64,000 nt of DNA from an uncultured Spirochaetota bacterium (GTDB lineage Bacteria; Spirochaetota; Spirochaetia; SZUA-6; Fen-1364), in assembly GCA_963745235.1 (NCBI GenBank), contig CAVUXE010000053.1:32001-96000 (forward strand), written 5' to 3'. The position numbers and the translations under genes were made by a program. The notes beneath the pieces are model-generated. The model had not been told where the DNA came from, did no database searches, and saw only the letters and a program-made list of their open reading frames with translations. This document shows, piece by piece, positions 1-64,000 of the stretch. How positions within the stretch are numbered: the stretch's first letter is position 1; the number at the start of each line of letters is the position of its first letter.

Positions 1-764
1 TCGGGGTCCCAGGGCACCGGTCCGGGCTTTGCCACCGAGCCCGGCGCAGGCAGCGGGAACATCATTCCCTTTGCTGCGTACTGGGTGAAAGAGCCCTCGG
101 TATCTTCACGCTCCTGGTGGATGTGGCCATAGAAAAGGGTCACATTCGAAAACGGCTTCAGCAGCGCCAGGGCTTTGTCTCCGTCCTTGGTTCTCCAGTC
201 CCACTGCGAGTAGACCTCCAGGAGCGGCCGGTGCGCAAAGACGATGACCTGCGAGCTCCTGTCGAAACCCTTGAGGGTCTGCTCCAGCCATGAAAGTTGG
301 ACATCCCCCAGGCTGCTGCCAGCGGTCACGTTGTCCAGCGCGATGAAATGGACGCCCTTCAGGTCAAACGCGTAGTACCTCTTGCCGAAGTTCTTCTCGT
401 ACGCCGCGGCCGCGTCCAGGCCGGCGTCGTGCTCCCCGGGCAGGAACCTGATGTTCTGCACCTTGAGTGCCCTGATGATGTCCTTGAACTCCGTCATGCG
501 CTGCTGCCGGACCGCGGCGTCATTCGTCGTGTGAGTCTCGTCTCCCGTGAAGACGATGAAGTCCGGCGTCGCGGGCAGCCCGTTCACCTGGGCAATCGCC
601 TTTTTCAAAGTCCCCGCGTAGTCCGGGTTGACCTTCGGATTGTCGAAGCCCCAATGAGTATCCGAGAGCTGCACGAAGAATATCTGGTCGCTGAAGGCGG
701 CCGGGGCGCCCGCCAGCGCAGCGACGACGATAACACAAGCAAGAACACAAAGCCTGAGCTTCAT
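1..764 (-). CDS. Secreted calcineurin-like metallophosphoesterase (CpdA/Icc-like); 3' end runs off the window
   Basis: Hand translation (absent from ORF track): MKLRLCVLACVIVVAALAGAPAAFSDQIFFVQLSDTHWG..FTGDETH..PGEHD..FAHRP..YGHIH. Shows a signal peptide, MPP motifs and a GGAGG RBS. Confidence 0.85.
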   Translation of the reverse strand, partial: MKLRLCVLACVIVVAALAGAPAAFSDQIFFVQLSDTHWGFDNPKVNPDYAGTLKKAIAQVNGLPATPDFIVFTGDETHTTNDAAVRQQRMTEFKDIIRALKVQNIRFLPGEHDAGLDAAAAYEKNFGKRYYAFDLKGVHFIALDNVTAGSSLGDVQLSWLEQTLKGFDRSSQVIVFAHRPLLEVYSQWDWRTKDGDKALALLKPFSNVTLFYGHIHQEREDTEGSFTQYAAKGMMFPLPAPGSVAKPGPVPWDP

Positions 765-832
765 GAGAACCTCCATGCTTTCTCCTACACCGAAGGTCGA
801 GAACCGGATTGGGGTTCCGGGAGGCCGGTGGA

Positions 833-1387
833 TCAAGCTTCTGAGATCGCAGGTCGGAGGAAGGCCATCCCCACTTTTTCCTTCGCGGTTTTGCACTCTT
901 GCGTCGGTATTGGGCTCGTGGAAGGGAGGCGGGCGATGAGGACACTGTGCCCCTCCAATTCCGGAGGCCTCCATTCGATTTCCGATCCGATCGGAGGGTC
1001 CTTTCTCATTTGCCCGTGGCCGAAATGCTGAATGAACGACGAAGCGGCTCTGCCGCCATTGAGGGCGATCCGTTCGATCGATGGGTGATCAAGAACATAG
1101 TCGATCAGAAGATTCGGCCGCCCATTTCTGATGTCCTTGTCAAGGCTCCCTGCGCGTTCACATGAAGCCAGCACGTCCCAGACTGCGATCCCGTGTCGTT
1201 CGAGCAGAGCCAGCCTGGCGCGATACTCCTCGGGAAACGGTGCGTCCAGGACGATGCGGAGAACCTCCCAGAAGTGGTTTCTCGCGTTGCCGTAATACTG
1301 CCCCTTTTCGAGTGACATTGCCGAAGGGAAGGAACCAAGAATGAGGAGGCGGGGCCGCGCAGAGCCGACAGGCGGGAGACCATTCAT
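833..1387 (-). CDS. Uracil-DNA glycosylase superfamily, hypoxanthine/deoxyinosine DNA glycosylase type
   Basis: Motifs LILGSFPSAMSL..QYYGNARNHFW, WDVL..C.R.GSLD..I and LPSTSP; start placed at the internal Met (MNGLPPV). Confidence 0.85.
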   Translation of the reverse strand: MNGLPPVGSARPRLLILGSFPSAMSLEKGQYYGNARNHFWEVLRIVLDAPFPEEYRARLALLERHGIAVWDVLASCERAGSLDKDIRNGRPNLLIDYVLDHPSIERIALNGGRAASSFIQHFGHGQMRKDPPIGSEIEWRPPELEGHSVLIARLPSTSPIPTQECKTAKEKVGMAFLRPAISEA

Positions 1388-1511
1388 AAGACATATGCGT
1401 TCCAATATCCGGAACTTGTCAAGCTTGGGGTGGGGGGCGCGGCTTACCACAGCGCTTGTCAACAAGCTTCGCAAGAAGAGGCCGCGTCGCTTCTAAGCGA
1501 CCATCATTTTT

Positions 1512-1815
1512 TTCTTTACGACGAAGAGGAATGTGCATAGCACGGCTCATTCCCACCTGAACGCGGCCGTGCTGGACAGCTCCTGGGAGCAGACAGAATG
1601 ACAGGCCGTTCCTGCTGATTCCCTACGCGTACGAAGGCACGGGTCACCAGTTTGAGCCCGGGTATCTTGTCCGCCTTGCAAATCGGAGGGCGCTGGTCCT
1701 CGAGATGAAGGGTGAGGAAAACGATCAGGACAGGGCACCCGCATCCGCTGCCGGGGATATTGAAAAGAATGGCAACTGGGTCCTGAAGCGCATCGCGCTG
1801 GTGTGGTGTAAGTAG
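1512..1815 (+). pseudogene. Remnant of the C-terminal nuclease region of a type III restriction (Res-like) subunit
   Basis: Two frames joined near 1595: FFTTKRNVHSTAHSHLNAAVLDSSWEQ and NDRPFLLIPYAYEGTGHQFEPGYLVRLANRRALVLEMKGEE. This is a PD..ExK-like motif with PD changed to PG; no start codon and no helicase part. Confidence 0.6.
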
Positions 1816-1901
1816 CGCTTCTTTACAACGCGCGAACTTGGAGAGCACCTGGATGCAGCTATCGGCGGAAAACGGCAAGCATCCGAGGGGCGAAAAAACA
1901 C

Positions 1902-1930
1902 TTGCAGTAATAACTAAACAAATGTATAGT
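1902..1930 (+). promoter_or_regulatory. Sigma70-type promoter with overlapping near-palindromic operator; probable leaderless start
   Basis: TTGCAG-17bp-TATAGT with ATG 7 nt later and no RBS; ACTAAACAAATGTATAGT (1913-1930) is 14/18 self-complementary. Confidence 0.6.
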
Positions 1931-1937
1931 ACCTGCC

Positions 1938-3273
1938 ATGGAGAACCTCGAGGAACTCGGTCAGGAGATCGCCAGCTTGTCCGCCCACCTGGATGCAGCC
2001 GCCCATCGTCTGCTGGAATGCATCCGACGCTTCGATGAGGCCTGCGGCTGGCACGAGCAGGGCGCGGTGTCCTGCGCGCACTGGCTGGCGTGGCGCCTCG
2101 GATGGGACCTGGCCACCGCCCGCGAGAAGGTACGGGTGGCACGCGCGCTGGGTAGGCTGCCCGCCATCAACGAATCGTTGCGCACCGCCAGGCTATCCTA
2201 CGCCAAGGTTCGCGCGCTCACTCGGGTGGCGACCCCCGAGAACGAAGCGAAGCTGCTGGAGATGGCGCTTATCGCAACCGGGGCGCAGCTTGAGCGGCTG
2301 TGCCGAGGCTATCGAGGGGTACTGGACTCTGAAAGGACGCCGGCGCCGGAGGAGCGTTCGGTACGCCAGCGGCTGCTGGCGGGGGGGATGGTCAAGCTGG
2401 AGTTGGTGCTTGAGCCCGACGAGGCGGATTTGATCCTGCGCGCCATCGAGCGCGCCCGGGAGGTGCACGCCCGCAGGGCAGAGCCGCTGGAGACAGAGGC
2501 TCCCGGAGCGCCTGCCGACCTGCGTGCCTCCGGTACCTGCGGCGCGGGGGGAGGCGGAGGCAGTTGAAGCCGCCGGCGTTTCCGCGGAAACGTGCTGGCC
2601 CTCGCGGGCTGACGGCGCGGTGAAGCTCGCCGAGTCGTTCCTGGCAGGCAATCCCGTGACGGGAACCGGCGGGGAGCGCTTCCAGGTCATGGTTCACCTG
2701 GATCAGGAGGTGCTTGGGCCAGACAGTGCTTGGGCGGCCACCCTGGAGGACGGAACGCGCATTTCCGCGGAAACGTTGCGCCGGGTGGCCTGCGATTGCG
2801 GCCTCGTGGCCACAGGTGGCGATGGGGAGGCACTGAACATCGGTCGCCGCGCCCGCAGTATTCCGCCCGCCATCCGTCGCGCCCTGATGCTGCGTGACCG
2901 CGGCTGCGCCTTTCCGGGGTGCACCCACACGGCCTTCCTTCACGGGCACCACATCCGGCACTGGCTGCACGGCGGGGAAACCAGCCTGGTCAATGTTGTC
3001 CTGCTGTGCAGCCTCCATCATCACCTGGTTCACGAAGGCGGGTGGACCGTAACCTCCGCAACCGACGGCGCTTTTGCCTTTCACTCGCCTGCCGGCAAGC
3101 TGCTCGCGCCCGAGCCGCCGCGCGAGCTGGTTGATGACACGCTGGACTGGCTGCGCGAGTGGGCTGATGAGCACGAGCTGGACCTTGGCCCTGACGTCAA
3201 CGTGCCGCAGTGGGATGGGAAGACACCGGACTACAACGCTGCGGTGGGATGGCTGCTGGCGGCTGGCCAGTAG
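1938..3273 (+). CDS. DUF222 + HNH endonuclease (13E12-repeat-like); frameshift near 2550
   Basis: N-terminal GWHEQGAVSCAHWLAWRLG..AREKVRVARAL..LSYAKVRALTR; C-terminal RDRGCAFPGC..HGHHIRHWLHGGETS..NVVLLCSLHHHLVHEGGW; break lies in a G run. Confidence 0.9.
2577..2592. repeat. Perfect 16-bp palindrome CGTTTCCGCGGAAACG; 12-bp core repeated at 2762-2773
   Basis: Read directly from the sequence; the copies encode VSAET and ISAET within the DUF222 gene. Confidence 0.9.
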
Positions 3274-3319
3274 CCGCTGGCGCCCGCGGCGATTGTCACG
3301 CTATTTCTGTGACATTACA

Positions 3320-6300
3320 CTAGAGGTGCGGCCCGGTGAGCAGGAGCTTCAGCCTGTTGAGCTGGTTCACTTCGCTGGCGCCCGGGTCATAGTCTATGGG
3401 GGCGATGGTCACCTCCGGGTGACGCCTGCGGAGCTCGCGGATCATGCCCTTGCCGGTCACGTGGTTGGGCAGGCACGCGAAGGGCTGGATGCACGCAATG
3501 GCATTCACGCCGCTTCCGATGAGCTCCACCATTTCAGCGGTGAGGAACCATCCTTCGCCCGTCATGTTCCCCAGCTGGACGATCCCGTCCACTCCCTCAG
3601 CGAGCCGCCGGAAGCCCTGAGGAGGATCGAACCTCTTTGACGCCGCAAGCTCACGCTTCATGCGCACACGGAACAGCTCGATCAGGGCGATCGCGAGCCT
3701 GGCCAGCAGCGCGCCGCGGAGGCTGCCGGCCAGCTTCCTGCGGCGGAACAGGTTCCCCGAGGAGGAGTACAGAAGGAAGTCCACCAGGTCAGGGACGACG
3801 GCTTCCGCCCCTTCTGATTCGATCACCCGAACTATCTCATTATTGGCCGTGGGGTGGAACTTGACCAGGATCTCCCCGACAACTCCGACCCTGAGCTTGC
3901 TCTCGTTTCTGACAGGCAGCTCATCGAAGGCCTTGACCATGAGCGATATGGTGCGGTGGAAGGTCCGCAGGCGCGGACGAGCGAGCGCCTGCGCGCAGGT
4001 CTCGCTCCAGAGCGCGCAGAGGCGGTCAGCCGCTCCCGGTTCGACCTCGTACGGACGCACCCGGTAGAGCATCCTCATGAGAAGGTCGCCGTACACGAGC
4101 GCCATCATCGCCCGGGCCAGAAAGGGCAAGGTCAGGCGGAAACCGGGATTCTTCTCCAGGCCAAGCGCGTTGACGGATATGACCGGCACGTGGCCCATCC
4201 CGGCGTCCGCCAGCGCCTTGCGAATGAAGGCGATGTAGTTGGTGGCCCTGCAGCCGCCGCCTGTCTGCGAGATAAGGAGCGCGGTGCGCGACGGGTCGTA
4301 GCGTCCCGAGCGGAGAGCCGACATCATCTGGCCGACCACGAGGATGGAGGGATAGCAGGCGTCGTTGTTGACGTAGGTGAGTCCCACGTCCACGGCCTTT
4401 CTGTCCACCTCGGGAAGGATCTCCAGGTTGAAGCCGGAGAGCCGAAAGGCGCGCTCCAGGATGCGGAAGTGGATTGGCGACATCTGCGGGGCCAGGATCG
4501 TGTGGGTCTGCTTCATGCCGGCAGTGAAAACCGGACGCGACTCCCCCGACCGCGCGGGACGGTGGCCGAGGTCCGGGCCCCGCGCATCCAGCGCCGCCTT
4601 GAGCGAGCGCAGGCGGATGCGCGCCGCTCCGAGGTTCGACTGCTCATCGATCTTCAGCAGCGCGGATGCCCTGCCATGCCGGGACAGTATCTCCTGCACC
4701 TGGTCGGTGGTCACGGCATCCAGGCCGCACCCGAAGGAGGTGAGCTGCACGAGGGCCAGGTCTCTCCGATCCGCGGCAAAGGAGGCCGCCGCGTACAGGC
4801 GGGTATGGTAGACCCACTGGTCTATCACCCGAAGGGGACGCTGGATCCGGCCCAGGTGGGAGACCGAGTCCTCCGTGAGGACAGCCATGCCGAGGGAAAC
4901 GATGAGCTCGGGAACGCCGTGATGGATCTCCGGGTCCAGGTGATAGGGTCTGCCGGCAAGGATCACGCCGCGAAGGCGCCGCTCTTCGATCTCTTTCAGG
5001 ACCTCTTCCCCCTTTGCCCTGACTTCCCCCTTGAAGCGGGCCTGCTCTGCAAAGGCGGCTTCCACGGCGCCGTCGATATCAGTTCGCGAAATGCCTGCCC
5101 ATGCGAGCTCCTCCGCGAGTCGCTCCTTCAAGCGCCTGGGGTGGTGGAGGGGAAGAAACGGATTTGCGTAGCGGACACCGCGGTGGCCGGGTGCGGCGCT
5201 CCTCAGCCCTTCCACGTTGTTGAGGATCACCTCGGGGTAGGAGGTCACGATGGGGCAGTTGAAATGGTTGGCCGCGTCCTCTGTCTTCTCGCGGGCTGTA
5301 CGGCACGCAGGGATAGAAAATGAAATTGAGGCCATCCCGCACCAGACGGGTGATATGCCCGTGCACCAGCTTCCCCGGATAGCAGACGGACTCGGACGGG
5401 ATGGTCTCCATGCCCGCCTCGTATACCGACTTGCTGGAGCGCGGCGACAGGCGGACGGAGAACCCCAGGTGCGTAAAGAACGTGAACCAGAACGGGTAGT
5501 CTTCGTAGATGTTCAGGACCCGGGGGATGCCCACCACGCCGCGAGGGGCATCACCGGGGGCCAGGGGCCGATAGCGGAACAGGCGGGCAAGCTTCCACGC
5601 AAAGAGGTTGGGGATCTGCGCGGTTGCCGGGCCTCCTGTGGCAGCCCGGTCACCGCCGAGACGGGCTCCCCGCTCGCAGCGATTCCCCGAAACGTATGAT
5701 CGGGTGTCGGAGAACCGCGTGATCGTGAGCATGCAGGCGTTCTGGCACGACCTGCACCTTTCCATGGACACGCTGGTGCGCAGGGCGCATACCTCCTGAA
5801 GGCCGAGCATTCCGCTGCGCTCAACGCCGGAGGCCCTGCGCCGCGCAAGGAGGGCGGCCCCGAATGCTCCCATGAGACCGGCCACGTCGGGCCGGACCGC
5901 GGTGCGACCCGCGACGAGCTCGAATGCGCGCAGGACGGCGTCGTTCAGGAAAGTGCCTCCCTGGACGACCACCTTCTCCCCGAGCTCATCCGGGCTCTTC
6001 AGGCGGATCACTTTCTGCAGCGCATTGCGGATCACGGAGTAGGAAAGGCCGGCCGAGATGTCTCCGACCCCCGCGCCTTCCTTCTGCGCCTGCTTGACCC
6101 GTGAGTTCATGAACACCGTGCAGCGCGATCCCAGGTCCACCGGGGCCGCGGCGCGCAGCGCTTCGCAGCCGAACCGCTCCACCGGCATTCCCAGGGACTG
6201 GGCGAAGGTTTCCAGGAACGAGCCGCAGCCGGACGAGCACGCCTCGTTCAACAGTACGGTGGAGATGGTCCCGTCGTTGACGCGGAGGAACTTCATGTCC

Positions 6301-7592
6301 TGCCCGCCGATGTCCAGGATGGATTGGACCCCGGGGAGGAACTCCGATGCGGCCGCCTGGTGCGCGACGGTCTCCACCTCTCCATCATCGAGACGGAACG
6401 CCTCCCTGACCAGGGCTTCCCCGTACCCCGTGGAACACGCGCGGGAGACCCAGGCGCCAGGGGGAATGGCGCGAAGCACCTCGGTGACCATTGCTGTGGC
6501 GACTCCCAGAGGATCCCCGCCGTTGCCCCGGTACGCTGACCACGCAATGGCCCCCTTGGCATCGATCACGACCGCCTTGGTGGTCGTCGAGCCTGCATCC
6601 AGCCCGAAGAACAGAGGTCCGCGCGCCCCCGCAATCTCCGTCCTCAGCGCGCGGGCTTTCCCGTGCCGGTCACGGAACGCCGCAAGCTCGCTCCCGTCCC
6701 GGAACAGCGGGCGCATGCGCTGCACCTCGGGCTCCCTCTCACCGCACAGTCCGCGCACACGGTCCCGAAGCTCCATGAGGCCAACGACGTTCTCTTTCTC
6801 CGAGGCAAGCGCGGCCCCCATGGCCACGAAGAGCTCGGCGCGAGCGGGGGTTCGAACGTGCTCGGGAGCCAGGCCGAGAGTCTTCACGAAGAGCTTCCTC
6901 GTTTCGGGAAGGAAATGCAGCGGACCGCCGAGGAAGGCGACCCGGCCGCGGATGGGCTTCCCGCAGGCGAGCCCCGAGATCGTCTGGTTCACCACCGCCT
7001 GCAGCACGCTGGCCGCGATGTCCTCCCGGCGCGCGCCCTCGTTGATGAGGGGTTGCACGTCGGACTTTGCGAACACTCCACAACGGGCGGCAATGGGGTA
7101 GATGGTCGTATGGGCCCGGGCAAGCTCGTTGAGCCCCGCGGCGTCGGTCTGCAGGAGGCTCGCCATCTGGTCGATGAACGCCCCGGTGCCCCCCGCGCAC
7201 GTGCCATTCATGCGCTGCTCCAGGCCGCCCGTGAAATACGTGATCTTGGCGTCCTCTCCGCCCAGCTCGATCGCGACATCCGTGTCCGGCAGAAATCGGG
7301 AGACCGCGCGCGTGCCGGCGATCACCTCCTGCACAAAGGGGAGATCGAGCCATCGGGAGACCGAGAGGCCGCCGGAGCCGGTGATTGCCACGCTGAGTGA
7401 CTGCCCCGGGGCCGCCCGGCAAAGCTCATCATGGGCAGCCTCCACGATCTCGATCAACGCGCCCCGGATGTCGGCGTGGTGACGCTCGTAGGTGCTGAAG
7501 ACAAGCGCGTCACTGGCGTCCAGGACCGCAAGCTTGACCGTCGTTGAGCCGATGTCGATGCCGGCGTGAAGCGTCCCGTTGGCCGTGCTCAC
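3320..7592 (-). CDS. Fused acyl-CoA dehydratase activase (2x BadF/BadG/BcrA/BcrD ATPase + DUF2229 + dehydratase-like domain), PlsAR/Ger-like; frameshift near 5285
   Basis: First ATPase [29 protein letters not shown]; second ATPase [27 protein letters not shown]; then [31 protein letters not shown] and QPFACLPNH; about 1420 aa once joined. Confidence 0.85.
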
Positions 7593-7847
7593 GATCCGGA
7601 GGCCTCCGCTATCCAGTCGTCGCCTCCGCCGCCCTCTCTCTCCATGAGCCCGAGCTCCACGAGGCTGTGTCGGAGCATCGCCGTGTCATCGCTGAATCGA
7701 GTGAGCATCTCGTTCACGGCCGCTTCCTTGTACCGGAGGCCCGGCGCGAAAGGTGGTGGGATACCGTTGACCCGCCCAGTCCCGATTCATGTCGGCAAGG
7801 GCACGGAAGAAGCCGAGAAGCTCCTTCGTCAGGGATTCAGATGTCAT
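7589..7847 (-). pseudogene. Internally deleted ArsR-HTH + DUF2087 regulator remnant
   Basis: Three frames in series: MTSESLTKELLGFFRALADMNR / GLGGSTVSHHLSR / [46 protein letters not shown]. The stop overlaps the activase start (GTGA). Confidence 0.7.
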
Positions 7848-8036
7848 GGCTGTGCCTCAAGAGAAAAAACGATTCGATGCTTTTGAAATCGTTTCTATCA
7901 CTATCAATGTGACAGCGTCAAGGCGGCCGGCGCTCACGAGCGCTGTCGTTGACAACAAAAGCGCCTTCTTCCATTGTAAGCATAGGGTGCCGATGCTGAA
8001 GGCGCCCTCCATAAACGCTGGCGAGGAGCCTTTTCG

Positions 8037-8902
8037 ATGTGCGATCACTGCATGAAACACGGAGCCGGGGGCAAGTGGTATCTCAACGCGAAAAGCTACT
8101 CGGAAGAGGTCGCGAGCAAGTACAATCTCCGCGAGTTCCTGCTGGAGCAGTACAAGAACTTCGAGCAGATCTCCGTGCGCAAGGTAGCCGGCTTCAGCCC
8201 GGTGGGCAACGACCATCTTTTCAGAATGCCCATCATCGGAAGGATCGTGCGACGGACCAAGGGCTCCTGCACAGCACCCGGCCGCCCAGGAACCCCTTTC
8301 GCCCGGAAGGGCACATCGGCCAGGTGGTCCCCCTGGAGGATGCGGTGGCCATTCTGGAAACCTGCGCAGCGGAGCCCATCATCGAGAAGAACTGCATGTG
8401 CCGCTACATGACGCGCGGTGAGAAGGAGGCCTGCTGCATCAACTTCGGCGTCATGTCGGAGATCATCGACAAGCTGCCCCGGTTCATCCCGGAGAAAGAG
8501 AAGTACCACCTGAGCCGGGAAGAGGCCGTTCGCAGGTTCACGGAGCACAACCAGAAGGGCTACATCGGGACCATCTGGTACGGCCCGTACCCGTACATCA
8601 ATAACCTGTGCTCCTGCAAGAGCCCCGAATGTGCGGGCATCCGGCCGCGCATGGACTTCGGCATCATGTCCATCCACAAGGCGGAATACGTTGCCGATAT
8701 CCATGACACCCTTTGCCGTGGATGTCTCCAGTGCGTGCAGCGCTGCCCGTTCAAGGCAATCGATGGAGACAGGAAGACCGGCAGGCCCCGCGTCAACCAG
8801 GAGAAGTGCTTCGGCTGCGGAGTTTGCCGCCACGCCTGCGACACGCGTGCCCTGTTCCTTGTCCCGCGCGCCAGCCGCGCGGCGGTTGCCGGCAGGTACT
8901 GA
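8037..8902 (+). CDS. Cys-rich 4Fe-4S dicluster domain protein; frameshift near 8260
   Basis: N-terminal MCDHCMKHGAGGKWYLN; central CMCR..CC and CSC...C; C-terminal CRGCLQCVQRCP and CFGCGVCRHAC. Confidence 0.8.
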
Positions 8903-8907
8903 CCGGC

Positions 8908-9171
8908 ATGCTCCGAAGGACACGAATCAGCATCGACTATTCCCTGTGCGGGGACGGCCGGGGCGTGGACCCGCGGGTCTGCTGCCTCTGCCTGCGCGCC
9001 TGCGAACCCGCCGTTTTCCTGCTCCATCAAACCATCGGAGCCCTCCAGCCTGATCCGCTGGACCCACAGACCTGGCGCGTCACCCCGCTGTGGCAGTCCC
9101 TGTGCACCGGCTGCATGAAGTGCGTGCTATCCTGTCCCCCGGGTGCCATCAGGGTGAGACATTCCGCATGA
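8908..9171 (+). CDS. Small ferredoxin-like protein
   Basis: MLRRTRISIDYSLC..CCLCLRAC..CTGCMKCVLSCP; ATGA overlap with the next gene. Confidence 0.75.
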   Translation: MLRRTRISIDYSLCGDGRGVDPRVCCLCLRACEPAVFLLHQTIGALQPDPLDPQTWRVTPLWQSLCTGCMKCVLSCPPGAIRVRHSA

Positions 9172-10223
9172 GCGACCGCGCGGCATCGCCGCAAAAATAC
9201 CTGGTCATGGGCGGCGCGGGAATGCTCGGGTACGAGATCGTGCGCCAGCTCCTGGATCGCGGCAAAGACGTTCGCGTGCTGGACCTCCAGCCGCTTGCTG
9301 ACAGTCGACCCGAGTCAATAGTCGGCGACATCCGTGATCCTCGGGCCGTCGAGCGGGCCTGTGAAGGCATGGACGTGGTGATCCAGACCGCGGCCTCTGT
9401 CTGGAACGTGCGCACCCCGCGAAGCCTCTACGACCAGGTGAACGTTGGCGGGAACCGGCTCGTCATCGACTCCTGCCTGCGCCTGGGCGTGCCGCGTCTT
9501 GTCTACACCAGCTCCATGGACGTCGTCGTTGACGGGAGAAAGCCGATCAGGGATGGCGATGAATCCCTTCCCTATCCGGCACGGATGCCGAAGGACGCGT
9601 ACAGCAGGTCAAAGATCGTGGCCGAGCAAATGGTGCTGGCGGCCAATGGCCGGCAGCTTTGCACGTGCGTGCTTCGGCCGGTGGGGATGTACGGGCCGCG
9701 GGACAAGTACCACCTGGGCAACATCATCGCCATGGCGCGCAAGGGTGTGTCTCTCCGTCTGGGCAACGGGTCAGCCCGGTTCAGTCATGCCTATTCGGAG
9801 AATGTGGCGCACGCCCACCTCCTTGCCGCAGAGCGCCTGCAGCCGGGCGGACCGGTGTGCGGGCAGTGCTATTTCATCTGCGATCACTACCCGGCGGAGA
9901 ACCTCTTCGATTTCATGGAGCCGTTTCTGCGGGCGCTGGATCTGCCCGTTCCGCGCCGTTCCATCCCCTATCGGCTGGCCTACGCGCTTGCCGCGCTTGC
10001 CGAGGTGGTTGCCCCGCATTCGAACTTCAACCGCTTCGCGGTCATTCAGACCTGCGTGGATCATACCTTCGTGGACACAAAGGCGGCCCATGAGCTGGGT
10101 TACCGTCCCATCGTGTCCCGCGAAGAGGCGTTTCGAAGGTCCGTGAGGTGGCTGCGGGACCCCGGCGCGGCCCCGGCTCCTATTCCAGGTTCGCGTGACG
10201 CTCGAACATCTTCTGCTCGCTGA
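9168..10223 (+). CDS. 3-beta-hydroxysteroid dehydrogenase/isomerase-like extended SDR
   Basis: GGAGMLG, VYTSSMDVV, DESLPYP, YSRSK, LRPVGMYGPRD and ENVAHAHLLA. Confidence 0.85.
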   Translation: MSDRAASPQKYLVMGGAGMLGYEIVRQLLDRGKDVRVLDLQPLADSRPESIVGDIRDPRAVERACEGMDVVIQTAASVWNVRTPRSLYDQVNVGGNRLVIDSCLRLGVPRLVYTSSMDVVVDGRKPIRDGDESLPYPARMPKDAYSRSKIVAEQMVLAANGRQLCTCVLRPVGMYGPRDKYHLGNIIAMARKGVSLRLGNGSARFSHAYSENVAHAHLLAAERLQPGGPVCGQCYFICDHYPAENLFDFMEPFLRALDLPVPRRSIPYRLAYALAALAEVVAPHSNFNRFAVIQTCVDHTFVDTKAAHELGYRPIVSREEAFRRSVRWLRDPGAAPAPIPGSRDARTSSAR

Positions 10224-10740
10224 CGCCTGTTTCTTCCATCAGGAGCAGGACGCAGGAATCCAGCAGAATCCCGAGAGCCTGCTCGAACAGCGTCGCCATG
10301 GGCTGAGCAGAGTGAGAGCCGCTGACCGCGGCGGCTTTCGGAGAAGGGGCGGGTATTCGCACCACGGTGCCGGCTATTTTCCCGAGAGGGGACCCTGGGT
10401 CAATGGTCAAAAGGGCAACCGCGCCGCCGCGCTTTCTGGCCTGCTCCGCAACGGCAACCAGGCTGGACGTGCTCCCTGAGCCCGAGCCCACCACCAGGAT
10501 TTCTCCCGGCGTCAGCGCCGGCGTGGTGGCATCTCCGACAACGTATGCCGGGATTCGCATGTGCATGAGGCGCATCGCAAAACCGCGCATGGCAAGGCCG
10601 GACCTTCCAGCGCCGGCAACAAACACCCCGCTTGCCGCTCGAATGGCCGTGGCGAGACGGCCCACTTCCGCCGCGTCGACCTGGGAGATGACGGAACGGA
10701 TTTCCTCAACCGCGGTGAACCGGATCTGCTCGTAGCTCAT
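10180..10740 (-). CDS. hxlB: 6-phospho-3-hexuloisomerase (SIS domain)
   Basis: VAGAGRSG..FAMRLMH..VGDATTP..GSGSGST..QPMATLFEQ..RHANLE. Confidence 0.93.
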   Translation of the reverse strand: MSYEQIRFTAVEEIRSVISQVDAAEVGRLATAIRAASGVFVAGAGRSGLAMRGFAMRLMHMRIPAYVVGDATTPALTPGEILVVGSGSGSTSSLVAVAEQARKRGGAVALLTIDPGSPLGKIAGTVVRIPAPSPKAAAVSGSHSAQPMATLFEQALGILLDSCVLLLMEETGVSEQKMFERHANLE

Positions 10741-11599
10741 GTTTCCTCACACGATAGGTGACCCCCACGCGCGGCATCACGCAGCGCACGGGTCCGCCCA
10801 GGCGGGCAATCTTTTCTGCCGCCGTCTGCGGGTCGATTGTGTTGAAGTCGAAGAGACCCCAATGATGGCAGAACAGAAGGCCTATGCCGGCACTGCGGCA
10901 AAGCTGGATGGCCTCCTCCAGGTGGAAGTTCCCGAGCACTCCCCGTGATGTCAGGTATTCGCTCCTGCCGTTGACCGGCAAGAGCGCCACGTCGATTGCG
11001 CTGGCGCGCAGTGTTTCTTCCAGTCCTTCGTAAGGGACGCAGTCACCCGAATGATAGATACGGACGCCGCCAAGGGTCACGATGTACCCGAGGTGCAGGA
11101 GCTCCCCGCGCTCGTTGCGCGCAAGCTGCTCGTGAGCGGCCGCGACCGCATCCACCTGCACACCATCTTCGGGCTCCCGGGTTTCTCCGGCATCCATGGC
11201 GAGAAGTCGCGGCTCCGGGATGCCGAGAGAGACGGCACGCGCGGTCTCCGCGCGCGGAACGATGAACGCGCACGAGGGATTGGCTCGTGCGATGGCGGGA
11301 AGCGTCCCCGGGTCCATGTGATCGGAGTGGCGATGCGTGCACAACACCAGGTCGATTCCGCGCGCTGCCGTCGGCTCCAGGGGGGACGGCATCATGCGGG
11401 TGTGGGGGAGCTCCTTGCCCCGGTACTTTTCAGCAAGGGAGTCCGAAAGGTATGGATCGATGAGGAGGAGATGACCGCCCCCGCGCAGGGCAAAGCCGGC
11501 CTGGCCGAGCCAGTTCAGGCAGACCCCCGAGGGCGCGCGCTGCAGGGTCAGCTCCTGGGCAAGGGTTGACGCGAAGGGATGCTCTTCCATCCGGACCAT
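10706..11599 (-). CDS. MBL-fold metallo-hydrolase (UlaG/lactonase-like)
   Basis: WLGQAGF, IDPYLSDSL, THRHSDHMD, YHSGDC, LPVNG and HHWGLF. Confidence 0.85.
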   Translation of the reverse strand: MVRMEEHPFASTLAQELTLQRAPSGVCLNWLGQAGFALRGGGHLLLIDPYLSDSLAEKYRGKELPHTRMMPSPLEPTAARGIDLVLCTHRHSDHMDPGTLPAIARANPSCAFIVPRAETARAVSLGIPEPRLLAMDAGETREPEDGVQVDAVAAAHEQLARNERGELLHLGYIVTLGGVRIYHSGDCVPYEGLEETLRASAIDVALLPVNGRSEYLTSRGVLGNFHLEEAIQLCRSAGIGLLFCHHWGLFDFNTIDPQTAAEKIARLGGPVRCVMPRVGVTYRVRKHELRADPVHRG

Positions 11600-11624
11600 G
11601 AGACAAAGTATACCTTTAAACACC
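11600..11624. promoter_or_regulatory. Candidate bidirectional promoter with overlapping -10 elements
   Basis: Only 25 bp separate the divergent ATGs. Minus-strand TATACT (11612-11607) is 7 nt from its ATG; plus-strand TACCTT (11611-11616) is 8 nt from its ATG; no RBS on either side. Confidence 0.5.
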
Positions 11625-12251
11625 ATGAAGCTGCAGCTTGCCCTGGACATGGATTCCCTTGCGGCGGCGCGCGCCCTGCTGGAGAAGACCGCGGACCTCG
11701 TCGACATCGCGGAAGTGGGAACCCCGCTGGTGCTGCGGGAGGGGGCCGCGGCCATCCGAGCGCTGAAGAAAGAGTACCCGCACCTCCTGGTCCTCGCGGA
11801 CTTCAAGATCATGGATGCCGGCGCGGAGGAGGCGGCAATCGCCTTCGACGCCGGGGCAGACATTGTCACGGTGCTCGCCGCCGCGGAGACTGTCACGATC
11901 CAGCGGGCCTGCGACATCGCCGCCGACGCCGGCCGCGAAGTCATGGCGGACCTCATTGCCGTCGCGCACCCCGCGCGGCGCGCCGTGGAGATCGCATCCG
12001 CGGGGGTGACCTACCTGTGCTGTCACACGGCTTTCGACATGCAGCTCTCGGGGGCAGACCCCGCGCGTGAGCTCTCCGAGGTGCGCGCCGCGCTCCCCGG
12101 CGCGCGGATCGCCGCGGCAGGGGGCATCACGCCGCAGAGAATCGGCCTGCTGAAGCCGGCCGGGCCGGAAATCATCATTGTGGGCGGCTACGTCACGCGA
12201 GCAACCGACCCGCGCGCCGCGATCCAGGAGGTCAGCGCCGCAATGAGCTGA
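11625..12251 (+). CDS. hxlA: 3-hexulose-6-phosphate synthase
   Basis: MKLQLALD, EVGTP, ADFKIMDAG, AGADIVTVL, CHTAFD (HPS-like rather than KGPDC HRxRD) and AGGI; hxlB lies nearby. Confidence 0.85.
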   Translation: MKLQLALDMDSLAAARALLEKTADLVDIAEVGTPLVLREGAAAIRALKKEYPHLLVLADFKIMDAGAEEAAIAFDAGADIVTVLAAAETVTIQRACDIAADAGREVMADLIAVAHPARRAVEIASAGVTYLCCHTAFDMQLSGADPARELSEVRAALPGARIAAAGGITPQRIGLLKPAGPEIIIVGGYVTRATDPRAAIQEVSAAMS

Positions 12252-12320
12252 TGCGGCCGGCCCTTTTGTCCATTTCTGGCGCGCTTTCGCGGTGGTATGA
12301 TTGGCCACCGAGGTGTGGAC

Positions 12321-13487
12321 ATGGCAAGAGAAACGTTGACCTCCCGTGAGCGGGTTCTGAGAGCCCTCGACCACACGACGCCGGATCGCGTGCCCATAGA
12401 TCTGGGCGGTTTCCAGACCGGCATCCACAGGAAAGCCTACGAGGCGCTGCTGCGGCACCTCGGCATCACGGAAGAGATCACCATCCTGGACCCGGTCCAG
12501 CAGCTTGCCCGGCCGTCAGAGCAGGTCCTGCAGCGCTTCCACGTGGACACGCGCTACCTCGGCGCCCATGGTCCGGACAGCTTTGCCGGCGGGATCAGGA
12601 AAAACACGCGCGGGGGGAAACAGTGGCACGACCTTCGCGACGAGTTTGGCGTGGTCTGGTCCATGCCGGAGGACCAGATGCTGTTCATGGACATTTCGCA
12701 TCATCCCCTGGCGGAAGCGACCGTCCAGGACATCGCCCGGTATCCTTTTCCCACGGGCAACGATCCCACCCGGTTCACGGGTGTCCGCGAGCAGGCCCTC
12801 ACCTTGCGGGGCTCCTCGGATGCGGCAATCTGCACGGCAATCGGCGGCGTGGTTTATGAAACCTGCTGGTACATGAGGGGCCTGGAGCGCTGGTTCATGG
12901 ACATGCTGGAGAACCCGGGCTTCTGCGAGGCCCTCCTTGACCGGGTCCTCGAGTACTGGCTGGGCTTCTATGACGGCTTCCTGGGAGAGGTCGGTGACCT
13001 GGTTGATGTCGTGATGATCGGGGATGATCTTGCCGGGCAGAACGGGCCCCTTTTCTCCCCCGCTTTCTACCGAAAGATCGTAAAGCCGCGGCAGAAAGCG
13101 CTCGTCCAGCACATCAAGACGCTGACACGGGCCCGGATCTGGTACCACACCTGCGGCTCGTGCGTCGAATATATTCCGGACCTGATCGACAACGGCGCTG
13201 ACATCCTGAACCCCGTGCAGATCAGCGCAAAAGACATGGACCCCCGGAGCCTGAAGCAGAGGTTCGGGGCGCGCATCACGTTCTGGGGCGGCGGTATCGA
13301 CGCGCAGCGCGTCCTGCCCTTTGGCTCGCCGCGGGACGTGAGAGACGAGGTTCATCGCAACCTGGACATCTTCAAGACCGGCGGGGGCTACGTCTTCAAC
13401 AACGTCCATAACATCCAGCACGGAGTCCCCGTGGAGAACATCGTGGCGCTTTTCGACGCGGCCTACGAGTTCGGCTTCTCCTCTTAA
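12321..13487 (+). CDS. Uroporphyrinogen decarboxylase/MtaA-CmuA family protein
   Basis: SRERVLRAL.H..PDRVP.D, DEFGVVW, RGLERW, GDDLAGQ, YHTCGS, LNPVQ, FWGGGIDAQ and HNIQ; GAGGTG RBS. Confidence 0.85.
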   Translation: MARETLTSRERVLRALDHTTPDRVPIDLGGFQTGIHRKAYEALLRHLGITEEITILDPVQQLARPSEQVLQRFHVDTRYLGAHGPDSFAGGIRKNTRGGKQWHDLRDEFGVVWSMPEDQMLFMDISHHPLAEATVQDIARYPFPTGNDPTRFTGVREQALTLRGSSDAAICTAIGGVVYETCWYMRGLERWFMDMLENPGFCEALLDRVLEYWLGFYDGFLGEVGDLVDVVMIGDDLAGQNGPLFSPAFYRKIVKPRQKALVQHIKTLTRARIWYHTCGSCVEYIPDLIDNGADILNPVQISAKDMDPRSLKQRFGARITFWGGGIDAQRVLPFGSPRDVRDEVHRNLDIFKTGGGYVFNNVHNIQHGVPVENIVALFDAAYEFGFSS

Positions 13488-13798
13488 TCCATGTGGAAGA
13501 CTTCCGCGAGCTGGACCTGGACGGGTGAATTGTCCGGGTTGGTCTCCATGATGTCCGCCATGTATTTCCACCACTTCTTCACGATCGGGGTTTCGGGCAG
13601 GAGAGCCGACGTGTTGTGGTCCATGAGCTTCTGGAATGCAAAGAGCGTGAGGGTGGACGCGTCGAGGTAGATGGAGTAGTCGGACACGCCAGCCGCCTCC
13701 AGCTCCGTGAGAAGCTCGGGCCAGATCTCGTCATGGCGGCGCCGGTACTCGGCTTCGAATCCCTTCTTGAGCTTCATTGTGAATGCGGCACGTGTCAT
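13484..13798 (-). CDS. rhaM: L-rhamnose mutarotase
   Basis: EYRRRHDEIWPEL..GVSDYSIYLD..KWWKYMADIMETNPDNSP..EVFHMD; AGGAG RBS. Confidence 0.93.
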   Translation of the reverse strand: MTRAAFTMKLKKGFEAEYRRRHDEIWPELLTELEAAGVSDYSIYLDASTLTLFAFQKLMDHNTSALLPETPIVKKWWKYMADIMETNPDNSPVQVQLAEVFHMD

Positions 13799-13821
13799 GG
13801 GCACTCCTGTTGCAGATCCTT

Positions 13822-14721
13822 CTACTGGTGGACGAAGGCGCTCCACCGCGACGGGGCTATGCCTGTCTTCTTGCGGAACAACCGGGAAAAATAGTACTGG
13901 TCATCGAATCCGAGGCGAAAGGCCACTTCCTTGATCGGCAGCGAGCCGGCCTCCAGGAGCTCCTTCGCCTTCCTGATCTTGATGCTGATGAAATACTGGT
14001 AGGGGGTCATGGCGGTGTAGGACTTGAACACCGCGTTGAGGTGGGACGTGCTCACCCCGAGGGTTCCCCCAATGCGGACCAGGTTCACTTCGCGGTCGAT
14101 GTTTTCTTCCATCAGGAACTTTGCCTTCTCAACGAGCCCCTCGGAGCTGGAATGCTGCACTGTTTTCCGTTCGTGGGCAAGCACCTCGGCAATCAGGGTG
14201 AGCACGAGCGAGCTTGCCCTGATCTGGTACAGGGGCTGCTGGTTTCTCACGAGCTCGAAGATCCTTCCATAGATGTCGAGAAGGCTGTTCTGAAGTCCCA
14301 CTTCGTAGGTGGGCTTCCGGGGCGAGAGGAAACCCTGATCCCGCAGCGTGTCCGCGTGGGGGCCCTTGAATCCGACCCAGTACTCGGTCCACCCGACGTC
14401 GAAGTCCGGCTTGTAATGATGACGGATTCCCGGGAAGATCATCATGACCGTTCCCGGGACGACCACGTGCGTCTTCTGGCTCGTTTCGAACACGCCGCGG
14501 CCCTTCGTGATGTAGACGATCTGGTATTCGACGAGGGTCCGCCCGACCGCCACCGACTTGAACGCCTGCGGGTGGCCTTCCTTGTTGGGCGGGTACCGTG
14601 TATGCGGAGGCACCTCGCTGTACCCGGCGTCGGTGCACACCAGCTGCCATTTCTCGTCTTCCTCACTGCAGGTGAGGTAGCGAAAGAAGGCGTTTCGGCC
14701 GTTCGGCTCGATCTGGCCCAT
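13822..14721 (-). CDS. AraC family transcriptional regulator
   Basis: Cupin N-terminus (GRTLVEYQIVYITKG, WTEYWVGF) and C-terminal IKEVAFRLGFDDQYYFSRLFRKKTGIAP. Confidence 0.92.
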   Translation of the reverse strand: MGQIEPNGRNAFFRYLTCSEEDEKWQLVCTDAGYSEVPPHTRYPPNKEGHPQAFKSVAVGRTLVEYQIVYITKGRGVFETSQKTHVVVPGTVMMIFPGIRHHYKPDFDVGWTEYWVGFKGPHADTLRDQGFLSPRKPTYEVGLQNSLLDIYGRIFELVRNQQPLYQIRASSLVLTLIAEVLAHERKTVQHSSSEGLVEKAKFLMEENIDREVNLVRIGGTLGVSTSHLNAVFKSYTAMTPYQYFISIKIRKAKELLEAGSLPIKEVAFRLGFDDQYYFSRLFRKKTGIAPSRWSAFVHQ

Positions 14722-14750
14722 CAAGCTCCTTATACCTCTTTTTCCTTTCC

Positions 14751-14812
14751 CGGACAAGTTTTGTCCATCCGCGGATTTTTGTTCCATCCCGTGGACTGAA
14801 TAGTCCATTCCG
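14751..14812. promoter_or_regulatory. Three ~20-21 bp tandem repeats (GGAC-N6/7-GTCCAT-like); probable AraC binding sites
   Basis: cggacaagttttgtccatccg / cggatttttgttccatcccg / tggactgaatagtccattccg, between the divergent araC and isomerase genes. Confidence 0.65.
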
Positions 14813-14845
14813 AGCAGCGGAGTCCCCGTTGGATACTGGAGCCAG

Positions 14846-16279
14846 ATGCACGAGCGCGGGGCACGAGGCAGGATCGGGCTTTTTGGCATTGGCCTGGACA
14901 CGTATTGGCCGCAGTTCAAAGGGCTGAAGGAACGCCTGCAGGGATACCAGGAGTACATCGCGGGACGCATCTCATCGCTTCACGTCGAGGTGGTTGACGC
15001 CGGGCTGGTCGACTCACCGGACAAGGCCCGGGCCGCGGCGCGGCTTTTCACCGAGCGCAACGTGGAGGCGATCTTCCTCTACATCTCGACATACGCCCTG
15101 TCGCATACCGTGCTTCCCGTGGCGCAGCAGGCCGGCGTCCCGATCATCGTCTTGAACCTCCAGCCGGTGCCCGCCATCGACTACGAGAAGTTCAACTCCC
15201 TCGGTGACCGCGGCGTCATGACAGGAGAGTGGCTCGCTCACTGCCAGGCCTGCTGCGCTCCTGAAATCGCCAACGTGTTCAACACCTGCGGGATCGACTA
15301 CAACCTCGTGACCGGGTGGCTGAAAGAGGAGTCCGCGTGGGAGCAGATCACCTCCTGGGTGGACGCCATCGCGGTCCGCGCGGAGATCCGCGACGCGCGG
15401 GTGGGCATCCTGGGGCATTACTACGAAGGGATGCTGGACGTCTATACCGATGTGACGCGTCTTGCCTCGGTATTCGGCACCCACTTCGAGCTCATCGAAA
15501 TGGACACGCTCAAGAGTCATCGCGACCGCGTGGGACCAGTGGCAATCCGCGACAAGCTCACCCAGTTCCAGAAGGAGTTCCGCGTGTCACCGGAATGCGA
15601 GACCTCCGAGCTTGAACGCGCCGCCAGGACCTCGTGCGCGCTGGACTCCCTGGTTGCAGACTCCCGCCTGGGCGCAATGGCATATTATTATGAGGGAGCC
15701 GGGGGAAACGATCATGAGGACATCGTGACGTCCGTCATCGCGGGCAACACGCTGCTCACGTCCCACAACGTCCCGATCGCGGGCGAATGCGAGGTCAAGA
15801 ATGTCATGGCGATGAAGATCATGGATTGCTTTGGAGCCGGGGGTTCCTTCTCCGAGCTCTACGCCGTAGACTTCAACGACGACGTGGTGCTCTGGGGCCA
15901 TGACGGGCCCGCTCATTCGGCAATCGCAGAGGGGCCCGTGGGCCTTGTGCCGCTGCCGGTGTACCATGGGAAGCCGGGCAAGGGTCTGTCCATCCAGATG
16001 AGCGTGCGTCACGGGCCGGTGACTCTCCTTTCGGTGGTGCAGGGAAGGGGCGGTACGACATTCCTTCTCACGGCGGAAGGAGAGGCGGTTCCCGGTCCGA
16101 CCCTGCAGATCGGGAATACCAACAGCAGGTACAGGTTCCCGCTGTCGGCCCGCGCGTTCACGGACCGCTGGTCGAGGGCGGGGCCGGCGCACCACTGCGC
16201 CATCGGCGTCGGGCACCTCGCCGACAGGGTTGACAAGCTCGCGCATCTCCTCAAAATCGAGTGTCTGAAGGTCTGTTGA
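14846..16279 (+). CDS. L-fucose/L-arabinose isomerase family protein
   Basis: GLDTYWPQF, YEGMLD, AGECEVKN, SFSELYA.DF, GHDGPAH and GPAHHCAIGVGH. Confidence 0.85.
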   Translation: MHERGARGRIGLFGIGLDTYWPQFKGLKERLQGYQEYIAGRISSLHVEVVDAGLVDSPDKARAAARLFTERNVEAIFLYISTYALSHTVLPVAQQAGVPIIVLNLQPVPAIDYEKFNSLGDRGVMTGEWLAHCQACCAPEIANVFNTCGIDYNLVTGWLKEESAWEQITSWVDAIAVRAEIRDARVGILGHYYEGMLDVYTDVTRLASVFGTHFELIEMDTLKSHRDRVGPVAIRDKLTQFQKEFRVSPECETSELERAARTSCALDSLVADSRLGAMAYYYEGAGGNDHEDIVTSVIAGNTLLTSHNVPIAGECEVKNVMAMKIMDCFGAGGSFSELYAVDFNDDVVLWGHDGPAHSAIAEGPVGLVPLPVYHGKPGKGLSIQMSVRHGPVTLLSVVQGRGGTTFLLTAEGEAVPGPTLQIGNTNSRYRFPLSARAFTDRWSRAGPAHHCAIGVGHLADRVDKLAHLLKIECLKVC

Positions 16280-16294
16280 CAGGAGTCCATCAAA

Positions 16295-17798
16295 GTGGCT
16301 GACCGCATCCTTGAGCTTGCGCACATCACAAAGACCTTTCCGGGAGTGAAAGCCCTGGACGACGTGCATTTCGATCTGCTGCGCGGGGAGATCCATGCGC
16401 TCATCGGGGAGAACGGGGCCGGCAAGTCCACCCTCATCAAGGTGATCACCGGCGTCTACCAGCCGGACTCCGGCCAGATACTCCTGGACGGGGCACCGGT
16501 GGAGATCCACAGCACCGCTGATTCGCAGAAGCTCGGGATCGCCGCTATTTATCAGCACGTCACCTGCTACCCGGACCTGTCCGTCACGGAGAACATCTTC
16601 ATCGGCCATGAGAAAATCCAGCCCCTGACCCGAAAGATCGACTGGAAGGACCTTCACCAGAGGGCGGGAGAGCTGCTCGCGCAACTGGATGCGGATTTCG
16701 ATCCCCGTGCGCCCATGGGGAACCTTTCCGTGGCGCAGCAGCAGATCGTTGAGATCGCCAAAGCGCTTTCAACGAACGCGCGCATCATCATCATGGACGA
16801 ACCGACTGCGCCTCTGACTGCCCGCGAGAGCGAGGACCTTTACCGGACCACGGAAGGGCTGCGCGACAAGGGAGTCTCCATCATCTTCATCTCCCACCGC
16901 ATGGAGGACATGTACCGCCTTGCCGAGCCGGGTGACCGTGTTCCGGGATGCCCGCTACGTGGGCACGTGGAACCTGAACGAGGTGAAGCGGGAAGAGCTC
17001 ATCATGGCCATGGTGGGCCGCGAGATCACGCAGTTCTTCCCGAAACGCAAGGTCGCCATCGGAGAGGAGATCTTCCGCGTGGAAGGACTCTCCCGCACCG
17101 GGTACTTCAAGGACGTGTCGTTTTCCGTTCGCAAGGGGGAAATCCTCGCCATGACGGGCCTGATCGGGGCTGGCCGCACCGAGGTGTGTGAATCCATCTA
17201 CGGTGTCACGCACCCCGACAAGGGACGCATCATCCTGAACGGCAGGGAGCTGCACATCGCCAATCCCGCCCAGGCAATCGAGCTGGGCATCGGCTACCTT
17301 CCGGAGGACCGTCTGCGCCAGGGCCTCGTGCTGGAGTGGGAGCTTTCCAAGAACGTGACGCTTCCGACCCTGAAACAGTTCGCCACGCTGGGCTGGCTCC
17401 ATCCGAAGAAGGAAAACGAGGTCACCAAGGAGCTCGCGGAAAAGCTGGAGGTGCGCGCGGGCAGCGTCTTCGACCTGGCCGCCACGCTGTCTGGCGGGAA
17501 CCAGCAGAAGATCATCGTCGCCAAGCTTCTTGCCGGCACCATGAAGGTCATCATCCTTGATGAGCCGACCAAGGGCGTGGACGTGGGAGCCAAGACCGCC
17601 ATCTTCAATATCATGAACGATCTTGCAGAGATGGGGTATGGAATCATCATGGTCTCCTCGGAGATGGCGGAGGTGCTGGGCATGAGCGACAGGATTGTCG
17701 TCATGCGGGACGGGCGGGTCGCCGCCACCATGGACACGGCCGGCAGCACCCAGGAGCAGATCCTCCGCGCCGCCATGCCGGAGACGGTGCACGCATGA
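16295..17798 (+). CDS. Sugar ABC transporter ATP-binding protein (CUT2, RhaT-like); frameshift near 16925
   Basis: GENGAGKST, IMDEPT, GLIGAGRTE, LSGGNQQK and DEPTKGVDVGAK. Confidence 0.92.
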
Positions 17799-18781
17799 GG
17801 CGGGCCGCTTCGTTCACGGAGAGCTTCCGAGAGCTGGGTCTCCTGGTCTTCATCGTCGTGATCTGCGCGATTTTTCAGGTCCGCAACCGCAACTTCCTCA
17901 CCCTTGAGAACATCCAGGACCTCCTGACGAACACGGCCATCCTGAGCATCATGTCCGTCGGCATGATGATGGTCATCCTGACTCGAGGAATCGATCTCTC
18001 CGTCGGGGCCGTCGTCGCCCTGGCGGGCATGGTCAGCGCGCTCACGGTGCAGTACTTCCGGGGCATCTCCCCGGTCGTCTCGATCCTGGAGGCGGTTGCC
18101 GTGGGGACCGCGGCGGGCGTGCTCATCGGGCTCCTCGTGGCCCGCTTCAACGTCTTGCCCATCATTGCGACCCTCGGCACCATGAACATCATCCGCGGCT
18201 TCACCTACGTGATCAGCGGGGGCGCCTGGGTGAGCTCGTACCAGATGTCACGGGGATTCAAGGAGATCGCCACGGGAGAGGTGCTGGGGGTGAGCAACCT
18301 CATCATCGTTGCCGTGGTCATCAACGTGCTGTTCTTCTATTTCATCAACCACATGCGCACCGGGCGCCAGATCTATGCCGTGGGCTCGAACCCCGAGGCG
18401 GCGGACATTTCGGGCATTCCGCGCCGGCGGATCGTCTGGCTGGTGTACACCCTCATGGGCGCCTTGTCGGGGCTCGGTGGCGTGATCTGGGTGGCCAAGT
18501 TCGCCTCCGCGCAAAGCGACACGGCAACGGGGTTCGAGCTCTCCGTCATCGCCGCCACGGTGCTGGGCGGCGTGAGCATAGCGGGAGGAAGCGGGAAGGT
18601 GTCGGGGCTGATCCTGGGGACAATTCTCCTGGGCATCCTGAACAACGCGCTGCCCCTCATCAACGTTTCCCCGTTCTGGCAGCAGGCCATCCAGGGAATC
18701 GTGATCCTGGCGGCCGTGCTCACGAACGTGCTGGTCAAGAGGAACAGCCAGAGATTTGCGCTGCGAAGGCGCGCCATTTAG
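17795..18781 (+). CDS. Sugar ABC transporter permease
   Basis: GIDLSVG, TGRQIYAVGSNPEAA and ELSVIAATVLGGVSI.GG.G. Confidence 0.92.
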   Translation: MRRAASFTESFRELGLLVFIVVICAIFQVRNRNFLTLENIQDLLTNTAILSIMSVGMMMVILTRGIDLSVGAVVALAGMVSALTVQYFRGISPVVSILEAVAVGTAAGVLIGLLVARFNVLPIIATLGTMNIIRGFTYVISGGAWVSSYQMSRGFKEIATGEVLGVSNLIIVAVVINVLFFYFINHMRTGRQIYAVGSNPEAADISGIPRRRIVWLVYTLMGALSGLGGVIWVAKFASAQSDTATGFELSVIAATVLGGVSIAGGSGKVSGLILGTILLGILNNALPLINVSPFWQQAIQGIVILAAVLTNVLVKRNSQRFALRRRAI

Positions 18782-18791
18782 GGAGTTGCAG

Positions 18792-19832
18792 GTGGAGAGG
18801 TCCATTCGGGTCGAGAGACTGTGGAGCTGGCGCACGTTCTTCCTGCAGTGGGAATGGCTCCTGGTGCTGATCTTCATCGCCGTCAACGTCATCAACAGCA
18901 CCCTCTCACCGTACTACTTCACGGCTGACACGTTCCTCCAGACCCCCATGACGTTCCTGGACATGGCCTTCCTCGTGCTCCCCATGACCATGGTCATCAT
19001 CCTCGGGAACATCGATATCTCCGTCGGCTCCACCGTCGCGCTTTCCGCGGTGGTCATGGCCGTGGCCTACAACGCGGGCCTGCCCATGGTGCCGGCCGTG
19101 CTCCTGTGCCTCCTGGTGGCCAGCGCGTGCGGCTTCATCAACGGCCTCCTCATGACGAGGTTCAAGGAGCTGTCCTCCGTCATCGTGACCCTGGCCACCA
19201 TGATCATCTACCGCGGCATAGCCTACGTGATCCTGCAGGACCAGGCGGCAGGGAAGTTCCCGAAATGGTACTCCTCACTCGGCTGGGGGTCGGTGGGCAA
19301 GGTGCCCATCATCCTCATCGTGTTCGCCATCTGCGCGGTGATTTTCGGGCTGCTCCTGCACAAGACGAGCTTCGGGCGAAAGATCTACGGCATGGGCAGC
19401 AACCTGACCGCCTCCCGCTACTCGGGGGTCAAGACTGACTCCATCATCATGATCGTGAGCGTGCTGACCGGTCTCATGGCCGGGTTCACGGCTCTCTTCC
19501 TCACCTCGCGCATGGGGAGCACCCGGCCGAACGTTGCCCAGGGCTACGAGCTTTCCGTGATCGCAATGGTGGTCCTGGGCGGCGTGAGCACCTCCGGGGG
19601 CAAGGGGAGGATCGCGGGGCCGCTTCTTGCAATTTTCATCATCGGCTTCCTGAACTACGGGCTCGGGTTGGTGAACGTCCAGGCGCAGGTGCTCTTGATA
19701 ATCGTGGGGTTCCTTCTGATTCTTTCGGTTCTCGTTCTCAACGTCAGGTTTCGTGGACGGTACCAGCGTTCGGTGCCCTCGGCGACGAAAAAGGTCGCCG
19801 CTCAGGAGCATCCGAACGACAACACTCCATAA
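18792..19832 (+). CDS. Sugar ABC transporter permease
   Basis: NIDISVG, FGRKIYGMGSN..ASRYSG and ELSVIAMVVLGGVS; GTG start after GGGAG is approximate. Confidence 0.9.
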   Translation: MERSIRVERLWSWRTFFLQWEWLLVLIFIAVNVINSTLSPYYFTADTFLQTPMTFLDMAFLVLPMTMVIILGNIDISVGSTVALSAVVMAVAYNAGLPMVPAVLLCLLVASACGFINGLLMTRFKELSSVIVTLATMIIYRGIAYVILQDQAAGKFPKWYSSLGWGSVGKVPIILIVFAICAVIFGLLLHKTSFGRKIYGMGSNLTASRYSGVKTDSIIMIVSVLTGLMAGFTALFLTSRMGSTRPNVAQGYELSVIAMVVLGGVSTSGGKGRIAGPLLAIFIIGFLNYGLGLVNVQAQVLLIIVGFLLILSVLVLNVRFRGRYQRSVPSATKKVAAQEHPNDNTP

Positions 19833-19845
19833 GGAGGAGGACGCT

Positions 19846-20898
19846 ATGCGGAAGTTTCTTATCAGGGCTGCCGTGATCACAGCGATCATGGCAATTGCAC
19901 TTCCCGTCGCGCTTTTCGCGGGCGGCAGCGGGGAGAAGCAGGGCGGCACCATGTCGGCCGGGGGAGCAGCGAAGTACGCCATCGTGTTCAAGAACACGGG
20001 GAACCCCTACGGCGACAGGCAGATGGGCGGATTCAAGGCAGGCATCGAGGAGCAGGGATTCCAGGCAATCCTGCGCGCTCCCGATCAGCCAACGGCCGAG
20101 GCGCAGATCCAGATCCTGGAGCAGCTCATTTCCCAGAAGGTGGCGGCAATCTGCATCGTCGGCAACGACAAGGATGCCCTGCAGCCGGTCCTCCAGAAGG
20201 CCATGAGCCAGGGCATCAAGGTGTTCTCCCTGGACTCCGGGGTCAACCCGCAGAGCCGGCTGGTCCATGTGAACCAGGCGGACTCTGAAAAGATCGGGAC
20301 GACGCTCATCGAAGCCGCCTTTGACATGTCCGGCGGAAGCGGCGATATCGCCATCCTTTCGGCGACCAGCCAGGCGACAAACCAGAACCTCTGGATCGAC
20401 TTCATGAAGAAGACGCTCGCGCTGCCGAAGTACGCGAACCTTCACCTGGTGAAGATCGCTTACGGTGACGACATCCGCGACAAGTCGGTGTCCGAGGCGG
20501 AGGGCCTTCTGCAGTCGTTCCCGAACCTGAAGGTCATCATAGCCCCCACCACGGTCGGAATTGCCGCAGCGGGCAAGGTTCTCACGGACAAGGGTCTTGG
20601 CGGCAAGGTGTTCCTCACGGGCTTGGGTTTGCCCTCTGAGATGGCCACCTACATCGAGAACGGCGTCTGCCCCTACATGTTCCTGTGGAACCCCATCGAC
20701 GTCGGGTACCTCGGAGCGTATACCGCCACGGCGCTCGTGAGCGGCAAGATCACGGGCAAGGTTGGTGAGAAGTTCACCGCCGGACGCCTCGGTGAAAAGG
20801 TCATCACGCAGGCACCGGACGGCGGGACCGAAGTCCTGCTCGGGCCCCCGTTCAAGTTCGACAAGGCGAACATCGAGGACTGGAAGAAGGTTTATTAG
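19846..20898 (+). CDS. rhaS: Rhamnose-type ABC transporter substrate-binding protein
   Basis: KNTGNPY, ILSATSQATNQN.WI, YGDD..DKS..EA.GL, IIAPTTVG, TGLGLPSEM and LWNPID.GY; spirochaete-type LFAGG signal; strong RBS. Confidence 0.8.
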   Translation: MRKFLIRAAVITAIMAIALPVALFAGGSGEKQGGTMSAGGAAKYAIVFKNTGNPYGDRQMGGFKAGIEEQGFQAILRAPDQPTAEAQIQILEQLISQKVAAICIVGNDKDALQPVLQKAMSQGIKVFSLDSGVNPQSRLVHVNQADSEKIGTTLIEAAFDMSGGSGDIAILSATSQATNQNLWIDFMKKTLALPKYANLHLVKIAYGDDIRDKSVSEAEGLLQSFPNLKVIIAPTTVGIAAAGKVLTDKGLGGKVFLTGLGLPSEMATYIENGVCPYMFLWNPIDVGYLGAYTATALVSGKITGKVGEKFTAGRLGEKVITQAPDGGTEVLLGPPFKFDKANIEDWKKVY

Positions 20899-20925
20899 GC
20901 CGACGCCCAGGAGGCGCCGGTCGAA

Positions 20926-22395
20926 TCAGGGGCTGTCCGAAAGGGCAGCCCCTTTCTCACGGAGGACCGCCCCGGCGCCCGGCGGCGCCGGCAGGATTTT
21001 CCCCGGATTGAGAATGCCCAATGGGTCCAGGGCGTCCTTTATTGTCCGCATCATGGCGACCGCCGGGCCGCCAAGGTTTCGCTGCACGAAATCGCGCTTC
21101 GAGACCCCAATGCCATGCTCGCCGGAGATCAGCCCTCCGCGCTTGATAGCGTCTGTGTAGATCTCATCCTTGACCTGTCGGTGAAGCGCCTCCCACCCGT
21201 GGATCTCCTCCCCGAGCACGCCATCAGCCAGTCTTCGCCTCATGGTGTGAGAGTGCACGTTTCCATCAGCGGCATGCCCGTATGTGGGGATGGGGATCCC
21301 CAGCCGTTCTTCGAGGGAGGACACGAACTCCACGTGCGCAGCTATCTCTGAGCGGGGGACGCATATGTCGAGGACTTCGACGGAGGCCGGCTTGATGGCC
21401 TCGTAGATCATGCTCCGAAGCTCGAGGATGTCCGCCTGGTGCTCGGATGTCTCCGCCACCAAGACATCCAGGGCGCCCTCCTCCTCCACGATGGCCATGA
21501 ACCTTTGCGCCTGGGAGAGGACTTCCTCCTCGACTGCTCCGTCCAGGATGACCATGAGGGAAGCTGAGCCGACCGCGGCCGGCCACGGCTTTTTCAGCAG
21601 CCGCTCTGAACAGCGGATCACGGCGTGGGGAATGAACTCCACTGCCGCGGGAATTATCCCCGCGCGCAGAAGGGAAGGGACGGCCTGGATGGCCTGTCGG
21701 ACGTTCTCGAAAGGAGCAATCAGCGTCTTGAGACATCCGGGCTTCGGGACAAGGGACAGGGTCACCCGCGTGATGACCCCCAGGGTTCCTTCCGAGCCGA
21801 TCATGAGGTCGAGCAGGTGATACCCGGTGCTGGATTTCACGGTCTTTCCGCCCAGCTCCACGATGGACCCGTCGGAGAGCACCACCTGCAGGCCGATCAC
21901 GAACCGCTTGATGGTCCCGTATTTGACTGCCCGCGACCCACCCGCATTCGCGGAAACCAGCCCGCCCACGTGCGCGCCCTCGTCTCCGGGATGGGGCGGG
22001 AAGAAGAGGCCCATTGCCTCCACGGCTTCATCGAGCCGGCGAAGAGGCATCCCGGCTTCCACCGTGATGGTGGAATTGGCCTGGTCAGCATCGACCTGGC
22101 GATTGAGACGCTCCATGGAAAGAACGACGCCGCCCTCCGCCGCCACGCATGCCCCCGAAAGACCGGTCCCGCCTCCTCGGACCGTGAGCGGGACCCTGTA
22201 CTTTCCGCAAAGTACGGTGATTGACGCCACCTCCTCCGCCGAGGCCGGTCGGACAACCGCCAGCGGGGCTCGCGCGAGCTCCTCCAGGGCCGACTCATCC
22301 CGGGAATAAGGGACCAGGGCGGATGGCTCGGTGATGACGTTCTCCGCTCCAACCATCCCGCGCGCCTCCGCCAGCCATGCTTCGTGATTTGACAT
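20926..22395 (-). CDS. FAD-linked oxidase (GlcD/D-lactate dehydrogenase-like)
   Basis: RGGGTGLSG, ANAGG.RAVKYG, GSEGTLGVIT, GHAADGNVH, SGEHGIG and DPLGILNPGK. Confidence 0.9.
   Translation of the reverse strand: MSNHEAWLAEARGMVGAENVITEPSALVPYSRDESALEELARAPLAVVRPASAEEVASITVLCGKYRVPLTVRGGGTGLSGACVAAEGGVVLSMERLNRQVDADQANSTITVEAGMPLRRLDEAVEAMGLFFPPHPGDEGAHVGGLVSANAGGSRAVKYGTIKRFVIGLQVVLSDGSIVELGGKTVKSSTGYHLLDLMIGSEGTLGVITRVTLSLVPKPGCLKTLIAPFENVRQAIQAVPSLLRAGIIPAAVEFIPHAVIRCSERLLKKPWPAAVGSASLMVILDGAVEEEVLSQAQRFMAIVEEEGALDVLVAETSEHQADILELRSMIYEAIKPASVEVLDICVPRSEIAAHVEFVSSLEERLGIPIPTYGHAADGNVHSHTMRRRLADGVLGEEIHGWEALHRQVKDEIYTDAIKRGGLISGEHGIGVSKRDFVQRNLGGPAVAMMRTIKDALDPLGILNPGKILPAPPGAGAVLREKGAALSDSP
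20929..20958 (+). terminator. Intrinsic terminator of the ABC operon
   Basis: GGGGCTGTCC-GAAA-GGGCAGCCCC hairpin followed by TTTCTC. Confidence 0.75.
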
Positions 22396-22457
22396 CTCTG
22401 CGGCCCTTTTTTTGATCATATTAACTGAGGGGACGACAATGCAAGGGAAACAACCAT

Positions 22458-22482
22458 GGAACCAGGCGCGCGGTACTAGTCT
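22458..22482 (+). promoter_or_regulatory. Candidate ECF sigma promoter
   Basis: GGAAC-16bp-GTCT ending 18 nt upstream of the ATG at 22501. Confidence 0.45.
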
Positions 22483-22500
22483 CCCGAGAGGAAAGAGAAA

Positions 22501-23310
22501 ATGAAACCTCAGCGAAGAGAGTTTCTTCCCCAGGGCGGGGTCCGCAGGCAAAGAACCGCGGAGGAGATTGCTCAGGCCAGGCCTGCCAAGCTCGACTATC
22601 CGGCCACGAAGGTCGGCGCGGCGGGGAGTGTCACGGTCCTGTATGCGTCAACCCTCGGAGACCAGGGCGCAAAGCTCGCCTCGCAGATGCTGAGCTCGGT
22701 CCTCAGCCCTTACAACAACCTGCAGACGCTCTTTGGGATTCCCGGAGGGGCGGTCAACGTCATCATTGCGCCGTTGAGCGGACGAAACGACGGCTCGGGG
22801 GGCGCCTATCACTACGGATGCGATTTCACCTCCGGTGGTGACCTGTACCTCGACGCGACGTTCGCCAGCGCCGCGGTCAACGCCCTGGACCTGGAGATCG
22901 GTCTGTACGTCGCCGAGCTCTCCGAGTCCTTCATGGGCCCGCAGGACAAGGGGTGGGGCTGCGGATTCTCCAACGGAGAGGCGCTCTCCCGGTTTTGCGC
23001 TGAGCAGGCCACTCCCGCCGGCACCCTGTCGGCGTTCGCGACCGGCCCCGCGTGGGATCAGGCCGGTCGGCCGGACTGGGTAAGCAAGACGGAGCAGACA
23101 GATGGGGACAACGTCAGCACGGGCTGCGGGATCGTGTACATCTACTGGATGCTCTCCCTGGGCTTCTCGGCTTCGAAGGTAACCCAGGCGGGCGGCGCCA
23201 CCCTTTCCGCCAACTACCAGGCCCTGACGGGAAAGACAACCGCATACCAGGACCTTCTGGCCGGTCTTGCCGGGGTGACAATCTCCTCCGATAACCCGTT
23301 TTCGGCCTGA
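22501..23310 (+). CDS. Hypothetical protein, possible degenerate gluzincin-like fold
   Basis: 269-aa ORF with protein-like composition; motif YVAELSESFM..GWGCGFSNGEALSR. Confidence 0.7.
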   Translation: MKPQRREFLPQGGVRRQRTAEEIAQARPAKLDYPATKVGAAGSVTVLYASTLGDQGAKLASQMLSSVLSPYNNLQTLFGIPGGAVNVIIAPLSGRNDGSGGAYHYGCDFTSGGDLYLDATFASAAVNALDLEIGLYVAELSESFMGPQDKGWGCGFSNGEALSRFCAEQATPAGTLSAFATGPAWDQAGRPDWVSKTEQTDGDNVSTGCGIVYIYWMLSLGFSASKVTQAGGATLSANYQALTGKTTAYQDLLAGLAGVTISSDNPFSA

Positions 23311-23436
23311 CGGCGCTCTTCGGGGGCCGGCGCGCCACGCCATGCCCGCGTTCGGACGAGCCCGCGCCCGCATCCGGGCGTGCCAGGCCGAATCTGCTTG
23401 CAGAAGTCAGGCATTTCCCCTCATAATCCGGCTGCC

Positions 23437-24633
23437 ATGAAAGACATGCACGCTCAGGTACTCTCCGCGGCAAAGAAGCTCAGGGACTACTCTGCGGAAA
23501 CCCTCTCCTCCATCGTGAAGATCCCTTCGTTCAGCGGGAAAGAGGAGAATGTCTGCCGCGCAATCGAGTCTTTGTGCCGCGAGGCCGGCTTCGACGAGGT
23601 CCGCATCGACGGGCTGGGGAACGTCATCGGCCGGGTGGGAAAGGGTCCGCGCAAGCTCGCGATAGATGCGCACATCGACACGGTTGGTGTCGGAGACGCC
23701 TCCCAGTGGAAGACGGATCCTTTCTCGGGGATCATCAGCGACGGGAAGGTCCTGGGCCGCGGTACATCTGACCAGAAAGGCGGGGCGGCGGCGATGATCG
23801 CCGCGGGCAGGATCCTTCACGAGCTGGGCTATGATGGCACGTTCTCCGTGTACTTCACTTTCACGGTGCTGGAGGAAGACTGCGACGGCCTGTGCTGGCT
23901 GTACCTGATCGAGAAAGAGGGCTTCAAGCCGGAGTTCGCCGTTTCCACGGAGCCCACCACCTGCCGCCTGTATCGCGGCCACCGGGGCCGCATGGAAATC
24001 GAAGCGACGATTCGCGGAATCTCCGCGCATGGAAGCGCGCCCGAGCGCGGCGAGAGCGCGGCCTACAAGGCAGCGCGCGCGGCCCTCGCAATGGAGAAGC
24101 TCAACGGCTCACTCGCTTTCGACGAGTTCCTCGGCAAGGGGACCATCGTCGTCTCCAAAGTGGAAGTGCACGGCCCGAGCCAGTGCGCCGTCCCTGACCA
24201 GGGCAGCCTCTACATGGACCGTCGCCTCACGTGGGGGGAAAACGCTGAGATCGCTCTGGACCAGGTGCGAAAGGCGATGGGCAAGGACGCGGAGAAGGTC
24301 GGCATGCCGGGGTACGACGGCAAGGGCTGGAACGGCGACACCTATCGGCAGGACTTGTATTTCCCAACCTGGAAGATTGCCCCGGATCACCCGCTGGTGG
24401 TGGGCGGCCGCAAGGCGCATAGGGCCCTTTTCGACAAAGAGCCCGAGGTCGGCAAATGGACCTTCAGCACGAACGGCGTCGCCATCTGCGGAAAGCACGG
24501 CATCCCCACCATCGGCTTCGGTCCCGGGGATGAGGACAAGGCGCACGCGCCAAATGAGTACACCCGGATGGATGATCTTGTGACGTGCAGCGCCTTTTAC
24601 GCGATGCTGCCCCTGGCCATGGAGGGCGAGTGA
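23437..24633 (+). CDS. ygeY: YgeY-family M20 hydrolase
   Basis: DAHIDTVG, GRGTSDQKGG, EEDCDGLCW, TEPT..YRGHRGR, AHGSAPERG, WTFSTNG and AHAPNE. Confidence 0.88.
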   Translation: MKDMHAQVLSAAKKLRDYSAETLSSIVKIPSFSGKEENVCRAIESLCREAGFDEVRIDGLGNVIGRVGKGPRKLAIDAHIDTVGVGDASQWKTDPFSGIISDGKVLGRGTSDQKGGAAAMIAAGRILHELGYDGTFSVYFTFTVLEEDCDGLCWLYLIEKEGFKPEFAVSTEPTTCRLYRGHRGRMEIEATIRGISAHGSAPERGESAAYKAARAALAMEKLNGSLAFDEFLGKGTIVVSKVEVHGPSQCAVPDQGSLYMDRRLTWGENAEIALDQVRKAMGKDAEKVGMPGYDGKGWNGDTYRQDLYFPTWKIAPDHPLVVGGRKAHRALFDKEPEVGKWTFSTNGVAICGKHGIPTIGFGPGDEDKAHAPNEYTRMDDLVTCSAFYAMLPLAMEGE

Positions 24634-24666
24634 GAGGGGTGGGACTGTCGCAACACGGGGAAGGGT

Positions 24667-25929
24667 CTAAGGAGCGGAGCCTCGCCGGCGCGCGCGCCTG
24701 ACCAGGCTGTATCCAACGGCTCCCGCGCTCGTGAGAATTGCAACGAGGGCAAGAGGTCCGACGAAGGGCAGGACCACCATCGAGACAGCGAGCGAGATCC
24801 ATGGCAGGGCCTTTCTCGCACCCCTGAGGGTGAGAAGCTTCACGCCCGCCGCTGATCCGATGACATAGACGACAATGGCGGCGCCGCTCGGAATCAAGAG
24901 GGCGGTCTGCAGGTTCACGTTGAAAATGTAATAGACGATCAGCATGACGAGCGACAGGCCGGTGAGCAGCGTGAGGGCCCGCTGCGGCGCTCCTGCTTTC
25001 GGGGTCACCTTCCCGAAATAGGCTGGCAGGGCGCCATCCCTGGCAGCGGCAAGAGCGACTCGCGACATGCCTGCCATGTACGCGTTGACCGTCGCGAAAA
25101 TGATCACCAGCGCGAGCAGGGACGTTCCCGCGGCGCCGTAGACGCCGAGCATTCTGGAGAAAATCGCGGCAAACGGCGCAACGCTTCCCCCGGCCTTGTA
25201 GGCCAGCGTCCCCACCGTGACAAAGGCCACGGAGAGATAGAGGAGGCCGATCACCACGACGCTGAGCACGACGCTTCGGTGGAAATCCCGCTTCGGATCC
25301 CTGAACTCCTCAGCCACGTTGGACACATTCTCGTACCCGAGGTACGACCAGAAGATCAGGGCGGCCGCGGTCCCGACGGGCAGCAGGCCGTTCGGAAGGA
25401 ACGGCGAGAAGCTTGCCGTGTGCACGGAGCCGATGGAAAAAGCCAACGCAAGCACCAGCAGGGTGACGATTGCAGCCACGATTGCAAGCTGGACCCTGTT
25501 GCTGAATACGATGCCCCGAAGGTTGATCACATAAGGGACGATGATGACGGCATACCCGATGAGGTACATTTCCAGCCTGCCCATCGGAAAAGCGTAACCG
25601 AGATACGAGGCCGCTATGAGAGTCACGGCGGGCGCGCCGCCGATGAACCACAAACCGAAGAGCCAGCCGGCGGCCGCTGCCGCGTGGGGCCCGAATGCCT
25701 CCCGGGCAAAAGCGTAGACGCCGCCGGACTCCGGGTTTCGGGCGGAGAGGGATGCGAAGGTGAACGCGAACGGATAGCTCGCGAGGCAAAGCACGGCCCA
25801 CGCAATCAGGGAGGCCGGCCCCGCAAGCCGCGCGGCCAGGCCGGGGAGCACCAGCACGCCCGGACCCAGGACGGAGCTCACGTAGAGGGCAACGGCGTGG
25901 CGCAGCGTGATCGCTTTCCGCAAGGACAT
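24667..25929 (-). CDS. APC-family amino acid permease
   Basis: SVLGPGVLVLPG, PESGG.Y, FWSYLGYENVSNVAEEFRDP; about 12 TM segments. Confidence 0.88.
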   Translation of the reverse strand: MSLRKAITLRHAVALYVSSVLGPGVLVLPGLAARLAGPASLIAWAVLCLASYPFAFTFASLSARNPESGGVYAFAREAFGPHAAAAAGWLFGLWFIGGAPAVTLIAASYLGYAFPMGRLEMYLIGYAVIIVPYVINLRGIVFSNRVQLAIVAAIVTLLVLALAFSIGSVHTASFSPFLPNGLLPVGTAAALIFWSYLGYENVSNVAEEFRDPKRDFHRSVVLSVVVIGLLYLSVAFVTVGTLAYKAGGSVAPFAAIFSRMLGVYGAAGTSLLALVIIFATVNAYMAGMSRVALAAARDGALPAYFGKVTPKAGAPQRALTLLTGLSLVMLIVYYIFNVNLQTALLIPSGAAIVVYVIGSAAGVKLLTLRGARKALPWISLAVSMVVLPFVGPLALVAILTSAGAVGYSLVRRARRRGSAP

Positions 25930-26004
25930 CGTGAGGGAAAGGATACTGGAGCGCACTGTTCGGCGGCAAACAAAGCGTGTAAGATCGGGAACCCGGGAGG
26001 ACCC

Positions 26005-26739
26005 ATGATTCCCATCGGAGACGACAATACCGGCAGGCGCACGACTCCCTGGATGACCTGGACGTTGATCGCGCTGAACGTGATTGTCTTTGTCTTTTTC
26101 GAGGGGTTGGGCGCCAACGAGCGGTTCATCAACGCATACTCCGCGGTGCCGGGGAAGATCCTCACGGGCAGGGACATCGTCACCCGGGATCACCTCCTCC
26201 TGGACCCGAATACCGGCCGGCGCGTCCTGGTGCCCGGGCTCCAGCACACGCCGGTGCCCCTGTGGCTGACCATCATCACGTCCATGTTCATGCACGCCGG
26301 CATCGCCCACATTGCGGGCAACATGCTCTACCTGTTCATCTTCGGCGACAACATCGAGGACAGGCTGGGGCATCTGCGCTACCTCTTCTTTTACTTATTC
26401 TGCGGTGTCGCCGCTTCCCTGTCGCAGGTGTACGTGACGAAGCTGACCGGAGGTGACCTGCTGGTCCCAACCCTGGGAGCATCAGGGGCCATCGCCGGTG
26501 TCCTGGGCGCTTACCTCCTTCTGTTCCCGCGAAACCGCGTCCGGGTCCTGATGTTCCGCTTCATCACCTCCGTGCCGGCCATTGTCGCCGTCGGGATATG
26601 GTTCCTTTTCCAGGTGGTGGCGGAGCTCGGTGCGCTTGGCCGTGACACCGGCGGCGGCGTTGCATATGCCGCGCACGTTGGTGGGTTTGCCGCGGGATTC
26701 ATCACGGTGAAGCTGTGGGGCGCCGGCAGGAGGGCCTGA
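26005..26739 (+). CDS. Rhomboid intramembrane serine protease
   Basis: MIPIGDDN, TSMFMH..HIAGNM..FGDNIED, catalytic GASGA and AHVGG; GGAGG RBS. Confidence 0.92.
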   Translation: MIPIGDDNTGRRTTPWMTWTLIALNVIVFVFFEGLGANERFINAYSAVPGKILTGRDIVTRDHLLLDPNTGRRVLVPGLQHTPVPLWLTIITSMFMHAGIAHIAGNMLYLFIFGDNIEDRLGHLRYLFFYLFCGVAASLSQVYVTKLTGGDLLVPTLGASGAIAGVLGAYLLLFPRNRVRVLMFRFITSVPAIVAVGIWFLFQVVAELGALGRDTGGGVAYAAHVGGFAAGFITVKLWGAGRRA

Positions 26740-26751
26740 ACGCCACTTCGG

Positions 26752-26988
26752 TCACGAATCGTTTTCGTGCGCTGCGAACCACAGGAGCCAGCCACAGCGC
26801 GGGCATCTCCAGGTGACCGTGGGGATTTGACGCCTGCCTTTCAGCCGATATCCCCCCAGCGCGTTTTTCTCAAGCTCGCCTTCAATCCATTTCATTCGTT
26901 CCAGCCAGCCATGCCCGCCCCTCCCAAGCAGGTGTCCTTCCTCCATGCGGACATGGCAGACGGGGCATTCGTGCGCCGTTGCGTTCAT
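26752..26988 (-). CDS. Small zinc-ribbon protein (CxxC...CxxC)
   Basis: ECPVCHVRMEEG..WRCPRCG; ATGA overlap with the upstream gene. Confidence 0.75.
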   Translation of the reverse strand: MNATAHECPVCHVRMEEGHLLGRGGHGWLERMKWIEGELEKNALGGYRLKGRRQIPTVTWRCPRCGWLLWFAAHENDS

Positions 26989-27161
26989 TTCTCTTTCCTC
27001 TCCCGCGGGACCCGGGCAAGCCGCCCTGCGTCGATCAGAGCCTGGCGCAGCAGGAACTCGACCTGCCCGTTGATGCTGCGCAGTTCCTCCCCGGCCCACA
27101 CCGCCAGCGCGTCGTAGGTTTCCGGGCCGATGCGAAGGAGAAACGACTTCCTGTCCGGCAT
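26985..27161 (-). CDS. Ribbon-helix-helix (Arc-like) DNA-binding protein
   Basis: MPDRKSFLLRIGPETYDALAVWAGEELRSINGQVEFLLRQAL. Confidence 0.85.
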   Translation of the reverse strand: MPDRKSFLLRIGPETYDALAVWAGEELRSINGQVEFLLRQALIDAGRLARVPRERKEK

Positions 27162-27171
27162 CACACCCGCG

Positions 27172-28023
27172 CTATCGGTACAGGGATCCCGTGTTGACGA
27201 CCGGTTGGGTGGTTTGCTCGCTGCACAGGACAACCAGCAGGTTGCTGGCCATGGTGGCCTTGCGTTCTTCGTCCAGCTCGACGACGTTCTGTGACGCCAG
27301 CATCTCCAGCGCGTTCTCCACCATGCCGACCGCCCCCTCGACAATTGTGCGCCGAGCCGCGACAACGGCCGCCGCCTGCTGCCGACGGAGCATCACGGCG
27401 GCAATCTCCTGCGCGTAGGCGAGATGGCTCACCCGGGTCTCGGTCACCTCAACCCCCGCCTTCTGCAACCGCTCCTGGATCTCCGTCTTCAGCTGCGCGG
27501 ACACTTCCGCCGTGTGGCTCGACAGCGCGATCTCCCCTTCGCCGTGAGCGTCGTAGGGATATGCGGTGGCAAGATTGCGCAGCGCCGCCTCGCTCTGCAC
27601 GTGCACGTAGTTCTCATAGTTGTCTACCTGGAAGACGGCCTCCGCGGTGTCAACGACTTTCCAGACCACCACGCAGGCAATCTCGATGGGATTGCCTCTG
27701 TTGTCATTGACCTTCAGCCGGGCCGTTTCGAAGTTCCGGACCCGAAGCGATATCGCCTTGCGCGTGAAAAATGGGTTGGTCCACCGGAGGCCCGGCTCGC
27801 GTGCCGTGCCTCGATACGCCCCGAAGAGCTGCAGCACGCGGCCCTGGTTCGGGCTGACCGTGAAGAGCCCCCGGAGAAACAGAGCCGCCAGGACTATCAG
27901 GAGGGAAAACGCGCGGACCTGAATCCCATGCCGTATGCCCCAGAGGGAGCCGAGAATGGCGGCCAGAAGCAGGATCAGCATGGGAATTCCAGGGACGGCG
28001 TTCCGTTTCGTTTCGCTTATCAT
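27172..28023 (-). CDS. SPFH/band 7 domain protein
   Basis: Two N-terminal TM segments, LKVND..GNPIEIA, QSEAALR and LAYA.EIA..MLRRQQA. Confidence 0.92.
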   Translation of the reverse strand: MISETKRNAVPGIPMLILLLAAILGSLWGIRHGIQVRAFSLLIVLAALFLRGLFTVSPNQGRVLQLFGAYRGTAREPGLRWTNPFFTRKAISLRVRNFETARLKVNDNRGNPIEIACVVVWKVVDTAEAVFQVDNYENYVHVQSEAALRNLATAYPYDAHGEGEIALSSHTAEVSAQLKTEIQERLQKAGVEVTETRVSHLAYAQEIAAVMLRRQQAAAVVAARRTIVEGAVGMVENALEMLASQNVVELDEERKATMASNLLVVLCSEQTTQPVVNTGSLYR

Positions 28024-28054
28024 GATATTTATATGATATCATTATGATTTCATA
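28022..28054. promoter_or_regulatory. Three tandem 11-bp AT-rich repeats over the SPFH start; probable RHH operator
   Basis: ATGATATTTAT ATGATATCATT ATGATTTCATA. Confidence 0.65.
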
Positions 28055-28155
28055 CGGTCAAGCAGAACGCGGGATTCCACGCCAGGCGGCGTCGCCGAAC
28101 AATTTGCGCGCGGCCCGCCCGGACATTATTATCTACCGTGGACAAAGGAGGTCCC

Positions 28156-28959
28156 ATGGGAATCTCAGGCGCGTTTCGGGATCGGTACGGCCCCTGGGCA
28201 CTCGTTGCAGGCGGCTCCGAGGGGCTGGGCGCCGCGTTTGCTTCCGAGCTCGCGAGCCTTGGAATGCACCTGCTCCTGGTTGCCCGCAGGCCTGATTTAC
28301 TGGAGCGCACGGCATCGGGCCTGAGGGCGACAGCCGGCGTCGAGGTTCGGACCGTGGCGGTGGATCTGGGCACGGCCGCGGGGCTCGCGGACGTTGCGCG
28401 CCAGGCGAAAGGCCTCGACATCGGCCTCCTGGTGTGCAACGCGGCCTCTTCCTACGAAGGGCCTTTCTTCAAGGCAAGCCTCGCGAAGTACCGGCACGTG
28501 ATAGACGTCAACTGTTACGGGGCACTGGCTCTCATCGACATGGTCGCGCCGGGGCTCATCCAGCGCGGGAGGGGAGGCATCATCGTGATGTCCAGCATGG
28601 CCGCTTTCCAGGGCTCCCCGTATGTCACCGTCTATAGCGCCACCAAGGCGTTCCTCCTGTCAGTGGCCGAGGGCCTGGCGGTGGAGCTCAAGCCGAAAGG
28701 CGTGGACGTGCTCGCTTCCTGCCCGGCGGTGGTGCGCACTCCCAACTATCTTGCAAGCAGGCCGGTGGACGCGAAGCCGACCCCGGTGGACGTTGAGCCG
28801 GCGCTCGCCGCCCGCGAAACCCTGCGGGCCCTCGGGCACAGGAGCGTCCTGATCCCCGGAGCCAGGGTCCGCATGGCGCACGCGGCAATGCGGCTGATGC
28901 CCCGCGGGGCCGCTGTTTCCATGATGGCGAACAGCACACGAGCGATGTATGGAGAATAA
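28156..28959 (+). CDS. Classical SDR oxidoreductase (17-beta-HSD/ketoacyl reductase-like)
   Basis: RYGPWALVAGGSEGLG, MSS and YSATK; AGGAGG RBS. Confidence 0.88.
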   Translation: MGISGAFRDRYGPWALVAGGSEGLGAAFASELASLGMHLLLVARRPDLLERTASGLRATAGVEVRTVAVDLGTAAGLADVARQAKGLDIGLLVCNAASSYEGPFFKASLAKYRHVIDVNCYGALALIDMVAPGLIQRGRGGIIVMSSMAAFQGSPYVTVYSATKAFLLSVAEGLAVELKPKGVDVLASCPAVVRTPNYLASRPVDAKPTPVDVEPALAARETLRALGHRSVLIPGARVRMAHAAMRLMPRGAAVSMMANSTRAMYGE

Positions 28960-28963
28960 CACG

Positions 28964-30341
28964 ATGCAGACTCTCCTGCGCAACTGCTTCTTCATCCAGC
29001 CTTCGGCAGACCGCGAAGGCGTTCGGGGGCAGGACATCCTGATCGAGGGCAACCTCATTTCCCGTGTCGGCCCGCGGATCGAGACCGCGCCCGGGGCGCG
29101 CGTGATCGACTGCTCACGCCACGTCGTGGTTCCGGGGTTCGTGAACACGCACCATCACTTCTTCCAGACCCTGACTCGCAACCTGCCCGCCGTGCAGAAC
29201 GCGAAGCTCTTCGACTGGCTCGTCTACCTCTACGAGATCTGGAAGAACATCGACGAGGAAGCGATCTATGTCTCCTCCCTTCTCGCAATGGGCGAGCTCC
29301 TGAAAACGGGCTGCACCTGCTCCACGGATCACCTGTACCTGTACCCGCGGGGCGCCGGAGACTTCGTTTCCCGGCAGTTCGAGGCCGCGGAGAAAGCTGG
29401 GCATGCGCTTCTCCCCGTCACGGGGGTCCATGTCCCTGAGCAGGAAAGACGGCGGCCTGCCGCCCGACAGCGTGGTGCAGGACGAGGAGACCATCCTCAC
29501 CGACAGCGAAAGAGTCATCAAGCGGTTCCACGACCCTGCCCCCCTGGCAATGCGGAAAATCGTCCTTGCCCCCTGCAGCCCCTTCTCCGTGAGCGAGCGC
29601 CTGATGCGCGAGTCCGCCCGGCTGGCGCGCCGCCACGGCGTGCGCCTGCACACGCACCTGGCGGAGACAGCGGACGAGGACAGTATTGCCTGGAGAAATA
29701 CGGCGTACGGCCCGTTGAGCTGATGGAACGCTGCGAGTTCATCGGCCCGGATGTGTTCTACGCGCACGGGATCTTCTTCACTGATGAAGAGCTGGGCGTT
29801 CTGCGTCGCGCCGGAGCGCAGGTGGCGCACTGCCCCAGCTCCAACATGCGTCTTGGCTCGGGGATCTGCCGGGTCCGCGACATGCTGGACAGGGGAATTC
29901 CGGTGTCACTCGCGGTGGACGGCTCCGCCTCCAACGACTCCTCCGACTTCCTGGGCGAGCTGCGTCAAGCCCTTCTTCTCCAGCGCGTTGCGAGGGGCAG
30001 CGGCGCCTTGACCGCGCGTGAAGTCCTCCGGATGGCAACGGAAACAGGCGCCGCTGTCCTCGGGTTCCAGGGAACGGGCAGGGTCGAGCCGGGCTTTGCC
30101 GCCGACCTTGCGATCTTCGACATCGACCGGCTGGAGTACTGCAGGGAGCCTGTCCGACCCGTTCGCCGCGCTGGTCTTTGCGGGCTACAACCACGGGACT
30201 GACTACACCATCTGCAACGGAAAGGTCGTAGTCGAAAAAGGGAAGCTGACCGGCGTGGACGAGCGCGAGCTGACCGTGCGCGCAAACAGGATTGCCGCAT
30301 CGCTTCTCGGCGCAGCCATGGTTGCCCAGCCGGCCCGCTGA
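28964..30341 (+). CDS. 8-oxoguanine deaminase/AtzB-like amidohydrolase; frameshifts near 29400, 29680 and 30140
   Basis: NTHHHFFQTLTR, DHLY, APCSPFSV, LHTHLAET, AHCPSSNMRLGSG and VDGSASND across successive frames. Confidence 0.85.
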
Positions 30342-30399
30342 TCGCTCTCCGCCGCAGGCAGCCCGCCTGCCGACGGCCCGCCCACTACCGGCGCTCCTT

Positions 30400-30597
30400 T
30401 CCCTCGATTCCCCGCTCATCCTCGCAAGGAGGTCGACAGCTCCCACCGCATAGCGGCTGATCCAGCGGTCATGCAGCGCCCTGATGGGAACCGGGTTGAG
30501 GTAGTTCCAACGTTGCCTGCCCTGGCGTTTGAAAATGACGAGGTCCGCCTTTTCCAGGACTCCCGGGTGCTGCATCACGGAGCAGCGGTCCAGGGCC
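30400..30597 (-). pseudogene. C-terminal half of an ArsR-family regulator
   Basis: ALDRCSVMQHPGVLEKADLVIFKRQGRQRWNYLNPVPIRALHDRWISRY; N-terminal half absent; 3' end approximate. Confidence 0.7.
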
Positions 30598-31068
30598 GTG
30601 CAGACGAAGATTCAGAAACCCGTGGCGGAAGTGCTCGACGCCGTGTACAGGCCGGAGAAGCTCCGCGGCTATTTCACGAGCGGAGGGTCGGATGGCCCTC
30701 TGGATGAGGGAAAGACAGTGCTCTGGACTTTCAATGACGCAGGGCCGGAAGCGATGACTGTCCCCGTGACCGTGAAAGAGACAATCAAGAACAGGCTCAT
30801 CCGGTTCTCCTGGGCGGCAAGCGAAGGGGTGTATGATCCCGTCACGGGATCAGTGCCTCACCCGGGCGGCTACGATACCGTGGTGGAGATGAGCTTCGAG
30901 CCCCTCGGTGAGAAAGAGACTCTCGTGAAGATCATGGAGGGTGAGTGGCGCTCCACGCAGGACGGCCTTCAGGGGTCGTACGGGAACTGCCAGGGCTGGA
31001 CGCACATGAGCGTCTGCCTCAAGGCGTACCTGGAGCATGGCATCAACCTGAGAAGGGGATCCTTCTGA
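30598..31068 (+). CDS. SRPBCC/AHSA1-like domain protein, apparently 5'-truncated
   Basis: VQTKIQKPVAEVLDAVY.PEKL.GYF..SYGNCQGWTHM..CLKAYLEHGINLR; no RBS, and it abuts the ArsR remnant. Confidence 0.8.
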   Translation: MQTKIQKPVAEVLDAVYRPEKLRGYFTSGGSDGPLDEGKTVLWTFNDAGPEAMTVPVTVKETIKNRLIRFSWAASEGVYDPVTGSVPHPGGYDTVVEMSFEPLGEKETLVKIMEGEWRSTQDGLQGSYGNCQGWTHMSVCLKAYLEHGINLRRGSF

Positions 31069-31072
31069 GCTC

Positions 31073-31576
31073 CTAGAACCCGCGCTCGTCGGCCGAAGGG
31101 CCGTAGATAGCCGGCACGGGGATATTGTTGAGGCGCATGTACACGCTGAGCTGACCCCGGTGGTGCACCAGGTGGTTGATATTCGACCCGATGTTGTCTT
31201 TCCTGGGAACGCTGACAAGAACCTGCCCTTTGAACTTCAGGTGGAAGAGCTCCGCAAGAGATTCGTCTGAGGCCTTCTGCAGGGCCTCCATCGCGCCCTT
31301 CATGTTCTCATCGAAGTGATTGACCAGCTCAGCGGTCGTCTTGAGATGAAAGTGCTCGAAGGTCGCGTAGTCGATCTCGGCGGTCTCCACGCCCACCTGG
31401 ATCCATTTCGGAATTTCGGCGACGAGCAGGGACAGGTATCCCATGGGCATCGACTTCTCGTGAGGCTTCCAGTCGAAGAGGCTCGCGGGAATCCTTTCGA
31501 GGCACTTCCGGCTGGCCGGCGCTTCGGCCTCCAGCTCCTTTACGAACATTGCACCAAGGGTATCCGAGTCTTTCAT
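31073..31576 (-). CDS. DinB/YfiT family protein
   Basis: DWKPHEKSMPMG and NHLVHHRGQLSVYMRL..VPAIYGPSADE. Confidence 0.9.
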   Translation of the reverse strand: MKDSDTLGAMFVKELEAEAPASRKCLERIPASLFDWKPHEKSMPMGYLSLLVAEIPKWIQVGVETAEIDYATFEHFHLKTTAELVNHFDENMKGAMEALQKASDESLAELFHLKFKGQVLVSVPRKDNIGSNINHLVHHRGQLSVYMRLNNIPVPAIYGPSADERGF

Positions 31577-31659
31577 GTGCGCTCAAAGATATCGATTTTC
31601 CGATTGATCGCCGAATCGCTGTTGGATCATTAGATTCACATCAGCAAATGGGGGTATGC

Positions 31660-32170
31660 ATGAGACGGGTCGTCTTCATCTTGTTCGTGGCGGGCTGCTC
31701 GACTCTCGCTTTCGCGCAGGCTCCCGGCGGCGGGATCCAGTTCAGCGGGGTCCTTTCCGCCAACCTCATTGATGACTTCAATTCCAACATTGCATACGCG
31801 GACAACAACAGCGGTTATACCTACTTTCAGCTCAACGGTTCGTACAAGGATGGTCCCTTCGGGCTGGAGTCGCAAGTGCAGTTCGGCCCCGCGCCCGCCA
31901 ACACGGGAGTCTCGAACCTGTATGTCCATTACGGATACGGCTATGCGAACCTCCTTGGCGGCAGCCTGTATCTTGCCGTCGGGAGGATCATCGACATTTC
32001 AACCTTCGGGCTGAACAGCTACTACCAGCAGGGGCCGAATGGCCCCGGCGTCTATGGGAGCAGCGTGGCAAGGACGGGGCTCAGCGGATTCGGAATCGAC
32101 GGGCTGCAGCTCAGGCTGGCGCCGGTTGAAAACCTGCTTTTCGGGATCGTGATGCCCTACAACATCAGCG
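31660..32170 (+). pseudogene. N-terminal part of an outer-membrane/exported beta-rich protein, 3'-truncated
   Basis: Signal peptide MRRVVFILFVAGCSTLAFAQ and amphipathic strands (YGYGYANLLGGSLYLAVGRI). After 32170 the ORF reads antisense to another gene start. Confidence 0.6.
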
Positions 32171-32273
32171 GGTTGAGGTGGACCGTTTCCCCGACCTTGT
32201 CCTGGGCGAGCGCCGGGGAAGATGCCGCGAGGATGATTGCAGCGAAGATGAGAAGCGAGCGCTTGGCCGCCAT
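32157..32273 (-). pseudogene. N-terminal stub of a secreted protein
   Basis: AAGGGG RBS, then MAAKRSLLIFAAIILAASSPALAQDKVGETVHLNPLML and a stop; clear signal peptide. Confidence 0.55.
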
Positions 32274-32336
32274 TCCGCACCCCCTTTTCGGTCGAGCTAG
32301 AAAATAGCGACCCGGGGCGGGCGGGGAAGCCTTTCC

Positions 32337-32615
32337 CTACTCCTTGCGGCCGGTCAGCCGGATGATGTGATACCCGAAGGAGGACGAGACGACGTCGCTC
32401 GTCGAGCCCGGGGACAGTCTCTTGCAGGCGTTCTCGAAGGCCGGTACCATTTTGCCCGGCCCGAACCATCCCAGGTCTCCGCCGCGCGACTTGGAGGGGC
32501 ACACCGAGTGCTCGCGGGCAATCGTCTCGAAGCTTGCCCCCTGCTTGACCCGCCTGAGAAGCTCGTCCGCCAGCTTCTTTTCCTTGACCAGTATGTGGCT
32601 TGCGCGCCATTCCAT
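32337..32615 (-). CDS. ppiC: Parvulin-type peptidyl-prolyl isomerase
   Basis: ASHILVK..F..IAREHSVCPS...GGDLGWF..GKMVPAFE..FGYHII. Confidence 0.9.
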   Translation of the reverse strand: MEWRASHILVKEKKLADELLRRVKQGASFETIAREHSVCPSKSRGGDLGWFGPGKMVPAFENACKRLSPGSTSDVVSSSFGYHIIRLTGRKE

Positions 32616-32688
32616 GGCGTCCACTATAGAACATTTGCGCCCGGAGTTCCACTTGTGCTCACGTCGCTGGGTGATTTACAATTATGTC

Positions 32689-33496
32689 ATGGTGACTGAG
32701 ATCCTGCGGCCGCAGAGCGTTCAGGAAGCCCTGAAGGCGAGATCCTTGCCTCACTGCGCGTACCTCGGCGGCGGCACGTGGCTGAATGCCTCACGGTCGG
32801 AGACACCGGTAACGCTCATCTCCCTGGAAAAACTGGGGCTCCAGGGGATTGCAGCGGATCAGGGGCGCTGCGTGATCGGCGCAAGCGCCACGTTGCAACA
32901 GGTGGTGGATCACGGCGGCGTGCCGGAAGCCGTCCGAAGCGCTTCAGCCCTGACTGCCTCCCGGACCCTTCGCAACATGATCACAATTGGCGGCGAGCTT
33001 GCGCTCCATCCCGCGGATTCTGCTCTTGTCCCCGTCCTCCTGGCCCTGGGGGCGCAGCTGTCCGTTGCGGGACGAAAGAAACCCGTCTCCCTGCATGCGT
33101 TCCTTTCTGACCGTTCGTTCGCCGGGACCAGCCTGGTTCTCTCCGTTTCGATCCCCGAGCCGCGTCGCAAAGCGGCCGTCCGCGCCGTCTCGCGGACATC
33201 CCACAGCAGCAGGAGCCTCGTGGTTGCCGCGAGCGCGGAAGCGCTTCTGCCCGTTGTCGTGGATTTGCGGCTCATTGCTCTCCGATTGCCGGGGGTCCAT
33301 CGTGCGCCTGACGAAGCTGGAAGCGGCCCTTGCGGGCCGGCCGCTTCCGCCCCGCTCGGACGTAGAAGCGGCTGCGGAGGCGGAGCTTCCTCAGCAGGCG
33401 GATATCCATGCCTCCTCCCAGTACAAGGCGTACATGACGCGTGTTCTTGCGGCGGATGTGCTGCGCGAGATGGCAGGCGGGAAAGGCGTTGTATGA
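32689..33496 (+). CDS. Molybdopterin dehydrogenase FAD-binding subunit (YgfM-like); frameshift near 33285
   Basis: RPQSVQEAL, YLGGGTWLN, RNMITIGG and DIHASSQYKAY; ATGA overlap with the next gene. Confidence 0.8.
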
Positions 33497-36309
33497 AGCT
33501 CACCTTTACGCTCAACGGTTCATGCCGCGTGGTTTCAGCGGAGCCGGGTGAGAGCCTCCAGGTCCTCCTGCAGCGCACCGGCATTCCCTCGGTGCGCTCC
33601 AGCGATGACGGAGAAGGCTTTTCGGGCAGCGACACGATACTCTTCGACGGCAAGGCGGTCCTTGCGGGTCTCATGGTCGCCGGTCAGGCAGAAGGCCATT
33701 CCATCGAAACAGTGGAGAGCTTGAGCAAGGACTCACGACTTTCCGTTCTCCAGCAGTCGATGATCGACGCGGGGGTGGTTCAATCCGCCTACAACGCTCC
33801 TGCCGCCGCCTTGCTCCTGGAGGACCTTCTCCGGCGCAACCAGGCTCCGACTGAGGAAGATATTCGCGACGCTCTCTCCGGGCTGTTCAGCCGTGCAACC
33901 GGCTACAAGCAGTTCTTCCTGGCGGTGGAGCTGGCCCGAAAACGCCGGCAGGACCAGGGCTGGAACCAGCCGGTTGCCCCCGCGTTCCGCGACGACCTGC
34001 GCGTCATCGGCAAATCGCACAGGAAGATCGACGGGGTGAAGCTTGCGGCGGGCATGAAGGCCTACGTCGAGGATCGGGTGGAGACGGGCAGCTGCGTCCT
34101 CGTCATGCTTCGAAGCCCGCACGCGCACGCGTTCATCAGGCACATCGACACCGCGGAGGCGCAGCGGCTTCCCGGGGTGGCGCTGGTGATCGACTACCGC
34201 AATTGTCCCGACGTTGCGTACGGCCAGGCAGGCCAGGGTTTTCCGGAGCCTTCGCCCTACGACTACCGCATGTTCAGCCGCACCGTGCGGCACATGGGGG
34301 ACAGGGTTGCAGCCGTGGTGGCGGATGATGCAGAGACTGCCCGTCGGGCCCTTGAGCTGATCCGCGTAGAGTACGACGTCATCCCCCCCGTGCTCTCCCT
34401 TGAAGATGCCATGGGCGGCACGCTTACGCCCGTCCACGCGGACCATCTCCAGGAGATCGTGTACCAGTTCTCCATCGGCGCGGAGGCGGCAAGGAATCTC
34501 GCGGCAAGCGCATCCGGAGGCACAGGGGATGTGGAGGCGGGTTTTCAGCAGGCGGATGCGGTCATCGAGCGCAGCTACTCGACCAGCCGGGTCCAGTGCA
34601 CGCCCCTGGAGCCGCACGTCGTCTACACGAAAATGGATGGTGATCGCCTGATCGTCCACGCCTCCACGCAGGTGCCGTGGCACCTGCGTCGGATCGTTGC
34701 GCGCGTGCTCGCGATGCCGGAGAACAGGATCAGAGTCATCAAGGAGCGCGTGGGCGGAGGCTACGGGAGCAAGCAGGACATCCTCCTGGAAGAGGTGTGC
34801 GCCTTGGCCACCGTGCGCACCGGAAGGCCTGTCCTGTACAAGTACACGCGGGAGGAAGAGTTCATTGCGGCCACGACGCGGCATCCTTTCCGGATCACGG
34901 TGAAGATGGGCGCGAAGAAGGACGGCACCCTCACGGCGATCCGGATGTCCGCGGACGCGGACACGGGAGCCTACGGAGAGCACTGCCTGACCGTCCCCAT
35001 GAACGCATGCTCCAAGTCTCTGCCCCTCTTCCGCTGCCCCAACATGGCCTTCGAGGTGCGAAGCTGGTACACGAACCACGTGCCCTCCGGCGCCTACCAG
35101 GGCTACGGCGCGCCGCAGGGCTCCTTCGCCCTGCAGATGGCGGCCGCGGAGCTGGCTGATGCGCTCGGGATGGACCTTGTGAGCTTCCTCGACAGGAACC
35201 ACGTCCGGGAGGGAGACGTCCTGGAGATCCTGAAGAGCCTCGGTGAGGGCAGGGAGGGCGCGGCGGCGCACGTGCGCAGCTGCGGCCTGGAACGCGCGCT
35301 CGCCGAGGGCGCCGGAGCATCGGGTGGGGTTGCCCGACGGAAGACGCCGGCGCGGATCCCGACGTGCGCATCGGCAAGGGCGTGGCCATCATCCAGCAGG
35401 GCTCGGGACTGCCCGGGGCTTGACCAGGCGTGCGCCGATGTGAGGCTCCTTTCGGACGGAACGTTCATGGTGCATTCCGGGGGCGCTGACATAGGCATGG
35501 GCCTGGATACGGTGCTTGCCAAGGTGGTTGCAGAGACCCTGTGCTGCGGCATGGACACGGTGTCCGTCATCTCCGGAGACACGGACACGACTCCGTTCGA
35601 CAAGGGGGCATATGCCTCCAGCGGCACCTATTTCAGCGGCAACGCTTCTCTGAAGGCGGCGCAGGCTTTGCGGGACAGGATCCTCCAGGTTGCCGCGACA
35701 ATGCTCAAGGAGCCTGTCAGCGGGCTTGCCCTCTCATTCCCCGGCATCGTCGAGGGAAAGAACGGGGCCGTTGACTTTGCCCGGATAGCCCACCACTGCC
35801 AGGGCGGCGAGGGGCCGGGCGAGCTCGTCGGGCACGCATCATTCACCACGGATGATGCCGCGTTCCCGTACGCCGCGCATTTCTGCGAGGTGGCGGTCAA
35901 CGTCCGCACGGGAGCGGTGGAAGTGCGCCGCTACCATGCCATCACGGATTGCGGCACGCCCATCAATCCCGAGCTGGCCCAGGGACAGGTATACGGGGCG
36001 ATTCTCAAGTCCATCGGGCACGCGCTGTACGAGGACATGGTCTTCGACGAGCAGGGACGGTGCCTCACAACCACGCTTGCCGATTACGGTGCGCCCATGA
36101 TCCAGGAGCTGCCGCGGGAGCTTGACGTGAGGTTCGTGGAAACGGATGATCCCTTCGGGCCGTTCGGGGGCAAGAGCGTCTCCGAGATCAGCATGAACGG
36201 GGCCGCGCCCGCCCTCGCCACCGCCATCCACGCCGCAACGGGCGTCTGGATGCGGGACTGGCCAATGACGCCGGAGAAGATACTGAGAGCACTGGGGAGG
36301 ATCAGGTGA
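33493..36309 (+). CDS. xdhD: XdhD-type molybdopterin oxidoreductase; compensating frameshifts near 35310 and 35410
   Basis: Cys-less Fe-S-like N-domain (SVRSSDDGEGFSGSD, VVQSAYN, LFSRATG), STQVP, VGGGYGSKQ, AYQGYGAPQ, AYASSGT and GGKSVSE. Confidence 0.82.
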   Translation: MKLTFTLNGSCRVVSAEPGESLQVLLQRTGIPSVRSSDDGEGFSGSDTILFDGKAVLAGLMVAGQAEGHSIETVESLSKDSRLSVLQQSMIDAGVVQSAYNAPAAALLLEDLLRRNQAPTEEDIRDALSGLFSRATGYKQFFLAVELARKRRQDQGWNQPVAPAFRDDLRVIGKSHRKIDGVKLAAGMKAYVEDRVETGSCVLVMLRSPHAHAFIRHIDTAEAQRLPGVALVIDYRNCPDVAYGQAGQGFPEPSPYDYRMFSRTVRHMGDRVAAVVADDAETARRALELIRVEYDVIPPVLSLEDAMGGTLTPVHADHLQEIVYQFSIGAEAARNLAASASGGTGDVEAGFQQADAVIERSYSTSRVQCTPLEPHVVYTKMDGDRLIVHASTQVPWHLRRIVARVLAMPENRIRVIKERVGGGYGSKQDILLEEVCALATVRTGRPVLYKYTREEEFIAATTRHPFRITVKMGAKKDGTLTAIRMSADADTGAYGEHCLTVPMNACSKSLPLFRCPNMAFEVRSWYTNHVPSGAYQGYGAPQGSFALQMAAAELADALGMDLVSFLDRNHVREGDVLEILKSLGEGREGAAAHVRSCGLERALAEGAGASGGVARRKTPARIPTCASARAWPSSSRARDCPGLDQACADVRLLSDGTFMVHSGGADIGMGLDTVLAKVVAETLCCGMDTVSVISGDTDTTPFDKGAYASSGTYFSGNASLKAAQALRDRILQVAATMLKEPVSGLALSFPGIVEGKNGAVDFARIAHHCQGGEGPGELVGHASFTTDDAAFPYAAHFCEVAVNVRTGAVEVRRYHAITDCGTPINPELAQGQVYGAILKSIGHALYEDMVFDEQGRCLTTTLADYGAPMIQELPRELDVRFVETDDPFGPFGGKSVSEISMNGAAPALATAIHAATGVWMRDWPMTPEKILRALGRIR

Positions 36310-37506
36310 TCACCATAACGCCGCATGACATCCAGAGACGGATCGACGCGCTGGGCAGGAAGACTGCTGCCGGGCTGCACGGGAAGGACTTCTTTCTCAC
36401 CTGGGACAAGACCCGGGAGGAGCTGGAGGCCATCCTGGAGATCGCGTCCATCCTCAAGGAGCTCCGCTCCAACAACATCTCCCCAAGGATCTGGGATTCC
36501 GGGCTGGCGGTCTCCCAGTTCCGTGACAACTCCACCCGCACCCGCTTCAGCTTCGCTTCCGCAAGCAACCTCCTGGGGCTCACGGTTTCCGACCTGGACG
36601 AAGGCAAGTCGCAGATAGCGCACGGGGAGACGGTGCGCGAGACGGCCACCATGATCTCCTTCATGGCGGAGGTCATTGGCATCCGTGACGACATGTACAT
36701 CGGGAAGGGCCACACGTACATGTTGAACGTTGCCGAGGCGGTGGAACAGAGCTACCGTGACGGCGTCCTGGAGCAGCGTCCCACGGTGGTCAACCTCCAG
36801 TGCGACATCGATCACCCCACGCAGACAATGGCGGACTTCCTCCATCTCGTGACAGAGCTGGGCGGCATCGAAAAGCTCAAGGGAAAGAAGGTGGCAATGA
36901 GCTGGGCCTACTCTCCCTCCTATGGAAAGCCGCTCTCCGTGCCCCAGGGCGTCATAGGCCTTTTCACCCGGTTCGGCATGGACGTTTCCCTCGCCTACCC
37001 GGAGGGCTATTCCCTCATGCCGGACGTGGTCGCCCAGGCGAGGAAGTCCGCAGCCTCCTCGGGAGGGAGCTTCCACATCAGCTCGTCCATGGAAGAGGCG
37101 TTCGAGGGGGCCGACATCGTATACCCGAAGAGCTGGGCGCCGTTTGCGGTGATGGAGGAGCGGACGAAGATCGTGGAGACGCGGGACACCAAGGCGCTTG
37201 CAGAGCTGGAGAAGCGGTGTCTTGCCAACAACGCCAGGTTCAAGAGTTGGGAGTGCACGGAGCAGCTCATGGCGCGGACCAACAGCGCCCTCTACCTCCA
37301 TTGCTCTCCCCGCCGACATCACGGGGGTGAGCTGTCCGGAAGGGGAGGTTTCCGCCTCGGTCTTCGAGCGCTTCCGGACCCCGCTGTACCGCCAGGCCGG
37401 CTACAAGCCGTACGTCATCGCAGCAATGATGCTGGGGTCACGCATTGCTGATCCCGCTGAGCGCCTCTCTTCGATTCTCGACCGGGCGGAGAGCCGGGTG
37501 CGCTGA
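36306..37506 (+). CDS. ygeW: Knotted carbamoyltransferase YgeW; frameshift near 37305
   Basis: FRDNSTRTRFS, NLQCDIDHPTQ, WAYSPSYGKPLSVPQG, YPKSW and YLHC/LPADITGVSC. Confidence 0.92.
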
Positions 37507-37519
37507 GACTCCGGGGAAG

Positions 37520-40022
37520 ATGCGTCACCCACGTCCCCGCGGGGCCGCTTTCGCGCTTCTGGCCCTCGGGGTGCTCCTCTCGTCACCGCGGACCCTGCCG
37601 GCGCAGGAGCCAGGCCGCTCCCCCTCCCAAACCCCCGTTTCGCGAATCACGGTCGTCCTGGATGACGCCTACCCGCCGTACGTGTTCCGCGACGAGGGCG
37701 GAAACCTGCGCGGGGTCCTGGTGGACGACTGGCGATTGTGGGAGGAGAAAACAGGGGTCGCCGTCACCCTTGTGGGAACCGACTGGGACAAGGCGCTGTG
37801 GTTCATGGACCACGGGGACGCGGACGTCATTGACGGCATCTTCCTGACGCCGCGAAGGGCTGCGCTGTACGACTTCTCCCCGCCCTACGCGCGGATCGAG
37901 GTGCCGGTGTTTTTTCCCCGGGAGATCGGAGGCATCACGAATGATCCCCGCTCTCTTCTGGGCTTCACTGTCGGGGTGAAAAGCGGAGACGCGGCAGTGG
38001 CCTTCCTGCGGCAGGCGGGAGTCACATCCCTGGACGAGTTCCCCACCTACCGGGGCCTCGTCAAGGCTGCCGCGGAGAAGCGCATCAAGGTCTTCTGCGC
38101 TGACCTTCCTCCGGCTCTGTACTACCTCTACAAGATGGATCTGGAGGGTGACTTCCGCAGAAGCGCTCCCCTTTACATCGGGGAGTTGCACCGGGCTGTT
38201 CACAAGGGCAACCACGCCCTGCTTTCCCTTGTGGAGGAAGGCTTCTCCCGGATCACGCCCTCGGAGAATCGCGAGATCGAGAGACGGTGGCTGGGGACGC
38301 CCATTCAGCGCATGATCTATTACCAGTATGGCGCCTACGCGCTGGCCGCCGCGCTTGGCGCAGGGGCCCTCCTGCTCGGGCTCGTCCTGCTTGCCGTGGC
38401 CTTGCGCCGGCGGATCAGGGCGCGCACCGTTGAGCTGCGGGCCACCATGGAGGAGCTTCGACGGAGCGAAGCGCAGTTCCGCCTGCTCGCGGAGAATGCT
38501 GATGACGTCATTTGGACCATGGATCTGCAGGGGCGTTTCACGTACATCAGCCCCTCGGTCCAGAAGCTGCGAGGCTACACTCCCCAGGAAGTGATGGACC
38601 AATCCCTGGAGAAAGCTCTCACTCCCGACTCACTCCTGCTCGTGCAGGGCCTCATCGATGAGCTTTCCCGACGGATCGGGGAAGGGCAGCGTGACTTCGA
38701 CCTCCCGCCGCAGGAGGTGGAACAGCCCTGCAAAGACGGCAGCACGGTGTGGACGGAAGTGATCGTCACCCCGCTCTTCGACGAAGGGGGGAGCTTCCTC
38801 CGCCTCCTGGGCATTACGCGCGATATCAGCGAACGGCGCCGGAGGGAAGACGCCCAACGCGCTCTGGAGGCCCAGATGCTGCAGGCGCAGAAGCTGGAGA
38901 GCCTCGGCGTCCTGGCCGGCGGGATTGCGCATGACTTCAACAACATCCTGACCTCCATCCTGGGAAACGCGGAGCTCGCCCAAGGTGACCTGCCTGCCGC
39001 CTCCCCCGCCCGCGAAAGGATCAGAAGCATCGACGAAGCGTCACGGAGGGCCGCTGACCTGTGCCGCCAGATGCTCGCATACTCCGGGAGAGCGCGGGTC
39101 GTCGTGGAATCAGTCGACATCTCCGCGCTGGTGCGCGGGATGACGCACATGGTGCAGGTCTCCGTGTCCAAAAAAGCGACCCTGCGCTCGGCACTTCCGG
39201 ACGGCCTCCCCCTGGTGACGGCGGATGCGACGCAGATCCGCCAGATCGTAATGAACCTGATCATCAACGCCTCGGAGGCCCTTGGCGCGGAGGTGGGAGA
39301 CGTCTCCGTGGCCACGGGGGTCAGGGACTGCACGGCGGAGTACCTTGCCGGATGTTTCCCGGGAGGCCCGCTGCCCGGAGGGGCCCTACGTGTACATCCA
39401 GGTGGATGACACCGGGATCGGGATGGATGAGGCCACGATCCCGAAAATTTTCGACCCCTTTTTCTCGACCAAGTTCACCGGCCGCGGGCTCGGACTGGCT
39501 GCCGTGCTGGGGATCGTCCGGGCCCACAAGGGGGCAATCCGGGTGACAAGCGTTCCCGGCAAGGGGACGACTTTCCGCGCGTACCTTCCCGTGGCTTCGA
39601 AAGGCCCTCACGATCAAGCACTGCGCCCCAGGCGCTCCCCGGAATGGAAAGGCAGCGGCACTGTCCTTCTGGTCGACGACGAGGAGACGGTCCTTGCCGT
39701 CGGGAAGGTGATGCTGGAAAGGATCGGCTTCACCGTGATAACGGCCACCGACGGGATCCAGGCGCTCACGATGTTTCGCGACCACAGGGCTGAGGTGGCC
39801 TGCGTCATCCTGGACCTGACGATGCCTCGCATGGACGGGGCGGAGACCTTCCGGGAGCTGCGCGCCATTGATTCCCGTGTTCGTGTCGCGGTCTCCACGG
39901 GCTATGGCGAGCAGGAAGTGGCCGCCCGTTTCGCGGGAGACGGCCCCGCGGTCATCATCCAGAAGCCGTATCGAAAGGCTGAGCTGGCGCGGGCCCTGGA
40001 GACTCTCCTGGGACGCAGCTGA
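37520..40022 (+). CDS. Hybrid sensor kinase (periplasmic SBP3 domain, PAS, HisKA, HATPase, REC); frameshift near 39365
   Basis: DDAYPPY, TM segment, [37 protein letters not shown] and ILDLTMP. Confidence 0.9.
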
Positions 40023-40084
40023 GCGTCGCGGCGCCGGAAAGATGACCCATGGCAACCGCACCCATCGGCCGGCTATAATGGCTT

Positions 40085-41215
40085 ATGGCAAAAAAGACGC
40101 GCATCGGGATCCTCACGGCAGGCGGTGACAGCCCCGGGTTGAACGCGGCCATCCGTGGGGTCGGGAAGGCGGCGCTGGGGCACTACGGGATGGAGTTCAT
40201 CGGCTTCCGCGACGGGTTCCGCGGGCTGGCGGAGAACCGTACCATGCAGCTGGACAAGACCACCTTGTCAGGCATCCTCACTGTCGGCGGCACCATCCTG
40301 GGAACGAGCAGGGACAAGCCGCACCGAATGGAAATCAACGGCCAGGCCCGCGACATGACGGCGGAGATCGTCGATGTCTGCAGAAAGAACAGCCTGAACG
40401 TCCTGGTATGCCTGGGCGGCGGAGGGACCCAGCGCAACGCCTTGCGGCTGGTGAAGGCCGGGCTCCCCGTGATAACGCTGCCCAAGACAATCGACAACGA
40501 TGTCGCCCTGACGGATGCGACCTTCGGATTCGACACGGCCATGGGGATCGCCACAGACGCCATTGACCGGCTGCACAGCACGGCGCACAGCCACCACCGC
40601 ATCGTCGTGGTGGAGGTCATGGGCAACCGGGCCGGGTGGCTCGCGCTCGGGGCCGGGATCGCCGGCGGCGCTGACGTGATTCTGATCCCGGAGATTCCCT
40701 ACGAGGTGGGCAGCATAGCGCAGGCAATCCGGGAGCGCAGCAGGCATGGCACGAACTTCAGCATCGTGGCGGTGGCCGAAGGCGCCATGAGCGGCGCGGA
40801 CTGGCACACGCGGCGGGCCGCGGAGCAGAAAAGGGCGGCGGCGCAGACCGAGACTGACCGGCAGGCCGCGCGCCTGGAGCTGGGAACGCTGGATACCCAC
40901 CATGAGGGCAACACAATGAGGCTCGCCCGGCAGCTGGAGGAGCTGACGGGCCTGGAATCACGCGTCACCATCCTGGGCTACGTCCAACGGGGAGGCACCC
41001 CCTCTCCCGCGGATCGCCTGCTGGCTACCCGCCTCGGGACCGCCTGCGCGGATTTCATCGCCCAGGGAGCTTTCGGCGTCATGGTGGCCGCCCGCGGGGA
41101 AGGAGTGGCCCCCGTGCCGATAGAGGAAGTTGCCGGAAAAGTGAAGACGGTTCCCCCGGACCATCCCTGGATCCAGACCGCGAGGCGGGTAGGGACCTGC
41201 CTCGGAGACCAATAG
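40085..41215 (+). CDS. pfkA: 6-phosphofructokinase (PfkA family, probably ATP-dependent)
   Basis: [23 protein letters not shown] (Gly at the ATP/PPi position), PKTIDND, EVMG and LGYVQRGG. Confidence 0.92.
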
Positions 41216-43084
41216 ATGGACCAGAAGGTGCTCCTGATCGATGCGCACACGGGCTTCTACAGGGTCCGCCGCTACGAGGTCGGGAGATTCTTTGGACCCG
41301 TTGACCTCGGTCTCCACCTTTCCTCCCACACGCAGTCCCTGAACATCGGCGTGGGCCTCCTCGCCGGCTCGATTTTCCCGGCTCGAACCGCCTCTTCGTG
41401 ACCGGGTTCTCCCCGTGCTGGCGCGGTTTCTTTGTCTCGTCCATGGGAGGTGCCGGCCTCGTGTTCGACAACCTCGGGCTGAACATGGTGTCCCTCATCG
41501 GCAAGGCGCCCCTCCCTTCCATCCTGTACCTGAACCGAAACCGCGGGGAGGAAGTGGAAGTGGAGCTCCTGCCCGTGCAGGCAACCGAGGTCTGGGCGCA
41601 CGGCCGGGGAGGCGCTTACGCGCTCATGGACCACGTGCACACGCTTCTCGGAGGCCGCTATGCAACCGACCCTCGGGTCCTCGCAACAGGACCGGCCGCG
41701 CTCTCCACGGACATGGGCGGCATTCTCTCGGTGCCTGTGGTCCAGGGAAAGCTCACCGCCGTGGATACCTGGGCCGGTCGGGGCGGCATGGGCAGCAAGA
41801 TGCTCCAGGAGCACGGGATTGCCGCCGTCATATTCGGCGGGACCTACGTGGATGAGGACTTCCGTGACAGGAAGGTGGCAGACGAGTGGTTCGAGGCCAA
41901 GTACAAGCAGCGGCTGCTTGCCAAGGACATGGAGGCAACCACCAAGTACCGCTACGACCCGAAGTTCGATACGGGAGGGACCTTCGGGGTGAACTACGCC
42001 GGGGTGAAGGGCCGCCTCATTGCCTTCAATTACAAGTCCCTCCTGCAGACGGAGGACAGCCGTCTGGAGCTGCACGAGAGGCTTATCCGGAATCACTACC
42101 TCGCGCAGTTCAACGAAGAGACAATCGTGCCCCGCCGGCAGCACACCTGCGGCGAGCCATGCTCCGCGGTGTGCAAGAAGATGAAGGATGACTACAAGAA
42201 GGACTACGAGCCCTATCAGGCCATGGGTCCCCTGTGCGGGGTCTTCGATCAGCGCGCCGCGGAAAAGCTCTGCCATCACGCGGACGTCCTGGGGTTTGAC
42301 GCAATCTCTGCCCGGCGGCGTCCTGGCCTGGATGATGGAGATGCTGGAGGAGGGGCAGCTCACCCAGGAGGATCTCGGCGTTTCGCGGCTGCCGCGGTGG
42401 CGGGTGGAAGGGTTCGACCCCGCGGCAGATTCCCTGCACAACGCGGAGCTGGGTGTGGAGCTCCTCGATTCCATCGTCATGTGCCGGGGAGTGGTGGACC
42501 TGTCGCAGGGAGCACGCAAGTGGGGGCGGCAGCTTTCACGGGCGCGCGGCAAGCGGCTCCTGGACAGCTTCGTGTACGTCGCCTTCGGGCGCCAGGGATG
42601 GATGGTCCCCAACCAGTACTGGGCTCCGGGGGTCCTTGCGCCCATGCCCATCATGGGGAAGTACTACATGTACTACGGCTTTGCCTTCGCGCCGCCGCGC
42701 ACGCTCGGCCGCCTGTGCGCGGAGAGGTTCCAGAAGGAGCTTCTCCTTGATACGGCTGGTTTCTGCCGGTTCCATCGCGGCTGGGCGGAGGAGACCGCTG
42801 CTGAGATATTCGGAAGCATTTTCGGCAAGAAAGATGAGCTCATAGAATCAACGGCGGTCACGGCGAGCAGGATAAACTCCCGCAACGCATCCGTATACTG
42901 GGAATCGGAGCGGAACGTCGACTTCGTGCTGTCCTTCCTGCGCCGGGCGCGCGACGTGGAAGGGGAGACGGATCCCGAGCTCGTGTCGTGGATCCAGCGC
43001 TTCGAGAAAGACCGGAAAGAGGCGGCGCTGGACTGGTGGTTCGAAGTGCGCAAGGGCGTGGATGAGAGCCTGAGGGAGTTCTGA
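41216..43084 (+). CDS. Glyceraldehyde-3-phosphate:ferredoxin oxidoreductase-like (AOR/tungsten family); frameshifts near 41380 and 42310
   Basis: AGSIFP, SSMGGAG, WAGRGGMGS, TTKYRYDPKFDTGGTFGVNY, TCGEPCSAVCKK, DYEPY..MGPLCG, GFDAI, MVPNQYWAPG and GFCRFHRGW, recalled as archaeal GAPOR motifs. Confidence 0.8.
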
Positions 43085-43160
43085 GGCGACAGCGATCCGA
43101 CGACGGGCCGTCGACGCTTCCTTCGTTGCATAGACCTCCGATCCGGCTTACACTTCCCTT

Positions 43161-43580
43161 ATGCGCATCCTGCGCTCGCGGCTTGCGGATTTTTGCAGGG
43201 CTCATTCCATAGAAATCCTCTACGCATTTGGAAGCAGGGCGCGTGCCGCCCTGGACTCCCTTGACGACGTTCGAAGCGGTTTTGAGAGCGCTGGGTCGGA
43301 CCTGGACATTGGCGCGAAAGTCTCGGTTGACTCGCGTGTCGACGTGCGTGAAAAGGCAGTGATTGCAGTGGGGCTCGAGGATTTGTTCGGCGTCTCCCGG
43401 GTGGACCTCGTTCTCCTGCACGAAGCGGATCCTTTCCTTGCCGCCAACGTTATCCGCGGTGAACGCCTCTATTCCGTGGATGCCCATGCTGCGGATGAGT
43501 ATGAGCTGTACGTTCTCCGCAGGGCAGGAGACTGCGCTCCTCTTGAGCGTGAGAGGCTCGCGCTGCTCGAGGAATCATGA
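43161..43580 (+). CDS. Minimal nucleotidyltransferase antitoxin (MntA-like)
   Basis: LYAFGSRA..SDLDIG and RVDLV; TTGCAT-17-TACACT promoter 6 nt upstream. Confidence 0.85.
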   Translation: MRILRSRLADFCRAHSIEILYAFGSRARAALDSLDDVRSGFESAGSDLDIGAKVSVDSRVDVREKAVIAVGLEDLFGVSRVDLVLLHEADPFLAANVIRGERLYSVDAHAADEYELYVLRRAGDCAPLERERLALLEES

Positions 43581-44158
43581 GCCCGGGGAAAGTGTCGCGG
43601 AGAATCCTCCTGGACCGCCTCTCGTGGGTGGATCGGATGATTTCGGGGATCCGCTCCCTTCCCTTGCAAAGCATGAGCGCGTTTGCTTCCGACTCACGAA
43701 ATGTCTGGAATGCGGAGTCCTGCCTCAGGAGGGCGCTTGAAGCCCTCTTTGATATCGGGCGGCACGTCCTGGCCAAGGGTTTTGGGAAAGGGGTTTCCGA
43801 GTACCGGGAGATCGCGGACAAGCTTGCTGAAAGCGGCGTTCTCTCAGGGCCGCAATCCCAGCTTCTCAAGATTCTTGCGGGCTACCGAAACAGGCTTGTT
43901 CATTTCTACCACGAGGTCTCTCTGGATGAGCTTTCCCAGACCTGCACCACCCAGCTCGGAGATGTCGTCGCGATGAGAGACGCCTTCCGTGCGTGGCTCG
44001 ACTCGCACCCCCCGCTCATCGACGACAGTCTCTCGGCGGCTTCCCCGTATGCATCACGAGGAACTTCACGATCTCAAAGCAGATGTGGTTCCCGCGCGCC
44101 GCTCATAAGCGGTCCACGGCGTCGTCGTACTGCTCCCGTGTGTCGATGTCCCGGGTGA
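43577..44158 (+). CDS. HEPN/DUF86 ribonuclease toxin (HepT-like); homologous part ends near 44030
   Basis: GYRNRLVHFY (RX4HXY); ATGA overlap with the MNT gene; read-through tail after IDDSL. Confidence 0.85.
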   Translation: MSPGKVSRRILLDRLSWVDRMISGIRSLPLQSMSAFASDSRNVWNAESCLRRALEALFDIGRHVLAKGFGKGVSEYREIADKLAESGVLSGPQSQLLKILAGYRNRLVHFYHEVSLDELSQTCTTQLGDVVAMRDAFRAWLDSHPPLIDDSLSAASPYASRGTSRSQSRCGSRAPLISGPRRRRTAPVCRCPG

Positions 44159-44675
44159 CGGAGTCCTCAGGCCACGGGACTTCCTCCACCGTGAAGCGTG
44201 AAAGAAGACTCGGCATGGAACCCGTCACCGGGTCAGCAGCCAGGACCGCATCACGGACGGCTTTCCCCAGGAGGACAGGGTGCCCTCTCTCCCCATCGAA
44301 AACAGGGAATATCGCGTCGGCGTATTCGGCGCGGAGCAGGGATGAGTAGACATCCCGCGTAATGAAAGGCTTGTCTGCAAGAACGATGAAGAACCGCTCC
44401 GTGTCCACGCAGGAGGCGCCGCGTTGGATGGAGGAGAACATCCCCCTCTCCCAGCCCGGGTTTGCAGCAAGAGTCACCCTGTCGTCTCCTCGCAGGACGG
44501 CCGCAAGCTCGGACCCCCGGTAGCCGGTGACGACGATCACCCGCTGGCACGCGGAAAGGGCGGTTCGCACGACGGTCTGGATGATGGTTGATCCACGGAA
44601 CGGAAGGAGGGGTTTCCACTGACCCATGCGGGCGGAACGCCCCGCCGCCGGGACGATGCAGGTCACCGGGTCCAC
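44103..44675 (-). CDS. Molybdenum cofactor cytidylyltransferase-like nucleotidyltransferase (MocA/YgfJ-like)
   Basis: IVPAAGRSARMGQWK, NPGWERGMFSSI, LADKP, GHPVL and DIDTREQY. Confidence 0.85.
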   Translation of the reverse strand: MDPVTCIVPAAGRSARMGQWKPLLPFRGSTIIQTVVRTALSACQRVIVVTGYRGSELAAVLRGDDRVTLAANPGWERGMFSSIQRGASCVDTERFFIVLADKPFITRDVYSSLLRAEYADAIFPVFDGERGHPVLLGKAVRDAVLAADPVTGSMPSLLSRFTVEEVPWPEDSVTRDIDTREQYDDAVDRL

Positions 44676-44757
44676 GCGACATGCTACACGCGGCCGCCGC
44701 CCGGCGCAAGGCGCTCCGACCTTGACCGTCCCATGGCGGAACTGTATCGTGAACCGG

Positions 44758-45973
44758 ATGACGTACAGGTATGATCCGGCTTTCATCCGCGCCATCCCCA
44801 AGACGGACCTGCACGTTCACCTCGACGGGTCCCTTCGAATCGGCACCCTGATCGAGCTTGCGCGGGAACGGAAGGTCGAGCTCCCGTCCTTCACGGAGGA
44901 AGGGTTGAATGAAAAGGTCTTCAAGCCCTCCTATGCGAATCTCCTCGAGTACCTGAGCGGCTTCACCTGGACTCTCAAGGTCCTTCAGGACAAGGAGTCG
45001 CTGGAAAGAGCGGCATACGAGCTCGCAATGGACAACTGGGCGGAGGGGGTCAGGTACCTCGAGGTCCGCTTCGCTCCGCAGCTTCACATGTCCCCCTCAT
45101 TTGGCCTGGACGGGGTGGTGCAGGCAGTGGACGGGGGGCTCCGCAGGGCGCGGGAGGAGATAAACCGCGGCCTGGCGGACACCGAGCCTCCCTTCGACTA
45201 CGGTGTGATCCTCTGCGCTATGCGTTTCTTCACCCCCGAGTTCTCCGAGTACTACCGGAACCTCACCCGGGTCCTTTCCGCTTCCAGCAGCCATGACATC
45301 ATCCGGACGGCGGGGCTGGAGCTTGCCCGGGCCGCCGTGCGGCTTCGCCGGGAAACGGCTCTGCAGGTGGTCGGCTTCGACCTTGCCGGGCAGTGAAGAA
45401 GGCTATCCGGCAAGCGAGCACGAGGAGGCCTACGAGTATGTCCACCGGCATTTCCTGAAGAAGACCGTCCACGCGGGAGAGGCGTACGGGCCCGAATCGG
45501 TCTTCCAGGCCATCGCCAAGCTGCACGCGGACAGGATAGGACACGGGCTGCACATGTTCGACGAGGACATGATCTCCACGGGCAGCGAGCCGGAGAAGAA
45601 GGCGTACGTGGAAAACCTGGTGAACTATATTGCGGAAAACCGCACCACCATCGAGGTCTGTCTCACGAGCAACCTCCAGACCTCTCCGGGCCTTGTGGAT
45701 GTGCGGGACCATTCCCTGCAGAAGATGCTGGACCACCGCCTGTCCCTGACGTTCTGCACGGACAACAGGCTCGTATCCCACACCACCGTCACGAGGGAGC
45801 TCACTCTTGCCCTGGACAATTTCTCCATCCCGCCGGACCAGCTCAAAGACATCATCGTCTACGGATTCAAGCGCTCGTTCTACTACCACCCCTACTCGGA
45901 AAAGAGGAAGTGGGTGCGGAACGTCATCGACTATTACGAGGCGGTAGAGGAAAAGTTCGGGATCGATTCGTAG
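44758..45973 (+). CDS. add: Adenosine deaminase family protein; frameshift near 45390
   Basis: PKTDLHVHLDGS, EVRFAP, FDLAG, TVHAGE, RIGHG, EVCLTSN and CTDN. Confidence 0.88.
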
Positions 45974-46073
45974 AGGCCTGACAAGTCTTTTTACAATTCT
46001 TTTTCCTCGACGTGACAACACAGTCGCCTCTGGGCGCCACACTGGAATCATGAACCGAACACAGGAGGCGCAT

Positions 46074-48347
46074 GTGAGAAGCAATCCCATCGGAATCTGG
46101 ATGATGGCCCTGTTCCTGGTTTGCATGGCGCCGGCCGTCGGCCGGCCGGACGGGCTCATCGTGGTGAGCGATCCGCCGCCCGCCGCCCCGGGGCATTTCG
46201 GTTTTGCCCCTCTTCAGGTCCTCTACCATCGCGTCAATGTGGCCGTGAACGGCCTGGTGGCGGTCACGGAAGTGGACCAGGAGTTCTTCAACGCGGGCAG
46301 CCAGCGGCTGGAAGGCACGTATGTCTTTCCCATACCGACGGGCGCCAACATCGATCGATTTTCCCTGGAGGTGGGCGGGAGAATGATGGACGCGGAATTG
46401 CTCCCCGCGGACAAGGCCAGGTCACTGTACGAGGAGATCGTGCGCAAGGAGCGGGACCCTGCCCTCCTGGAATACGCCGGCCGGGGCGCGTTCACCCTGC
46501 GGATCTTTCCCATCGAGCCGCATTCCGGCAAGAGGATCAGGATCAGGTACACGCAGCTCCTGACAAGCGACTCGGGCATGACACAGTACGTCTACACGCT
46601 GGGCACGGAGAAGTTCAGCTCGATCCCGGTTTCCGAGGTCTCCGTGCACATGACCATCGACGGCGAGCAGCCCTTGAAGACCATCTACAGCCCGAGCCAC
46701 GACGTCGAGGTAAAACGGCAGGGTGACAGGCGCGCCGTGATCGGATGGGAGACCAGGAACGCGTGGCCGGACACTGATTTCAAGGTCATATTCTCACGGA
46801 CCCCGAATTCCCTGGGCATCGATTTCATGGCAAGCAGGCAGCCGGGGAAGGACGGGTACTTCGTCCTCCTGGCCTCTCCCGGCATGACCGTTGAGAAGGG
46901 AAGCATTTCAGCCAAGGACGTCTGTTTCGTGCTGGACACCTCGGGGTCAATGGCGGGCGCCAAGCTTGCGCAGGCAAAGAAGGCTCTCCGGTTCTGCCTT
47001 GCCAGCCTTGCGCCGCGTGACAGGTTCGACGTCGTGCGCTTCTCCACCGAGGCAGAGCCGCTCTTTCAGTCCCTGGTCCCCGCGGACGGGCACCACGTTG
47101 CGCAGGCGGAGGATTTCGTGGACGGCCTCTCCGCAATGGGCGGAACGGCGATCGCGGATGCGCTGGACACGGCGCTCTCCCTCCGGGAGGCCGGTGAACG
47201 GCCGTACATGGTCATCTTTCTGACTGACGGCATCCCCACGGTCGGAGAAACCTCCGAAGACGCGCTGGTGGACCGGGTCACCCATGCCGGCCGCGCCACG
47301 CGGATCTTCTCCTTCGGCATAGGGAACGACGTGAACACTCACCTCCTGGACAGGATAGCGTCCGAGACTCGAGCGGTGAGCCAGTACGTGCTTCCCGAGG
47401 AGGACATCGAGCTCAAGGTGAGCTCCTTCTACGCCAGGATCAACGAGCCGGTCTTTTCCGACCTGACACTTTCCTTCACGAACCCTGCCGTCCATGTCAC
47501 GCAGCTGCTTCCGTCTGCACTCCCTGACCTTTTCAACGGCGACATGCTCGTGGTTTTCGGGAGGTACTCGGGCTCGGGCGCTCGGGGCTGTGCGGGATCA
47601 GCGGTCAATTCAATGGCGGGAAAGCGGGAGTTCGCCGCGGACCTCACCTTTCCCGCCGAACAGGCCGGCAACGACTACATCCCCCGGCTCTGGGCCGCGC
47701 GCCGGGTCGGCTGGCTCCTGGACGAGATCAGGCTGCACGGAGAGTCCGCGGAGCTGGTGGATGAGGTCATCCGCCTTGCGCGGGAGTTCGCCATCGTGAC
47801 CCCGTACACCGCTTCCCTCATCCTGGAGGATGAGGAAAAGCGAAACGTGCCGTCTTCACTGCGCTCGTTCCAGGAGCTGGGGGACGACGTCAGCGCCCGC
47901 GACAACGCTCGGAGCAGGCTGGACTCGGTTCGGCGGGAAGCCGCTTCGGAATCGAGCAGGGCAGGCGCCCCCGCTGTCCAGAACTCCATTGCCATGAACG
48001 ACCTGAAGGCCAGCCAGAACCTCGGCCAGGCAGCCCAGTCCTCGGGGCTTGAAAAGGCGGCGTCGGCGCCGCCTGCCGCCGGCTACAAGGCCGCGCAGAG
48101 GAACAACTACGCTCAGCAGGTGCGGGTGGTGAACGGACGCGCCTTCTATCAGAACGGGAACGTCTGGACTGACTCTACTGCTCAGTCGAAAAAGTCGTTG
48201 AAGGAGAGGCGCGTTTCATTCGGCAGCCGTGACTACTTCGACCTGCTTGCCAGGACCCCGGCGCTCTCCTCGTGGCTTGCGCTGGGAAACAATGTGGATG
48301 TCGTCGTTGACGACACTCTATACAGCATTCGCGACTCAGGGAGATGA
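46074..48347 (+). CDS. Exported VIT + vWA domain protein
   Basis: Signal peptide; VIT (EVDQEF.N..LEG.Y.FP, DPALLEY); MIDAS DTSGS, GGT and FLTDG; WAARRVG.LL and VTPYT; probable local double frameshift near 47585-47615. Confidence 0.88.
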   Translation: MRSNPIGIWMMALFLVCMAPAVGRPDGLIVVSDPPPAAPGHFGFAPLQVLYHRVNVAVNGLVAVTEVDQEFFNAGSQRLEGTYVFPIPTGANIDRFSLEVGGRMMDAELLPADKARSLYEEIVRKERDPALLEYAGRGAFTLRIFPIEPHSGKRIRIRYTQLLTSDSGMTQYVYTLGTEKFSSIPVSEVSVHMTIDGEQPLKTIYSPSHDVEVKRQGDRRAVIGWETRNAWPDTDFKVIFSRTPNSLGIDFMASRQPGKDGYFVLLASPGMTVEKGSISAKDVCFVLDTSGSMAGAKLAQAKKALRFCLASLAPRDRFDVVRFSTEAEPLFQSLVPADGHHVAQAEDFVDGLSAMGGTAIADALDTALSLREAGERPYMVIFLTDGIPTVGETSEDALVDRVTHAGRATRIFSFGIGNDVNTHLLDRIASETRAVSQYVLPEEDIELKVSSFYARINEPVFSDLTLSFTNPAVHVTQLLPSALPDLFNGDMLVVFGRYSGSGARGCAGSAVNSMAGKREFAADLTFPAEQAGNDYIPRLWAARRVGWLLDEIRLHGESAELVDEVIRLAREFAIVTPYTASLILEDEEKRNVPSSLRSFQELGDDVSARDNARSRLDSVRREAASESSRAGAPAVQNSIAMNDLKASQNLGQAAQSSGLEKAASAPPAAGYKAAQRNNYAQQVRVVNGRAFYQNGNVWTDSTAQSKKSLKERRVSFGSRDYFDLLARTPALSSWLALGNNVDVVVDDTLYSIRDSGR

Positions 48348-48351
48348 GAAG

Positions 48352-49493
48352 ATGAAAAGGATCGTGTCAGCGGTTCTGCTCGCGGCTGCATCGCTTGTTT
48401 TCGCAGCGTCCGGTTTTGCGGCGCCGGATCCCAAGGGTTCTGCCTCTCCCGGGCCTGGCTTCACCGCCGGGAAACCGCGCGTGGAGGTGACTTTCGTCCT
48501 GGACTCCACGGGCTCCATGGGAGGGCTGATCGAAGGGGCCAAGCAGAAGATCTGGTCCATCGCGAATGCCATTATTTCGCGCACGCCGACCCCCGAGGTG
48601 CGGATCGGGCTCGTCACCTACCGTGACAGGGGGGACGAGTACGTCACGCGGCGATTCGACCTCACGGAGGATATCGATTCGGTATACAGGAACCTCCAGT
48701 CCATCACCGCGGACGGCGGAGGGGATGACCCGGAGAGCGTGAACCAGGCTCTCCATGAGGCGGTCACGGACCTCGCCTGGACTCGCGGCGCGAAAGTGCT
48801 GAAGATCATTTTCCTGGTCGGTGACTATCCGCCGCACATGGACTACCCTGACGACGTGAAGTATCCGGTCACTGCCCGGGAGGCCGTGCAGACGGGGCAT
48901 CATCATCGACACGGTGCAGTGCGGAGACGTTGCGGAAACCACGCCCGTGTGGAAGGAAATAGCCCGCATGGCCGACGGCTCCTTCGTGGCGCTGGCGCAG
49001 TCAGGCAACATGACGGCCATGACCACCCCGTACGACGAGGAGATTGCACGGACGAGCGCGGAGATAGGCTCCACCGTCATCACCTACGGGGACGCGAAGA
49101 AGCAGGAAGAGTCACGGAGCAAGGTCGCAAAGGCGGCCGGGGCGCCGTCCACCGTGGCCGCGGACAGGGCCGCTTACAACCTTGCCAGCGGCGGCAAGGC
49201 CATCCAGGGGACGGGGGACCTGGTGGAGGACCTCAGGGAAGGGAGAGTTGACCTGGGCCGGCTCCCGCTGAAACAGCTCCCTCTCGAGCTGCAAGGCATG
49301 AGCCCAGCCCAGAGGAAAGAATACGTGGCGTCCCAGCAGGCAAGGCGGGACGCGCTGAATGCGCGCCTGGCGGAGCTCTCAGAGAAGCGCGCGGACTACG
49401 CTCTGAAAGAACGGCGAGCGGCCGCCGGGCAGCGACGCCTTCGACACGAAGGTCTCCGAGATCATATCCACTCAGGTCGCGCGGGTGCGATAG
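48352..49493 (+). CDS. Exported vWA domain protein; frameshifts near 48890 and 49430
   Basis: Signal peptide, VLDSTGSM, YRDRGD, GGGDDPE, LVGDYPPH and VQCG; likely end DAFDTKVSEIISTQVARVR then stop. Confidence 0.8.
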
Positions 49494-49540
49494 GGCAGGG
49501 AGGTGTGGGGGGCGCGCCCGAGCTGGCCGCCCCGCCGCCT

Positions 49541-50008
49541 CTATCTACCGAGAAAACCCCGAAACTCGTTCTCCCTCATGATCTCCAGGAACACGGATGA
49601 GGAGTCCTGCAGGCCCACCTGGAGGGCGTGGGCAGAGAAAAGCCTGCTGAACGCGGACATGGGGTGCAGTGCCCCGGGGGCCATTCCTCCGCTGATGCAC
49701 TTGTAGGCCCCGGTGCGCGAGACCACGCGGCTGAATGTGACCTCCGCCCTGTCGAAGCTGAGCTCGGTCTTCTCGTACTTCTGGCGTGAGCCCAGGATCT
49801 TCGAAAGCCAGTTGTCTCTTTCGAAGTCTTCGAACCAGATCCGTTCTCCGACGGTGTACAGGAGCCCGGGAAGCCCGAGCGGTCCGTCACCCGAACGCCC
49901 CAGGAGCGTGGCGAAGGTGAAGAGCCCGATCTCGCCTCCTCTCTTTTCTCCCGTCTTGCGCCAGAACTCGGCCGGGTTCTCGTCCTGCCGCCTGCTCCAC
50001 AACTGCAT
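49541..50008 (-). CDS. Hypothetical protein
   Basis: MQLWSRRQDENPAEFW..GLLY..WFEDFE; AGGGG RBS; fills the gap between neighbours. Confidence 0.7.
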   Translation of the reverse strand: MQLWSRRQDENPAEFWRKTGEKRGGEIGLFTFATLLGRSGDGPLGLPGLLYTVGERIWFEDFERDNWLSKILGSRQKYEKTELSFDRAEVTFSRVVSRTGAYKCISGGMAPGALHPMSAFSRLFSAHALQVGLQDSSSVFLEIMRENEFRGFLGR

Positions 50009-50127
50009 CAAAGCCCCCTTGCAGGGGACACAATAGTCCCGCGGCACGGGGGCGTCAATCTATTGATTCTCTCCGCCGATTGATTGCATTCTTCGATCGA
50101 CACCATTCGTTGCGTCAGGAGGGGGAA

Positions 50128-51369
50128 ATGGCCCGACGGGCAGGATTGATCGCCTGCGTGGCGCTGCTGGCCGCAGCAGTCACCCAGGCCCAGGAAAAGC
50201 TGGAAATCTTCTCATGGTGGACAGGGGACAACGGCGTCGCCCTCCAGGCCCTCGTCCAGAAGTACAACTCCCTCTATCCCGATGTTGCCGTCATCAACGC
50301 GTCCGTAACGACAGGCGCGGGGGTCAATGCCCATGACGTCCTCTGGAGACGCATGCTCGTCGGAGATCCCCCGGACAGCTTCCAGGTGCGCGGCGGCCAG
50401 GACCTCATTTCCACCTGGGTCATTGCCAACCGTGTTGAGGACCTCGGCGGCTTCTACAAGACGCAGGGATGGAGCGCGGCCATCCCCCGGGACCTGACGG
50501 CGCTGCTGTCCACGAAGACCGGCACCTGGAGCGTCCCGCTGGCGGTCAACCGCAGCAACGTCCTGTGGTATGTCCCCGCGCGGCTCTCCGGCTGGGGCCT
50601 GAACCCGCCGCGGACCATGGGTGAGCTCCTGAACGCGTGTCGGAAGCTGAAGGACGCCGGCGTGGACGCGCCTCTTGCCGTGGGAGACGCATCCACGCTG
50701 GTCCACCTGTGGGAGTCAGTCGCTGTTGCCACCCTTGGGCCCGACGACTGGTCCGCCCTGTGGTCAGGGAGGTTGAAGTTCACCGACCCGAGAGTGGTCC
50801 GAGTCTGGGACACTTTCGGCAGGCTCATGGATTTCACAAACGATGGCGCGGGCGGTCTCTCCTGGCAGCAGGTCTTGGACAGGGTGGTCAAGGGAGACTC
50901 CGCGTTTGCCTTCATGGGCGACTGGACCGAAGGCTACCTGGCAGACACGCTCAAGCTCACTCCGGGAGAGGGCTTTGCCTGGATCCCGTCACCGGGCACC
51001 AACGGAATATTCGTCGCGCGGGTTGATTCATTCTGCCTCCCGAAGGGGATCAAGGACACCGCATCGGTCTTCAAATGGCTGATGATGCTGGGGACCCGGG
51101 ACGCCCAGGACGTCTTCAATTCCGTGAACGGCTCCATCTCACCGCGTCGGGATTCGGAGGTGGAGAAATACGATCCGTACTTCCGGTCAGCTGCCAAGGA
51201 TTGGAGGGAGAGCAGGATCGTCGGAAGCATGGCCCACGGCATGGTGGCCCCCAAGGAGTTCGTGACCCAGTTCGCGGACGTCGTGGACATCTATCTTGCC
51301 GCACGGGACCCTCGCGCTGCTGCCGGCGCCGTCCAGGCCATTGCGGACATGGCGCGCCTGGGCAGGTAG
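50128..51369 (+). CDS. Carbohydrate ABC substrate-binding protein (glucose/mannose GtsA-like), orphan
   Basis: LEIFSWWT, GDPPDSFQ, NRSNVLWY, MGDW, DSFCLP and GSMAHG. Confidence 0.85.
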   Translation: MARRAGLIACVALLAAAVTQAQEKLEIFSWWTGDNGVALQALVQKYNSLYPDVAVINASVTTGAGVNAHDVLWRRMLVGDPPDSFQVRGGQDLISTWVIANRVEDLGGFYKTQGWSAAIPRDLTALLSTKTGTWSVPLAVNRSNVLWYVPARLSGWGLNPPRTMGELLNACRKLKDAGVDAPLAVGDASTLVHLWESVAVATLGPDDWSALWSGRLKFTDPRVVRVWDTFGRLMDFTNDGAGGLSWQQVLDRVVKGDSAFAFMGDWTEGYLADTLKLTPGEGFAWIPSPGTNGIFVARVDSFCLPKGIKDTASVFKWLMMLGTRDAQDVFNSVNGSISPRRDSEVEKYDPYFRSAAKDWRESRIVGSMAHGMVAPKEFVTQFADVVDIYLAARDPRAAAGAVQAIADMARLGR

Positions 51370-51374
51370 GGCTC

Positions 51375-52034
51375 TCAGAGCCTCGCGCCGACAAGGAGCT
51401 GGACACTCACGGACAGGTAGGTCAGGGATACGGAGGAAAGCCCGAGGCTCTGCAGGGCTGAGAGGGAGCTGCTGTCCGCCGCGCTCAGCGGCTTGAACCC
51501 GACAAGGACCTCCGGGCGCAGGAAGAACCGGCCCAGGATGACGTCCGCGCCCACTCCGCCCATGAGCCAGAGCTCATTCAGGTCCGCCTGCTGAGCGGGC
51601 GTGAATCCAGCCTTCAAGTCGTTCCCGCTCGCATCCGTGAGCGTCAGATTGAGGTTGAGCTGCGCCCCGAGAAGGGGAAATATCAGGACACCGCCCAGAT
51701 CGATTGGATATTTGGCGAACCCCGCAATCGTAAAATACGTTGCCTCACCGTTGAAGCTGGGCGCCGTTATGGTGGCCGCGACCCCGGGCGTCGAGCCATG
51801 GTCTATCATGTAGCCGATGTCGATCTCCGCGTATGTGATGTCGAAAAAAAGCTTGCTGGCCAGGGAAACGGAGCTGCTCACTCTGTCCGTCGCGCCTCCT
51901 GAAGCCGATGCCGTGAGCTCGCTCGAAGAATACGTGGGAGCTATGCCTGCCCCCATGCTGAAGGTGAGCGCGAAGCTCTTGCCAGCGACGGCGAGGAGGA
52001 CCAGGGCGATGGACGCGCACGACAGCTTTCTCAT
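51375..52034 (-). CDS. Small outer-membrane beta-barrel protein
   Basis: Signal peptide, FFDITYAE, KYP..L....FPLLG, LW...GVG.D and terminal strand VQLLVGARL. Confidence 0.75.
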   Translation of the reverse strand: MRKLSCASIALVLLAVAGKSFALTFSMGAGIAPTYSSSELTASASGGATDRVSSSVSLASKLFFDITYAEIDIGYMIDHGSTPGVAATITAPSFNGEATYFTIAGFAKYPIDLGGVLIFPLLGAQLNLNLTLTDASGNDLKAGFTPAQQADLNELWLMGGVGADVILGRFFLRPEVLVGFKPLSAADSSSLSALQSLGLSSVSLTYLSVSVQLLVGARL

Positions 52035-52041
52035 TACAATC

Positions 52042-52590
52042 TCAGGGCGTAAAGTTTGCCTGGATAGTCGCGCTGCCGCTTGTCAGCGTGACTGTCGTTG
52101 TTGCACTTGTTGGCGCGGCGATGGTGGCAGTCCCTGACGTCACTGTCCAGTTGACAAAGGTGCCCGTGGTGGTAGCTGTGATGGAGGTCTGGGCGCCGTA
52201 GTCGACAGACACAGGTCCGAACGGCGTCGTTGTGCCGGTCCCGACGAAGTTGACGGTGAGCGTATATTGGAGGACGGAAAAATTCGCCTGGATGGCCGCA
52301 TCCCCGACGGTGAGCGTGACCGTTGTTGACGCTCCGTTGGGATTCGCGATGATTGCCGGGCCGGAAATGGTGGTCCAGTTGACGAAGCTGTACCCCGCGT
52401 AGGGAGTCGCGGAGATGTTTATGGCCTTGCCAGGGGCGACCGCGAGGCTGGGTGTGGCTGCACCCGGCGTACTGGGGCTGGGCCCGCCCTGACCCGAGAC
52501 CTGGATGGTCAGCATGAGGTAGTACAACGAGCACCCCGCGGCACCTGCCCCGAGGGCCGCGAGGATCAAGAGGCAGATGATTGTCCGACT
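52042..52590 (-). CDS. Lipoprotein with two divergent InlB B-repeat-like domains
   Basis: Lipobox AAGC; two repeats ending F.NWT..SG.A.IA.P..A.TTVTLT.G.A.IQANF. The start is uncertain; one extra G would give a GTGA overlap with araD (MSRTIICLL). Confidence 0.75.
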   Translation of the reverse strand, partial: SRTIICLLILAALGAGAAGCSLYYLMLTIQVSGQGGPSPSTPGAATPSLAVAPGKAINISATPYAGYSFVNWTTISGPAIIANPNGASTTVTLTVGDAAIQANFSVLQYTLTVNFVGTGTTTPFGPVSVDYGAQTSITATTTGTFVNWTVTSGTATIAAPTSATTTVTLTSGSATIQANFTP

Positions 52591-53329
52591 ACTTCTTCTG
52601 GCCGTAATACGCGTTTTTCCCGTGCTTTCTCCGAAAGTGCTTGTCCAGGAGGGTCTGCTTGACTCCCCTGATCCGCGGATTCACCGAGACGGAAATGGCG
52701 TTCATGCGCGCCACGAGCTCCAGGATGAAAGCGTGGTAGACGGCGGCCGCCGGGCTTGTGCCCCACGTGAAGGGTCCGTGCGATGCCACGAGGACCGCCG
52801 GCATCTCGCGATAGTCGACCCGCTTGAACGCGTTGATGATCTGGACGGCAGTCTGCTCCTCGTAGTCGAGGGCGATCTGGGCGTCCGTAATGACCTCCGT
52901 GCACGGGACGGGTCCATGGAAATAATCCGCGTGCGTCGTCCCGAGGCAGGGCAGGGGCAGCCGGGCCTGCGCCCACGCGGTGGCGTGGAGCGAGTGCGTG
53001 TGGACGACGCCTCCGATCTCGGGAAACTCCTTGTACAGCATGACATGAGTCCGGGTATCCGAGGAGGGGTTCAGGTCCCCTTCCACCCGCCTGCCTTCAA
53101 GGTCCAGGAGGACCATGTTTGACGGCGTCAGCTCTTCGTATTCAACGCCGCTGGGCTTGATGGCAATGAGCCCCAGCGCCCGATCAATCCCTGACACGTT
53201 GCCGAAAGTTGAAACCACAAGGCCTCTTTCCACCAGCTCGAGGTTGGCCTTGTAGACCGCTTCCCGCAGGATCCTTATTCCCTGCTGGTTCTTTTTCTTC
53301 GGCCTCTTCATTGTCACCGTTGCCTTCAT
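52589..53329 (-). CDS. araD: L-ribulose-5-phosphate 4-epimerase
   Basis: GNVS, IKPSGV, PSSDT.TH, HTHS, GTTHADYFHG, HGPFTWG and RKHGKNAYYGQ. Confidence 0.95.
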   Translation of the reverse strand: MKATVTMKRPKKKNQQGIRILREAVYKANLELVERGLVVSTFGNVSGIDRALGLIAIKPSGVEYEELTPSNMVLLDLEGRRVEGDLNPSSDTRTHVMLYKEFPEIGGVVHTHSLHATAWAQARLPLPCLGTTHADYFHGPVPCTEVITDAQIALDYEEQTAVQIINAFKRVDYREMPAVLVASHGPFTWGTSPAAAVYHAFILELVARMNAISVSVNPRIRGVKQTLLDKHFRRKHGKNAYYGQKK

Positions 53330-55021
53330 GCTTTTCCCAGGGTCTGGAGAAGCCCCTGCAGGCTTTCCCCCAGGCTCACGTATTTCTTGTACAGCGTGTT
53401 GTACACCTCGACCTTTTTGCGGTCCGGGACAAACGTCTTGTCGAACCCGCTTCCCATTTTCTTCTGCGCATCAGACACGTTCTTGTAGACGCCCGCGGCA
53501 ACGGCAGCGAACATTCCCGCTCCCAGGGCCACCGCCTGGTCCGATGCGGCAACCTTGATGGGCATGCCCAGGACGTCAGCCGTGACCTGCATGACGAAAG
53601 GGCTCTTGCGGGAGATCCCGCCGATGCCAATGACCGCGTCGATGGGCACTCCCTGCCTGCGGAACTGCTCCACGATGGCCCGGGAGCCGAACGCCGTGGC
53701 TTCCACGAGCGCGCGGAAGATCTTCGGCGCCGTGGTTCCCAGCGTGAGCCCGACGATGGCGCCCTTCAGGGTCTGGTCCGCAAACGGCGTCCTCCTCCCG
53801 TTGAGCCAGTCCAGGGCCACCACGGTGGACTCCGCGGGGTCCACTTTCTCCGCTTCCTCGGCAAGCCGGTCCAGGATTGCGTCCTCGATCTCCTGCTTCA
53901 GCTTCGCGGCGGCAGCTCCGCGCGCGCCCTTGGCGGACGCCGGCGCCACGGCAGTGAGGGGCCAGGCCAGGATGTCCTTGAACCATGCGTACACGTCGCC
54001 GAAGGCGGACTGCCCGGCTTCCAGGCCGATCATGCCGGGAATGATGGAGCCGTCCACCTGCCCGCAGATGCCCGGCACGGTTTTCGCGCCGAAGGCTTTT
54101 GGCGGGACAACCATCATGTCGCAGGTCGAGGTCCCCATGATCTTCACCAGGGTGCGGCCGGTGATCTGACCTCCCACGCCGCCCATGTGAGCGTCGAATG
54201 CCCCCACGGCCACGGCCGTGCCCGGAGTCAGCCCGAGGCGCTTCGCCCACTCGTCCGTGAGCCCTCCCGCCTTGACGTCGGAGGTCTAGGTTTCCGTGAA
54301 CAACCGGGCGCGCAGTCCCTTGAGAACCGGGTCGAGCTTGACGAGGAACTGCTCGGGGGGAAGACCTCCCCACTCCGGGTGCCACATGGCCTTGTGCCCG
54401 GCCGCGCACCTGCTGCGCTTCATGGTCAACGGATCCGTGGTCCCCGTCAGGAGAGCGGCCATCCAGTCGCAGTGCTCCACCCAGGAGAAGGCCGCTGCGC
54501 GGACCTTCTTGTCCTCTCGGAGCACATGGAGGATCTTCGACCAGAACCATTCCGAGGAGTAGACGCCGCCCTCGTACCTGGTGAAGTCCGTTCCGCCCCA
54601 GCGTGCGTGATACCGTGTTGATGAGCTCGGCTTCCTTGACCGCCGTGTGATCCTTCCAGAGGACGAACATCGCGTTGGGGTTCTCCTCGAAGCCTTTCGT
54701 GAGGGCGAGCGGAGATCCGTCGCGGTCCACGGCGCAGGGCGTGGATCCGGTGGTGTCGATCCCGATGCCGACCACCCGGGCGCCCGCCTTCTTCCCGACC
54801 TTCGCAAGGGCTCCCCTGACGGATTGCTCCATCCCCTCGATGTAGTCCCGGGGATGCTGGCGGAACATGTTCTTCGCCGGGTCGCAGTACTTTCCAGCCG
54901 CCCAGCGCTTGTACCATGCCACCTCGTTCGCGAGCTCGGTGCCCTTCTCCGCATCGATGACCATGGCGCGGACCGAGTCGGTCCCGAAGTCCATACCGAT
55001 GATAAGCTTCCCCGACATCAT
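53326..55021 (-). CDS. araB: Ribulokinase; frameshift near 54605 and in-frame TAG at 54286-54288
   Basis: [58 protein letters not shown] and [10 protein letters not shown]. Confidence 0.92.
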
Positions 55022-55045
55022 CCTTTTCCCCCTCTGGTTGTGGCT

Positions 55046-56580
55046 TCAGTTTTCTTTCCTGCTCTGGGCCGGGCACGGCCCGCGGGCCGTGCCTCCCGCG
55101 CTTCCTCCCGCGGCCGGCTGCGCCCTGCCCGGCGGAAACCTGCCCTCCCGCTCGGCGCCCGTGGATGCCGCCTCCCGATCATGGTTGTACACATCCCACA
55201 CAAGGTACCGGGAAAATGCCTCTTCGATGACAGGGGCGATACGGGAAGGATTGATGGCAACGTGATGCTCGAACCCCCGTGAGCAGATGTGGCGCAGCAG
55301 CGCCTGCAGTCGAGGGATCCGCGCCACCGCGTAGCCGCCGAACGTGTTGATGGGGTCCGTGGTGATCTCCCCCTCCCCGACGTACGCGCGGATTCTGCCC
55401 GGCGAAGTCGTCCGTGGAAACCCGGCAGTAGGTGAAGTCAGTGGGCGCGAGCCGGCCCACGACGGTCCCGTAGGTTTTCTCCCTGCCCACGGTCCCCGCG
55501 AGGATCTCCTGGTAGTCCATGACTCCCTTGTTCGCGAAGAACTCCTGGGGAAAGTTGCTGCAGTGGAAGAGCACGCACTTGTCCGGGTCATCGGAGTAGT
55601 TGTTGTTCCAGTCCGCCATGCCGCTGGGCCTTCCCGACGCCTGGATCATTGCATACATCCCCAGGAGCCCGCTGATGTCCGTTTCGCACGCCGACGGGGA
55701 AAGGGCATTGCTCAGCATGCTCATCACGGTGCAGGGAACCACCCCGAAGTTCTCCTCCATCGACGTCCAGCACTGAATCGCGGTGCCGGAAAGCTCCCGC
55801 TCCGCGATGTACTGGTCCAGCACCACGGCGAACTTGGCCATGCGCACCAGGGATTCCCGGGGGATTCTGGTCGTCTTCACGTAGTCCCGGATCTCGTCCA
55901 GCTTGGAGAGCACGGAGGACTCCTTGTCGTTCAGGCCCCACGCGCGGCCGAAAATCTCCGAGAGGTCTATGCTCTCCACGGAGATTCCCGTCCGTTCCAG
56001 GAGCTTCTCGCTGTAGCGCACGGTGGCGAAAGCCGCCGGTCGGGCGCCGATCTGCGCGAAGCGGGCCTTTCGCATTCCCTTCACCACCCGGCATGTCCCC
56101 GCGAACTCTCGCAGGTCGGACGCGGAACGCTTCTGACTCCGGGTCCATGGTGTGCTCCGAGGTGAGGGAGTAGCGAATGCCGTACTGGGTGAGGTTGTTG
56201 CATGCGGACATCTTGCCGCAGAAGCTGTCCCGCCGGTGCTCGATTGCCATCCGTCCCGGCTCATCGGGGAACGCGTGGACCAGCACCGGGACATCCAGCC
56301 CCGACAGCTTGATGGTATCCGCGATCCCGCGCTCATCACCGAAGTTCGGGAGGGTGACAAGGATTCCGTCGATCTTCTCCCGGTTGGCCTTGAAGAGCTC
56401 CGCGCACTTTTTCGCATCCGCATGGGATTCCACGGATCCGAACTTCGTGTCCTTCGGGCCCAGCGCCACCGCTTCCAGCCCTTCCTCCTTGAGGACCGAA
56501 AGGATGATCTTTCTTCCCTGCTCGCAAAGCTCGGCCGGGAAAAAGCCCCGGTTGCCGACAAGCACACCGAGCGTGGTCAT
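55046..56580 (-). CDS. L-fucose/L-arabinose isomerase family protein (probable arabinose isomerase); frameshifts near 56125 and 55400
   Basis: [40 protein letters not shown] and GFEHH; first gene upstream of araB-araD; 3' end uncertain. Confidence 0.85.
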
Positions 56581-56622
56581 GACGCACTCCTTTTTCGTTT
56601 TCAGCAGAGACGGGTTTCAAAG

Positions 56623-56652
56623 ACGATAATTCGGGTGGCCAGGGAAAGTCAA
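56623..56652 (-). promoter_or_regulatory. Promoter of the arabinose operon
   Basis: TTGACT-18bp-TATCGT upstream of an AGGAG RBS. Confidence 0.5.
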
Positions 56653-58279
56653 GGAGAGGCAGAGATCCGGGAAGAAGGTACGCCATGATCATGGTGATGG
56701 CGCTGACGATCAGGGCCATCGCCACGCTGTGTCCGATGGTGGACCTGAGGATCACGCCCTCCTGGCGCGGCAGCCTGGCGGAGACGGTTGCCACCGAGAT
56801 GCTCTGGGGAGAGATCATCTTGCCGGCGACCCCGCCGGTGGCATTCGCGGCCACGGCCAGTCCCGGGCTCATCCCCAGGTTTTCCGCCGTTGTGCGCTGG
56901 AGGGAGCCGAAGAGGGCGTTCGACGAGGTATCAGAGCCCGAGAGAAGGACGCCGAGCCAGCCCAGGAGCGGCGAAAACAGGGGGAAGAGGGCCCCTGTCG
57001 CGGCCAGGGCAAGGCCGAGGGATGAGTTCATCCCGGAGAAGTTCATGACGTACGCGGTTGCCAGGACGCAGCAGACGGTGGCTATGGTCCCTTTCAGGCT
57101 TGCGATGGTCCGGCCCAGGCATGCCAGCCCCTTCCGCGGCCCCATACCCGGGAGGATGAACATGGAAAGCGCACCGGCGAGGAAGATGGCCGTGCCCGGA
57201 GCTGAGAAAACGGCAAACGAGTACAGCGCCCGGTAGGGCGTCACGGAGGCGACAGCGGGCGGGGCCCGCAGAATCCGTCCGTCCAGGAACGGCCATGCAA
57301 AGGTGATGTCAAGGCGCTGCAGGGCGTGGCGAACCGGGCCGGCCGCCCAGAGGAGGACCAGGAGCGACATGAGCAGGTACGGCGCCCACGCCCGCAGGAC
57401 TGAGATGCCGGGCGCTGAGGCAGCTCCCGTCAGCCTGGCTTTTGCGCCGGGGAAATCCCACGCATTTCGCGGCTTCCAGATCTTGAAGAAAAGCCACAGC
57501 CCTGCAAGCGTGACGATTGCCGAGAGGAGCCCGGCGGTCCACGGCCCGTTGTATGTCGAGATCAGGAGCTGCGTGCCGGCGAAGAGACAGCCGGCGACGA
57601 GGATGGCAGGCAGGACCTCGAGGCTTCTTCTCCAGCCGCAGAGAACGACGCACAGCCACAGCGGCACAAGGAGCGTCAGCGGGGTGACCATGCGCGCGAT
57701 GACCCGTCCCAGCATGATCACGTCCAGGCCGCTGACGGCGGCTGCGGCGGCTACGGGAACGCCCGCGGCGGCGAACGCCACGGGCGCGCTGTTGGCAAGC
57801 AGGCAGATCGTGGCCGCGGGTCGGGACTCGAAGCCCAGCCCTACCAGCATTGCCGCCGTGATGGCCACCGGCGTGCCGAATCCCCCTGCGCCTTCCAGGA
57901 ACGCTCCGAAGGCGAAGGCAATGAAGATCGCCTGCAGCCGTCTGTCAGAGGTGATCGAGGCGAGGGTGGAGCGGATCAGGTCGAACTGGCCGGAGGCCAC
58001 GCACAGCTCGTGGACCCACAGGGCAGAAACCACGATCCACAGGATGGGGAGCACGGCGAAGGCCACGCCAAAGAGCGCCGAAGCCGCGGCGGGAACAGGC
58101 GGCATGCCCCAGAGGCCGACGCCAAGGGCAAGCGCCGCGACCAGCGAGGAGAGCGCGGATGCCCACCCGGGGAGCCTGCCCCAGGCAAGGAGGACGAAGA
58201 TGACGACAAGAGGGACCGCGGCAGCGAGGGCTGAGAAGGCAAGGCTTCCAAGGGGAGCGTACGCCTGGGTCCACGCCAT
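56649..58279 (-). CDS. lctP: L-lactate permease (LctP family)
   Basis: DRRLQA..FGAFLEGAGGFGTP, LANSAPVAF, GSDTSSNALFG.LQ and GKMISPQSI; natural end near 56650, although the ORF as given reads through to 56336. Confidence 0.88.
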
Positions 58280-58382
58280 GGGACGCCCAGTTGATCATGT
58301 CCACCGCCGTTTGTCTACCCGGATTCGACCTCCGAGTCTCCGGGCGGTCTTCCGACTGGGCCTCGCTGCTCGAGGTTCTTTC

Positions 58383-59513
58383 TCAGCCGCCGAACTCCGC
58401 GGCAATGCGCTTCATCCACTCGTGCACGGGGACTTCCTGCGGGCACTTGCCCTCGCATTCCAGGCATTCGGTGCACGCCCCGGCGCGCGCGGAGGGCGGG
58501 AAGAACCCGAACTCGCGCCTGGCCTCCCCGGGGTTCGAAAACGCCACGGCCTTGTTGTAGACGTCGAGCACCCGCGGGATGTTCACGCCGCTTGAGCACG
58601 GCATGCAGTAGTTGCACTGCGTGCAGGGGATGGGGCGAAGCTTCTCGTATGCGGCGGCCACCTCGCGCACGATGTCGAGCTCCCGGGCAGAGAGCGAGCC
58701 CACGGCCGCATTCTCCGCGCTTGCAAGGTTCTCCTGGACGTGCGCCATGTTGCTCATCCCGCTCAGGACGGTGCTGACCTCGGGCTTGTTCCATACCCAC
58801 TGCAGCGCCCAGTCCGCCGGCGTCCGGCTCTTCGGAGCCTTGTCCCAGAGGGTCTTCACCGGCGGCGGCGGGTTCACGAGATTGCCTCCCATGAGAGGCT
58901 CCATCACGGAAACCGCAAGCCCTTTCCCGGCGGCGTACCGAAGCCCGGCCGTTCCTGCCTGGACCTGCTCGCTCGCATAATTGTAGAAGATCATGCAGAA
59001 GGTCCACCTGTCCCAGGCGTCCACGATCTCCTTGAATGCCGAGAGCTCGTCATGGAAGGAGAAGCCCAGCCACCCGATCCGCCCGGCGGCCACCTGGCGT
59101 TCGACCCATTCCTGGACGCCGAGCTCCCGGCCTTTCTTCCACGTCCCCCTGCTCAATGAGTGCAGCAGGTACAGATCGACATGGTCCGTCTGCAGCCTGT
59201 CCAGCTGCTCGTTGAACAACCTGTCGAAGTCCCCCGGCTGCTTCACAAGCCACATCGGCATCTTGTCGGCGAGCTTCACCTTCTGGCGATACCCGTCCTT
59301 CAGGGCCTTGCCGAGTGCAACCTCGCTTCTCCCCCCGTGATAGGGGTACGCCGTGTCCACGTAGTTGACCCCGGCATCTACCGCGGAACGGATCATGCGG
59401 ATGGCGAGCTGCTCATCCACCTTCTCCGGGGCCCCGAGGGTGGGAAGCCTCATGCAGCCGAAAGCGAGAGCGGAAGCGTTCCACCCGGTGCGGCCAAAGC
59501 TCCTGTATTTCAT
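58383..59513 (-). CDS. Aldo/keto reductase with C-terminal 4Fe-4S domain
   Basis: FGCMRLP, DTAYPYH, GFSFHD, MEPL.GG, CTQCNYCMPC and CTECLECEGKCPQ. Confidence 0.9.
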   Translation of the reverse strand: MKYRSFGRTGWNASALAFGCMRLPTLGAPEKVDEQLAIRMIRSAVDAGVNYVDTAYPYHGGRSEVALGKALKDGYRQKVKLADKMPMWLVKQPGDFDRLFNEQLDRLQTDHVDLYLLHSLSRGTWKKGRELGVQEWVERQVAAGRIGWLGFSFHDELSAFKEIVDAWDRWTFCMIFYNYASEQVQAGTAGLRYAAGKGLAVSVMEPLMGGNLVNPPPPVKTLWDKAPKSRTPADWALQWVWNKPEVSTVLSGMSNMAHVQENLASAENAAVGSLSARELDIVREVAAAYEKLRPIPCTQCNYCMPCSSGVNIPRVLDVYNKAVAFSNPGEARREFGFFPPSARAGACTECLECEGKCPQEVPVHEWMKRIAAEFGG

Positions 59514-59522
59514 GACGATCTC

Positions 59523-60815
59523 CTATGATTTCTTTTCAAACCGGCTGTTGGACAGAAGAAGCGCAAGAATGAACCCGATGACCAGGAAGCCGCCGCTCGC
59601 CAGAAAGGCGAGCGTGGATGCCCGGTCGGGAACCTTGTCTTTCAGGACAGCGACGATCTGCGGGCCCACGATGCCGCCCGCAGACCACGCGGTGAGGATT
59701 GCGCCGTACACGGCCGGCATGAGGCGCGGACCGAACACGTCGCCAATGAATCGCCGGCATGGTGCCGAAGCCGCCCCCGTAGCACAGGAGCACCCAGCAC
59801 GCGAGGACGGCGAAGAGCCAGGGATTCCCGGCGATGGCGAGAACCGCAAACACGATGATGCCCGAGCCGAGCATGATCCGGAAGGTCTGCGCCCTGCCGA
59901 TCCGGTCCGAGACGGCGCCCCAGAAAAACCTGCCAACTCCGTTGAACAGTGAGCTGACGGCAATGAGCGTGGCGCCGAAGCCCGCCAGGGCGAGCGCGGA
60001 GAGAGTCGGGTTCGTGCCCTTCAGAAGGCTCTGCAGCAGCGGGGACTGAAAGCTGATGATCGAGATGCCCGCTGTAATGTTGCAGAAGAACACGACCCAC
60101 AGGAGCGCGAACCGGCCGGAGAAGATCGCCTTCGAGGCGGAGACGTCGTCTTCGACCCTGGGGCCGCGCGTGTTTGAACCGGCGGGGAATACCCCCTGGG
60201 CAGCCACCCCGCCGGCGGGTCCTGCATGAACCAGGCAGAACCGACCGCCAGGACGACAAACACCGCCGCAAGAAGGAAGAAGACAGGGACCAGGCTGGCG
60301 CCGCCGGTGATCGAAAGGAAAAGAGGGGCAAGCAGCTTGCTCATGAAGAGCGCGCCGAGGCCGAACCCCATGATGACCATGCCGGTGGCGAGCCCCTTCT
60401 TGTCGGGGAACCATTTTGCAACCGTCGCAACGGGGGTCACGTAGCCCAGTCCGAGGCCGATCCCCCCTATCACGCCGTAGCCCAGATACAGGAGCGGCAG
60501 AGACTTGATGCTCAACGCCACGCCGCCCAGCGCGTAGCCCAGCGCAAAGAGCAGGCCTCCCCACATGGCCATTTTCCGCGGACCGATTCTCGAGAGCCAT
60601 GTCCCTCCCCAGGCCGCGGTAATCCCGAGGAAGAGGATGGCAAAGGAAAAGATCCACGCGACTTCGCTGTTCGACCAGCCGAAATCCGCCTTGAATTGGC
60701 GCACCAGGAGGTCCTGGAAAAAGCTCCAGGCGTAGACGGTGCCCAGGCAGAGCATGAGGACCACGCCCATTGCTGCGATCAACCAGCGATTCGCGGTCTG
60801 CGATTTGTCGGCCAT
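59523..60815 (-). CDS. OFA-family MFS transporter; frameshifts near 60165 and 59745
   Basis: CLGTVYAWS, GLGYVTPVA..KWFPDKKG, FNGVGRFFWG..SDRIGR and YGGGFG. Confidence 0.88.
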
Positions 60816-60869
60816 ACGGATGCCTCTCTTTTTCTGGCAGGGCTGCTTTGAATGTGCGGGCTTGATCAG

Positions 60870-60899
60870 TGATATATCAGATTCGCGGCGAATTGTCAA
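60870..60899 (-). promoter_or_regulatory. Promoter with palindromic operator TGATATATCA
   Basis: TTGACA at 60899-60894; perfect 10-bp palindrome 60870-60879 over the -10 region. Confidence 0.55.
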
Positions 60900-61593
60900 C
60901 AATTGTTAACGGGAGAGTTAACGGAGACGGAGAAACGCCCAGGTACGCGCCGAAACCGATGGTGACTACGCCGCACGCCCCCATGATGCCAGAGGTGACC
61001 CCGGGGGGGATGCTTCGACGGCCCAGGCACAGGACGGTGGATACCGCCGTGTACCAGCCGAAATCCCCCAGCTCGTGCCCGAGGTAGAATGCCAGGAGGG
61101 CCTGCCATCTCTGCAGCGTCACGTCGAAGCGCACCAGGAAAGCGGAGCCGATGGTGATCCACCAGACCCAGAAATAGGGATTGGAAAGGGAAACAAGCGC
61201 CCCCGCAAACGCAGGCTGCGCGGGGCCGGCTGAGGGATTTGCTGGATCTGCCCGCCGCGGCCCGGTTTGCAGGTTGAGGGCGCGCCCCCGGATTGCCTCG
61301 CGGATCAGGCCAATTCCCATCCACGCCAGGAGCAGGGCTCCCGTCGCTCCGATGATCTTCGTGGCTAGTGGTGAGTGGAGAAACTCCACCACTCCGCGCA
61401 CGAGCCCGAGCAGGAGCAGGGCTTCCAGCGCGGCGTGCCCTATCACCACCCGCGGGCCGAGCAGCCAGCCGCCGCGGCCGGACTGGACTGTGCGGGCGAT
61501 GGTGTACGTGAGCATGGGACCGGGCATCAGGGCGCCGCTCAGGGACATGACAAAGGAGAGGGAGAAAACGACCCAGAGGCCGGCGAACGTCAT
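60877..61593 (-). CDS. LysE family transporter
   Basis: SGALMPGP, GHAALE, SNPYFWVWW and GHELGDF.WY; ATGA overlap with the GH3 gene; 3' end possibly extended. Confidence 0.85.
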   Translation of the reverse strand: MTFAGLWVVFSLSFVMSLSGALMPGPMLTYTIARTVQSGRGGWLLGPRVVIGHAALEALLLLGLVRGVVEFLHSPLATKIIGATGALLLAWMGIGLIREAIRGRALNLQTGPRRADPANPSAGPAQPAFAGALVSLSNPYFWVWWITIGSAFLVRFDVTLQRWQALLAFYLGHELGDFGWYTAVSTVLCLGRRSIPPGVTSGIMGACGVVTIGFGAYLGVSPSPLTLPLTIVDNSPRI

Positions 61594-62912
61594 GGAGCCT
61601 GCGCCTCCGTTGCCGCGGCCGCAATCTGCGGCGTCACTTTTGAAAGAGAATCCACGTTGAATCTGAAGGAGCCGAGATCCGCGGTCTCCCCGGGCATCAT
61701 GGAAATGACCGCATCGATGACCGACGCCGGCACGTCGATCTGCCGGGACAGGAGCGCGCGGTGGTCCGTCTTGAACTGCCGGATCCGGCCGAACGACTCT
61801 TCTATCCTGCGGGCAAGATCGTTTCCCATGGCCGTGCCCCTGCAGGCGGCGCTGAGAACCCCTGCAAATGCCCTGCTGGTCTGGGCCGCGGACCCTTCGA
61901 GGATCACGAAGTCGTGGCCAGCCAGGATTGCGCGCACAGCCCAGGCGGCGGTCGGCTCCAGGGCCGCCAGATCCACCGCTTCCGGGCTTCGCGGGGGTAT
62001 GCCGCCCAGCACGCTTCGGTCGGCGTAGTTTCTCAGCATGAGCAGGCCATCCGACATCAGGAGCCCCGCGAATCCCGTTTCCTTGCGGAGGAGCCCGACC
62101 CACGCGGGGCTGAACGTCACGATCCGGCTGTCGACCAGGGAATCGTTGAGGTGAGTCGTCATGAGGATGTTCGATTCGCGGGCAAGATCTCGAAAGACTG
62201 AAAAGCGCGCCTCCGCGGCGCTCGGGGGGACACGCGTATCCGGGGACGAATGGTGAAGATTTGCATCCGAGGGGAGAAACGGGAAATGCTTGAGCACCGG
62301 CTCGATGCCAAACCGCTGCAGCTCGTTCACGATCACGCGGGCTCGGGATTCAGTGGACGGGTCCCTCGTGCTGTCGTCTACGGTCGGCCCCAGCGCGACA
62401 TTCATCCCCAGGGCGGAGAAGACGAACGCATTCAGCTCCGCATTGGTCCGCAGCTCCCCGTCCGGCATCGCCCGGTACCTGCCAATGAAGCCCCCCACGT
62501 ACCCGTCCCCGAACGTTGCGCTCACCGAATGCCCCGCGGCGCGCGAGCGAAGCCGGACAATGTCGCAGCAGAGCAGAAGAGGGAGCGTCGTCATGGCGGA
62601 CAGCGCGCGGTTGGTCCTGCGGATCTTCTGGTAGTCCGACGAGCCGTAGTGTGGAATGACGCCCCCCACCTGGAGCTTCTCCACCAGGGGAGCGAAATCC
62701 GGCTCGAGGGCCAGAGGTTCCCCTGGATAGCCGAACCCGTCCACGTTGACGATGAAGAGCTGGCCCAGCTCCGACTCCAGGAGCCTTGCCCGCCCGATGG
62801 GAATGCCCAGCCTGCCGCGCGCGGCCAGGGAATCCACGACGGGCGAATCAGCCCTCGCGGAGGCGGGAGCGAGGAGGACGAGGATGATCATGGCCAGGGG
62901 CAAAAACCGCAT
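61590..62912 (-). CDS. Exported glycoside hydrolase family 3 N-terminal domain protein, divergent
   Basis: Signal peptide, GQLFIV, GMNVALGPTVD, KHFP, MTTH, LLRKETGF.GLLMSD and AILAGHD. Confidence 0.75.
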   Translation of the reverse strand: MRFLPLAMIILVLLAPASARADSPVVDSLAARGRLGIPIGRARLLESELGQLFIVNVDGFGYPGEPLALEPDFAPLVEKLQVGGVIPHYGSSDYQKIRRTNRALSAMTTLPLLLCCDIVRLRSRAAGHSVSATFGDGYVGGFIGRYRAMPDGELRTNAELNAFVFSALGMNVALGPTVDDSTRDPSTESRARVIVNELQRFGIEPVLKHFPFLPSDANLHHSSPDTRVPPSAAEARFSVFRDLARESNILMTTHLNDSLVDSRIVTFSPAWVGLLRKETGFAGLLMSDGLLMLRNYADRSVLGGIPPRSPEAVDLAALEPTAAWAVRAILAGHDFVILEGSAAQTSRAFAGVLSAACRGTAMGNDLARRIEESFGRIRQFKTDHRALLSRQIDVPASVIDAVISMMPGETADLGSFRFNVDSLSKVTPQIAAAATEAQAP

Positions 62913-62965
62913 TTGTGTGCGGAGGCACTCTACACCTTTGCGCGGATTTGGGACACAATCCGGAC

Positions 62966-63397
62966 ATGAGACTTCCGTGGTCGCCCAGGGCCAGCGGGCC
63001 CGGCGGATCTGACGCCACCATCCGAACGAGCCAGCCGGGATGGTTTGAGCGTCTCGCGAGGGCGTACCGGGACAGGCAGCCGGTCATGCTCGTTGACGAT
63101 GCGCAGGTTGGTATTGACCCGCAAAGCCAGTCCCTCGTGGCCATGGGGATCAAGGCCGGCCTCTCCGCCGCGGACTGGGCCGCGGTTGGGGTAGCTGTCG
63201 GGATAAGCGCGGCCGGGATGGTCATGGTGGTGCTTGCGTTCCTGGATCCCGAGCCTACCAGCAAGCTCGGTCTCCTTGTGGGCGGCGGCGCGGTGTGCAT
63301 CCTCACCGGCGGAATGACTGCCGTGGCCGTGCTGACCCGTCGCAGGCCTCCGAACATCGAAATGAGCGCCGGCGGCTTCAAGATCAGCTGGGAATAA
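62966..63397 (+). CDS. Hypothetical membrane protein with Gly/Ala-rich helical hairpin
   Basis: Two hydrophobic helices flanking DPEPTSK; CACAAT 6 nt before the ATG. Confidence 0.65.
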   Translation: MRLPWSPRASGPGGSDATIRTSQPGWFERLARAYRDRQPVMLVDDAQVGIDPQSQSLVAMGIKAGLSAADWAAVGVAVGISAAGMVMVVLAFLDPEPTSKLGLLVGGGAVCILTGGMTAVAVLTRRRPPNIEMSAGGFKISWE

Positions 63398-63442
63398 GTT
63401 ATACTTCGACACCCTATGCCATCGGGAGTCGAAGCATGTCGA

Positions 63443-64000
63443 ATGAAAGTCACCCTGACCGGGGCGACGGGTCACGTCGGCACAGCTCTTGCCACGCTCC
63501 TGTGCGAGCGCGGTTATTCCGTCCGGGCCGTCCTGCACACGCGGACCACAGGGCTCGAAGGTCTGCCTGTCCAGAAAGCGGAGGCCTCACTCGCCGACAC
63601 GGAGTCCCTGCGGCGCGCGTTTGCCGGCTCGGAGGTCGTGTTCCACGCCGCCGCGCGGATTTCCATCACGCGACGCGACATGGCCGAGGTGGCGGCAACG
63701 AACGTGACGGGCACCCGCAACGTCCTGGATGCCTGCCGCGCGGCATCCGTGCGGAGGCTCGTGCACTTCAGCTCTATCGAGGCGTTCAGTCCGAGGCCCC
63801 TGGATTCGACCCTGGATGAAGACAGGTCGCTGGAAGATGGCAGAACAGGCTCACCGTACGCTCTTTCCAAGGCGCGGGCGGAAATCGAGGTGCGAAATGC
63901 CATTGCCGAGGGCATGGATGCCGTTATCCTGAATCCCACGGCCGTCGTCGGCCCTTACGACCTGCGGCCTTCCCTCATGGGCCGGGCCATCATGGCCTTC
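63443..64000 (+). CDS. NAD-dependent epimerase/dehydratase (DFR/HpnA-like); runs off the window
   Basis: Hand translation: MKVTLTGATGHVG..VFHAAA..TNVTGTRNV..HFSSIEA..YALSK..ILNPTAVVGPYD. Confidence 0.88.
   Translation, partial: MKVTLTGATGHVGTALATLLCERGYSVRAVLHTRTTGLEGLPVQKAEASLADTESLRRAFAGSEVVFHAAARISITRRDMAEVAATNVTGTRNVLDACRAASVRRLVHFSSIEAFSPRPLDSTLDEDRSLEDGRTGSPYALSKARAEIEVRNAIAEGMDAVILNPTAVVGPYDLRPSLMGRAIMAF

Follow-up and report, generated by a model that had tools for sequence, protein, structure and literature searches.

A UroD-fold protein of bacterial rhamnose loci as a candidate corrinoid-dependent demethylase of methylated rhamnose

Results

Organization of the locus

The stretch analysed here (the window) comprises 64,000 nucleotides from an uncultured Spirochaetota bacterium of peat or soil. 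A first-pass annotation had listed a contiguous set of sugar-related genes within it, and profile matches recovered every one of them at or near the same positions. In order, hxlB and an MBL-fold hydrolase gene lie on the reverse strand, hxlA and a gene for a UroD-fold protein (denoted U) on the forward strand, rhaM and an AraC-family regulator on the reverse strand, and a sugar isomerase with a RhaSTPQ-type ABC importer on the forward strand. With four transcription directions and two divergent junctions, a single operon is excluded. The locus is flanked by a forward-strand gene for an SDR / 3-beta-HSD-type NAD-dependent dehydrogenase or epimerase (9090..10223; PF01073, E 2.6e-65), which by tblastn also precedes U in the three spirochaete loci most similar to this one (L009, L010 and L011; 74-78% identity), or 3 of the 80 U loci compared below.

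The first block encodes the SIS-domain 6-phospho-3-hexuloisomerase HxlB (10180..10740, reverse; TIGR03127, 213.9 bits, cut-off 160) and the MBL-fold metallo-hydrolase (10706..~11596, reverse; PF12706, E 4.1e-22), whose start we infer to be the methionine of MVRMEEH. The hydrolase scores 39.6 bits against the UlaG model (cut-off 306), and of 301 genomes sampled from the phylum, 4 have its gene. On the other side of it lies hxlA, for 3-hexulose-6-phosphate synthase (11598/11625..12251, forward; TIGR03128, 216.8 bits, cut-off 200), which likely starts at the second ATG, 11625, and is the sole match over the cut-off in its genome. U itself (12297/12321..13487, forward) matches PF01208 with 80.7 bits; translation likely begins at ATG 12321, 69 bp past the hxlA stop codon.

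Beyond U, the content is that of a rhamnose-type uptake locus. The L-rhamnose mutarotase gene rhaM (13484..13846, reverse; TIGR02625, 118.3 bits, cut-off 99.6; PF05336, E 4e-31) is followed by the AraC-family regulator (13822..14970, reverse; PF12833, PF00165 and PF02311), which is transcribed away from the isomerase and ABC genes and is 77-81% identical in L009-L011; the coordinates are those of the longest frame, and the real start is probably further inside. The isomerase (14846..16279, forward) belongs to an uncharacterised subfamily of the FucI/AraA superfamily and gives weak matches only: 23.1 bits to PF11762 (cut-off 25), 38 bits to the L-arabinose isomerase model (cut-off 622) and 33.6 bits to the SftI model (cut-off 700). 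A sequence search among solved structures returned no relative of it. The importer consists of a sugar ATPase with two ABC domains (16295..17798, forward), two permeases (17795..18781 and 18756..19832, forward; PF02653, E 2e-42 and 8e-37) and a RhaS-type rhamnose-binding protein (19753..20898, forward; TIGR02637, 362.9 bits, cut-off 342.25). The ATPase is split over two frames that match positions 1-211 and 210-505 of sugar ATPase models of ~500 residues, and alignment with its relatives from L009, L010 and L011 traces the split to one extra base near 16923.

Fold and putative metal site of U

U scores below the cut-offs of both the MtaA/CmuA model (TIGR01463; 48.8 bits, cut-off 235.4) and the HemE model (TIGR01464; 19.5 bits, cut-off 302.95). 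The predicted structure of U (pLDDT 96.2) is nearest in Foldseek to MtaA (4ay7/4ay8) and then to UroDs. H284-x-C286 of U aligns with the H-x-C motif of MtaA, and H371 falls at the third-ligand position, where MtaA has Cys and true UroDs have His. H284 is present in 78 of 78 sequences and H371 in 77 of 78; position 286 is Cys in 68 and Asp in 10. Many Asp, Gln, Asn and Lys residues are conserved as well.

Linkage of U to rhamnose genes across phyla

We compared 80 U loci from other genomes, taking as the neighbourhood the region within 10 kb of U. By record titles, their hosts include Spirochaetota, Planctomycetota, Bacteroidota, Chloroflexota, Latescibacterota, Hydrogenedentota, Verrucomicrobiota, Aminicenantes, Calditrichota and Actinomycetota. 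Orthologs of U in these many phyla share 60-85% identity and form one tight cluster: of the representatives at the 50% identity level, a single one reaches 71% identity and no other exceeds 47%. At least one of RhaT, GH106, RhaA, RhaM and GH78 is encoded near U in 50 of the 80 loci. The closest association is with the RhaT symporter gene, which lies within 300 bp of U in 25 loci and shares its orientation in every case (upstream in 21, downstream in 4). GH106 is found in the neighbourhood in 24 loci and GH78 in 4, but within 300 bp in only 4 and 2, respectively; RhaA is near U in 16 loci, RhaM in 7 and a FucI/AraA-like isomerase in 7. In 29 loci, several of them short contigs, neither a rhamnose-specific gene nor a FucI/AraA-type (c30) isomerase was seen near U. 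The grouping of a UroD/MtaA-like protein with rhamnose-type uptake, made in the first-pass annotation from one locus, is thus seen again across phyla. We found no description of such UroD-fold genes in sugar loci in the literature, and the text of Rodionova et al. 2013 (PMC3870299) mentions neither uroporphyrinogen, methyltransferase nor COG0407.

Corrinoid partners encoded elsewhere

The absence of rhaA, rhaB, rhaD and a corrinoid protein noted at first pass holds for the window only, as the genome has RhaA and two corrinoid proteins on other contigs. Contig C15 carries RhaA, a RhaEW-type aldolase/dehydrogenase fusion, a RhaA-adjoining kinase of the hexokinase rather than the FGGY family, and a RACo-type activase. 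Contig C35 encodes two free-standing corrinoid carrier proteins, both with the DxHxxG motif. There are two Pterin_bind genes, and a gene for MTHFR adjoins the second carrier gene; since FTHFS is encoded too, a folate route to formate is available. Acetyl-CoA synthase (PF03598) was not found in this 86%-complete genome. PF01208 has 27 matches, a separate strong one (391.8 bits, contig C33) probably being the true HemE, and paralogs of U have sugar ABC transporters, FGGY kinases and sugar isomerase-like genes as neighbours.

Of 50 U-bearing genomes, 49 encode an ortholog of the free-standing carrier, compared with 74 of 251 sampled Planctomycetota, and 45 have RACo (PF14574), compared with 90 of 251 (88 over the family cut-off); these contrasts are confounded by ecology and kinship, as the U-bearing genomes are all anaerobe-type MAGs and the baseline is a single phylum. 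The five genomes lacking a RACo match, one of which (G341) includes a 4.2-Mb chromosome record, each contain a short B12-binding_2 frame besides MetH, of 220-234 aa in four and 354 aa in G329. The larger family to which U belongs, the A1-type UroD family, was found in 13 of 20 genomes with a carrier and in 0 of 20 without one. Its members also occur together with corrinoid genes: G405 encodes a 670-aa fusion of B12-binding_2, B12-binding and URO-D domains adjoining a PfkB kinase, G359 has a carrier-UroD-UroD-x-RACo cluster, and in G416 RACo, carrier, MTHFR, Pterin_bind, amidohydrolase and DUF1638 genes are followed by three UroD genes. A UroD gene immediately adjoins the carrier gene in G558 and G320, though A1-type genes do so in only 2 of the 35 carrier loci examined. 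U is the rhamnose-locus representative of this large UroD-fold family, which is tied to free-standing B12 carriers, and is itself a probable substrate:corrinoid methyltransferase.

With the proteins of the source genome as tblastn queries, none of the 80 neighbourhoods (10 kb) yielded a match to either carrier or RACo, so that the case for carrier use by the U clade itself rests on co-occurrence and on a predicted complex. U modelled with carrier 1 gave a score of 0.83 against 0.00 for the best control, a value that may reflect likeness to solved methyltransferase-carrier complexes; among solved complexes, 116 of 157 reach the mark set for such scores, and among mismatched pairs, 2 of 215. At least 92% of the contacts agree between runs, with partner pLDDT of at least 81, and the model places the B12-binding face of the carrier (residues 120-129, 173-176 and 202-206) on the conserved barrel mouth of U.

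Distribution of the hxlB-MBL-hxlA block

The linkage of U to hxlA and hxlB is far narrower than that to rhamnose genes. Among the 80 loci it is seen once, in L011, and among relatives the order hxlB-MBL-hxlA-U is confined to the congeners G611 and G615; identical identity values suggest that L011 is the genome of one of these two. Three relatives with a top-scoring U ortholog, G606 (97% complete), G607 and G626, have no hxlA over the cut-off, and in G646 hxlA and the U ortholog lie on different contigs. Conversely, G620 carries the hxlB-MBL-hxlA triad on another contig than its U-like gene, in other families of the order hxlA and hxlB form simple pairs that lack a neighbouring U gene, and L010 keeps the MBL gene with both hxl genes missing. 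Over the 61 related genomes, hxlA is patchy (15 over the cut-off). No terminator-like site was found in the 69-bp gap between hxlA and U, so local co-transcription of these same-strand genes is possible. Overall, the block looks like a genus-level insertion beside U, outside the conserved system.

Discussion

The stretch is best explained as a composite of a rhamnose-type uptake and early-processing locus, of which U is part, and the hxlB-MBL-hxlA block. Our preferred reading, to which we give about an even chance, is that U removes methyl groups from O-methylated rhamnose in a corrinoid-dependent reaction, its partner proteins being encoded at other sites of the genome, and that the hxl block is a separate local unit. 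An O-methylated 6-deoxyhexose would enter through the RhaSTPQ-type importer; gene context, the basis for naming a substrate, makes O-methyl-L-rhamnose the most likely one. U would hold the methoxy oxygen on a metal at H284, C286 and H371, and the methyl group would pass to cob(I)alamin on a carrier encoded on C35, kept reduced by the RACo-type activase. From there it could enter folate metabolism through a pterin-binding methyltransferase and MTHFR, and the freed rhamnose would proceed to RhaA, the kinase and the RhaEW-type enzyme of C15. If so, methylated rhamnose is stripped of its methyl group by vitamin B12 and not by oxygen, with an enzyme found in many bacterial phyla. Of the reading proposed at first pass, the grouping of the UroD-type protein with rhamnose genes is retained, and the function with the best support, from co-occurrence with carrier and RACo, from the fusions and clusters, from the fold alignment and from the modelled complex, is that a methylated deoxysugar is demethylated without oxygen; capture of the C1 unit by RuMP is not retained.

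In that earlier proposal, U demethylates a methylated deoxysugar, the C1 unit leaves as formaldehyde or via methylene-tetrahydrofolate, HxlA and HxlB carry it to fructose 6-phosphate, and the RuMP genes are functional in the lineage. The 69-bp terminator-free gap, the recurrence of the gene order in G611, G615 and L011, and the single copy of hxlA speak for it; a further C1 sink would be useful where PF03598 was not found; and RuMP detoxification of formaldehyde after methyl-sugar demethylation has a precedent in aerobic marine Bacteroidota (PMC9400963), in line with the background given in the first-pass annotation. We nonetheless regard the proposal as very unlikely. The co-occurrence of the UroD clade with rhamnose genes extends over phyla, but that with hxlA and hxlB is restricted to 1 of 80 loci, U-bearing relatives lack hxlA or carry it on another contig, the triad of G620 and the hxl pairs of other families stand apart from U, and a folate route to formate is present. 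Moreover, corrinoid methyl transfer yields methyl-cobalamin and methyl-tetrahydrofolate without formaldehyde, which would leave none for the hxl block to fix. It is rather more probable than not, in our estimate, that hxlB-MBL-hxlA serves housekeeping or detoxification and has no functional tie to the sugar locus, running RuMP in reverse (fructose 6-phosphate to ribulose 5-phosphate) or removing stray formaldehyde, its place beside U in this genus being incidental. The patchiness of hxlA, the pairs away from U, the different context of the triad in G620 and the state of L010 fit this view; the possible co-transcription with U counts against it, and the MBL gene between hxlB and hxlA is not accounted for. 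It also takes in the earlier alternative of a 3-hexulose intermediate from an unusual sugar, against which, for rhamnose, we note that a 6-deoxyhexose cannot yield a 6-phosphate hexulose.

As regards U, it could be a metal-dependent isomerase, epimerase, decarboxylase or hydrolase acting on rhamnose or a derivative after uptake, with no corrinoid partner. Its position directly behind a transporter gene is that of a first-step sugar enzyme, the His at the third putative metal position is that of true UroDs and not MtaA, the MtaA/CmuA score is far below the cut-off, the conserved Asp, Gln, Asn and Lys residues fit sugar binding, and no carrier gene is near U in any of the 80 loci. However, U shares loci with RhaA and RhaM and so substitutes for neither; its family follows the carrier strictly in the 40 genomes tested and has members joined by fusion or gene clustering to carrier, RACo, MTHFR and Pterin_bind; the carrier is present in all but one U-bearing genome; and the modelled B12 face meets the conserved pocket of U, in a complex scoring far above the controls. 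Together, these points make a non-methyltransferase unlikely. A corrinoid demethylase of methoxylated aromatic aglycones (for example, methoxyflavonoids) freed from rhamnosides by GH106 or GH78 would accord with the rhamnosidases in the neighbourhood and with the substrates known to us for characterised UroD-fold substrate:corrinoid methyltransferases, which in every case are aryl methyl ethers or halomethanes. Yet the tightest partner of U is RhaT and not a rhamnosidase, the ABC-type loci place U with a binding protein, a mutarotase and a sugar isomerase, the paralogs in the same genome sit among sugar genes, and the carrier fusion of G405 adjoins a sugar kinase; an aromatic substrate therefore seems very unlikely.

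The preferred reading of U as a corrinoid-dependent demethylase can be set beside several known systems. Corrinoid O-demethylase systems of anaerobes, such as MtvABC of Moorella and Odm/Vdm of Acetobacterium, consist of a methyltransferase I, a corrinoid protein, a methyltransferase II and an activase. U shares with them a UroD-type barrel, its genome provides the carrier, activase, pterin-binding and MTHFR genes, members of its family occur in complete clusters of this kind, and substrate-side paralogs are likewise numerous. It differs in its context of sugar uptake and catabolism rather than aromatic ethers, in lying apart from the carrier in all 80 loci, and in a genome in which no ACS was found. 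CdmB of Acetobacterium (9rui) is a marginal match, the alignment (E 2.2e-4) being confined to the C-terminal 75 positions.

MtaA, the methylcobalamin:coenzyme M methyltransferase of Methanosarcina mazei, is the best match of U in both structure (Foldseek E 9.1e-15, TM 0.61-0.75) and profile (E 2.3e-10) and shares the H-x-C motif. U is nevertheless only 19% identical to it, departs from it at the third ligand and has ~140 additional N-terminal residues outside Pfam coverage. To our knowledge the U hosts make no coenzyme M, and methyl transfer by U probably runs from substrate to cobalt, opposite to MtaA. HemE (uroporphyrinogen decarboxylase) has the same fold, and the C-terminal F-N-x-x-H-x-I of U resembles its F-N-L-G-H-G-I; its model score and a context of sugar rather than haem genes set U apart.

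In marine Bacteroidota, a P450 is reported to demethylate 6-O-methyl-D-galactose, with RuMP genes detoxifying the formaldehyde (PMC9400963, PMC6292453). There, too, methyl removal precedes normal sugar catabolism, and RuMP genes are nearby here; that route, however, needs oxygen and releases formaldehyde, whereas the U locus has no P450 and its RuMP genes are not conserved with U. Canonical L-rhamnose regulons combine RhaSTPQ, RhaM, RhaA, RhaB and RhaD or RhaEW (Rodionova et al. 2013, PMC3870299). The present locus resembles them in its RhaS-type binding protein and RhaM, both over equivalog cut-offs, and in the RhaA and RhaEW-type fusion elsewhere in the genome; it departs from them in the hexokinase-family kinase beside RhaA and in having U and the FucI/AraA-like isomerase as additional members.

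Gene content of the locus

The window, positions 32001-96000 of contig C53, belongs to a 5.85-Mb genome assembled into 104 contigs and 85.7% complete, and Pfam and NCBIfam scans recovered every gene that the first-pass annotation had named in it. In order, these are hxlB and a metallo-hydrolase gene of the MBL fold (both on the minus strand), hxlA and a UroD-fold gene (plus), rhaM and an AraC regulator (minus) and then, all on the plus strand, a FucI/AraA-superfamily isomerase, a sugar ABC ATPase, two ABC permeases and a RhaS-type binding protein. HxlB and HxlA passed the equivalog-domain cut-offs of TIGR03127 (213.9 bits; cut-off 160) and TIGR03128 (216.8 bits; cut-off 200), RhaM scored 118.3 bits over a cut-off of 99.6, and the UroD-fold protein, encoded at 12297/12321-13487 and termed U below, matched PF01208 with 80.7 bits. 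With the binding protein over its cut-off (TIGR02637, 362.9 bits against 342.25), both halves of the two-domain ATPase matched and both permeases found by domain scans, the transport genes are predicted to specify a rhamnose importer of the RhaSTPQ type. Alignment with three related spirochaete loci shows a single additional base in the ATPase gene near 16923, which divides the coding sequence between two frames (16295-17191 and 16920-17798); the base may be an assembly error or may mark recent inactivation of the importer.

The isomerase gave weak matches only. It reached 38 bits against the NF002795 cut-off of 622 and 23.1 bits against the PF11762 cut-off of 25, and its sequence found no match among solved structures; by these scores it belongs to the superfamily only, as neither an AraA nor a FucI equivalog. 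The MBL gene was matched in 4 of 301 genomes of the phylum, its homologs being labelled either generic MBL or "UlaG". An ascorbate-type pathway, which would pair a UlaG-like hydrolase with a UlaD-like HxlA, was rejected: HxlA and HxlB exceed their RuMP cut-offs, and the hydrolase scores 39.6 bits against the UlaG cut-off of 306. Promoter and terminator scans of positions 9900-15100 returned sites no more numerous than in shuffled sequence.

Upstream of the locus lie genes for a BcrAD/BadFG-type CoA-enzyme activase with DUF2229 (5079-7592, minus strand) and a 4Fe-4S dicluster protein (8039-8902), both consistent with an anaerobic lifestyle. At the opposite end, a FAD-linked oxidase of the GlcD / D-lactate dehydrogenase type (20926-22551) converges on the end of the ABC operon and is kept in none of 80 related loci.

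Elsewhere in the genome, on contig C15, RhaA (L121, G000:C15:222000-241999, block 8079-12938) is flanked by a 659-aa RhaEW-type fusion of Aldolase_II and short-chain dehydrogenase and by a 524-aa kinase. The latter belongs to the hexokinase family, not to FGGY RhaB, and may be a non-orthologous rhamnulokinase. Thus, the core rhamnose pathway is present in the genome, outside the window. A HxlR-type regulator is found 2.5 kb from the RhaA block.

Recurrence of U in rhamnose utilisation loci

U has thousands of orthologs at 60-85% identity among metagenomic proteins, spread over many phyla. In a library clustered at 50% identity, the U clade is represented by one entry, at 71% identity, with every other entry at 47% or below, and a search of the ESM Atlas with U returned only clusters labelled UroD. 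For the analysis of gene neighbourhoods, we used the best 80 of 493 relatives in species genomes, with flanks of up to 10 kb on each side; the loci were searched by tblastn with the window proteins, all their reading frames were clustered and Pfam was run on cluster representatives, and the resulting neighbours were recounted by tblastn. Among the window proteins, RhaM and the isomerase were each detected in 7 of these 80 loci, the binding protein in 5, the SDR protein in 3 and the MBL hydrolase in 2. Clustering identified as recurrent neighbours the rhamnose-proton symporter RhaT, GH106 rhamnosidase, RhaA and AraC regulators, followed by class II aldolases, FGGY kinases, GH78, sulfatases and a phosphomutase. 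RhaT occurs in 33 loci and in 25 of the 80 lies within 300 bp of U, always on the same strand (21 upstream, 4 downstream), and the recount placed GH106 near U in 24 loci, RhaA in 16, RhaM again in 7 and GH78 in 4. At least one of these five rhamnose genes is present in 50 of the 80 loci, which bears out the first-pass expectation that this UroD clade would accompany rhamnose genes across genomes; 29 loci, several of them short contigs, have none of the five and no isomerase of cluster c30.

Given this recurrence beside rhamnose genes, U is a conserved member of L-rhamnose utilisation loci, and we regard its participation in rhamnose utilisation as very probable. U replaces neither RhaA nor RhaM, because it co-occurs with both. 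In Planctomycetota, a single-protein query, with the best 7 candidates scored per genome, placed U in at least 2 of 251 genomes at E 1e-100 or better; UroD candidate searches overall scored the best 7 to 48 candidates per genome. Within the genus of the window, many congeners harbour, besides top U orthologs of at least 538 bits, a second group scoring 475-508 bits against the same family profile, possibly a sister clade that handles a different sugar.

Enzyme class and predicted metal site of U

Judged by profile scores, U falls outside the curated HemE and MtaA/CmuA families by a wide margin, with 19.5 bits for HemE (TIGR01464, equivalog cut-off 302.95), 48.8 bits for MtaA/CmuA (TIGR01463, subfamily cut-off 235.4) and 32.4 bits for the MtaA equivalog (NF040654, cut-off 400). 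A separate protein of the same genome, encoded on contig C33, matches PF01208 with 391.8 bits. As a sequence, U finds weak UroD matches only among solved structures (best E 2.2e-4). Its AlphaFold model (pLDDT 96.2) is nearest to MtaA of Methanosarcina mazei (4ay7/4ay8; E 9e-15; TM 0.61-0.75), followed by UroDs and MetE.

The zinc triad of MtaA and CmuA we take to be H-x-C ... C. On profile alignment to 4ay7, H284-x-C286 of U coincides with the H-x-C of MtaA, and H371 occupies the position at which the third MtaA ligand is Cys. In an alignment of 78 U orthologs and paralogs, H284 is invariant (78/78), position 286 is Cys in 68 sequences and Asp in 10, and H371 is retained in 77. Together, these residues point to a putative metal site at the mouth of the U barrel.

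Corrinoid carrier and activase

The genome contains 27 PF01208 matches. In the first 83 of 168 frames around these UroD paralogs, the neighbours include sugar ABC transporters, FGGY kinases, xylose-isomerase-like barrels and GFO/IDH/MocA oxidoreductases, and no corrinoid protein. Two free-standing corrinoid proteins of 235 and 228 aa, with cap (PF02607) and Rossmann (PF02310) domains, are encoded in the genome, one of them beside an MTHFR gene, and their DxHxxG motif reads GDLHDIGKN in all of 17 orthologs. The only copy of RACo, the reductive activase of corrinoid proteins (PF14574), is located at G000:C15:59778-60519 (L126, L127); it spans two adjacent frames, another apparent frameshift in the assembly. 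On the folate side, FTHFS is present together with two PF00809 proteins (410 aa at 272 bits and 282 aa at 88 bits), either of which could be FolP; acetyl-CoA synthase was not found in this 85.7% complete genome. A free-standing corrinoid protein with DxHxxG and a reductive activase thus reside in the same genome, as expected of a system with a substrate-side (MT I) methyltransferase. U itself is neither next to a corrinoid protein nor fused with one, and in none of the 80 loci does a carrier or RACo lie within 10 kb of it.

Across genomes, in counts that are confounded by ecology and kinship, RACo was found in 45 of 50 U-bearing genomes (from 50 of the 80 loci) and a carrier ortholog in 49, compared with 90 (88 over cut-off) and 74, respectively, of an even sample of 251 Planctomycetota genomes; likewise, at E 1e-30 or better, the UroD family profile matched 13 of the first 20 carrier-positive genomes listed (1 to 19 copies each) and none of the first 20 carrier-negative ones. 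In every one of the five U-bearing genomes that lack RACo, a short B12-binding_2 frame is found in addition to MetH; it measures 220-234 aa in four and 354 aa in the fifth (G329). Between this spirochaete and most U-bearing Planctomycetota, Chloroflexota, Bacteroidota and other genomes, carrier identity is 46-59%.

The carrier usually stands alone; it adjoins MTHFR in 5 of 30 carrier loci (L133-L162), and a member of the UroD-fold family is directly adjacent in only 2 of 35 carrier loci examined. Such adjacency or fusion is nevertheless seen for other members of the family to which U belongs. Genomes G558 and G320 have a UroD gene directly beside the carrier, and in G359 the order is carrier-UroD-UroD-x-RACo. 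A planctomycete, G405, encodes a 670-aa fusion of B12-binding_2, B12-binding and URO-D domains (L182, G405:C163:15500-20500, 1776-3788 minus) next to a PfkB-family sugar kinase. An apparently complete cluster, as far as domain content can tell, is found in G416 (L184, G416:C1:1598500-1609500), where RACo, a corrinoid protein, MTHFR with DUF5981, Pterin_bind, an amidohydrolase and DUF1638 are followed by three UroD genes.

When U and carrier 1 of the two were modelled together, both as alignments, the complex scored 0.83 (0.84, 0.83 and 0.83 in separate runs), with the best control at 0.00. Among solved complexes, 116 of 157 reach the mark for this score, compared with 2 of 215 mismatched pairs; because solved structures of methyltransferase-carrier complexes exist, resemblance to them may be all that the result reflects, a caveat given with the tool. 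Contact agreement between runs was at least 92% and partner pLDDT at least 81. On the carrier, the modelled interface comprises the DxHxxG loop and neighbouring loops of the B12 face (120-129, 173-176 and 202-206); on U, it comprises residues 196-205, 247-254, 336-338 and 374-377, which flank the conserved D244, Q248, D335, Q337 and H371. From this interface, U may be predicted to transfer a methyl group from its substrate to cob(I)alamin. We consider it probable that U is corrinoid-dependent.

RuMP genes beside U

The first-pass annotation had assigned capture of the C1 unit to the RuMP genes and had looked to a link between the UroD clade and hxlAB across genomes. By tblastn, HxlA and HxlB were each detected in 1 of the 80 U loci, in both cases L011, from a close spirochaete. 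Among 61 related genomes, our own included, 15 contain hxlA over cut-off, and the hxlB-MBL-hxlA block adjoins U only in the congeners G611 and G615, the former of which appears from matching identity values to be the source of L011. In G620, the block and a U-like gene are on different contigs, and in other families of the order hxlA and hxlB occur as a simple pair, unaccompanied by the MBL gene or a U ortholog. Six relatives carry a top-scoring U ortholog (at least 538 bits to the family profile); hxlA is adjacent to it in G611 and G615, lies on another contig in G646 and is absent over cut-off from G606 (97% complete), G607 (84%) and G626 (89%). In the two loci closest by U identity, L009 and L010, U directly follows an SDR or MBL gene, and hxl genes are missing. 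One point favours a local link, namely the spacing of 69 bp on the same strand between the end of hxlA and the likely U start, with no terminator-like site between them. From gene order, the RuMP genes beside U would seem to be a local feature; the proposed C1 capture finds no support beyond a juxtaposition limited to one genus.

Proposed pathway

We propose that U would be a methyltransferase acting at the substrate end of a corrinoid system whose parts are scattered across the genome. Many UroD-fold paralogs, each specific to a sugar and encoded in the locus for that sugar, would share a single carrier, activase and folate-side enzyme. Gene context points to O-methylated L-rhamnose as the substrate of U, an assignment that we make tentatively and rate somewhat short of an even chance. 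The methoxy oxygen would be held by a metal on U and the methyl group accepted by cob(I)alamin on a carrier encoded in trans. The freed rhamnose would then follow the route of RhaM, RhaA, kinase and RhaEW, and the methyl group would pass through methyl-tetrahydrofolate and MTHFR to formate or biosynthesis. Taken as a whole, the reading of U as a corrinoid-dependent O-demethylase for methylated rhamnose, with its partners encoded elsewhere, is one for which we judge the chances evenly balanced. Half of the first-pass interpretation survives: the reading with the best support, now with new evidence, is that of an anaerobic step on a methylated sugar within a locus of the rhamnose type. The RuMP capture idea is not supported beyond its juxtaposition in one genus.

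A broader reading would join these elements to RuMP coupling at the level of the genus, and we think it rather unlikely. It holds that removal of sugar methyl ethers without O2 is a widespread and undescribed process, in which one B12 carrier, activase and folate-side enzyme would supply dozens of sugar-specific UroD-fold methyltransferases in anaerobic glycan degraders. In this scheme, O-methyl-rhamnose would fall to U, whose sequence is conserved at 60-85% identity over at least ten phyla. In this genus, RuMP coupling would bring the sugar methyl carbon into hexose phosphates, in an organism in whose genome no acetyl-CoA synthase was found.

Relation to known systems

Searches of openly accessible full-text articles yielded no report of a sugar demethylase that depends on a corrinoid, of UroD-family genes within rhamnose loci, or of any link between the UroD family and rhamnose or sugar demethylation. 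The accessible text of the main comparative study of rhamnose regulons (PMC3870299) gave no matches in a term search and mentions no such gene.

Methylated sugars obstruct ordinary sugar catabolism. Anoxic habitats such as peat, sediments and guts contain methylated sugars, rhamnose and fucose among them, that derive from mosses, algae and bacteria. Since the documented route of demethylation needs oxygen, a B12-dependent family of sugar demethylases would close a gap in the carbon cycle of anoxic habitats. If real, it would account for the many genes annotated as "uroporphyrinogen decarboxylase" in the genomes of anaerobes and would imply a new cobamide demand in anaerobic communities. The U clade offers a good first target, being highly conserved, with a clear genomic partner in rhamnose uptake and few candidate substrates.

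In the literature found, the sole documented route of sugar demethylation is that of marine Bacteroidota, in which a P450 demethylates 6-O-methyl-galactose with oxygen and RuMP genes detoxify the formaldehyde (PMC9400963, PMC6292453). That route differs from the one proposed for U in both chemistry and product. The known systems nearest to that of U are the corrinoid-dependent O-demethylases of anaerobes and the MtaA-type methyltransferases.
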